A program made the translations under genes and the position numbers. Positions 1 to 56,434 of a DNA stretch of 56,434 bases are shown here, in pieces. The first letter of the stretch is position 1. Each line of letters starts with the position of its first letter. The stretch comes from Trichoplax sp. H2 (lineage: Eukaryota): NCBI GenBank assembly GCA_003344405.1, contig NOWV01000161.1:124001-180434 (forward strand), written 5' to 3'. A model generated the notes under the pieces. The model searched no databases, was not told where the DNA came from, and saw only the letters and a list, made by a program, of their open reading frames with translations.

Positions 1-1114
1 GCGACACATGATTCCCTGCGCGAAGATAATTTGTCTTCAAAAGCAATCAATATTGAATTTCAATTTTCTACCTTCAAAATTAAATTTTTTTGAGAGTATA
101 GAAAAGGATTTTAGATGTCCAGTATGAAGATTGATAAAGAATAACATTTATTATTATTATCATCCCGATCGGGGACAGACATCACTTTAACTTTATTATC
201 CATCAATTTTTTTTCTTTTCTGTCCCGACGTAACCACAATTCGTCATTTATAAACAAAGTCTCGTTAACATGTTAACATCCTCCAGCTTCAACACTTTCA
301 TATTCAGTTTGATACTAATTCATAGACAAAGGATTGGGTCAGACAGTGTATATGGATAGAAAGCCGGCGAAATCAAGTCGGTTGCTATATTGCACACTAG
401 ACAAGGACATTTTTTTATTCATGTTGTCGATCAGGAGAAAACATTTCTAATTAACGTGGAAATGTACAGGAGTGTAGAAAGGAATCAACTTCTGCTGATG
501 TCAAATAAGCAAATATTCATCACAATAGAACGCCAAGATTACTTTCAATAGTGGACGGACAAATATCGTATACTTATTAAAAACGTGATCCAACAGTAAT
601 TAAGTACTGTATAGTCAATTGTGGTGGCCGGATATCAGTATGTTTATGTCTACTAATGAAATGATTTTATCATTGGGATCACAATTGCAGTTTTACTCCT
701 GTATGTACGCGTACAGTTGCTAACCTTCTCTTACCAACAAATGCAACAGAATCTGCTATATTGGTTGGTAAAAAATAGATTTGTTATTTAATTCTTGAGA
801 TCAAAGTAATATCCAATTGGATGAAAGGTCAACAATGTCAATAACAACAACATTAAAGATAAATCAATGATGATTTCGATGTCAAAGTGGATCGATCTTG
901 GCCCTCTCAAAAATGAATTCATTTCTACTGTATGAAACCAGTCATTTCACTAGTCCTGAATCAAATAATCAAATCGATTCTAATTGTAGTCATTGTGAAA
1001 TGAAGAGGAAAATGGCAATTGTACTAAGGAACTCGCTTGCAAGATGATCATTTGGTCATTTAGGTTGATGACTAGGAATTAGGGATGGATATTCAGTATT
1101 GATATTGTACTTAC

Positions 1115-1397
1115 CGTAAGGCAATTCTTGAGTATGGATGGCATTGATAAATCCACGAGCGATATTATAAAAAAAAGCCATGCCAGTTTCCAATGGAGTT
1201 GTGGCAGTATTGGTCACGATTTGATCCTGAGTCGGTAACTTGGAAAAGAGTGAGCTGGAAGATGAAGTGGTTATGGTAGTCGTATTGGCTGTCATGCTAT
1301 TGCCACTTGGAGGAGTTGTGGCTCCTGTCGATTGTCCTAAGCTCAATGTCGCTAACAAGGACAGTGTTAGCAGGGCATGAAAATAAAATGGTTGCAT
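1115..1397 (-). CDS. Prominin-like membrane glycoprotein, first coding exon (no further exon identified in 1-1114; gene probably continues past the left edge)
   Basis: ATG at 1397 gives a signal peptide (MQPFYFHALLTLSLLATLSLG), a Thr/Ser-rich stretch, then GMAFFYNIARGFINAIHTQELPYG, which resembles the prominin N-terminal motif. Exon ends at a consensus donor G|GTAAGT (1115|1114). Confidence 0.65.
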
Positions 1398-4300
1398 TTC
1401 GCTTGATTTCAATGGCAATCAGAAATATAATTATAATAATGACTAAAATAACTGTTGGATTGAGGCTTGAATACGCGTCGACTGGCTTTCTCTCTTGTTA
1501 TCGGCTCTGTTGGTCTAACGTCGAGCAAGACACAAAATAATGTTTTTTCCTCTTAGTAAACTTTTTACTTTCTTTCACTACCGGTCGTCTACCGTTTAGC
1601 ACAGCTTTTCTTCACTAGAAACGATATCCAATAATGTGGGAAATGGCCCGTAAAATTCAATGAGGACAAGGAATTTTCTTGCAAGTTTTTAGGCCGCCAC
1701 TGTCACTTTGCCCAATTTAGCTTAATGACGTTTTCACTCGTTTCCTTCTTCTAGTGTACACTTGCGTAGTTGATTCCGAGATTGAAGACTGAGGCGTTAT
1801 ATAGCGCTCGTTACTACGTCGTTACATTCCAATGACAACACGAGCGCTAGTGTGTCTGACGGTCTGTAGGGACAGTACAGTGGACACGATCTAAATTTAT
1901 ACTATGACGTCTTGGACAGGACAGTACAGTACACTGTAAAATTCACTTCATGTACTGTACACTGTACACTGAGTGGACAACTGTGTTGTGTTCCATTGTC
2001 GTATACGCTTGACACCGTAACGCTGCTTCAGTCACACTGTGTTTGTCACTACCGTAATTCAACGTGCATGCCGTACGTCATGGTGCAACGGGCAAGGGGT
2101 ATAAAAGTCCACCCCCCCCCCCCAAAAAAAGATCAGCGTGTTGGAAGCTCGCTTTGCCTGACTGAATTACCAATTCTGTCTATCATCACTAGGTGAAAAC
2201 TGAATTTTTTACATGGCATTGCCCCAATTGTATCTCCCCATCGCTGCCTAGGCTATTAAATTACTGTGCAGTGCAGCAGAGTTGATTTTCCTTTCCGCCT
2301 TTCTTTCTATCGACTTAGATACCGCGATAACATACAGTACTCTAGTAGTACCATGCGACTCCACTTTCTACTGTATGCTGAACAGGACTGTCCCAACCCC
2401 CAATCCATTGTCTGTACTACACTGAATTCATTTGATCAACTACCGGCTGTATCCATAGTCTAAAGTAAAGAGAACTATATCAACTATGACGTAATTCTTG
2501 AGCGATCGTCAGAGAAGCTAAAAGAAACTTTTCTCGAACTTTTCAATCCTTTTTTGAGGGGGGCATGATATACAAATTGGCTGATTGCAAGAACACAGTG
2601 TGCTAACTATTGTAGACTGGGCAGACTTGGTCCACGACGATAGGGATGCATGGACACCGACTCTAATAGGGTACGATGACTCCAGTCCTAAACAACAGCA
2701 TGACTTTGCAACTGAAAAATGGAGTTGAATACAGTGCTGTACCATCTCCATCAATTCCTCATTTGTAAAGATTTGATTGATAGGATGATAACGATAGAGT
2801 GAATAGGAGGAGATGCAGAGAAAAATGGACATAGTGCGAGCAAATATGGAATAATAATAACATCATCATTATTATAATAAGCGCTAGCATGAAGTCCATG
2901 ACGTCATCTGCTTCGCCTAGGGCGGTATTTGAACTAATATTATTATTTTATTAGCAGTGCGCGGGTGCTATAAAATTCCATTCAAAAATGGATGCCTCCA
3001 TATACAAGACTGGGATATAATATGATAGAGTATCCATCGAGAAGAACATCTATCAATTAGATATTTTACTCCCTCCCTGTCTGCCTGCCTCTCCTGCCCA
3101 AGTAGGCGCTCTGCTAATTTAAACCAATGCATCGTGTTTGTAGAAGCTTGCTTTGCTTGCAATGGCGTGCATCGATAATAAATTACTGTAGAATGAATCC
3201 ACGCACCTTAAATGACACCAATCTTGCGTCTGCAAATAGAAAATAGCAATAATAACCTTGGTATGTCCATATTCAGAAATAGCTATTTCCAACCATAAAA
3301 TCCCGATGAACAGTCCTATTATCCCAGTTGGACTATCCCATAGATGACATCATAGATTGAATAGGTTAGGTAAAAGTCCTTTTAAAAACACCTGCTGCGC
3401 GCAACCTTCAGTAAAAATCAATGTCAATACAGCATGCTGAAAGGCATAGCAATCCAGTCTAGTAATAGGATTACCAACGAGATAGGCACTGCAAGGCACG
3501 GGTGTGGCAAGAAACAAATAAATAAAGAGTAATTGTCTAAAATATTGACATTATGATCCAACTGCACACAACTTGTACTGTACATTATAGTGCATAAAGA
3601 CAGTTACGTAATTTGAACCCATAGGGGACAGCTACTCGTGGTATACTATGCCTGAGATAGAGGTAGACTAGGCCTACATAATTGTATTTTATCAACATAG
3701 GTTACGGAAGAAATCAAAGTGGGTGTGCTAGACATCCAACTCTACCTTATACACTTTTTAATCTAAACTACGGTATTGTTCATATTGGCGATAGCCTGTG
3801 GCGGTGGATATCATATCAGATCATCAATAAATACTGTAATTTCTGCCAACATGTGTTATGCACGTACTGTATTTGGACGCTTAACCTGTGCATAAGTAGC
3901 AGTAACAATCATAGTATGCACTTTCTAATCTAAATTAGAGACATAAAGTAATCTATGGCATTTATCCATATTGACGATGGCTGGTAGAGTGAATACCGTA
4001 CCGAATCAGAAATCAATAATTCCACTCTAGACTAGTGCGTAGTATTCGTTTACACAAGCATCGTGATTTACGTATATATCAACAGAAATGAATACCATCA
4101 ACAATTTCTACACCCACAAGATAGATCCTCTCTAGACTGCAATTAAACTAAATGATGGATAGAATCATCTAAAATCTGTAAAGACTATTTACTTCCATAA
4201 AAATACATGCTTTATTTGATTTGCAAGGCCACATGTCCCTTTATAAACTAATTTCAATCATTAGCCATAATGATAGCTGATAATCGTGGCTAATAGTAGG

Positions 4301-7300
4301 TTAGTGTCCGCAATTACATTGTTCAAGAGATTCAAAATAGCTACATGATCGTAAATGATAGCATGCCCAAAAGTGGATTACAATCTTGACAATAAGTCAT
4401 TGTTCAAGCTAGAGTAGTATTACATAGAATATCGAAAATAATTCCCTGCTATTAAAATGTTGGACTTTCACTGCATCGTTATTTATAACTTTCTAAAAGT
4501 GTCGATTACTTTCCAATACAGATACTTGTTATTTCTTATTTCTACTAACCCAACATAACCAAAACATGACAATGAAAATATTATTCCTTTGATCATGCAT
4601 GTCCGATGAACTAAAAAAACATATTGGAGATTTACAACTAAGAAATAAGTAAGTCTATATAACCATGAAATGATTTCTCTAACATAAAGTTATGATGCCA
4701 TAATAGAATGCGTAAATATCTTTTCATATCTCTATTAAAGTATAAAATGAACATTAACATAAACAGTTAGACCATATGTAGTAAAAATCGATCAACAAAT
4801 AGAATCGGCCTGATATAAAAAATAGATGATAATAAGTTCATTAATTTACTGTACTAGTAAGGAATATTCCTTCAATATCCTCACCCAAATCATCAATAAC
4901 TATCAAATATCTATAAATAGAAAGCTCAATTGTCATCAACTGTACGACTGAGCGATCTCCCACCATCTGCTGCTAATCGTTTACTAAACACCTACTCAGA
5001 AAAACATTAAAATAATTATGGTTACCTTGTTCAAGAAATTACATCATAGAAATACACAAACGGCCTTTAACTAAAATGAGAAGCACCTATAGTGTAGTCT
5101 TCAACTTAACATAAAGAGCTAAATAGTTGACCAGACTGATGGATCTTATATCTCACAGTGAATAATGTAAATAAAGATATTTGTCAACACTATAACATAA
5201 GTTCATGATCGACTATAATGTACAAATTATTGGTAACAACAATTTTAATTTAGAATACAATATCCTATTGTATATATCGTCTATTCATTTAATCGCAGTG
5301 CAAATATATTTCGTAGTAAAAATTTATTGTATAACTTGGTATCGTAGATATCCTCTACGTGATTTAACCTGAATCAATCAAGACTAATTCAGAAACGTAT
5401 GCCATTAGCCTAACAGTAAATTATAAGCTACATATTGAAACTAAGGCTAACTTTCTTCTCCTCTATAGTAGATTACATCATTCCCACTTATCATTATCCT
5501 CACCATCATTTCAACTTATTTATAAATTGCAATAATGTGAAAAATAATAAAAAGAATTGACAATGCATAAAGTATTTGTCACCTTTGCTAATTTTGTTAT
5601 TTTTTACTCAATCCTGGCATGATTCCATTAGCATGAAAGAGCCCATTTTTGATCGATATCTTAATTTCTATTATTTGATTGGTTACGTATTTTAATTTTG
5701 TTGATAATTTCAGATGCAGCTATGAGTTATGAAGTAATCAATTCCATAAGAAGACTCAGAGTAAGAATCAAAATCAAAAATAAAGCTTTCTTAAAGTCTA
5801 AACCAAATTCTGTATGCATATATCTAATTTGTAATTTGAAATTAATTTATTGTGCCTAAATTTATTATAAATACATGTTCATCTAGTCATAACTAATTCA
5901 CCTTTATACCCGATATGATAGCATCAGGATGAAAAATGACCATTCTATTCTGTCAAAACATCAGATAAAAATGCTATTGTAATATATTTAATAAGCAACA
6001 AGGCTAGTTTACTCCATTAATCTCAAATAGCTTATAATCAATCATTCTATGTCATCCCCTTAATATAATCATTAGTTCAATTAAATCCGCAATTCGTCCT
6101 TTCTATAGCCAAAGAGATGCATTATTTTAATAGCTTCATAACCTTGGGCAACAAGCGCTTGATAATGACTGCATTTCCATCTGCTATTTGCGATTATAGT
6201 ATTCAAAAAGCTGTGCTAATTACGTCATTGTTGCGAGCCTTTTCACTACAACTTAAAATATCAACGATTAAGCTACCTTGATTATGCTATCCTCAGAAGC
6301 TAACCCAATAATGAGCTAACATTTAACAGGATTAATCTGTATTCTTTAAACAGTAAATATTAAATCACTTTTACGACAACGAGTATTCGATCTCAATACT
6401 AATTTGTTAGTATAGCATAATCATGAAAAGAAAATTCCGTTAATTCACTCTAGTCATTGAAGAACAAAATATTATACATTATAATTATTGATATAAACGG
6501 CAGAAAATATAATCTAACGCTAAGGACACAATGATGAAGCAATATCGTAATAAAAGAAGGAGATTAAGATCAATTCAGCTACACGCTGGTCCATATCCAT
6601 CATTTTACATATCCTAACCGTCAATAGATGTAATCTCTGTCTAGGGTGATATTGCAAATAAACTATGTCACTCTTATTATTAATCATAAGAATTGAATGC
6701 AATGGCTGTGTAGTACATTCGATGAGAAAACGATCCATAGTCAAGTTATGGACTACTTGATCTACATCAAACATTCTAAGATCGGATACTTTACTTTCGA
6801 ATTAGCATGCAATTATAGCACATTGTGTAAATGATGATTAATATTTAAAGTTGTAACAGTCTTATACTGTATAACCCTGGATGATTTAAGGTAGTTTTAT
6901 TCGCACATCAATCATTCTATGTATCACATTCTTTAGTAACTTATAAAAATAAAGTAACGAATAAGACTGTATAATGACATCGATATCTGATTGACGATGT
7001 GCAACTAAGTTTATCATGTAGAAAAATTTTCCTTATTAGCCATAAAATGAAAGATATTTGTGTTGATATTATAAGTGGAACAAATTATTAAAATAAATCT
7101 AAATGTTTTTTTTAATTTTGTATATCTAGATCAAACCACCATGTGATTAGGGTAATAATTTTACATTCATAAGGTATACAATGCACACATTAATTTAGAC
7201 AATCTATACTTTCATAAATACGAGTTAACCCAGAATACAATCGCAAAATAGCTTCAGAACGTATCATTAAGAATCAAAAGTCAGCAGTAAGGAATGACTA

Positions 7301-8485
7301 ATTATCTTAATATTTTACTTATCCTAAGTAAGCCAAATCACCAAGTAATAAATAAATTCAATAATTTGTGCATTCATGAGCCGATAGTACAAACGTTAAT
7401 TTATACGGCACATATCCATACTTTCATAAATATAAAATCAATCAAGAATGCTGTAATAAATGGGCTTAGAATGTATAAAAGAGATGAATTTCTAGAATAC
7501 AACATGATCACCATAAATATATATCATTTATACCATCTTGTCACTGGTAACACAAGAGAACAGAGTCATTCATAGAGTAGAAATAAATCTATTGGTCATA
7601 CTAACATTATTCAGCATTATTAATAAATCTTCTTTCAATGTTATTAATCGACTGGATTATAAAGTGATCGTCCAACCAATTATTTATAAATCAGAAGTTA
7701 TAAACTTATTCAATAAAATGATTAATTCCATTTAGTTTATAACTCAACGATATCAACGATGAACTATTATCTATACGAGTATCAATATCTTTATATGTAA
7801 CAAATAATGGATTTAATCCTTGGTAACTAAGGAGTTTATCGATAAATTAATTTAGTGGATCTATTAATGCAATTAAATTCATTCCTCTACTCATTCTAAA
7901 CTTACTAAATCTTTATGAATACTTTCAGTAGTAATGTTATTTCATGTTTGTTGATTATTTATTTATCTAAATTTCAAATTGAATCGTATGATGTTGAAGC
8001 CATCTCTTTGCTTTATAATCGCTGTAGTAGAGTTTTCAATGATCTCTTTGCTATTTCAATGGCTCCGCTTATTTCATAAATGCTTAATAAGCTATAAATA
8101 CTATGCAATACCGTTCTCATCATAATTTTTAATACAACGATGGTTATTTCTTTTTCATCGAGATGGATTTTTTGGGGAAATGTAGCTATGAGATTATCTT
8201 TGACAATGGCTCTAGTGGCGGAGACCAAAATTTGATCAATAAGTAAAACAGAAAAATAAATAATGAATGCGATCCAACTTAATTTGCCACCAACTATGTA
8301 TGAAAGATACAATTCCTATGTATTGATTTCATAAATAACTAGCCATGCCATAGCTTATCATATTTTTGCACCGGTACCATAGACGAGTATAAATCCATCG
8401 ATGATGTTAACTAATGATGCAAATTATCTTTGTAATTTATCATTGAAAAATTCTCTTATTGAACAGTGATTTTTCATAGTTGATC

Positions 8486-11400
8486 TTAATCCAAATCATA
8501 ATCACCGCTGTCTCCACTACGTACCGGACTGACCGTTTCTAGTCGATAGGCATGCCAGCAATTGAACTTATGGTTATCTTCAGCTGCTTTACGTTTATAA
8601 GTAGCTTGAAAGAAGATGACATAAATGAGTGTTGCTAGAGTTAATAATCCAACCATCACCACGGTAGCCCAAGAGTAATCGCGAGGAATAATTGCAGTAT
8701 CAGGAACCGAAATCATTGGAGAAGGAGAATTAGATGAACTTAACTGAGAATGATGGCATGCAGAATAAATAATTTGAGAGCTATCCAGCGGCGGACTAAT
8801 GATTGGTAAAACGATGATCATAACTACACTAATAATAGTCCTAAATGGTGATGAAGAAAAAGCATTAGTTTGACTTCCATCCATGTTGGATATAAGTTAA
8901 TATCTAGCATATGCTGCTATAGTGCAATTTAAAAGAAACTACTGACTCTCTTTCGTTCTTTTCCTTTATGCACTTACGCTAAGAGGAATAGAACTCCCGA
9001 ACTAATGACTTCGTCAACTGGATAAGAACACTCCACACATAGTTCTAGCATCATCGGGACAAGACTCATACCAAAAATGCCATAAAGCGCCGCAAAAAGG
9101 CAAAGAAGACCTTGGCAATTACGGTATCCAGCAGACTAGTTCATTTATCATGAAATTCGGGTATATAAGAATCCAGGAATTTTGATCATGAAAAAGTAAA
9201 TAGGTAATAAATTCAATCAAAGCTCAGACATAAACCATCTTTAGTACAATGTTTTGGAAAATTTTAAACATCCTATCTAATGTAATAGATCAGCACAGTT
9301 ACCATAAAGAAACCAATCAGCGATAAGTTTGCCAAGGATAGAAAGACTTTGGATATTACTTCAAAATGATTAATACTTCGGATAAAGAAAAGGATAATAA
9401 CTGCAGCAATAAATCCACACATAGTCATAATGACAATGCAAAGGCCAGCAAAATCCTTTAAAAATTGAAATAAATTTTTTAATGACGAAAACATTAATAG
9501 CAGAGTTGAAGTAGCATAAAGTGAAAGCTATAATTACGTCTGGGTAACCAGCAGGACATAAAATTTGTTCTATTAAAACGCCGACAGTACCCAAGACTGC
9601 AAAATGAGTAGCTACAGTAATAGCCAGGAGCTGATAGGAGCTGTCTGATTTCAGCTAATATTTATTAAATGAAATGAAATAGATGGATAAAATAAGTTCA
9701 GAATAATTGAAAATTGGCTGCATGATATGAATTCGTAGATCTATTTTTTATAGAAACTTTGCTACATCTAGTAATATTGTGCTAGATCATAGAATCATAC
9801 ACTGTAACATATACAGAATCAGTCTTACTAAATTGGTAATGCATTTCCAGGTACTCTCAGGATTCTCATCTAACATCATGATAAATGATGGGGCATTTGG
9901 GGGTTTACTATATTTCATTCCAATTGTAGCCATTAAAGTAGCAGCAGCGACAGGAATGAGGTTAATAATTAGCTATACATAGGAATTCAGAGAAAAGGAA
10001 ATTAACAATATAAAACGACAAGCGAAATCCCATGTAACAATCTATCTAGAAGACTGTAGGGTTAGTTGCTTCAAGAAAATTACTAAATGATGTTTAATTT
10101 AGCTATAATAACCTGTAAATATGAACTACATAGATTGCCCATATACTAAAGGATAGGAAATGTGTATGTCGTTGCATTCACTGATCCTAATTGTAAAGAC
10201 TCGACTAGAGGCATTAGACTTACTAAAATCGGCATCTTAAGGTAGTTGTGATTAGTTATAGCTGGTGATAAAACGCTCGATACCATCATTCCTAAAGTCA
10301 CACCTAGATGATAAAAAATATTCATTATCAAGCCTCAATATTAAGAGCACTTTCAACGATTGCATGATATAGGAAATCGATTTAAATTACATAATAATTA
10401 AAGGCTCTCGATTATTATGCAGTGGATACTCGTATAGTTTAGTAGGTCTATTATACCTAGTGTAGCAATGGTGTTAGCAAGTATTCTTTCTTCATCAGGA
10501 AACCATACTGCTGCCATTTTAGTGGTAGTAGCTAAAATAACAGGCTGACCTAGGGCAATCAAGCCCTGCCCGATAAATAATGTTGGTATACGACCGGCTG
10601 CGGGTACATAAGCGCTCAATACTCGAATACTTGCACCCAGAAGTGTTACCCAACCGTTGACGACGATCTAGAAGAAATTGTAGTCAATAATGAATTAAAT
10701 CAATGTTATAATATTCAATCTATTACCAATGGTAGAATAGATCACTTTACTAAACTATTTCAACGTCAAAGCATTATCTAACTCGTTGCATCCAACTCCA
10801 AAAGCTGTACGAAAAATTACACGTCTTGCAGATGCTATCGCTAAATACGACACAGTACATTTATATTAATTTATGCCATGTTAGGCCATAGTGCTGCATC
10901 TAACCGATGTGATGTGATTGTTGATTGTTGTTAGATGTTAGCCGATATTAGATTGTTGATGATATATATCCAATTAATTGTCTCACGACTACACAACTAT
11001 ACATTAATTACATATACGAATGTCCATTCTAATAACCTTATTTTCTACAGAGAATAAATATCTTTTAAACTATCTATAAAATAAACCAATGCCGTCTATT
11101 TTATTATCGTCAATTTAAAGATTTTAAAATCTTTTTCTTGAAAATAACGAGTAAGAAAAGGACAGCCCATGTTTTTTCAACTCTTTGAGCTGTTAGGAAT
11201 TTTAGTTGAATCATAACCTCTCGATATAATAAAAAATGAAACTATTTCAATTGAATGAAATTACTGTGTACTTAAAAGTCGTGATGGATGATTTCATCGT
11301 TCCGTAATAATTTCAATTGTAAATATACTGTAAATTTTAACTCTAATTGTATAAAGATATTAGACGTAGAATATTTTAAATATAAATATAGGACTATAAA

Positions 11401-12996
11401 GAGAATGCTTTCTAGTATGAAATTATCATTGATACCTAGAAATTTACTAGTACCACAAAGATAGTTAGACGTAGTATGTTTAAAATCAAGTATAGCGCCC
11501 TTTATAAGGAGGTATCTTAGCATGAATAATTAATTATTATTGATACTTAGAAATTGATGCAGTACTGTATATTCTAAAATGAGTATAAGATTGTTACAAG
11601 AATACATCTTAATATGACATAATCATTATTGATACCTAGAAATTTTCGAAGTCTAGTGGCATAACGATAGTTAGACGTTGTATATTTTAAATTGAATTTA
11701 GAACCATTACAATATACTATCTTAGTATGAAATAATTATTATTGCTACCTAGAAAATTCTCGACTCTAAAGATATAAAGATAGTTAAATCTAGTCCATTT
11801 TAACGGCATATTGAACCGTTATAAGAATATATATTTTAATATGAAATAATAATTATGCTGCCTAGAAATTTCCTAATACTAGTTATATCCAAGGCGATCG
11901 TTAGAGACATAGTACATTTTAAATTGGGTATTTATAAGAACATCTCTTAGCATGAAATAACTGCTATTGATACCTAGAAAGTAAGCCTAACATTGGCATA
12001 ATTGCATGCCAATATTAACGGATGCTATCTCATTTTGTTTTATTTTTACGTCCTTAACCTAAGCTGTCTACAGTAATCTTAAGGATACTCAGTATTAACT
12101 CTAAGAAAATTAGAACTTATACTATTGTCATCTACTTATAACTGTAAACATCTACTGACATCTTGTCAATAAAATATTTGGCTTAGTTTTTAGATACTGT
12201 TCATTCATTACTGATATAGGTCAATGCAAAGTTTAATATATTCTAGACAAATGCAACCACTTTTATCTCCAGCAATTGTAGCTCTAAATAACATGCAGCT
12301 ATCTAAATCGAGAAAAGAAACAATCAACATGGCGACTTACCCCTACTCGAAGGCCATATTTATCCAATAACCAGATGGAGATTGGACCTACAATGACAAA
12401 TCCTAGCAAAACTACGATGGAGAGCCAATTGACGTCTGATAATGAAATCTTGTAATATAGCGCTGTTGAATCAGCAATCATAGCAAAAGTATAATACAGC
12501 TGGAAAAAAATAGGAGTCGAAATTTTAGCAAAAACAGGATTGCTACCCATTGAAATTCTCTTATTTCTTTATAGCTGTATCTACATTAATATAACTATCT
12601 TCATTCCGAGTAAGATGATAAAGTCATTTAATTTACTATGAATCGTTGGTCAAGATATAAAATCATATACTGAACAAGCTAATCGATAATGTGATGGCTT
12701 TAAGTCATGACTGGTGGTGATAAAAATTCAATTTTAAAGCGAGTTCAACATGATATATTACTTACCATGGCGTTGCATAGATTTAAAAAGGTAATGGTGG
12801 CTAAAATAAACCAGCGGTTAGGATGCACTTCTGGCACAGGATGAAGCCGTATCATTCCATAGACCGAATCGGAAGCACGATCGATAAAAGTTCCGCTATC
12901 GCTAACGGTATTTTTCTCATATTTCTCCTCGTTATTTCCATAATTCATCATTAAATTGATATTTTCGTCATTCTTTGGAATCACGTTATTTGCCAT
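8486..12996 (-). CDS. MFS transporter, SLC49 family (SLC49A3/MFSD7-like, FLVCR-related), 9 coding exons
   Basis: Exons 12766-12996, 12341-12499, 10457-10667, 10224-10303, 9829-9972, 9538-9654, 9303-9455, 8978-9135, 8486-8840. All introns are GT-AG with compatible phases. Family motifs: RWFIL, VNWLS, WLLDKYGLR, KMAAVWFPDEER..ANTIA, EQILCPAGYPD, LELCVECSYPVDE. Confidence 0.88.
11340..11980. repeat. Degenerate ~112-bp tandem repeat (~6 copies) in intron 2 of the SLC49 gene
   Basis: Core 'attgatacctagaaa' recurs near 11431, 11542, 11631, 11744, 11857 and 11969. 'gatagttagacgt' and 'tcttagcatgaaataa' recur in register. Confidence 0.8.
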
Positions 12997-15900
12997 AGTA
13001 AATTGGAGCAGTTCAGTGTATTAGCGTAAGAAAAAACTGCAAATTGAAACTAACTCAATGATCAACACAGTCTAATCGTCAAGTAGAGACCTGTTCAAAA
13101 TAGAAATAAAATAATCTTAGCAATTTTTTTCCATTTTCTTCCGCCATGACTCATTCTTCTGATAATTTACATATTGAACTTTGGAATAAAATAATTAGTA
13201 GTACAAATTAAAATTCATAATTTTGCTCCTAACATCAAATTGAGCTGTTGATCCCTTCCTACTTTAATGATGACAGAATTATTCTTTTACAATTTAAAAT
13301 TAGTCTATCTAGCCCAGGCATAATGGATTAATTAATGCAGTGTAGAACAACGAATAGGCAGAGGAATGTTGTATTTTTATCATCGAAAGAATGATGCTGC
13401 ACTATAAAATTCGTTTTATTGCAGCAGGATAGAAGCTAGAGAATAATAAAATGAGAGTGCGATTTGCAACCGTTTATTAATTGAAAAGATGAGAAAAATC
13501 GATGAACCGGAAAGAATTTGCTTTTAGAATAGTACTTGTTAGAGACTGATCTAGAGATGGATCTTAGGGTACATTAAATTTTGACATGGCAATCACAACA
13601 TGATGAGAAAATGAAACTGCTTATTTTTTTATTTCGATTATCCAATTTATGTTTGTAATCAGACTAACAAATCGATAGATTACTACGTAAAGCCATCATT
13701 ATGAATAGAGTTAACAAGTAATGCAAGCAACGGGCACCCTAGTGAAAATTAAAGCGGACGAAAATGAAGAATAAACGCTTTGATTGCTTCCAAACCTGTC
13801 AATAAAGTCTTTTATACCATAGATGACGACTTGCTAGGGTTTCAATTTTCAATCAGTAATCCGCTTTCATGATACCAAATGGAAAACAGTATAAGTACGA
13901 GTAGAAACTACAAATTCAGCTGTGGTTTTAATCCTTTTTTGTTAAGATTTACTCTATCTTTCGAGGAAAAAGTAATCTTGGTGTGATTTAAAGCAAGTGT
14001 TGACGTATAGCTAATATTGAAATCATATGATACAACACCATGATTCCAGTGAAAATGGAAGAGTTTGTCCCCTAAGTTGATGTTTGGATAATCTAATTAA
14101 ACCATTTTAAGCGTCACTAATATTATTGATTATAAAGAATAAGAGACTAACCATTAATGCTGTGTCATGTAATCATTTGGATGCCAAAGAAATGGGTCAG
14201 CAAGAAATCGATTTTATCGACAAGTAATTAATTAATAATATTATGAATTTCAATAGCGTAAATAGGTACACCCCTACGTTATACAAGTATAAAGGTGATT
14301 ATTTCCGCTATGAAAAGATTAATTGATTGATTGACGATAGGGTACAATTTAGCAGCAGGGAGAAAAGCAAGATGAACGATTGACATCCATCCATTAGGCA
14401 TGGATTACTGGAAATATGACAGTTTTAGTAATCCAAGTTTTCAATCAGATCGAGATACATAACTTTCCCCAGTATATAAAATAGCACGAGATCTAAAAGC
14501 GATACGTAGGTCACTGCTAATAAGTTACTTTATACTATAGCTAATATCAATTTAATTGCACACCTTCCTAAATTAATGCTAGTTTATTGTAGTGCCACCT
14601 GGCTTTTAAAAATTGTTTTTCATAGAATCTTGGACAAGTCTCTGCCTTCCATTATGCAATGATGACGGTAAAGAAAAAGTTTCAGCTGACTCTTTCATCT
14701 TCACTTACGAAGAGCTTTGCAAAGATCTTAGGTGCTTTCGGTAGATTAAAGCTTGTATACGATTGCTATTTTTAATATACTTTCTGCTCTTACGAAACTG
14801 TCTACTAAAGTAGATACTGGCCAGTTTAGATGATAGTGGGCCTGCCATATACTACAAGAACAACAATTTAGCATAGTTGCTGCAGTTGTTGATATTCTGC
14901 AGTAGAAATTGGCGATCGTTGTTGACCTCATTATGATGATTCTAGTTTATCCTAAGTGGATCAAACTGACAAGACTTCTATTCTAGTCATGATTTACTTT
15001 AGAATTAGAAAGCAGCAGCTGGTGATTTTTTTTCTCTCTATCTCTGTTAAGGTTTTAGTTAAAAATAATCAACGCTAAATTTGTTATTATTACGGCATAT
15101 TATGCTCGATCATCAATAAAAAATAAATAACTATTTGGAGAGTCAAAAATATAAGCTATATTTTGCGACGTTGTTCAGTTGAAGTACTAACCTGAAGAAG
15201 TTTACATGGTAGCTAATGTACAGCAAAAGGATTCAATATCTTGCTCATCAATCTCAACTCTCAAATCGTTAAAAATTTGGATTATAAATAGATCTAACTA
15301 TTGCAGTATTTCAAATAGCCATGAGCTTGATGTTGTTTTAACCTATTATCGAAGTAGGTGGGTATGTTTTGATAGTAATAGAGGCTTAAAATATGGTCGG
15401 TTAAACAGATTGAATAATTAATTAACCACCTGTTTTTTCTCTTCATTCATTACCTACTGGAATTTATTTAAATAAATTAAATGAGGCAGGAATCTATCGA
15501 AAAATCTGCTTTGATTATTTGAAACCGGAGAGTCGACAGCCCGAAATCATACGAAAATATTTACTTCTAATAAAAGAAGTGGGCGAATTATTTTTCATTC
15601 CATGCTCTGTATTAAACCATAGCCAAGCTGTTACATCTTATTGTGTATCTTTGCTGCCACTTGAAAACGTTCAAATCTGGTTTAGATAGTACCATTTATA
15701 GTTTTGATCGTTTTATTGACTTTAAATACTCCGTTCATAGTGTTAGAGCCATAAGTAGGCCAGACCTGTTACCAGTTGGAAGAATATGTTCTGTTTTTAT
15801 GGCCCATCAAGACATTATAATTATAGGTGGGATCTGATGTAACCTTCTAGATCATCAGATATGGTTTAAAATGGTAAAATGAATTTATATCATCTTGGCG

Positions 15901-16809
15901 ATAGCCCTATGTAGTATAAGAGGGAAATTGATGCGCCTATGCTTCTATTATACGTAGTATAAATTTGATGTTAACTTACTGGTCAACATAGGTATACGTG
16001 TAGTCTTTTACCACAGTTCTTGTGAATTAAGAAAGGCTTTCATATCTAACCACGTCTTGAATGTCCTTACAGTCCTTACCACTTTCATAATTTTTATCCA
16101 TGGCCCAAACCACCATGATATACTATAGCTTATATTATATCCTACAACTTATTCTTGACAGGCACTTCATTACAAAGTGCGGCTGACTTTTACGCCATCT
16201 CCAAAAGCTGTTACCATTATCGGAGATGTTATTGCTGTTGAGCAATATTATTTCACGCCAGTTTAGATGCTGATCTCTCTTAACGTAACTTCCTCTTCCC
16301 TTTACGATCCTTACTTTTGAAGGAAAGAGTAGCATTATTTTCCCAATTCAATTCCATAGGTAAAGCTAATGATGGCAACTAAATCTAATATTGTCGATAA
16401 TAATTCGATCCTCAGAAGCATGGAGTATTTTATAGATTGTGTAATCATAAATAACCGAATCATTCTCTTTTATAGGAATATAAGTAAAGCGAGGAAATTT
16501 TCGGGTGCAAAGAAGGAATCCTATCATCCACGATACGATGTAACCTAGTTCTAGATAGCACGTATTCCCTTCCCCTAAAATGTTTAGTACTTTTACACAT
16601 CATTTAATCATCCATAACGATTCATGAATAGTTAAAAGAATGATGAGCCAATCTATGAAATTATACGTATTAAATATAAGATTGGAACTCATAGCCCAAT
16701 CATAGAATTTCGCCAGATAATCCTTAAAGTTTAATATCAACTTATGATATTATACTACAGGTTGAACAATATAGCATACGTTTAAGCATACGTTTAAGAA
16801 ATGAAATGA

Positions 16810-18880
16810 TTTTACTAAGTAGAAATCTCGTACACAAGCATACAAGAGATTTCATTATGCAATCTTTACTACTATAAGGATCACTTAGTATGAATATTCA
16901 TTGCTAGCTGATCTCACGCACTTAGCTATGGGTTACTTAATCATGACGGACATAGAAATTTCACTAGGCAATTTTTATTACTAAAAGAACTGCTATTCAT
17001 TGCTAGCTGATCTAGGGGACTTAGTTATGCGTTACTCGATCATGATGGATACAGAAATCTCATACATACATACAAGAGATTTTCATTAAGCAACTTTGAC
17101 GAATACGAGGACTAGTATCCATTACTAGCTAGCTAATCACACACACTTAGTTATATGTTACTCAGTCAAGATGGATATAGAAATTTCACTATACAATCTT
17201 TACCATTGCAAGGATTAGTATTCATTACTAACTGATATCACATATTTAGCTATATGTTGCTCATTCAAGATGAAAATAGAAATTTCACTGAGCAATGTTT
17301 ATCACTTTGAGGACTGACATTCATGGCTAGCTAATCTCACACTCAGCTATGGATTGCTCAATCAAGATGGATACAACAATTTTATATATACGTACTAAAG
17401 ACTTCATTAAGTAATCCTTACTACTGCTAGGACCAGGTAGTGCGAGTATTTATTGCTACCCGATTTCGCTAGCTATGTGTTGCTCAATCAAGATAGATAA
17501 AGAACTTGTACACTGTACATATGCACAAGAGATTTTATTAGGCAATCTTTACTATCATAAGGACCATATAGTATTTATCGCTAGCAGATCTCGCTAATTT
17601 GGCTATATGTTGCTCAACCAAGATAGATATGGAAAATTTCGTATATACGTACAAAGTGCTATTATTAGTAATCTTTATTACTATCAGCACTGCATAATGT
17701 TCATTGCTAGCCGATCTAACTAATTTAGCTAGCCATTTTTGTATTCTGAGCACTAATATGTTCATTTAGATATCTTATTTCAAAATGATCTCGTGCACTT
17801 AGCTATATGTTGCTCAACCAAAATGCGTCAGGAAATTNNNNNNNNNNNNNNNNNNNNGATTCATGAATAGTTAAAAGAATGATGAGCCAATATATGAAAT
17901 TATACGTATTAAATATAAGATTGGAACTCATAGCCTAATCATAGGATTTCACCAGATAATCCTTAAAGTTTAATATCAACTTATGATATTATACTACAGG
18001 TTGAACAGTATAGCATACGTTTAAGAAATGAAATGATTTTACTAGGTAGAAATCTCGCACACAAACATACAAGATATTTCATTATGCAATCTTTACTACT
18101 ATAAGGATCATTTAGTATGAGTATTCATTGCTAGCTGATCTCACGCACTTAGCTATGGGTTACTTAATCATGATGGACATAGAAATTTCACTAGGCAATT
18201 TTTATTACTAAAAGAACTGCTATTCATTGCTAGCTGATCTAGGGGACTTAGTTATGCGTTACTCGATCATGATGGATATAGAAATCTCATACATACATAC
18301 AAGAGATTTTCATTAAGCAACTTTGACGAATACGAGGACTAGTATCCATTACTAGCTAGCTAATCACACACACTTAGTTATATGTTACTCAGTCAAGATG
18401 GATATAGAAAGCTAGCAGATCTCGCTAATTTGGCTATATGTTGCTCAACCAAGATAGATATGGAAAATTTCGTATATACGTACAAAGCGCTATTATTAAG
18501 CAATCTTTGTTACTATCAGCACTGCATAATGTTCATTGCTAGCCGATCTCACCAATTTAGCTAGCCATTTTTGTATTCTGAGCACTAATATGTTCATTTT
18601 AGATATCTTATTTCAAAATGATCTCGTGCACTTAGCTATATGTTGCTCAACCAAAATGCGTCAGGAAATTGTAAGCGTATATACATGTACATTAGCCAAC
18701 TTTAGCGACTATGAACATTAAGTAATGTGCATCTTCATTTCTAGCTGATCTCGTGCACATAGCTATTTGTTGCTTAATCAAGATGCATTAAGAAATTCTA
18801 TTCATATATGCAGGTAAATTAGCTAATTTTAGCTACTATATGCACTAATACTCATTGTTAGCTAATCTTACCAATCAGTT
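16810..18880. repeat. Degenerate minisatellite-like array, ~100-130-bp unit, spanning the gap
   Basis: Unit 'ttcattgctagctgatctc..cacttagctatatgttgctcaatcaagatggatatagaaatt' recurs at about 16903, 17002, 17124, 17227, 17326, 17455, 17580 and 17706, and again right of the gap to about 18880. Confidence 0.85.
17838..17857. other. Scaffold gap (20 N) flanked by near-identical sequence: 16619-17837 vs 17858-18670
   Basis: Sequence after the gap restarts at 'gattcatgaatagttaaaag' (=16619). The left contig ends at 'gcgtcaggaaatt' (=18670). The copies differ by scattered SNPs and a ~400-bp indel. Confidence 0.9.
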
Positions 18881-20437
18881 GTCAATAATTATAATAGATT
18901 GTGGAATATATTCTCATGCTATATTAAACAGATCATTAAGTAATCTTAGAAATTTCATATAATACAAAAATATAATGCATGATGATCATGAACCTTTCTT
19001 ATCAACATAAACCTCGCTAAAGTACCAATGTTAACCTATACAGTAATTCTTGACAGGTATCATTAGGAAGTAAAGATTTAAAACTATATACCACGTAGAG
19101 CGATTGTAATCATGGATAAAAACTGGCTTTACTGTATTGTAGCAGTTTAAAAATAATGTACTCATACTTTACACCCATGAGATGATTGTAATAGTGATTG
19201 AAATTTCTCGAAAGTTTAATAACGCCGTAAATGATATGATTAATTGTTTATTAAGTATTTACCGTTGTTAGTAAAGGACTGCCTACGAAATCCGTAGTTA
19301 TGTTGATAATATTTTCTATATTTTGATTAATTATAGATAACTGTAGCTTTCAGTACTTTGCCAATATTTTAGAATTATTAAGGTTACATTGTATATCATT
19401 TCATTGATCTAGAAAAGACCATAATTGCCCATTCCTAACAAATCTAGGTGATATTTTTTAACGGAATAATTTGGGTAATGGATTAGCTATATTCTGACAG
19501 TAGATTGGCATATGATGTAAAAATTCTCTTTGAAATATAAGAAGATAGAATTTTAATTTGCAATTACTTGAATGCCTAGATCGTACATGCATCTTGCTCT
19601 TGCAGTTGGGTCTTATATTATCTAATACTGTATTAGCCATATCACAAATAAGAGTTTATTAGCCTAACAATTGATAATTATGGGGTTACCTAAGCTATGC
19701 GGTAATATGAAATATCTACGAATGAAATACAGTAGTAATAAATTCTATAAAGTAGGTATAGGCACGCATTCTAGGACGGGGAATACTTCTTTCCGAATTA
19801 CTGTTACTCCTAGCCGATCTTAAAATGTCATGGACATATTAGCTGTAATAATGAAACTAACCTATTAGTCTATATCACAATAGTAGTCTTTTAAGTCTCT
19901 TAGGCTAGACTTTGAAGTTAAACTATCTTTTATTAACTGTTAAAATTTGTAATTATGATAACTTTAACCAGCTGAAGAAGGAAAGAATAATAACAGCATC
20001 CTATTAAATTAATAGTCTTAATACTAGATTATAAACAGTAGAAGTAGAAATTAAATCTATTATCCACTACCAAACTTATAATAAGTAGATCAGAGACAAA
20101 TTGCAAGTATATATTCAGTTCTATCAGAAAAGTATTAGAATTCAGACCATAGCTTTTAAAATATAAATCAATGTTGTCGTTTCTCATTATGTTGGCTTGT
20201 ACATATATTTCTTACGATAAGCAAAATCCAATTGATATTCCAATCTAAATAGCAGCATTCTATTTCCATCTATAAATAATAAAATAATTATGATGGCTTC
20301 TTAACGTAACGGTTTATAGCATGTGTAGATATTTAGACTTGATAACGCGCTATATTAACCGTGCTTAAAATGCTGATCGGTTGAAAACTATAATCCCGTA
20401 GAAAATATGCTATACCTAGATCAGATGTGCTCCATTT

Positions 20438-21826
20438 CTAGCCATCTCTTCTGCCCCATTGTTGGATCATAATATGAAGTGTATGGTTATTTAATTCAGG
20501 CCCAATTAATGGATTCAGCTGAGCCAAAAAGACTATTAACCAGCTATTTTTTTATTTTTCAGTAAAAGTCAAACTAGAATATTGACACATTTGATTATAT
20601 ACTACCTTAACAGTGTTAGTTAACGTTCTATACGCTATAAGATTCGTGTAATGCTATCATTGAATTCTCGAATCATTGTAGTAAAGGATACAACATCCAT
20701 CCACAGAACGCCGCAATGACCACACATGTTTGTATCAGGCTAGAGAAAATAACAAAAATATATTCAATTCTACTATATAGTACATATGAGTTTTCGAATT
20801 TAGATTTTATTGTATCTTCGTAAAAGTTGCTATTGGTGATATTAAATAATGCTAATGAATGAAAATGCCGATCATTTACTGATAATTTTGGAAGCGAAAT
20901 AGTCACTTTATCTAAAATGCTTTATAGATTAGCAGATAAGTCGTAGAAGAGTTGCAATAAACAGGAAGACATATGTCACAGCAAGACATAGTAAGATGAA
21001 TTCGGAAAGAGCTATTAGCTAACGCTAAATACAGATTACACTGAAAAATTGACTACCGTAATCCATATCATCTATTTTATTGTGACTTTAGTGATTTAGA
21101 AAGAAAATTTGGATGATAACTAAAAGTTTCAACTAGTGAAAGTTCTGAGTAATGATGCTAAGCGAGTCATGGGTCGATTACAAAATTTTTAGGCATTGGA
21201 AACTAATACGCGTATTAATAACGAAACATATTACACCTTTCCTATCCTAGATGGATCATAAGAAACTGTAGAGAGACTAATCAGCTACAATGAATAAGAT
21301 TTAATTTTGTATCCAAGTACTTTCTTAATTTCTCTTTACAACTCTACTTATGGAATCAAACTTTAAAATTAGCTAACTTTGATGTTTAGGATATCCTGTA
21401 TCTCTTTTACCCTGTTGCATCAATTAACAACACGATAGCAGTCGATACAGGTCTATCTGAGAATGAAATAGATCCCCAAGTAAAGATTGGTAATTTTCTA
21501 TATGTTTACGGTCACGTTTTAGAGATTTCTCAAAGAAACAAAACATGATTTTAGTATGCAAAATCGATTTGTGTTCATTTTCATTGCTAAGCAGATAGCG
21601 TCAATTTTTAAAACAGTTTGTGTCTTCCCATTTCTCTGGCGGCATTTCTTTCTAATACCTGGAGATGATGGCGTTACAATCGATCTTGCTTAGGGCTAAT
21701 AAATATTTCTGAATAGCAATTCACTTACCCGCGGTTAGTATTTGCTTTTGGAATCAGAAATGGCACAACAGCACCTATAAACAACCAGGAAAAGGTGATG
21801 CCTAGAAATGCTGGTAAACCCGACAT
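20438..21826 (-). CDS. ATP6V0E: V-type proton ATPase subunit e, diverged paralog (83 aa)
   Basis: Exons 21729-21826 (98 nt), 20692-20739 (48 nt), 20438-20543 (106 nt) give [83 protein letters not shown]. Two TM segments and the QLNPLxGP signature are present. Confidence 0.9.
20544..20691 (-). other. U12-type GT-AG intron (148 nt)
   Basis: 5' splice site GTATCCTTTAC. The 3' end is A-rich with no polypyrimidine tract (gaaaaataaaaaaatag). The branch site is degenerate (gacttttact). Same position as the U12 intron in the other paralog. Confidence 0.8.
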
Positions 21827-23845
21827 GATGTCTTGCTATTTCTTCACGCGCTTATGCCGTCTACTACAGACAGCAGTATCTTGACATCAGTCAGGAACAT
21901 CAGGCAGGCTAACTTTAATTTAGAATTAATTATATATAATTTTCATATTAGAAACTTATTATGCAGTATTCTAGTCATCCTGTTGGCATATTAGTATCAG
22001 TATGGCCATAATTTTCATTATGGTTGGATTAAAATGGGTAACATATTGACGCTGATGACGCATGAATATGCAAATGGTTAATGCTCACTTTGGTATAGTC
22101 GATATACCGTTACTGTAGGAAATATCACGTTGCATATGTTGCTAATCGAGTAATATTCAATATTGATCACCGACTAGAATAATTTTCAGGTGTAGAAGTA
22201 CGTGATAGATATCCTACTCTATACTAGTGCGTCAAAATGAAGATATTATACCTCAATCTGCCATTCTAGGTAACCATAAGGTCGTTCAAACGATGACCAT
22301 CACGTGGATAGCGCAGAACATAAGGTCATCATTTGCAGTTGAAAAGTTAGATTTACTACACCATGTTCCGGATCGAATTCGATCCTATGCTACCACTACC
22401 ATTGCTAATTTTTAAGTTGATTCATCAGTTATCATATTGATGCAGTCATTTAATGAAGTATGGCATTAAGCAATAGTGCAAGGGCGTAATAAGCACTCTT
22501 GTTAAAATCTCTGTCCATGCGTCTGATAAGTTATTCGAAAATAACTCTATTCTACAGTACAATGCTTTCCATGGTATAATATGTGAATGTATTAATCTAC
22601 AGTAATGTATTACCAGATATACGAGACCTACTAAAAATATTATAAATTAGTGTAGTGCTTTATAGATACAATACTGCGATATTTGAAATTCGAATAGTTT
22701 GTTTGCATGGGATAGCAATTCCACGCCTATTACAGCTATAGCCTAGGAATGCAGTAAATCATTATAATATGGATTACTTGGAGGTTGCAACAAATTGATT
22801 TGGCTTATACTTTACTACGATGGTTGCCCACTTTATTCTAGCAAGGGTAGTGAATACCGTACTCGATAATATATTGACATAATACGAGCCAAGTTGTTTT
22901 AATAATAAATTATTGGTAGAATATAATTTGATGGTAGGTGCTTTAAATGACGTTCAAATAATAAGCAAGTATCAAAGTCAAATTGGACTAGATATTATTG
23001 TGGCTATAGGTGATTTTCTTGCAGTATCGTTAACGCATTTATTCTGACACAATGAAGTAGAAACAAGGAATGAAATATCAAGTTTTCAATGTACTACGAG
23101 AATCAGACATTCAAGATACTACATTGCCTTTAACAGAACTTCAAAAGATTACGTGAACTTAGTTACCGTCCGTATTTATTGTAATGTACATTAGTTTCCT
23201 TATGTCAAGATATAATATTATATATTAAATTCATTACATCAAGACATAATATGGATATATTAATAGAAGTAAGAGACATGAGTAGATTCTTATTATTGGT
23301 TTGTTTTCGCCGTACTAATAATAACAGTGAGTGAAATAGATGTGATGCTATCACAATCATAATCTATTCCTTTATGCCGGAAGTAGATAAGTTACGGTTA
23401 AGAAGAAGGTAGAAGAACAAAACTAAAATTACATCTAATCTAACGAAGAACAGTAAAAATATTACTAGAATGGCATTACTTTCAGCTATTCATTATCAAA
23501 AATTTCATTCATGGTCAGTACTATAAGAATATTATAGTCATGAGCTAGCAATTACTACTGATTTTATCATCATCAATACAAAGGATAAAGCAAGCATCTA
23601 CATCAACCTTATCATATCATATTGTTGGTTTTGCTGTAAGGCACAGAATGATCGTAGATGCGATTTCTTATTCTATGTCGTAGCCAAATCTTATAGTCAT
23701 TCTATTTATTTTACTATTTTGATGTCCAAAACTGTCAGAATTTTCGAACGTAGTTACTCGCATCGGCATCGATGATGTCCATTATTCTATAGAATATTCA
23801 TTTGATTTGGAATTACTTCAACAAGATGGAAAAGATGACTGGCTA

Positions 23846-24795
23846 TTAGATCGAACGATGTGCCCACTGTTTAATCATCACTTTCAACGTTTCATTCTTC
23901 AGCAATGGTCCAATTAAGGGATTCAGTTGAGTCAAGTAAGCACATAGCCAGCTGAAATAGAATGATCAGTTAAGGAAGAAGCAGGACAGACCTAACGATT
24001 CATCCTGGTCGATTTTATCTATGTGTTCCAGGCACTTTTTATCACTGAAAGTAAAGATTTTACTAGCCAATGTGCATACTATATACTAAGATTAGTACAA
24101 CAAGATACCGTCAGATGTACTACTGGTAAGTGAAGTGGATTTTATTGTACTTTTGGAAAAAAATAATCAGTAAGGATACAATAAGTAGCAGCAGACAGCC
24201 GTTGTAACCAACATGGTCTGGATTAACCTAAGAAAGAAAATGAATTGTCATGTTTATTCGTTTCTACATAGCATGGATAACATGGAGTTTTAAAGTCAAT
24301 ACCAACAGTAACATTGTCCCAAAATTGAATTGAACGGCCGCAACTATTTCAGCCATAGCGATATACTCGTAATCATCGACTATAGCAGTATTGTCATTGT
24401 ACTCAAGTATTCTACTCGTATGCAGTAGTCATGTCGAGAATGGACCATAACAAGACTTTAAAATGGATCGTCCTATCTCCATCTAAATTTCATTTTCAAG
24501 CTATTTTGACACTACTGTATGCTGTCAAATAAAACTGAAATACTGTCGATCTACTCCAATAGACTAATGACTTCTGCGTTAGCGTTAGTTAAGCATGGAC
24601 AGTTTATTAAACAAGACGAACTTCATTAGTGATTGGTGTCGTTGCTACAGCGACAACCATGCCATAGCGTACTGTATGAAGAATAAGGATAACTTACTGT
24701 CGATTAGGATTCTTTTTAGGGACAAAGAAAGGCGCAACACCACCTACAAGAAACCAGAAAGAAGTAAAAATAACAAGAGGAACCCAAGCGGCCAT
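23846..24795 (-). CDS. ATP6V0E: V-type proton ATPase subunit e, canonical-like paralog (83 aa)
   Basis: Exons 24698-24795 (98 nt), 24180-24227 (48 nt), 23846-23951 (106 nt) give [83 protein letters not shown]. Contains the VCCYLFW and QLNPL.GP..KNET motifs of subunit e. Confidence 0.93.
23952..24179 (-). other. U12-type GT-AG intron (228 nt)
   Basis: 5' splice site GTATCCTTA. Perfect U12 branch consensus TTCCTTAAC at 23977-23969, close to the CAG acceptor. Confidence 0.9.
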
Positions 24796-24799
24796 TTTC

Positions 24800-26240
24800 A
24801 ACCTTGTTCACCAATCAACTCGAGCGATAGTGAACCAATATCTACTGGACTGCGTTCCAAAACTCAACCCCAATACTGTACCCAAGGGAATCTTTCCACT
24901 CCGTCCAGCAACTCGTCTCTACCGTACCGTACCGAACCGAACCTTTCATCATGCTTGGATCGGTTCGTTTTTCTCTCTCGTCATCGAATCATGTGATGGT
25001 CGCACCCGCTCGCAGGACCAGTACCGTACTGGTACTGTACTGGTACTGATACCTTTGGTATCGGTACGATACCAAAGGTTGACTTGCTTGGCGTTCAGGC
25101 GATAGAGATACGATATACTGTACAGTGTACAGTACTGTAGTACATTTGTACATTGCACTGTACTACTGTACATTGTACAGTACTGCACGCTACTGTTGTC
25201 TACAGTATGCGCGTTATTACTCTAAATGTCCATGAACTACGATGGTATCGGATGGACAGACTCTTGACCAGATGCGGCCGAAAACAAAAATACTTGCTCA
25301 GTATGCATCTTCCGTGTCTGTTTTGGAAATCGCTCGTATTCATTTGAATAACATGGATGACCTCAAGTTACTGCTTCCAAGCAAAACTTAGTAACAGGCA
25401 ATAGAATACAATGTAATATTACTTAATTAATATAGCAAAAATCAGTCAATTCACAATCGACAGTCTTCATACTAAAGTGCTGTCATAATGAAGTGTTTGA
25501 TACAATTGGTTAACCAAAGTTAGCCCGGTGTCTGTCCGTCCAACGGAATGTCCAGTCCAGCAACCCTTCTCGTCGTCCATGTCCAATTGTCCGTAGACCA
25601 GCGTACAGACAGCGACTTCCAAGACTAACCAATACTGTACCTAAGAGGTTGGACCCGCTCTTTGAGCAGTATACAGCAGTGTTACCGTCATGGACTAGAG
25701 TAGTATGTGGGGAAGAACTCAGACAGACGGAATCTTTGACCAAAATGAGACCATCAGTAATGTCGAAGAATGACCACTTAGTATGGATCTTCCGTGCGTG
25801 TTTGCACTGGCACTAATTTAAATAACATCATCGATCTTATACTGTGTAGCTGTGTCCAAGAAGCACTTTATTAATAGGCAATAAGATTCACTATAATATT
25901 ACTTAATTTAGAAGAAATCAGCCAATTCGCAAACTGCATGCTTACTGTAACTCTGTAAGTACTGTTATAACCAAGTGTTTGGCATAATATTTCGACAAGA
26001 TGAGGCCAACGATGTCTGTCCGTCCAAGAGTGGTCAATCCAGGTCTTCTGGTACACGGTACAGTATAGTACAGTGCTCTACTACAAGCGGTAGTAAAACA
26101 GCCAATAAGGATCAGAAATAGCAGAAATAAATCAATAAAATAAGTAGAGAATCATTTCCACCACCGATGGATTAGTTTCTAGGCCAAATGATGAAAGCCA
26201 GTTAACATTTTGAACAGTTTAATGAATTAGTTATTCCCAA
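24800..26240. promoter_or_regulatory. Divergent promoter region between ATP6V0E and PSTK
   Basis: Head-to-head start codons at 24795(-) and 26243(+). TACAGTAC-type arrays at about 25015-25205 and 26050-26080, a hairpin at 25051-25079, and a local duplication. Confidence 0.6.
25250..26045. repeat. Diverged direct duplication (~300-bp segments, ~480-bp offset)
   Basis: Colinear shared blocks at about 25250-25560 and 25725-26045: 'agtatg(c/g)atcttccgtg', 'aggcaata..taatattacttaatt', 'aaatcag(t/c)caattc', 'aagtgtttg', 'tgtctgtccgtccaa'. Confidence 0.8.
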
Positions 26241-26242
26241 AG

Positions 26243-28777
26243 ATGGCTAGTCAGACAGTTTTACTCGCTGTTTATGGATTGCCAGGTGCTGGTAAAACAT
26301 CTTTAATTCATCGATTAATATCAGCATTGCCCAATCATGCTCAGCCATTGATCCCCATTCATATTTGTTATGACTCAATACTACCTAAGGAAATTGACTT
26401 CCAGGTAAAGGCATCACGAATCGAGTGTTAATGCATGCTATTGCATAGAAAGAGTTGCCTACAGGCTGTACAACTAGTATACTTATTATTGCAAATAATA
26501 ATGTTTTGGAGGTAAATCATGAATATGTTTACAGTATTGGTGACTTCAAGCAATGCATTACGGATACCCCATTTTGCAGCTCATGTGATTTGTAGTAGAA
26601 TTATTATTAAATATCAGCAACGATGAATGTTATTATTGTACAATCCTTATGTCGATAAGTCCTGATTTCCAGCGGTTTAGTTACAAATCATACGGATATC
26701 GGAGCTTATGCGTAAGAATCTTCTTCAAAATTGGACGATGATAGCTATCTCAGATGGCCAGTAGACGCGTAAAAGTACAGTACTACGAGTATGTCCCCGT
26801 TGGCAGTAAAAGTAGATTCTGCTGCAACCGACACAGTCCACTTCATAAGTCTTAAAAAATGCTATAGTATTGTTCCTTAATGACTCATATCGAATTGGGT
26901 GATGGTACTAGGCGCCATTAAAAGATGATCTTCTTTTAGTAGTCAATAATAGCACTATACGTGGACGAGCTTGTAATTTCACCAGAACCAGTAATTAATC
27001 ATTGACCGCAAATAGGGTTCTTGATAAATATAAGGAATCGTAATATACTATACTACTGAGCTAATAAAATCTGCTGATACGAGAAATGCAGTGATAACAA
27101 GGGCCAGAGATGACTCACGTAACCGTAGAAGTTTCAAGATACACAGTATACTGTTTTGGGAAACTAACAAGTCTTCAATCGTTTTTAGGATAGTGAAGAT
27201 ACAATATGGAAGAACATGAGGCAGCTTATTTTGGATTGTATTGAATATTATGAATGTTTTGATGATACTCTACTACCGTGGCAGACTAACCCTGATTATC
27301 GCGAAAAATGGCAAATCGTAAAAGAGATGATACAGACTGCTAAGAAAGACAGTAAAAGGTGCTATTTGTTAAAATGAGATGTCATTGTAAAGTACTTTAT
27401 ACAACGAGTTCGACAACAAATTCTAATTATATAACTCTATTATCCATGATAAAATATCGTAGGTGCCTTTATATACTAGATGATAACTTTTATTATCGTA
27501 GTATGCGATATAAGATCTATCAGCTAGCAAAGAAACGTGAGTAATTATTTCTTATTATGTGCAGTATTCATTTGCGAATGATGCTCGTAGAGATCTATTT
27601 ATTTTACATCCATTTATGCAATTGGGCCAATTTACTAGTGATAGTAGAACAGATAATCTTACAGTACTGTACATACTACCGCTTATCAGATCGTTGTGAT
27701 TATTTGCAAAGCATAATTTGTGTTGTAAAAGTATTTCGCTTCTGTACGCATAGTATTTGATTGGCATAAGTTATACCTGATTTGTTGATCATTTAACTGT
27801 ATTTAGTGTTTTATAGCATTTTAAATTGTCGTCGTACATTTATCTGGTAGATGCATGGGGATATGGTCAGATTTGGGTAAAGTGCCCTCTTGAAGTAGCG
27901 TTTCGGCGAAATTGTAACAGAGTAGTTCCAGTTGCTCAAGCAACGATTACAAAAATGGATAGCAAATTAGAAGTTGCCAATTCCAGTAAATTTCCTTGGG
28001 AAGACAATAACTTCATCTTTGAAAGTACCAATGAAGATCCTGATAATTGGTAAATTTAGATATGATAATGCATATTTTATTAGTAAGGAAAGATAGATAC
28101 ACGTTATGTAGACGCTTCACCGCTAAAATTGCTTTGCATTATAAAGTTAAAAGTTGCTTCGATTGTAAGGCTACCGTTGAAATGTTTTAAAATTTTTATT
28201 CTACTAGGAAGATGTTGCTCGATTTTACTATAGATACCTTCAGCAAGCCGGTAGTATTTATTTCTTCGACAGATGAGCTACAAAAGGTTTATAAATTAGC
28301 TAAATTAAATGGAGGGTTACTTCGTAATAGCATTTGTATTATCTGATCTGATATTTCTGTCATGCATTTGTTATTGTGGTAATTGGATAGGAGAAAGATC
28401 GATCAATTATTGCCAATAATTTCCTACATCAAGCTGATAAAATACTGAGAAAGTTAGTTTCACAATCTATACAACAATATATTGGAAAGGGTAAATATTT
28501 TTATTTTGCTTTGCTATTATTCAGTGATTCCTACTTTTGCTACCATTAATATTTAATTGTTATCTTTCGTCAAATTGTATACGTAGTAGGGAAAATAAAT
28601 TCTCAAAATATAGATATATCCAAGGAGTTCAATGATATTAGAAAGGATATTATGACAGATTTACGCCGAAATTCCAACCCACAGCTTTATCAAGTGGAGT
28701 GCACTAACACTGACGAATTACCGTCTCTACTGAATCGGATCTATACAGAAAGGTGCTTGATGAAAGGTCATGAGTAA
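26243..28777 (+). CDS. PSTK: O-phosphoseryl-tRNA(Sec) kinase (L-seryl-tRNA(Sec) kinase), 7 exons
   Basis: Exons 26243-26404, 27189-27358, 27463-27536, 27851-28049, 28208-28286, 28391-28490, 28587/28590-28777. Motifs: P-loop GLPGAGKT, ICYD, ILDDNFYYRSMRY..YQLAKK, CPLEVAFRRNCNR, KFPWE, LHQADKILRKLVSQ. Confidence 0.93.
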
Positions 28778-29874
28778 GGATGGCCAGCTATTGCTTAATA
28801 GAGTACGAGCATAGATCGTCACCAAATAATGATATCAAGGTTGTCATTACCTGACTATATGCAAACATTTCTATTGCATAGACTAAAATGCACCGATGCA
28901 TGTCATGCCATTGGTATTTATAGCTGTTTTCAGTGTCTCTAATAAAACAATAGTATCTTATTCTGTAAATAACTTATACAGAAATGTACAGTATCTTAAT
29001 ATAAGTTAATAGTACAATAAACAATAAACCATTCAATATAATATTATCGTACAAATTTTTAATGCACAATAATTTTTATACGAAGTATTAATAAATGACA
29101 ACTTGTCATATGATGCTATTTGGATTGTTATTACTGTGACAACGCGCACAGTTCTTATATAAAGCAGTAACAACAATCATTAAATTAAATTTACAATCTC
29201 AATAACCTAATACATAATTAAATATAGAATTCAGCATTTTGATGCACGTTCATGTTTGATAAGCTTTGTAACTTATAGATAAGAAACTCTTAAACAAACA
29301 AGTGGATAATCAGATGATATAAAACAGTAACCTATTGCACATATCGTATTTGCAAGGAATATAATATTCACTATGAAGATAGTAGTTTCTATTAACGCCG
29401 TATTTTAAAACATTGCTAGTCAACTAAAGGTAGGCGTACATGTGATCAATTACAAATCGACTTGAATTATGTTAATGGTAACTCATTGTGTAGTTATGAC
29501 GAAGTTGCAAACATCTAAGTTGATAGATTTGTATATTACATAAAAGATCGGCTATTAAAATGTAGCAATAACCATCAGCGGTAGCAATACATTATTAAGT
29601 TAGTTGTGAGTTCCAAATCAAGATGCCTTGATAACTATTAAAATTAGATTGCAAAAGTTGAATTTGAAATCACATTTAAAATTTTTTATAGGGTGATGCT
29701 CATCATGGCATTATGAAAAATAGACATTCTTATAATGCTCATGATAATCTTATAAGAGTCAATATGTCGAAATATCGGGAAGGTTCTATCGATATTATAC
29801 AACATAGGTATCCATTTATACCGTAAATATCTATATATATTCAGTTACACTACACTGTCATACTATAAAACTTT

Positions 29875-32800
29875 CTACTTCGATTTACTTTCTAAGTTTT
29901 CTCTGTAGTTCCTATATATAACAGATGAAAGAAATATGAATCGCAATTGCTAAGCAAGAACTCAGGTTGTCATTATTTTATGTGAGCTTACTTCCGTGCT
30001 CTTTCTATTAAAGCTTCCCTTCGATCTAATAGAGACGTAAGTCTTTCTGATGAACTTCTTCCAAAGTTCTTAGATGAGAATAAACTTCTATTAGGCTGTA
30101 AAGGACATCGATCATTTATCAATATCATTTTTGACTATGTCGCAATAGCAATATCAAATTTATCTTACTGATGTAGATATCTCATTATTTTCGGTCTTCT
30201 TAGGTGGAGTTACAGGCGTATACTTAATTCTGCCATCCAAGATTTTAGCAATAGTGTCATCAACGTTCTTAGTTATAGCTATCAGAATAACAAAGGCAGA
30301 AATTAACATCTGACACTACTTTGCTTTTTGGGGGTAGTTTTAATTCTTATAGTCACCTAAATCCTTTTGAATTACATCGTAAGGAACCTGAGGAAAAACA
30401 TCTTGCACTTGTTGCACCATCTTGGCCAGTCTGGTATCCCTGGTAGGTGTTGTGGCCTTGGGGGATTTACTGCTATCTTTTTGTGGTGTCACAGGTTGAA
30501 CAACTTCAGTTTGCGGATTATCGCTATTTATAACACCATCTAAATAGTAAAATTAAGCATAAACGATTTATATAACGCTCAATAGAAATAAATATCTTTT
30601 TTCCATCAATAAAATATATCACCGTCTGCCTGTTTTTTTATTTGGGATGCCGATAACGAAGACTGTTCAGAGACTATTGGATCACTTCGTAAATTTAAAG
30701 CCTCACTTATCTCCTGTAAACATATTGATGAAAGTTGGTAAGGAGGCAAATATAAACGTTAGCCCTTAGCTGTTAGTATACAGATATCTCGTATATCTGT
30801 TTCACAAAATACCAAATTTAATAATATATAATACCTTTCGTAATCTAAATATAGCTTTATCATTAGATTCATTTGCATCCTTTGATAAGACAGGTAAAAT
30901 ACTAGATCATGAGAGTATAAGGGTAAATATTATTATTTATCGTATTACACAAACATGGTTCATGCCTGCAGGAATGATTAGTTCATACCGTATATCATAA
31001 AATGTATAAGGAACGAAAAAATGCCACAATAGGTCTTCCCATCGATTACTGGTTCGAGTAGTCTAATAAATATTAAAATGAAGATAATGCGAATGTCACC
31101 CTTACGTCGTATCTTCCTACTGTATCGATACTAAAACAAACTACCTACCAATCTGACATAACCAAGAAATGGTCGTGTAGCTTTAATTACAATCTATATA
31201 GAATAACATAGGCAATGTCAAAATCTTGGTAAGATCATAATATTAAGTATTGCTTAGTTTACATAATACATGAATCAAGATGCTACAATAGCAACGTTCT
31301 TAACAGCAACTTCATACTCGATGTGTTTATGATCACTAAATCATTATACTTACTGGCTGTACAGAATGTTCTGTCTCGAAAACCCAATCACTGTTGAACG
31401 ATAAAATATGTAAACACGCATTTATGAAAATGTACAGTTTACGCTATGTAAACGAAATTGATTTTAAAATGATTAGAGTAAACGGTAAGCAGATTACAAA
31501 CATGAGTACAGTATATCATCGTACAATTTAAGTGCTATAAAAATTTACTGATCTCTTACCAAAATTCTAGTAAGGATTTTCCATCGGAAATAGTGCGTTC
31601 AGGGAAAAGAAGGATGGGTTGAGATAACTCTAAAGGCAATTAAGTGTCATGGTTAGTTTACATTAGGATATGAAGAAGTAGAATTTTATCTGAGAAACTG
31701 CAAGATCTTTGGGGAAGTAATTACTGCCATATTACATAAATGATCAATAATGTAACAGTCTACGTATTAGTTTAGTGACTACACACTTGCTACTCGTTAT
31801 TACTAATACTACTTTCACTATAAGATATAAATGTTGTAGAGGCATACGCGTTAGCAGAGCAATGAGGGAATGCTAGTAAGAGAGTATGAAAGTAAAGCTG
31901 TAAGATACAGTGCTCACCAGTTTTGCTTTTACAAGCCTTAAGGAATTCTTCTCTTGACGGATAATAATCTTTGCTATATGATCTATTGACCTTCATTGGA
32001 TATAAAGAATAAGTGCTACTTTAGGACTATAATCAATCTGTATGAAATCAATCATTTAAGATATACAGCAATGCATTGATTACATGGCAAAAAAAGACCC
32101 TGTATTCATTCTTCAAGTATTATGCCATAATTACAAACGCGGTGGATAACAGATTAGGAGTCCTGACTCGCTAAGCTACTACACGCTACCCTGCAGTTAC
32201 CGTACGTCAAGTTCCTTCTAAGGTAAAAATTCTATTTGCACTATTAGCACGTCTACTGAATATTACTTTCCAATGGGATACTTGGATAGTGGTCATGTAC
32301 GGTATACAATAAGGTGAAGTCATTAAAATTTCGAATCAACTAGCAACATTATCGATATTTTTAAAGGCATCGGCTGATGTACTAAACCTGTGATCGTAAC
32401 TGGAACTATTGACTCTAATTAGATACGGTATTGTTCTTTCCAGTTATTAACGTTCACACTACTTCATGGACATAAGTATTTTTAATCAAGCGAGTTAAAA
32501 CTGGTACAATTTACTGGATCCAGGAGACCAGGATCGCACAAATTGCAGTTTTGCTCAATCCTGATTACTGTACTACTGTATCCTGTATTTTTAGGCTGCT
32601 ATCGACTAAAGAATTTCCATATATCAACATGGAAAGACGACAACTCGATAAGAGCGATAAGGCTATCTATCGGCTTGATACAGAGGTTAAAACCGGGTGC
32701 AAGAGATTCGCTCAAGTATGTTCCCAACTTACTTGTAACGTCGTATTCAATACGGTAGCATCCATAACCGATACATGATTACTGACGATAACCTATACAA

Positions 32801-33359
32801 TAATATAGCATATAATACGATTAGAGAGACTTTTGATGTTGATCTAGAGATAACTTTCCACGAAGTCAACAAGCAATTTTGCCTTGATCATACCGAAAGA
32901 TTACGAACCTTGTTATTCGAGGATAACTGATGACGGCCAGAACAATGCACTAGCATACCACAAACAGCTGAAATACTTTGCAATATAAACCTACAAGAAT
33001 ATTGAAGCAAGTATCGCATGAATGACACATTTTAATCACGATCAATATATCATGGCTTTGATTGCAGGTCAATTAATCCAACCTTCTTATAGAGCCATAG
33101 TAACATGGTATGAAATGAGCAGCTAATTGCAGCTGCAGATAGACAGCAAGGCGTAAAATGAGTAGAACCAATCCAATTGGACCGTATAGCAAAAGGAAGA
33201 TTAACCGGATATCGTTTGGAAATCTATAAAAAAAATAATTCATAAATGCTTGGTTGTATGCTCAAAGTGTCCATCAGACTCTACGGATAAGTAGTCTAGT
33301 TAATGAATGATTAATCACAACGAAAGCAGACTGTTGACCAACCTAGATGGACTAGCCAT
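29875..33359 (-). CDS. AUP1: AUP1 (lipid-droplet/ERAD factor; acyltransferase-like, CUE and G2BR regions), ~15 exons
   Basis: Exons 33343-33359, 33083-33223, 32909-32990, 32733-32792, (uncertain exon near 32580-32666), 31918-31990, 31560-31629, 31354-31390, 31149-31193, 30989-31062, 30835-30901, 30623-30713, 30357-30539, 30169-30278, 29992-30095, 29875-29911. Motifs: LLLYGPIGLVLLILRL, VSNHVSVMD, PILLFPE, DLLWHFFVPYT, CUE VQQVQDVFPQVPYDVIQKDL, C-terminal ERLTSLLDRREALIERARK. Confidence 0.9.
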
Positions 33360-33699
33360 TTTTCTGCAGGTTGCAATGATGGTCAAGGCCGCACGCGTGC
33401 CGCGAACTTTATTTCCAGTTAAGGGTTTACACTGTACTGTACATGCTGTAGCGTGCCGTACAGTACAGCACCATGGACTACAACATACTGACAGACAGAC
33501 AGACTCACTGTAATCATGGGCTTCTACAGCTGGAAGCCCATGCTTTGGCTGTACGATAGACTTTACAGTACACAGTTAGATCATCGTCGGGGTCAGTCCA
33601 CCATGGAGGAGGCAATAGAAAAAAAAGCCTTTCGATGGTATTATATCAATGAAGTGAGGTGATCAGCAAGAACAGTCCAAAAATCCATACTAAATAGGT

Positions 33700-34190
33700 A
33701 TGGACTCTTCAACATGCTCGATAACCCCATACTAGATCTTGGATTTTGGTGCTTACTATTGCAATCGAGAAGATGCTAGTGGCATCATGGGGAAAGGAGC
33801 TAGAACTAGAATCAGGGAATGATGTAGAATAAGTAGCTAAATATTATCATGATGCAAATCATTTTCAACAACTGCTGCTCATTAAAGTTTGGGACGATTA
33901 TGAGTCGCTTAGGAACGATGTATTAGGTTAATAGCGATAGAGTACTTTCAAATTGATATGAGTCTCATCAAACATGCTTAATAACACTGTCGATCTTCGG
34001 TTTTGGCTCTTGCTATTCAAATCGAGTAGTTGCTATGGCATCATAAAAAGTAGCACTACAGTTTATTTATTACTAGTATCAGGAAATGGAGTATAAGTAA
34101 TTAAATTAAATACTTGATTACTTGTGTCGTGCCATTTAATTTTTTCAATCAATTATGAACATAGAGTCGTGGAAAACCTGGAACAATGAT
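33700..34190. repeat. Diverged direct duplication (~260-bp offset) upstream of AUP1
   Basis: 'aacatgctcgataac..gatcttggattttggtgcttactattgcaatcgagaagatgctagtggcatcat' (~33711) matches 'aacatgcttaataac..gatcttcggttttggctcttgctattcaaatcgagtagttgctatggcatcat' (~33971). Confidence 0.75.
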
Positions 34191-36048
34191 ATAAATAAGT
34201 TGTACTTATCGGACCTAACATAACAGTAGTAGAAAGAAAGAACTACGCTATGCCTTTCGTATATTCGCTTGATGCTCAACGCAAAAAGGCAGCTAGGGCA
34301 GCAGACAGTTACAAGACGGTTAGTACTTTACAATAGTTTAGATATTTCATCAACCAACAAACAAACAGACTTCTATTTCTATACATGTAAGGAAATTGAA
34401 GTATAAAACAGCAATGTTTATATTGCATAAGCGATGCCAACATAGAAGTACGTATATCATCAATTTCAACTTTATGGTAGTGCCTAATACACAATACTGT
34501 ACGATGGCCACGTAAAACATACACAGTATACTGCTTAGCTGATACTAATAAAGCATTACAAATCCAGGCATATCTGTTACTAACTAATCTAATGAGATAA
34601 AGATCACTGATTAGCATACAACATGGAATATATTTTATTGCATATTATAACATTGTATAGTTGATACCTTAGCTGGATAAATATCTGGTATAACAGGGAT
34701 AAATAAATATGATTATAACACAGAAGAAATACTAAAGTCGAAAATACGTACATCGTATATCAATATCAGAAATTAGCAAGGTTAAATCATAGTAGAGTAA
34801 TTAATTATCAATATAAACATTTGACGATCGATGCTGTGCGGTATTTCGGCATACAAAAAATTAAAATTACTATACAATTCTAATGCATCCGAAATATGTT
34901 TGTCGTACTGTAGGGCTTTCAACTAAGTACTCTATCAATAATTAACACATCAACGCGCACATATTTGGTATATAGCTTATATAACGATACCGCATAAAGA
35001 TACAATCAATGATTCGTAATTCCTAGTGCAATCAATTTTGTAATGTAAAGCTAAATATCGTTACATTTGACTATAGAATTGTAAAACACTCGTATCTAGA
35101 TGATAATGGCTAAAAAGTACCGTAAAATATTAGATAAATAACTTAGTAAATATCATTTGAAGTGTTATATGGCAATAAATTGTATCATGTTTTACTTTAT
35201 CTGGCTCACAATTATCGTTAATATAACATAAATGGCATAAATGACATCTGGCTGGAATACTCCTCAACAAAAATTATTTAAAATATATGTTTGCTCTCAT
35301 TGGAAAATAAAATTTTAAAGCATATTTTAATTTAATGTAAACAATAGCGTACGTGTAATTTATAGGCGCTTTAAAAATCGATATAAAAACCAATGTGAAC
35401 AATTAGCATTTAATCAATTTGTAATCTCACAATAACTAAAAATCTGGTCTAAGTTGGGTTGAAGCAATTGGGGAATGTTATCATGATAATTTAATAGTAA
35501 TTTCTACTTTTCTTAACTTAATGACAATAAAATCTATTAGTATTGGTGTACGTGATTTGCCGTTAAATTATTGTTGGTAATGTAAGAATTCGATCAAATC
35601 ACGACTGTAATAATAGAAAATACTAAAATATTAATCACTTTCAATTTCTAAAGCTAGAATTAGATGAGGAAACAGAAATTACTTCATTCTCCAATTTTAG
35701 CTTCAGTTCCTAAAGTTTAGAGCAGGGTCGGAGCTCCTTCCTGGTCATTATAGCCATATAAATATATTCCATAGATTTCATTCAACCGTTCGAATAATTT
35801 ATGGGATTAATCTTGCCATTACAGAATTAAGTCGAATGGCAATAATTCACTTCGATTGTTAAAGATATTGATAAATCACCCGTAGAGTTAGTGGTAAAAA
35901 TACTACGTAGTCATTTTTTCTTCAATTTTCATTATTTTAAATGACGATATTACTTTTCTGCTGATACCAAACGAGGATTTCGTAGTAAGTATAAGTTAAC
36001 ATGTCGTATTTTGAAACTTACTTCCTTAAAAGGTTATTCAACAGAACT

Positions 36049-39000
36049 TTAGGAGTCAATATGAATATCATTCGGCGTCGATACTGGTTCAATAGTTTCA
36101 TCGTTTATTATATTTATTTTAAGCGTATTGTCGACAGGATTGCCATTATCAGATGTAATAAAAGCAGCAGTGGGATTATCTGCTTGGTTAGTTACATTAG
36201 TCTGGGAAAAATTCTTGCTATTCTCAATTACAACTCCGCCTTCAGAAGAATCCGTGCCTTTTTCGATGCCAATATCGGTAACTCCAATATCACTGTTACT
36301 ATCATTTGCATTAAGATTTTCATTACTTTTGCTGGCTGTCAATAAATTCTCAGCAGAATTTTTAGCGGAAGTCAAGTGGGTTTGATTTTGTCCACCTTCC
36401 AGACCGTCGTCTTCTTGTGATGAAAAATCGCTCCATTTGATATCAAGTTCACTTAACTTTTCAGTAACTATTTTTTCTATACTTCGTCTTTTCATGTTAC
36501 GTTTTATCAGTTTCCTAAATACACGATCTAATCTTCTCGCAAATGTATTAACATCATCTTTTTTCAATCCAATAGCAGCAGCAGCTGTCAAGTATGCATA
36601 AGGGTAATTATTGTAATGGGATCCATAATTTTCAAATGTGACTGATCCTATTTGCTTTGTTACACCAGGGGCTATAGCTCTGACAAAAAATCGGTACATT
36701 TAGTAATGGCTAAAGAATGACTTAATAATTAATGAAATCTAGGTAATCTGTTCGTAAGTATCCATACCGAATAAAGATATGCACAAAAAAGGTATACAAC
36801 CACGTAATGTACTTATAATTTAGAAAAAAAAATACTATTTGACTTAATACCTTGCCCCAGAAATGTTTCGGGTAAAGAGCATTGACCCTAGTTCGGTTGC
36901 ATGTTTAGTAGGCATAGAAGATAATGTAATACCTATTGTTGGCGTGATAAGAGTGTAGGTTAGGAGTTACTAATCATTACAGCTAAGGTAACAACGCCAT
37001 GCCATTAAAATCAGCTAAAAAATTAGTACATCGGTCAGATACCTATAGATATTGCATTATTAGGGGTGACTAAAAGTCGTTCACCGTGAGCTGATGCGAC
37101 CTGTTGCAAGCGCTTTTGTAGATATCGATACATTCCCTAGAAAAAAAATTCGTTTCAATAATCATATAGTATAGCAAAAAGAATCTCATGTCCTGGCCAC
37201 AATATATATTTATATCTTTCCTTCGTTCTTTATATAGATATACAAATTTTAGAGTCTATTTGACGAAATATTTGTATAAGTAAGTAGTTGCAGTAGATCG
37301 CTTTGATCTGTAAGCCTTAAAGCTAGCATACTCACTTTTCGCTCTATCAGTGAATCCTTGAACCCTTCTACTCCCATTGATAGTAAAGTCACAAATAGAT
37401 CCATAACTGGAGCAGCTGACGCACGTCCTGAAATGATAATAAAAAACGTAATAGTTAATTAATGTCTGCACTTCTTTTCATTAACTGGAAATAAGTAATC
37501 CTATACCCGGATAAGTTTGGCTAATCTTGCTGATAAAACTGTCATCAAATCCTGCGATTACAGCTCCACCGACAGGAACCATAAAATTTTTGTCTGTGCT
37601 CTGAATAAATGCATCGAGCCTGCCAGAGCGTGCAGCCTTTTAAATAAAGTTTAAAAATAGTAGTAAATTAAGCAATTAATTTTCACAAACTGCCACTCTC
37701 AATAATATCAGTGTTCTACTATATTTATGTACTATGTACTGTATCTATATATTATATACTTATAAACCTGCTCTATTAGATGAGTGCATTTTGAAGACTG
37801 TAAACCATATGCATTATTAACTATGTGTGGAATCTCGAATTCCTTGCACAACTTGCCAATTGCTTCTAAACTATAAATTGTAAATTGAAATAAGATTATG
37901 TTTGATTCTCAAATTTCAATTCATGTCATGATCGTCATTGTGAACGGCGAAACCTTAATTTAGTTCAAAGCTATATTGCGTTAACATACTTTATGAAACT
38001 ATTACATAAGAATTAATACTTTATCGTACCTATCAGGAGCCCGTGGTGTAAAGCAACTTGTAGTAGTGTAAATACACAATATTTGTTCAGGCGGTATGCC
38101 TTTCAGATGTTTTTCTATCATCTGTACATCAGTTCTTAATTCATCTTCAACTAAAATATTCTCAATGACGATTGGTTCAAAGCCTATGAATGCAACATTA
38201 TCTCAGTTTACAATGACTGATTTTCAGATAGAACTATTTATAAAATTGTAGTATTTCATTAGAACGCTAAGTTATTCCTAAAGATATTCTTACCAGCTGT
38301 AAAAATAGCCTTAAAGCAAGATTTTTGATCTACTCTAGGCCAAATGATATACTTTGCTTCAGGTCTCATCTGTTTAATGGTTAGAAAGGTCAAAACCATA
38401 CTCATTCCAGTTGCCATAGGAACCACAATGCAGGAAGATGCACTCCGAACGCCTGTTACGATTTTAGAAAAGATTTTAATAGATAATTGTAGTAACGGCA
38501 TGAAAACAATATTTCATATCCACATGATCACACAGTAAAAATTGGAATTGCATTCAAGCTCCAGTAATAAGTACGGTTTATGTCATTGCAAGCTATCAGC
38601 ATAATACAGACTAGAGCAGCATAGGTAACACTAGTCATTATTGCAAATTAATGGGATCATTAATTCTACATATACACGTATATTAATAGCTAGCGTAACT
38701 TTAGTCTCAAGACAGGCATAGGAGATTGACCGGGTTGATGTAAATTGTAATACTATATCTGTATCGCATAATGCATCGAACGAAGACAAAGAGTATACTA
38801 ATGACTCTGATCTAGCTAATTAGCAATAGAGATCATTGGTTTACGGTTCGTAAAGTAATCCTATTATTGCTAATTATTAGCTCTGCTATCCCAACGGTAA
38901 GAAAGTCAACATGCGTATAAATGATGAAGCAAAAGTAAAGATATCCTGTATCTATACCTGCAATTCGAATGGCATCTAAAACCATTGCATTAGTTAGTTT

Positions 39001-42000
39001 CATCATTAGAGAAGATCCTGCAGCCTTTGGTTGTACGGCAGCAATATCGCCAGATCTTCCAATACCGTGGGCCAGTCTATCGTTATAATGATAATAATTA
39101 GCAATTTGTGTAAACAAAGACGTTGTTTACATCAAATACCAAATAGCGTAGACAGTAGCTATGAAATTATTTAAGGCATATTTATTAACATACCAGTATT
39201 GTCTGAGGTCTATAAAGAATAGTTACTGTACAGTGTTGAATAGGTACTTTCTTACGGTACAAGCTACAACTGATATTCATTGTGTACAGAATGACGGATA
39301 CGATAACAATTATAACTTCATAATTGAATTTAGAAATATAGAGAAATTCAACATCTGCCAAGTAATATGAGGCAAAATGATCTTTACTTATTTTTATAAC
39401 TGCTCATCTATTTTAGCGCTCAGTAATCATACAATATTCATTAATTAATAACCAAGGCTATTGTAACAATATTTATTATTTCTAATATGTTATATAATTA
39501 GTTTAATATTGTACCCATAATGTCTCTGAACAACAATAGGCGATGCAATTCTACCTTCTCTTTCTCCAATCCCAGCATTACCTATATTGGTGATATACGC
39601 GTAGTTTATCATGAACTGGTCAAGGCTCATTATGCTGAATAAAAAATGCGCATAAATATATTGCAATTTAAAAGATTAAGTACTGTACACAGCAAGCAGT
39701 ACTACGACTTTTGTTTTGTATCATTGCTGGCTTGGTAATTATTGAAATATTAAGATTGTACTTCAAATTTAAGAAATTGTTAATGTTGATGCAGTTTTAC
39801 AGACCTAAAAAATTATTGCTGTCCATCGTGGATATTTCGTTTAATAACATTTCGATTGTTGATCTATCCCATCCTTTGACCGGTAGCTTTTTCTACCATT
39901 ATTCAATCAACAGAAAGAATTAAATCGTTGGCAATAGATATATATATTTAAATTTAAAATAAGCAATTAATTAATAATTGGCGATAGTTATGTAGTGAAA
40001 AGATATTGTCTACATTAGCGGCGTAGTACGAAGTTAATCCCTTTATATTATATAAAAGAAAAGAGGGTTTTGTATATGACGGTTATAGAATCAAAGCGGA
40101 AAGGATATACTGTACCAACGAAAAAATTACTTTACTGTGTGTAACTGCTAATGTGGAATGCAATGTACCCTAGGGACTCATAATATGATATTACGGTATA
40201 ATTATTCTATCTGGTTATTTTAAGTGAACTTAGGAGCATTTATAGCGATAAATTTACGGCTATTATAATGATCATCCACGGCTGCTCGGTAGAGCGTCAC
40301 ATCTATACAATATACACTGGGCTAAATTATGAGCATATTCTTGCTCATCATTGAATGCATGACTTTGATCGCATTAGATTTTAAAAGAATACTTTCAGTA
40401 ATCCGGTTACAGTATCACGCCGTAATGCCTTGATTAAATTAGCGCTATTCCTCATTTTTAATTTATTCATTATTGAATATGAGCATATTAGATTACATTT
40501 ACGTTGTAAACATGACATACTTTTGGCACTGACTGTGCTATACTGTGAATTACGTGTACAGTATTTACATTGTTGCGGTAATTTTTTATTGATATTATTG
40601 GTAATTAAGAATGTTTCCACTAATTATAATCATCATTCTAGGCCTAATATCGAGCTTTGAAAAGCAATTGTAATGCTTTAAACGTGGTTTAATGGATGTT
40701 CATTCAAAGATGGTTATGTACTGTACGTGTACAGTATATGACGTTCATAGTGGTTGGACTGGATCATGAACCCCTCAAGCTCTCTAAAAAATAAGGCAAG
40801 AGCATGTACAAGAGTAGAAGCATTACGTGACTTTTGTGTCGAATGAATTAGCATACCGATATTAAACTATTTCGTAAGAGTAAATACTGTAAATTAATCT
40901 AGCGTACTATGTACAATTTTGATGTTGGTGAATAATTAAAATTATCGTTCAAGCAATTTAATATTAAGCGTTGTATCAGTGGCACACAGCTGGATTCAGG
41001 TTGATAATTATAATAGTTTCAATCTAGATGATATTAATTCATTCATAAAGGTAAGGTATTGCCTGGGGCGATTTAATCTATCGTGAAGATGCACTTAGAG
41101 GCTTTTGATGGCATGAAGAAACGACTAGAGACTATCGTTAATAGAAGACAATGGAGTACTTTGTTCCATAGTAGATTTTTGGTTATAACTGCGAGAGGTC
41201 TGGCATTGTTATTATTTGTTCTGTTGAATAATGATGGTTGTTAAAGTTCATCAATGTATTTGTTCAAAAAGCCATTAAGGTAAACTAAGTTGAGCAGTGG
41301 AGTAGCAGTGAATAAAGCAGTCTTTTCTTTTTTGTTGACGAGATAGGTTTTATTCTTTACCGTAAATCTGACAATGTAAGTTGTGGCATTAAAAATAGGA
41401 GACGTCGATAAGATTTCTGGTGGATATGCACGTACTATTCCATTTAATTAGTAATACACTATATCATAAAAAGAGATATTAATTAACATGAAATGGACCA
41501 AGTCTTAAAATGATTTTTATCGTTGTATATCGCCCCCCCCACCAAAAAAAGAGGAAGTAAAAGATGGTAGAATACAGTGATGGTAATTTTGGGACATATC
41601 TGGTGTTATCAAGTGTAATGTTTTTACTGCCGATGATACTATCTCAAGATTGAGTGACAAGGAGTGAATAAAATTGGCCATTGCTTATGATTGATCAATG
41701 CTAGAGAATACTGCCATTGATCAGATCCGATCATAGAAGCACGTCTAAATTACTTAATTAATCGATAACATGATCTGCGATAGTGAATATGTACAGCATG
41801 CAAACTAAAGAATGTATCATTGATGGCATAGCATTCTTTCTTATACAGATTATATCCTTTTTCTTGAATAAAGTATGTATGATTGTAAAACATATCATTC
41901 CTACGTATGAGTTACCATTTAGGTCTATAAACCATTTATGCGAGTACAACGATCATCATTGCAAGATAGGTTCAGCATTGGAGATGATTGAGTGCGAGGT

Positions 42001-42549
42001 TGCATCAATATTATAATCATTATTATTGTTAGTATGTATGCATTTGGTGTAACACAAGAGGGAGGTAGAAGGTAGGGGGCTGCCCCCAAATCGCTTGCTA
42101 TCCCTCTTGTCTATTTATTGATATCCTAGCTAAGAGAGGAGTATCTTGATTGACCTCATGTCAGTATTTTTAACATTAATCTGAGATGTTGACCATAGGA
42201 ATTTCACAAACATCCTCTATTGTTCTGCTTGATGTGAAGTATTATCAAATATATCATTGACAGTTTTCAGTGATTACTTTACGCTAGCTATCAAGTTAGA
42301 CGGAAGTATATACTTGGTTGGCTGTTCGAATGGTTCACTAAAACAGTGGTCACCTTTTGCGCTAATTTACCCATCAATGATACAACCCCAGTGGACAAGC
42401 AAAATGCAAACAACAATTTCAAGCAATGCACTTACATGTTCTAAGAGGATTTTAATGTAATTTTCATGAGACTTTCTCGATTGTTTTCCTTGCTCTACAT
42501 AAGTTGAAGGTAGGAAACGGCAAGCAAGAGCGAAATTTTCTACATTCAT
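36049..42549 (-). CDS. SEPSECS: O-phosphoseryl-tRNA(Sec) selenium transferase (SepSecS, SLA/LP), 12 coding exons
   Basis: Exons 42436-42549, 39805-39892, 39515-39581, 38958-39076, 38294-38452, 38030-38183, 37768-37870, 37507-37636, 37336-37427, 37043-37136, 36851-36932, 36049-36679. Motifs: [65 protein letters not shown]-lysine [42 protein letters not shown]. Confidence 0.97.
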
Positions 42550-42923
42550 ATTCTGTCATTCAAGTGGTAGAAGTAAGAGAAAATATTATTTTCAATGAAG
42601 AATTTTTCACTGCAATGGCGAATGCAAAGCGAGAGGGTTGGCCAAAGGTGGCAGTGAAGGCGAGCTGAGTGGTGCGTGTGTTGAGTAGAAAGTGAGTCGA
42701 CACTTTATAAACGTACTTACAGTATAGCGTACTGTACACTGTACAGTGTGCAGTAGTAGTACGCAGACCACAGTGTGTTCAACATGTCGAAAACTACTGT
42801 AGCATTCAGGAGATTTAGACTATAGTGTACACTGTATATCCGTATTTTCTATGGACAATACAGTATGTCTTTGCCAAGAAATCAGTCCAATCCTCTCCTC
42901 ACGCCATACTGTACAGTACCAGG

Positions 42924-43534
42924 TCAGACTGGACTCTGCAAGCTAGTACTAATGTACTGATTTTGTCTGGGCCTCAAGATTGTTTGTACTGTAGGTCAAC
43001 CGTCCGTCCGTCTGGTCTAGTACACAGTGTACAGTGCAATCGAGGAGAGAGTTCAGTATGAAAGAGGCAAATTAAGCTTTACAAATTCTTTCAGGCATTT
43101 GATTATTTCTCGTTGAATTCTACTTTGAATTGTCTATTTTAAAAAAGAGGCAAAAGAAGCAAATTGAGCTTAACAAATTCTTTCAGGTATTTGATTATTT
43201 CTCGTTGAATTCCATTTTGAATTGTCTATTTTAATGTCTTGGCAATTTTTCATTGATTTAAGGACCTCAGGCTGAACTCTGCAAGCTAGTACTGTACAGT
43301 GTACAGTACTGATTTTGTCTGGGCCTCAAGATTGTTTGTACTGTAGGTCTGTTGGACGTCCGTCTGGTCTCCTACACACTGTACACTGTACAGTGGAATC
43401 GAGGAGAGAGAGTTCAGTATGAAAGAGGCAAATTGAGCTTTACAAATTCTTTCAGGCATTTGATTATTTCTCGTTGAATTCCATATTAAATTGTCTATTT
43501 TAATGTCTTGGCAATTTTTCATTGATTTAAGGAC
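42924..43534. repeat. Recent tandem duplication in the SEPSECS/PWWP2 divergent intergenic region
   Basis: Copy 1 is 42924-43265 and copy 2 is 43267-43534, with long identical tracts ('gtactgattttgtctgggcctcaagattgtttgtactgtaggtc'). Copy 1 has an extra internal ~85-bp repeat, so 'acaaattctttcagg(c/t)atttgattatttctcgttgaattc' occurs three times. Confidence 0.92.
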
Positions 43535-44907
43535 TTGGCTGTACTACTGTAGTTAGTGAGTGAGCAAGACTCTTTTTGGAAGACCTCAATGATAGTCAAC
43601 TCTTACTTTTTGTACACTACAGCATATTGTTATTGAAGATACACATACAGTAAACTAGACGTACAATACTGGAAGATTTTGAGAGCAATTTTACTTGACA
43701 GGTCCCTAAAACAGCGTTCATGCCTCGTAGAGTACTATATGACATCTCCTGTATTCTTGATAGCCTTGTATGACTCAGAGACTTGATAATAAAAGGACTT
43801 TTGCGTCTCTGCTGTGATACTGTAAACTACGAAATCATTTCAATATTGAAATGTTTTGATAATCATCGTATGTTAATTTCTTGACATCTTGGCAAGATTT
43901 GAGCCTTCAGCGGCTACTTTTATTTCAAAATAGGTAAAGTTGGCAGTAATTCTTGACTACTGTACAAAGTGCTTTGTTTGGAAAGTGATATATCATTAGT
44001 CTTGAAATTGACTTAAAATGATTCTAATTCATGATTGTCTCTAATTATACATATATATCTATAAATATTATAGCATTGTTGTTACTATATTATTGTTATT
44101 ATTTATTTTAATTACACCATGTTTAAATCCAACTACTCAGCCATAAAATAGTCAATTTCTCATCCAATAAGATGGATATAAAGAGTAAAACTCAATACAA
44201 TGACTGAGTGCTTGAAATTGGCCAAATAGGATACACTATCAAAATAGTCCAACACCAGGCTCTTCTATCGTCAAAATGCTCCCGAAATACCCCTAGGAAA
44301 TGAGATTGCTTTTGCAGGCGAGGAAGAATCGTTGTGTCAACGCTAAACGCGTTGTTACGCTATAATACTGTACTATCGCATAGAGACGATTGGAAGCGTA
44401 TCCTCAGTCAGACCCCGAGATTATGGACGGACAGAATCCATCCGACGCCCATCATTGTGTTTGGTTGAAAGCGGGTAGTAGTGGGTTTACGGAAGAACAA
44501 AAATTTTCTTTTTCCTTTATAGCCTGTTGTAAAGGTGTACCAGATTGGAAAATAGAATACACTACAGCACTATGCTTGCTATGTAAGAAATTCTGTTAAG
44601 GCAACAAGATAGTTTACTGAGTGAGAATCCATATTTCCAACCAGGTTATTCGACCATCTTGATCATTTCGCATCCTATACAAAACGCTATCAATCCATCG
44701 GTCGTTCGGTAGAACAGCCTATCAGGGGACTGAGGAGAGTAGAGCAGACTCAGTACGAGGAACGATCAAATTGACTGATTTTCACTTGAGCATAACATTA
44801 CTTGCTATTAGTGCATACAAATCCTCTTCACGCTGTGGAGTACACGAGCACAACTGACTAGACTGTTTGGCTTAGCTTGGAGACGATTTCCATTTCAATT
44901 TTTCAAA

Positions 44908-47658
44908 ATGGAAAATCAAAAGCTCGAGGTAGGAAGCACTGCCGAGGTTAAAGTAGACCAGAAGGACAACGCTGTCATTGTCGTTTCTTTAAATTATCAT
45001 GGCGATACTTACCGTGGAGTATTAATTAATACAACCAGCACAATACAAGCTGTTACCAGCAGGTACGTAATAAATGAATATTACTATACAGGTTATTTAC
45101 TACATGCCAATCCAGAATCAGATCGATTAATAATAATATGAATTCACTTGATTGGACTGCGCTATGGATATGATGCTATTAGATCGATTGGATATTGCTC
45201 TGATAGTCCAGTAACTTTGCTAATCAATGATCCAAATGATGTAGGCCTATGAAATTAATTGATGACCAACTGTAGAGTTGCTATTTCGTTTTGTAGTTTA
45301 TGCTTACATTCAATTCCTGCTTTCGGTATCTTACCCTTATTCAACAAGTCAACATGGGTAGTGAACCCGGTAAGATAGGCAGATTTAAAAAAAAATTTTT
45401 CCTAAATCCTCTAGGATAGGACAAGGGTGAATGACCTTAGAAAATGACTTAGTTCCGATTACATTCAAACAAGTCATAAAGTGTGTCATTAGTTTGTTAA
45501 GAGATCATAATATCGATCAAATTATGATCGATCATCTGTTATCTTAGTCCAATGTTTAACTTTAACTTAAGAATGGTAGCTCAATGTCGATATCAAGACG
45601 AATAACCTTTTAACTGTGTTTGCTGTGTATTGGCTAAAGGCTATTAATTATGTTGCTGAAGATTAGCCAATGATGTACTTGATAGTACTGTACTCATCTA
45701 AATTATCCGAACTTGTAACAAGTAATTATGTTAACGATATGCAGCAATCTGCATTACTACCATCAAAAGGTCAATTACCTTGATACAGGAATGGTGAAGA
45801 AGTTTTCTTTATGCATTTATCCTGACTGCTTTGACTGTGGATCCGTCTCTACTTGTTGTAATTATAATGAATGAGTTAGTATACTGGTTAAAATAAGTGG
45901 AGAAAGCCAAATTATTCTACTCTAGTCATGTAGATAGTAAACGCAGAAAGAAGATGTATGCGTATGTAGAAATGATTAATTATTGTAAGTCGGTAACTGA
46001 TCATTGCTTTACTTGTGTGCCTGTATACAGTACTGTATGCGTACTGTATGTCTATCAAGTAGATTTGCGCTATCTCAACCACTTAGAACGGCCGATGAAA
46101 TACAGAATATTCTTGAATATCAGCCTGTTTTTACTGTTAGTCATGTCTCTTTGTCCGCAAAATTTATACATACAGCCTTTAACAGTCCATAACAAACATT
46201 CGCGTAAAAATGGAGCAATGATTAATCCACATATTTTATAGCAAAAAATTGTGGTATTATGACGCTGAAATACGACAACGTGCTCCAAAATTAAAAGTTA
46301 AAGCTAAACAAATTAATATACACGTATTGACCAACTTTCTTTTAGGATTTCGGTCCCTGCTTTATCCAAGAGACCTAAACCATTTCTTTGTAATACTGGT
46401 CATGAATTATGGTCTAATAGCCAATTGGGCGGTCAAACTTGTACTGAAATAACCACAGAAAATAATATAAAGATAGAAAAAGATAGCAAGTTTAGTCAAA
46501 ATAACAAAATTACGGGTAGGTTCATACCTTTACATAATTATAGAAATATTACAACCTAATGACGTTACCTGTTCTACTGCTTTAAACGTTCATAAAGTTG
46601 ATATTGTGTCGAGCAATATTGAAATTGAAATACTTAATGTTGCCTTATTAGGATTAACTGAGAATACTACAAAGGCACTCAATGAAGTAAAAGAGACGAT
46701 ATCTAGCAGTCATAGCAAACAGGCGATAGCTGATAGCACTAAAGACGAACAAATCACTTCACAGCAAAATGCTAATTTGACTTATAGCATCCAGGAAAAT
46801 AGTTTCAATACGCGGCAAAATATATCCCAAGTTAATGGCCAATCTGAGAGCTTGTTAGTTAACGATCACTCTTCAAAAGATATGCAGTGTACTAATAAAC
46901 GTATGCTATATGAAACAAACAGAGCGAGCAATATCACTAATCATGATGGCAATGATAATGAAGTATCCTGTCATAGCGGTGGTAGTAACAGCACCAATTC
47001 AAGTAGCAATAGGAGAAAAATGGCTAACATTAATAATAGGTATTGTCAGGGATATCATGAAATTCATAGCCAAAATAATGGACTGTCATCAAAAAGAAGG
47101 CGCCGAAGCCCGAAATTTACATCTACTTATTATTTAGCATCATCAAAGAAATCTGCTTCTATAGGCAATAGCACAATGACTAATAGTAAGATGCCCGGAC
47201 ATACTGTCGATGATATATGTAACAAGTTACATGCTGTGGCCCATTCGAAAAGAAAAAACGGTAGTGATAATCGATGCGGAACAGAAAAGAAAGTTAAGGG
47301 AATGAAAATTATAAATAGTGATAATAGTAAGACTACAGTAAAATATGATCCGAGTTGTCGCACTTTTCAAGTTGGTGATATCGTTTGGGGTAAAGTACAG
47401 GGGCATCCATGGTGGCCAGGTCGGATTGTATCACTCGATGCAACGGTTGAAGAACAACATTTGTATCCGTGTAAAGCTGTTGTTGCTTGGTATAATTCCA
47501 ATACTTGCTCAATTATATCAGCAAGAAGATTGTACGATTTCGATGAAAGTTATGACTTACGGCACATGCCTAAACGGCGTGGTGCTTATCAGAAAGCTGT
47601 CGAAGATGCCTTACTTGCTAGTCGGCAACAACAATCATTTAATGTAGTAGCTAACTGA
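44908..47658 (+). CDS. PWWP domain-containing protein, PWWP2-like (internal exon structure partly uncertain)
   Basis: Exon 1 44908-45062 (VVSLNYHGDTYRGVLI resembles the PWWP2A/B N-terminal motif). Probable exons 46063-46135 and 46346-46515. Last exon 46652-47658 has a C-terminal PWWP domain: FQVGDIVWGKVQGHPWWPGRI...VAWYNSNTCS...RRGAYQKAVEDA. Confidence 0.8.
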
Positions 47659-48523
47659 TTAACTGATTCCGTATATAAAGTTACGTACGTATACTGTATG
47701 TAGAATAAAAAAATTTGAAAGCGAGTTTTCTACTAATCAATTGAATGTATGTTATGACTACTAACTAATACGATATGTATAAAGAAAAAATTCTGCAAAT
47801 GATAATGGTGTAATAAACAGTAACATCTTGGCGTTAATTAATAAGAAATAGCTATCAGCCAAGCTGAAGCATCTTACGTTACCTAAAACTTGATATTTAT
47901 TAGTTCTTGCAGTATTTGTTCATTGCGTAATTTGTTAAATATTATTATAGCATATATATCAGATAAGTTACTAAAGTATTTTTGAAATACTAGCTCTGTA
48001 TAAAGTCACTATTGTATAATATAAATATCCTGTAGAATTCCCTTCTTTTCTCATCGTCTGCCGCATATGGTGTTATACTGTAATATATGATGTATGTATA
48101 GTATTTGCAATTCTGTTGATCAATTGAGCTTAGAAATAAAAGATATTCATCAGATTTAAGAGTTATTACAGAGTTGAACAACAAATATTTTATTAAATTA
48201 AATTTGTTCGAAAAGATACATATTACTTTCAAAGGTTTAGAGAACATAATAACGCAATAAGTATTACTGTACTGCGTGCTTCCTTTAACTATTCTACTGT
48301 ATAACATATACAAAATGAAAATTACAGGTTGTTTTATTACAGTCTGTAAATAATGACAAAAGTTCATTTTGTTATATAGATCGATATCGTAGGAATCACT
48401 TTAAAACTCATGATCTTAAAAAGCTATTTATTCGCCTTTATCAAATGCTGAAGTATTTAATGTAGTAATTTTATGGTATTGTTTACAACATACAATAATA
48501 AATATATCGATGATTGGAATAGG

Positions 48524-51130
48524 TTACTTTTCAAATTTTACGCTGTAAGAGTCTGTAGTCGGATCTTTATTCAATTTAAAATTGTCAGTTGATAGGCCAA
48601 ATGGGTTCAGGATCATATTACCTAAATCTTTCAATTTTCCTACAGTATATAACGATCATAAAATTAAATAATACTTCGGCTGTAGTTCTATCAATACTTA
48701 GTGTTCATTATACTGTATGTTAAATTGTTCACAACGATAATAGTAGCGATATCGATCGAATAAAGTTTCATCATTGAGGGTAGTGAAAATAGAGCAGTAC
48801 AGTACAAACCTATCATTTCATCTTTTAAACGTTCATTTCTTTCCTTAATTTCATTAGGTAATCTCTATAAAGTGAAACATGGTCAGTGATACAATTACGC
48901 CTCGCAAATATCATTTTAGTAGGCTAACCATGACTGCTTCCCTTGCCATTTTATTGCTGGAATCTTTATTCGCCACGCTTTGGTAATCTATAGCACATTA
49001 GAATATAAAAATTGTATTTTAGCACAGATAGTTATATGCTTAGCGAAGTCATCTTAAGATTGTTATCATCATAACATGTCTCTACTACAGTACAATTATG
49101 TAAATCGCGGTACCTTAACGATTACTACTAACATTATGTTAATGATACTAAGATATTGATCTGGCTTTTATAATTTTAAACTACAGTACATCATAATATA
49201 CTCATATTCTACATTATAAGTAGTAGCTGTTAGTCATTTTCAATAGTTTTAATTAAGGAGAAAATTCACGACTGCCTAAATTCTCGTTTATTATACCTTA
49301 ACAGTACGTATAAACGCAAATACTGCCATTAACGAACCTTGTAATGCTTCATCTAATTTGTCCAATGCTTCGTATGTTTGAGCTCGCCTAAGTAGTACTT
49401 TTACATAATCTGGATTCAAATCTAGCGCTAAAATGGTATCAACAGCAAAAACTCAGGGCACAAGTACAAAAGAACCCAATATTGAACAAATAAGCACATT
49501 ATACTCGCATATTTATTTGCTCGGTTATAATTCATAAGTTTGGATACCTGCGTTGCAATCATTCAGAGCTTCTTCATGTCTAGATAATTTCATATAACAA
49601 GCAGCCCTATTACTATAAAAGATAGCCCTATCCGATATCATTGAGGGGAGACATTTGTAAATTGCCTCCGAATAGCATTCGATTGCATCTTTATAATCTG
49701 CAAATAGAAAAAGGTAATGTCTGAATAAATTTTACTGAACTCTCGTTGTGTGACTAATATCTGTTCAGAAGAGATTTTTCAAATAATTTTCTTCCATTCA
49801 TTACATTGGAGAGTACAATTTTATCCACGCAATGCATTTTACTTTTCAATGAAGGTAATTACTGTAGTTAACAGGTAAAATAAGTTTCAAAGGAAAGAAA
49901 TTCTTACCTTGTATCTCGAAAGCGGCATTACCCTTACTTTTCCATTCTAATGCTAGGCGTTTTTGCTCCTACACGCGTCAATTACATATAAGTATTTAAT
50001 TTTTAGCTCAGTAATTCAACATAATTAATTAAACGACAGTCATATCCGCATAAAACTACTGCCATTTCGATAATGGCTTTACTATTACAGAAAGGATACA
50101 CAACGAGGTGAATACATGCACGGTATAAAATTGGATTCGATTAATCGGGTTATATCGTTGGCAATTTGGTTTTTAATGGTAATAATAATGGTAATTAAAT
50201 GCCTACGAATACAACCGCAACCCTACGTACTGTAGAATACTTGACTATCTAAAGTAGTTGGCTAACAGAGATTTAATACCGTCCCACAATTTCTATATCA
50301 GATTGAAAGATGATACGTACGACGTACGCTGTTAATAGCTTTCACTTAATAAATTAGCCTTTCTCATAGTACGTATGTATGTACAGTAAATTGTGAAGCA
50401 AATCGTCATTTCTTGATTACTGCAATACTATGCGAGTATCTATTCCTTGTTTCAAGGTACCATAATAAGTTAGTCGATCATCATTAGTCATTTATGTACG
50501 CCTTCCAAATTTTCATATGCAGTTGCCGCGACTTTGGATCAACTTACATCTCGATATACACTGAAAAGCTACTTTACTTTCTTCTACAATAACGTTGTCC
50601 TATTTAAAAGGAAAGTTTTCACTTCGTCGACGATCTTATCATAATTATTACGGTGACGATGATAATGATATTTTCAGTACTACGATGAAAATAAGATAGT
50701 ACTATAATACAGTCGTTCAACGCCATAACAAACGATATAATTGGGAACTTCATTACTGATTACAAGTAGCAAAGAATTGCATGTCAATAAGCACTTGTCT
50801 ACGTAGACTTTGGTAATTACTTTCTCAACTTGATCCGTACTTTAGTGTAGCCGAAAATAATTTCTTAGTTGGAAAGGGCGGGTTTGATTTTACTCGTCTC
50901 CGACATAATAATTTGTTAAATTATAATCGTTATTATTACTATACGGTACGTTTAAACAAACTCGATATAGACAGCACCTGCTTTTCATCATCAGTAAGCA
51001 AAGCCTCTTTTTCAGCTGTTATTTCCATTTTATTCATCTTTTCCTCTTTAACTTCTTTACTAACATCATCTTCTGATGATAAATCCTTGGTCTCGTCCAA
51101 AGATCTCTCTTCCCTTTGATCGGTCGCCAT
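48524..51130 (-). CDS. TTC1: Tetratricopeptide repeat protein 1, 7 exons
   Basis: Exons 50978-51130, 49908-49968, 49548-49697, 49338-49427, 48929-48987, 48810-48864, 48524-48639. Acidic N-terminus, three TPRs ([40 protein letters not shown]), and the diagnostic C-terminus [26 protein letters not shown]...SYSVKF. Confidence 0.93.
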
Positions 51131-52367
51131 GACTAGGTTCAGGTCGGAGGTGCGAGTGATAGAGCCACTGCACACTACTGAACAGTGAACATGATACGGG
51201 TACGGATGGTACCTTGGTCAGGACTACTACGTTGCTGTAGTTGATAGTATTCACTACCACTAAGAAGCGTGACATGGACCATACTACTGTATTGGTTAGG
51301 GAAAGTACTGCAGCCATAGCGGATATCCACTTCGTTTTTCATTTTGGTTTCACTTTCTGGTAAGCTTTAATATGCAAAATTAAAGCTTATAGTATACATT
51401 GGGTTTTTGCCTAGGAAAGTAGACCATTTATGCCATATACAGTATGGAGTTTGCAGTAGTTGTACACTGCGATAGTACAGTACACTAAATCGTTTGTTGA
51501 CTAAAATGGAATATTAAGGCTGCTACTTTACTAATTGACTTACAGAGTTACAGCCCATATTCGTACTGTGTTGATTTATAAACAATCATTTCTAGAATCA
51601 GTCTACTAAAATTGATATCTCAATATCGAAATGTCCAATAACGTGACCATCGTAAGCGCAAAATGCCATAAACTGTGAAGTCAGTTCATTAATAATGTAT
51701 AAAACATGGATTACGTTCGATTTATACCGTACCTACGCAATGCTATTTCATTACTTAATTTGTGGTTGCATGATTAGAACTATGTTTCAAATAATGCAAA
51801 CACTTGGATTTATTGTAGTCAATATATACCGTGATTGGGTAGTTTGAAAGAATGGAAGATATTTTACTTTACAGTAAAGAATAGGTATACACGTATAGGT
51901 TAATGCAGTAGTAATGTTTAACTTATAGTTAAAACATTCCCATCGACGAATAATATTGTTAATTGCAGTATTTTCAAAGTTGTCATGGATAAGAAATTTA
52001 AAACTAGTTTGCAATGAATTTTTGATCCATTATTTATGCGATGGAATAGCGCATAGCGTCTCATTGAATTTTTAAAAATTTACCCAATATTTTACAAATT
52101 ATATATGCACTCATTAACAGAACATTTTCATTAAAATACAACCGATGAATATATATTCCAACATAACATTTCTACATTTACAGATCTGTTTACTACTCGC
52201 ACCCATAATTAATTATATCATGATTGTTACATTACTGGCTGATAAATACCATTCTGAATAAATACATTTCTACAGATCTTTTATATGATAGTGCAATCGA
52301 TTTGGATTTACTAATTTCTCATTGATATGAAAAGAGAAGCTGAAATTAAAGATACATCAAGTAGTTA

Positions 52368-54995
52368 TCACGTTTGCTCTTTCAACCAAGTAGGAATGGC
52401 TAGCGAACGCGATTCTAATACTTCCTTTAACTTAATGTTGTACGGTCTGTAAAAATTTCTTAGGTACATCTCAGAATCCTTGTCCATAGGTGGATACTTG
52501 CGACCTTTACTTCGACCAAGGCATTTATTACGTCCTCTCTCTCTCTTGACGCAGTAATAACCCTTTCTCTGATCAAATTGGAGCTTCATAGAGTAATCCA
52601 ATATATCATTGACCTTTAATTTAATTTGAAGATCAGCCATTACTTGTATAGGATCGTCGATTAGTTGTTTACCATCTACAATTATAACATGAGACGGATG
52701 ATAATAATCTAACCACCTTTCTAAATGGATAACATATTTTCCAGGTCTAATGCAGCGATCCTGTAATTGCTTAATAAGTCGATCTTGTTTCTTGTTAGTA
52801 ATAACATCATAGAATGAATAATTTAATGCTGCTGGGTGAGAATGATTTTTCATATGCTGATACCATGAATAGGCACGCTTAACAGGATCTGATAAAATAA
52901 TGATAACGTCAACATCAGGCAGAAGAGCATTCATACGTTTTGGGATTAAAGCTCGATCATAGTAGGTTGCACTTTTTTCAAAGTATCTGATTGATTGCTC
53001 AACCAGTGAGCTCTCAATAGGAGGGAAAAATTCCATGTACCATTTTAAACCTTTGCGATAATTATTATCATTAAAAAATTGAACTTCTTCGAAAGTTCTT
53101 TTACTCGCTTTATTCGGTTTAAATTTTGGGTGAAGCGATAAATATAAGGAAAGCGCCGTAGTGCCGGTCTTTTGTGGCCCAACTATAATCATACTTGGCA
53201 ACTGTTTACATCCTTGAACAAACGGCCAGATAGCTTTATGTCTTTTATCAGTGCATGGATTTAGCCAAAGTGGGTCTTTCTCATCTGGATACAATCGAAA
53301 ATACGATTGACCTAGTTCCAATGGTGGTGCTGAGCTCAATTTGATATTTGTCCACCTTTTCAAAAAATCAATAGCATGAACGAAAGTGTAGATTGCCATA
53401 CGATCATTGGCATAATTGGGCATATGAGTCATAAATATGCAAATAATATTATCAGTTAATGTACGAAATAATTCTCCACCAAATATGCTTTGATTCAAAC
53501 GTTTCATACCGCCTGGATATGTCTTAAAATGTAAAGTTTTCGTAAATAATCCACATGTCTGTCGAGGTAGAACTTGAATGTTTTTATGAATAAAGCCTTT
53601 CCTTTTATGAGCTGGATTTAGATGATGGTATTCCTCAGTCGTAGTTACCGTAATATTCCAAACTCTTTTCCACGCATTATAAAGTGGCTCATAAGCGGGG
53701 TATATGCCTGAATGATGGGGAGATACAGAGTAGCCAGGTACAATAGGTAAATTCGATCTAGTAGCGAAATTTCGACTGCGCTCCATATCTGCAATCAACA
53801 ATTCCGTTGTCTGAAAAAGATGAGGTTTTGTATGCTTCCACATATGGCAAAACCACCAAAATTTGCTGGCGTTGCTTATTAAGGCTATATCGCCTCGATT
53901 TTCTGTGGGTAGACCCTTCATGAAATAATGGCCTGAAAAGCCCAACATAAATTTAAAATTGTCGACATTCTTTCGAATCATTTCTTGGCCTTTTAACATT
54001 GCATTCACATCTTCGTCGGTCATTCGTATACCTTTCTTACCAACAAAGACATCATCGACATCGACTTGTAACCACCTGCTTAATTGTCGTTGAAAAACAC
54101 CATTAGATAAATAAGCGATAGCATCAAGGAATAACAATCTGATAAGCCAAAAATCGATACAATTGCCAAAGAAAACTCGTTTAATATTATCATCTTTTCC
54201 ATCATCCAGTAATCCACCAACATATTGTTGGCCATTCTTACTGTTAATATATAAGATAGGCTGCATATGAGTATAATTGTTGAAGACAGTCCAAGGTCGA
54301 TTTGGCAAGTTGTGTGTTACATTACCACCATCACGAGTTAATCGTAATATTGGATTTGGGCTTTTAATTCGAACACTTGCGACATCAGGAAGAAATTGAT
54401 TACTTGATAATATTGGTATGTTAGTATGATGAACTGATTCATTATTAGCAAATACCAAAATACCAACACGTTTTTGTTCTTTGCAATAAGTAGTGACAGC
54501 TAATTTATTACGTTGGCTAAGGTTTACATAATATTTTAGGCTGTCAAATATAATCAATTTGAAATGACGTCGATTTAATAAATATTGTGGTAAATTATCA
54601 CCAACTGTAATAGAATAATCCAATTTGTTAGCTTCAATAGCAGTTGCGATCCCTTTAGCAAATGAATTAAGTTTATTTCGACGTGAGATAATTAAAATTT
54701 TAACCTTTTTAGTTGAACGCTGTTTGCGACTATCAGACGATGATAGCAATAACAATTGTAGTGGATTCTTTCTGGCTATACCATCACTAATGAGTGGTAG
54801 CCGATGATTATATCTATATTTGGGTGAAGTTTGCCGTAAAATACTACCATTTACAATCCAATAATTATTATCATCATTTAATTTCCATTTATAAGCATTG
54901 ATATCGTTCGTTATTGCTAGAAAGACCGTCAATGAGATATAGCTCAAAACCAAACCTGATATAATGAGACGATGTGGACTGCAAGTTTTCGTCAT
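52368..54995 (-). CDS. NDST: Bifunctional heparan sulfate N-deacetylase/N-sulfotransferase, single coding exon (875 aa from first ATG)
   Basis: Type II membrane anchor. Deacetylase motifs VDVDDVFVG, HMWKH, PHHSGIYP, TTEEY, VLPRQTCGLFT, FMTHMPNYANDR. Sulfotransferase motifs GPQKTGTTAL, FEEVQFF, FEKSATY, RAYSWYQH, KCLGRSKGRKYPPM. Confidence 0.97.
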   Translation of the reverse strand: MTKTCSPHRLIISGLVLSYISLTVFLAITNDINAYKWKLNDDNNYWIVNGSILRQTSPKYRYNHRLPLISDGIARKNPLQLLLLSSSDSRKQRSTKKVKILIISRRNKLNSFAKGIATAIEANKLDYSITVGDNLPQYLLNRRHFKLIIFDSLKYYVNLSQRNKLAVTTYCKEQKRVGILVFANNESVHHTNIPILSSNQFLPDVASVRIKSPNPILRLTRDGGNVTHNLPNRPWTVFNNYTHMQPILYINSKNGQQYVGGLLDDGKDDNIKRVFFGNCIDFWLIRLLFLDAIAYLSNGVFQRQLSRWLQVDVDDVFVGKKGIRMTDEDVNAMLKGQEMIRKNVDNFKFMLGFSGHYFMKGLPTENRGDIALISNASKFWWFCHMWKHTKPHLFQTTELLIADMERSRNFATRSNLPIVPGYSVSPHHSGIYPAYEPLYNAWKRVWNITVTTTEEYHHLNPAHKRKGFIHKNIQVLPRQTCGLFTKTLHFKTYPGGMKRLNQSIFGGELFRTLTDNIICIFMTHMPNYANDRMAIYTFVHAIDFLKRWTNIKLSSAPPLELGQSYFRLYPDEKDPLWLNPCTDKRHKAIWPFVQGCKQLPSMIIVGPQKTGTTALSLYLSLHPKFKPNKASKRTFEEVQFFNDNNYRKGLKWYMEFFPPIESSLVEQSIRYFEKSATYYDRALIPKRMNALLPDVDVIIILSDPVKRAYSWYQHMKNHSHPAALNYSFYDVITNKKQDRLIKQLQDRCIRPGKYVIHLERWLDYYHPSHVIIVDGKQLIDDPIQVMADLQIKLKVNDILDYSMKLQFDQRKGYYCVKRERGRNKCLGRSKGRKYPPMDKDSEMYLRNFYRPYNIKLKEVLESRSLAIPTWLKEQT

Positions 54996-55629
54996 GGCCA
55001 AAGAATAAGAATATTTACAGTTTGCTAGAGATTAGGTAATACGTAGACGAGTATAGTAGTGGAATATTCAAGAATTCCCACTGCACAGTGTACAGTACTA
55101 CTTGTAGACAGTTTGTTATGCTCGCTATAGGTAAACGGTACTAGTACAGTACGTCTGCTCAACAATTTCTTGCTCAATCTTGTGAAACGCCAAATCCAAT
55201 TGATTTGAAACTTGTCGTTACCTTGCAACCGTGATTACCTACGGGGACAAATGTCATGATGATTGCATTCAAATGAAAAGCATCTTATGCAGTAGCTGAC
55301 ATTACTGTACATAGGCCACGACGAGGTAATTGCTAGCGAGCTATTCGGTTATCCGATTCTCGAAATAAAAACTCCAAATCATCCTTGATAATAATTAATG
55401 CGAATACAGTACAGTCATTGTAAGAAGAAAATTTCAATCGATTTAATCCTGAAGTGAGTATGATTTCTAGTTAGTCAAGAATTGACGAATTAATTATCCA
55501 TTTTATAAGCTATGGATCAAGCATGAACAGATATCAAGACCAAACTACTGTACCTGATTTGCAGTTTAAATCGCAAGAATCCTATTCAAAGTGAACTACT
55601 GGGTAAAGCTAAGTGTGAACAACAAGAGT

Positions 55630-55870
55630 TATACTAGTACAGTACTGTACAGTACTCATTAATGTACAGTATACAGTACTGTAGTACAAGGTACTGTACA
55701 CTTGTAAAGTACTGTACAGTATGCAATACGACATACGCATGCGTGTTTGATTTTACAGTATAATACTGTGTACAGTACAGTACTGCACTGGTACGCTACT
55801 GTACGGTGTATCATTACAGTACAGTGCACTGTACTGTATGCATAGTACTGTACTCTAGTCAGTACACGTT
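55630..55870. promoter_or_regulatory. Dense palindromic TACAGTAC/GTACTGTA array, putative promoter element upstream of NDST
   Basis: Many overlapping tacagt/actgta units. Perfect palindromes agtactgtacagtact (55641-55656) and tacagtacagtgcactgtactgta (55815-55838). Similar clusters lie upstream of other genes in the window. Confidence 0.55.
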
Positions 55871-56050
55871 TTGGACATCGCTATCGAAAGTAAAGAAACT
55901 CAAAACGAGATTACTCCTAGTCCCTAGGTCACTTTACAGTTCCGCAGTTGCGATCTTAGTGCCAGCTACCAATCATTTTACCGTTAATAAAGAGTTGTTA
56001 TTATAAGAAGGGAGCTGGAGAAGCTTTTTAACTTTAGTCAACTGTAGTAA

Positions 56051-56140
<90 letters not shown>

Positions 56141-56434
56141 TAGGAGATTTGGAGGTGGGACGTTTGCATTAATCATTTTTCTACTTGTAGTTACATAAGG
56201 CTTCTAAATAGTGCTACTATTCTAGTCTATACTCAGTAATACTTTACAGTACAGTGAAGCCATAGCAGTATACTATTCTACACTTAAGAGTTAATCGAAT
56301 TCATTTTAAGTACAAACATCTATTGTATAAAAATGTAAATGGCATGTCATTGGCTCGTTTTTACCTTTGCTCTTGCAATTAGCGTGGATACTGTAGGTGC
56401 CACTTCTTTTACAGTCTGCAAAGTTAAAAGTTCA

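Follow-up and report, generated by a model that had tools for sequence, protein, structure and literature searches.

Close spacing of PSTK and SEPSECS in Trichoplax is probably a neutral remnant of ancient linkage

Results

Two genes of selenocysteine (Sec) synthesis, PSTK and SEPSECS, lie close together in Trichoplax sp. H2, and their proximity is probably a neutral leftover of ancient linkage rather than a co-regulated cluster. PSTK adds a phosphate to Ser-tRNA(Sec); SEPSECS, with PLP and selenophosphate, converts the product to Sec-tRNA(Sec). In the window (the whole 56,434-nt stretch of DNA that was analysed), the two stop codons were 7,271 nt apart and one gene, AUP1 (ancient ubiquitous protein 1), lay between them. 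A preliminary description of this DNA had placed PSTK (+, ending at 28777) and SEPSECS (-) about 7.3 kb apart with AUP1 as the only intervening gene, and the gene models, profile matches and measured gap bear this out.

Gene models

PSTK (26243..28777, forward strand) was read by hand from the sequence as an intact gene of seven exons (26243-26404, 27189-27358, 27463-27536, 27851-28049, 28208-28286, 28391-28490 and 28587-28777) encoding 324 aa, with its ATG at 26243, a single terminal stop at 28775-28777 and GT-AG boundaries at all six introns. Exons 3, 4 and 6 gave collinear matches to the NCBIfam model of eukaryotic PSTK, TIGR03575 (profile positions 129-151, 154-212 and 244-272); because exons were submitted singly, their scores of 36, 47.2 and 25.2 bits are those of fragments, the cut-off of 382.35 being one for whole proteins. 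The archaeal PSTK model was the second-best match. When the spliced protein was compared with bird PSTK, residues 7-290 of the 324 were aligned (E 8e-45), and one exon was a 100% match to TRIADDRAFT_58609 of Trichoplax adhaerens, which bears the UniRef name 'L-seryl-tRNA(Sec) kinase'. The spliced model contained the P-loop GLPGAGKT at residues 12-19, DDNFYY at 117 and RNCNR at 155; we take a Walker A motif, a DDN-aromatic (Walker B-like) segment and RxxxR to be the motifs that define the PSTK family (TIGR03575 / Pfam PF08433 KTI12-PSTK). Both the exon 6 match and the extent of the bird alignment place the C-terminal tRNA-binding domain in the protein. That KTI12 was mistaken for PSTK appears unlikely, since PSTK-specific models were matched and the proteins that align best are named PSTK. 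The public Trichoplax model (247 aa) runs into intron 5 and is without exons 6-7, and is corrected here to 324 aa.

SEPSECS (36049..42549, reverse strand) was modelled with 12 exons and 610 aa, including an N/S/D-rich tail of 150 aa. Exons 1-6 lie at 42549-42436, 39892-39805, 39581-39515, 39076-38958, 38452-38294 and 38183-38030, and exons 7-12 at 37870-37768, 37636-37507, 37427-37336, 37136-37043, 36932-36851 and 36679-36049. Eight of 28 scanned ORFs matched Pfam PF05889 collinearly on this strand, from profile position 7 to 389, and six of these eight exceeded its gathering score (21.1 bits); TIGR03531 was matched by 4 of the 5 pieces tested. The best of 32 matches in the exon search was TRIADDRAFT_50605, 459 of whose 460 residues were reproduced (the one difference being V250I) with GT-AG at every junction. 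The family models did not cover exon 1, which supplies residues 1-38 in the JGI model and was 45% identical to the sea-urchin N-terminus (E 4e-6). The motif STDKNF, with the PLP lysine, occupies residues 281-286; K284 was invariant in 11 SepSecS sequences, and K284, R75, Q105 and R313 were invariant or nearly so in the alignment of these 11, which included the Trichoplax protein. We take K284 to bind PLP and R75, Q105 and R313 to be phosphate-binding/active-site residues of SepSecS. Conserved motifs thus suggest that both Trichoplax proteins have the functions assigned to their families.

The end of SEPSECS at 36049, as first described, holds only when translation of the last exon continues to its stop codon, which gives the 610-aa protein; it does not hold in the JGI model, where a splice after 36502 leads to a final exon near 35715-35641 and the product has 484 aa. 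The length of the Hoilungia ortholog (583 aa) favours the long tail, with which the 3' end of the public Trichoplax gene model would be corrected. TRIADDRAFT_58609 and TRIADDRAFT_50605 are both on a contig of 3,375,187 bp, and among the homologue matches listed Trichoplax was the only species with matches to both PSTK and SEPSECS.

AUP1 (about 29988..33243, reverse strand) was the sole recognisable gene between the two; none of the 31 intergenic or intronic ORFs of at least 50 aa in this interval had a Pfam match. Its model starts at an ATG at 33243 and includes exons at 33243-33083, 32990-32909 and 32792-32733, a CUE-encoding exon inside 30340-30552 and a C-terminal exon that runs to the stop 29988-29990, with possibly one further small exon extending to about 29.87 kb. 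The CUE domain scored 26.1 bits against the Pfam cut-off of 21.1, and its best PDB match was the CUE domain of human AUP1 (2ekf, E 0.002), that of AMFR being nearly equal. By eye, exon 1 encodes a hydrophobic N-terminus and exon 3 an H-x4-D motif (NHVSVMD), candidates for the hydrophobic hairpin and acyltransferase-like domain of AUP1; at exon level there was no Pfam acyltransferase match, and a language-model atlas search with exon 1 returned no usable match. The C-terminal tail, basic and helix-like, may correspond to G2BR (the UBE2G2-binding region); its exon had no PDB sequence match at E<=1. In Hoilungia, the gene whose number falls between those of the PSTK and SEPSECS orthologs carries the annotation AUP1_DANRE (E 9e-40). 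AUP1 is an ERAD gene unrelated to Sec synthesis.

Spacing, flanks and regulation

PSTK (+) and SEPSECS (-) are convergent, with start codons 16,307 nt apart. This arrangement, which puts their 5' ends 16.3 kb from each other at the outer edges of the trio, makes a shared promoter impossible. The sole upstream feature common to PSTK and SEPSECS was clusters of a GTACAGTAC/GTACTGTAC motif; since such clusters also precede AUP1 and NDST and occur near 1.9 kb, the motif is not specific to Sec genes. No inverted or direct repeats flanked the trio, and a mobile or duplicated unit bounded by repeats was therefore rejected.

The preliminary description had proposed that the flanks be searched for tRNA-Sec, SEPHS, EEFSEC and SECISBP2, and no signal of these was obtained in the window. 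ARAGORN found no tRNA, hence no tRNA-Sec; Rfam gave no match at gathering score across the window and, at E<=1 between 24 and 45 kb, one chance-level miRNA match and nothing else, so that neither SECIS elements nor tRNA-Sec were detected by these programs. Among 116 flanking and 31 internal ORFs of the 56-kb window, no domain of SEPHS, EEFSEC, SECISBP2 or other Sec machinery was found. The neighbours beyond SEPSECS were a PWWP2-type gene and an NDST gene. The former (46477..47655, forward strand), 4 kb beyond the SEPSECS start, is a 393-codon open frame with a PWWP domain at residues 300-380 (Pfam PWWP, 56 bits); its best single-domain PDB match was human PWWP2B (4ld6, 68 bits), against about 38 bits per domain for DNMT3B. 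The latter (52371..55031, reverse strand) matched Pfam HSNSD-CE (309 bits), HSNSD_N (95 bits) and Sulfotransfer_1 (90 bits).

Other animal genomes

Proximity in a second placozoan, which the preliminary description had asked for, was confirmed in Hoilungia: in a supplement table of PMC6067683, braker1_g04385, g04386, g04387, g04388 and g04390 are annotated as PSTK, AUP1, SPCS (SEPSECS), PWWP2A and NDST, the last two under the names PWP2A_MOUSE and NDST3_HUMAN. The order is that of the window, with consecutive numbers for PSTK, AUP1, SEPSECS and PWWP2, then one unseen gene, then NDST. This is the baseline expectation, because genome-wide collinearity there is about 74%: PMC6067683 reports a mean gene collinearity of 73.6% for the two placozoans, with syntenic blocks of about 34 genes.

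Microsynteny in more distant animals was taken from supplement file 4 of Robert et al. 2022 (PMC8851819), a table of 49 genomes whose listed rows include Bilateria, Metazoa, Parahoxozoa and Planulozoa blocks, with 66 Trichoplax and 64 Hoilungia rows among them. The orthogroups of PSTK, SEPSECS and AUP1 occurred in 3, 4 and 1 of the rows listed, all labelled 'Vertebrata novel'; among these rows the trio (OG0006909, OG0005412 and OG0006404) was confined to blocks 6645 and 3522, and was in no listed block at Bilateria, Metazoa, Parahoxozoa or Planulozoa level. NDST1-4 and PWWP2A were not among the rows listed. Since its entries are limited to blocks of at least three orthologs retained by node filters, the table could not reveal a PSTK-SEPSECS pair standing alone in another phylum. 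Searching the supplements of Simakov et al. 2022 (PMC8809688) by gene name gave no match, and in the literature we found no report on PSTK-SEPSECS synteny in animals or on PSTK and SepSecS together in Trichoplax.

In the rows listed in the 49-genome table, PSTK is in block 6645 (10q26-like) and SEPSECS in block 3522 (4p-like), and human SEPSECS is on chromosome 4, in agreement with the preliminary description. These blocks share at least seven orthogroups as paralog pairs (OG0008189, OG0003275, OG0003274, OG0001051, OG0002980, OG0001448 and OG0003424), which were looked up as known paralog pairs. In each of the two blocks the STK32, DPYSL/CRMP, JAKMIP and PPP2R2 genes stand next to one another or almost so; frog and turtle have PWWP2B in the PSTK block, and chicken has AUP1 inside the SEPSECS block. 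Blocks 6645 and 3522 look like duplicates of one older segment; the shared orthogroups and the presence of PWWP2B in the PSTK block argue that a single chromosome segment probably carried both PSTK and SEPSECS until the duplications in vertebrates. The paralogous segments at 4p and 10q26 are presumably those named the '4/5/8/10 paralogon'; we take NDST paralogs to lie on human 4q, 5q and 10q. The earlier suggestion of ancestral linkage thus has partial support, at the level of the segment; on the ancestry of the 7-kb distance paralogous blocks carry no information.

Archaeal loci

PSTK was present within the fetched flanks (at most 10 kb) of 22 of 50 archaeal SepSecS loci, including 11 of the 19 with full 10-kb flanks, and tRNA-SeC at 15 of the 50. 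At 11 loci PSTK-SelB was directly upstream of SepSecS on the same strand, at most 85 nt away or overlapping. In four Asgard-type loci (L020, L026, L029 and L030) SepSecS, tRNA-Sec and PSTK all lay inside about 2.9 kb, the two enzyme genes being convergent like those of Trichoplax, and PSTK was 4.8-5.4 kb from SepSecS in Freya-, Jord- and Atabeya-type loci. No PSTK was found within 10 kb of SepSecS in two complete Loki-type genomes, at Hel- and Borr-type loci with full flanks, or at L046, an intron-bearing, eukaryote-like SepSecS locus. Linkage of PSTK (often SelB-fused), SepSecS and tRNA-Sec is thus common in Bathyarchaeia and several Asgard lineages, and not in the two complete Loki-type genomes.

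Discussion

The reading that we favour, and consider somewhat better than even, is that the proximity is neutral. PSTK (+), AUP1 (-) and SEPSECS (-) are three independent, intact, ordinary protein-coding genes side by side. PSTK and SEPSECS would have belonged to one ancient animal linkage group that gave rise to the paralogous 4p and 10q26 segments of vertebrates; within this group, placozoan gene order would by chance have set them two positions apart, and both placozoan genera would then have inherited the order PSTK-AUP1-SEPSECS. PSTK and SEPSECS would be driven by separate promoters on the two outer sides of the trio, with no operon and no further Sec machinery nearby, and the proximity would be unselected. 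It follows as a prediction that PSTK and SEPSECS once shared a segment and were lost reciprocally after the vertebrate genome duplications. Three points count against neutrality. The nominal chance of this named pair lying within two gene positions is small, at p about 4/11,500 = 3.5e-4 (simple arithmetic on an approximate gene number, not a permutation, for a pair picked post hoc), or roughly 1%, again by arithmetic, if both belong to one linkage group of an assumed 500 or so genes; the two enzymes work in succession on one tRNA, a setting in which linkage could be of advantage; and the two genes are frequently linked in archaea.

Pure coincidence, in which a rearrangement inside the placozoan lineage joined the genes and the vertebrate 4p/10q26 relation is irrelevant, appears unlikely. 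About one or more such pathway pairs would be expected by chance in a genome-wide scan of about 23,000 gene pairs within two positions (on rough, assumed numbers), and neither the literature nor the rows listed in the 49-genome table yielded a non-placozoan species with the linkage; against this, neighbours in the window have relatives in the same paralogous segments (PWWP2B in the PSTK block, chicken AUP1 in the SEPSECS block), as would the NDST paralogs at the human locations given above, for which the table lists no row. Still less probable, in our judgement, is a selected pathway cluster, in which a shared chromatin neighbourhood or enhancers would match the expression of the two genes and which would be a rare animal metabolic gene cluster. 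The enzymes follow each other in the pathway and their genes are two positions apart, the order recurs in a second placozoan genus, and linkage is clearly favoured in archaea. Non-homologous pathway genes are indeed adjacent at this locus, but we found neither a shared promoter, co-transcription or a specific element (the genes are convergent, the upstream motif is common and bracketing repeats are absent) nor linkage beyond neutral expectation, Hoilungia being at the genome-wide baseline and the table listing no block above vertebrate level. An unrelated gene also stands between PSTK and SEPSECS, and no other Sec component occurs in the 56 kb. Vertebrates carry the two genes on separate chromosomes, with no harm known to result. 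The preliminary idea of a metabolic cluster, possibly co-regulated, is not supported.

We give hardly any credence to a relic, in which a prokaryote-type Sec cluster would have passed from the archaeal ancestor to eukaryotes and stayed unbroken in the placozoan line. The compact Asgard-type loci with convergent SepSecS and PSTK, and the somewhat wider spacing in Freya-, Jord- and Atabeya-type loci, speak for it; against it are the lack of tRNA-Sec in the window, the lack of linkage within 10 kb in the two complete Loki-type genomes and at the Hel- and Borr-type loci with full flanks, the eukaryote-like locus without PSTK within 10 kb and the fact that we found the linkage in no eukaryotes besides placozoans. 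Unselected survival of a two-gene linkage for so long would moreover be very unlikely. A more speculative proposal, also very improbable, is that the tight linkage was an ancestral animal (or older) two-enzyme cluster, echoing Asgard-type SepSecS-tRNA(Sec)-PSTK clusters, which selection for matched dosage would have kept in the slowly rearranging placozoans and which would have come apart in vertebrates only when genome duplication, twice over, let the 4p and 10q26 copies undergo reciprocal gene loss. Were the linkage selected, it would be among very few animal pathway gene clusters and a handle on the dosing of Sec-tRNA synthesis. If it is neutral, as we favour, the locus would be a clean example of how partners in one pathway can become neighbours by chance within an ancient linkage group.

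Physical linkage of these two enzyme families is common to archaeal Sec clusters and Trichoplax. In archaea PSTK and SepSecS are co-oriented or less than 1 kb apart, with tRNA-Sec and often SelB, which fits co-transcription, whereas the Trichoplax genes are intron-rich and convergent, with an unrelated gene between them and neither tRNA-Sec nor EFSec. For bacteria, PMC5330540 describes the selABC operon, and its term 'gene cluster' refers to bacterial genes. Set against metazoan microsyntenic or gene regulatory blocks (Irimia et al. 2012, PMC3514665; PMC8851819), the trio, adjacent in two genera, would formally be a three-gene block, but it is in no listed block above vertebrate level and shows no evident sign of a developmental regulator or of bystander architecture. 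Two members of one pathway only two positions apart are not predicted by macrosynteny alone. In content, however, the locus resembles placozoan-bilaterian macrosynteny: SEPSECS, PSTK, the PWWP2-type gene and, in chicken, AUP1 have relatives in the listed blocks 3522 and 6645, a pattern in which content is kept and local order is free.

Results

PSTK and SEPSECS, which encode two consecutive enzymes of selenocysteine (Sec) synthesis on tRNA-Sec, were both reconstructed from the window as exon models. PSTK (26243–28777, + strand) was modelled by hand from sequence as seven exons, and a script check of the spliced model returned six GT-AG introns, a single terminal stop and 324 residues, cf. 329 aa for the ortholog in Hoilungia. 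The spliced model carries the P-loop GLPGAGKT and the motifs DDNFYY and RNCNR; exons 3, 4 and 6 matched TIGR03575 (eukaryotic PSTK) collinearly, each single exon scoring far under the whole-protein cut-off, and a bird PSTK aligned to the spliced protein over residues 7–290 (E 8e-45). The public Trichoplax model, TRIADDRAFT_58609 (247 aa), was 100% identical to a PSTK exon of the window; it ignores the exon-5 donor, continues into intron 5 and lacks exons 6 and 7 (window 28287–28777), which are predicted to encode the C-terminal tRNA-binding part.

SEPSECS (42549–36049, − strand) was resolved by junction search into 12 GT-AG exons. Eight exon ORFs matched Pfam PF05889 in order (profile 7–389), six of them over the gathering score, and the public model TRIADDRAFT_50605 was the top of 32 matches for a SEPSECS exon. 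Exon 1 lies 2.5 kb upstream of exon 2 and outside the family models, and matched the N-terminus of sea-urchin SepSecS. The junction search recovered 459 of 460 TRIADDRAFT_50605 residues; the sole difference is residue 250 (window 37821–37825), which is Ile in the window and Val in the public model; the window is accordingly no exact copy of the reference annotation. The 3′ end can be read in two ways: the last exon is either read through to a stop at 36049 (610 aa), adding a low-complexity tail of 150 residues rich in N, S and D, or spliced, as in the public model, to a small exon near 35715–35641 (484 aa). The Hoilungia ortholog has 583 aa, which favours a long tail. Local direct repeats (83–113 nt, 73–96% identity, spacings of 92–352 nt) lie directly upstream of the SEPSECS start, at 42954–43534.

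These models bear out the preliminary description, in which PSTK on the + strand ended at 28777, SEPSECS on the − strand ended at 36049, and only AUP1 occupied the roughly 7.3 kb between them; the end at 36049 holds with the last exon read through. The gap measures 7,271 nt stop-to-stop, and all 31 ORFs screened in the intergenic and intronic stretches of the trio lacked a Pfam match. PSTK runs rightward, and AUP1 and SEPSECS leftward, so that the two Sec genes converge; their starts form the outer limits of the trio, with 16,307 nt between them, which excludes a shared or bidirectional promoter. There were no repeats bracketing the PSTK–AUP1–SEPSECS segment. Clusters of near-palindromic GTACAGTAC/GTACTGTAC occur at 1900–1960, 25030–25180, 33430–33460, 42730–43390 and 55090–55850, and are intergenic and rare within genes. 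Some lie upstream of PSTK and SEPSECS, but AUP1 and NDST are preceded by such clusters too, and another is located near 1.9 kb; they therefore represent a general intergenic feature, which may be a promoter-proximal or intergenic element of Trichoplax at large.

AUP1, an ERAD gene, extends from an ATG at 33243 to a stop at 29988 on the − strand; its middle exons are incomplete in our model. Exon 1 is hydrophobic, an H-x4-D motif is present in the window sequence, and the CUE domain scored over the Pfam cut-off, with the human AUP1 CUE domain as its best PDB match and AMFR only marginally worse. The strongest support for this identity comes from position: gene numbering in Hoilungia places one gene between the orthologs of PSTK and SEPSECS, and its annotation is AUP1_DANRE (E 9e-40; PMC6067683). 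Among 116 flanking ORFs of ≥55 aa, five had a Pfam match, namely two MFS exons (10.4–12.6 kb), a TPR exon, a PWWP ORF and an NDST ORF. The PWWP ORF had PWWP2B as its best single-domain PDB match (68 bits) and is, judged by sequence, of PWWP2 type. The PWWP2-type gene (46477–47655, 393 codons) and the NDST gene (52371–55031, 887 codons) each occupy one long open frame, unlike the intron-rich Sec genes.

The preliminary description had proposed searching the flanks for tRNA-Sec, SEPHS, EEFSEC and SECISBP2, and none was found in the window. ARAGORN, which detected tRNA-SeC in 15 of 50 archaeal loci (thus archaeal, not eukaryotic, tRNA-Sec), returned 0 tRNAs; Rfam gave no match over the whole window at the gathering score, and at E ≤ 1 only a chance-level miRNA match across 24–45 kb. 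On the basis of these scans and the flanking and internal ORF screens, there was no sign of SEPHS, EEFSEC, SECISBP2, tRNA-Sec or SECIS in the window, in a screen that would miss short exons.

In Hoilungia hongkongensis, genes g04385, g04386, g04387, g04388 and g04390 correspond to PSTK, AUP1, SEPSECS, a PWWP2A-like gene and NDST in the available rows of supplement file 12 of PMC6067683 (g04389 falls outside those rows). Their numbering follows the order of the window, adjacency presuming a common contig. The same paper reports a mean collinearity of 73.6% between Trichoplax and Hoilungia, with ~34 genes per syntenic block; conserved order is therefore the default expectation and uninformative on selection. 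We also examined 30,623 rows of a 49-genome microsynteny table (Robert et al. 2022; PMC8851819, supplement file 4), which included the Bilateria, Metazoa, Parahoxozoa and Planulozoa sections and 66 Trichoplax rows. The PSTK, SEPSECS and AUP1 orthogroups had at least three, four and one rows, respectively; every row listed belonged to a 'Vertebrata novel' block, and PSTK and SEPSECS did not share one. Blocks are defined in PMC8851819 by ≥3 orthologs within five intervening genes, so a conserved trio would qualify and a bare PSTK–SEPSECS pair would not.

The vertebrate blocks themselves were informative at a larger scale. Block 6645 (10q26-like) contains, in its frog rows, PSTK, IKZF5, ACADSB, BUB3, C10orf88, CTBP2, PWWP2B, STK32C, DPYSL4, JAKMIP3, PPP2R2D, GPR26 and CLRN3, with PWWP2B within the block in turtle as well (PMC8851819). 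Block 3522 (4p-like) contains SEPSECS and CLRN2 on human chromosome 4, and CTBP1, STK32B, CRMP1, JAKMIP1 and PPP2R2C in chicken and mouse, plus GPR78 in chicken (PMC8851819). At least seven orthogroups are represented by one gene per block; of these, four sit next to one another in chicken and almost do so in frog. Six of six pairs sought were found, the pairs having been chosen beforehand as known paralogs and not drawn at random. Such a pattern marks segments that were duplicated when early vertebrate genomes doubled, here the '4/5/8/10 paralogon'. Chicken AUP1 lies on chromosome 4 inside block 3522, ~256 table rows from SEPSECS (rows 24448 and 24704; PMC8851819, supplement file 4), which hints that AUP1 was part of the same ancestral segment as SEPSECS. 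The PWWP2-type gene and AUP1 are thus both neighbours with block counterparts. Human AUP1 is located on 2p.

For comparison with prokaryotes, an alignment of 11 SepSecS proteins retrieved 50 loci from a prokaryotic genome collection, mostly Bathyarchaeia and Asgard-type MAGs, and a PSTK HMM built from six eukaryotic proteins served to search the complete set of 1,529 stop-to-stop ORFs (≥90 aa) in these loci. Of the 50 loci, 22 contained a PSTK-like ORF (E ≤ 1e-18; the same 22 by tblastn), as did 11 of the 19 with full 10-kb flanks. Fourteen ORFs were long (555–790 aa), 11 of which (~706–790 aa; loci L015, L021–L024, L032, L034, L035, L040, L045 and L050) lay directly upstream of SepSecS on the same strand. 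All 12 PSTK-like ORFs tested matched TIGR03574 (124–216 bits, under the curated 290.5), and all five long ones tested also matched selB over its cut-off; the ORFs of L023 and L050 match both PSTK and SelB and are therefore PSTK-SelB fusions, in agreement with the mention of such fusions in PMC9499178. These PSTK-SelB/SepSecS units are compact, often with tRNA-SeC just downstream. Eight PSTKs were stand-alone; in four Thor-type loci (L020, L026, L029 and L030) they lay ~0.84 kb from SepSecS and convergent to it with tRNA-SeC in between, all three within ~2.9 kb. PSTK was absent within 10 kb of SepSecS in the two complete Loki-type genomes sampled and in those Hel- and Borr-type loci whose flanks were fully covered.

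Two loci carried bacterial labels. L046:10001–11769, from a MAG chromosome labelled Putridiphycobacter, encodes a SepSecS 38–45% identical to the Trichoplax protein, with no PSTK within 10 kb; because this SepSecS falls into five pieces, separated by gaps of ~30–60 nt that resemble short introns, the locus is probably eukaryotic DNA or a chimera. L049:7462–9637, labelled Deferrimicrobium, encodes an archaeal/eukaryotic-type SepSecS with tRNA-SeC 0.8 kb downstream, and could reflect mis-binning or lateral transfer.

Discussion

The best explanation of the PSTK–SEPSECS proximity, and one we moderately favour, is a neutral one: both genes belong to an ancient linkage group, and their closeness within it was passed down in placozoans. 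In the simplest reading, the whole Trichoplax segment would be a fragment of that group, and vertebrate PSTK and SEPSECS would have been parted by reciprocal loss after duplication. The earlier suggestion of an ancestral linkage is thus supported at the scale of the chromosome segment, through the orthogroups shared by blocks 6645 and 3522, and not at 7 kb. A coincidence limited to the placozoan lineage seems unlikely, if less so than the remaining alternatives. The nominal probability of such proximity for this named pair is small, ~3.5e-4 (arithmetic with an assumed gene number), but the pair emerged from a scan, and chance alone should yield a few pathway partners among the ~23,000 near-neighbour pairs of a genome.

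The suggestion of a selected, co-regulated pathway cluster fared poorly. The genes of two consecutive enzymes do lie close together, but they converge, unrelated AUP1 intervenes, no other Sec components were found in the window and conservation is not above baseline; we consider such a cluster improbable. Our literature search found no paper describing the linkage. The archaeal survey establishes that PSTK–SepSecS linkage is a real, recurrent prokaryotic theme, and the Trichoplax proximity might be imagined as its relic, which we regard as very improbable. The archaeal clusters are operon-like and include the tRNA, whereas the Trichoplax arrangement does neither.
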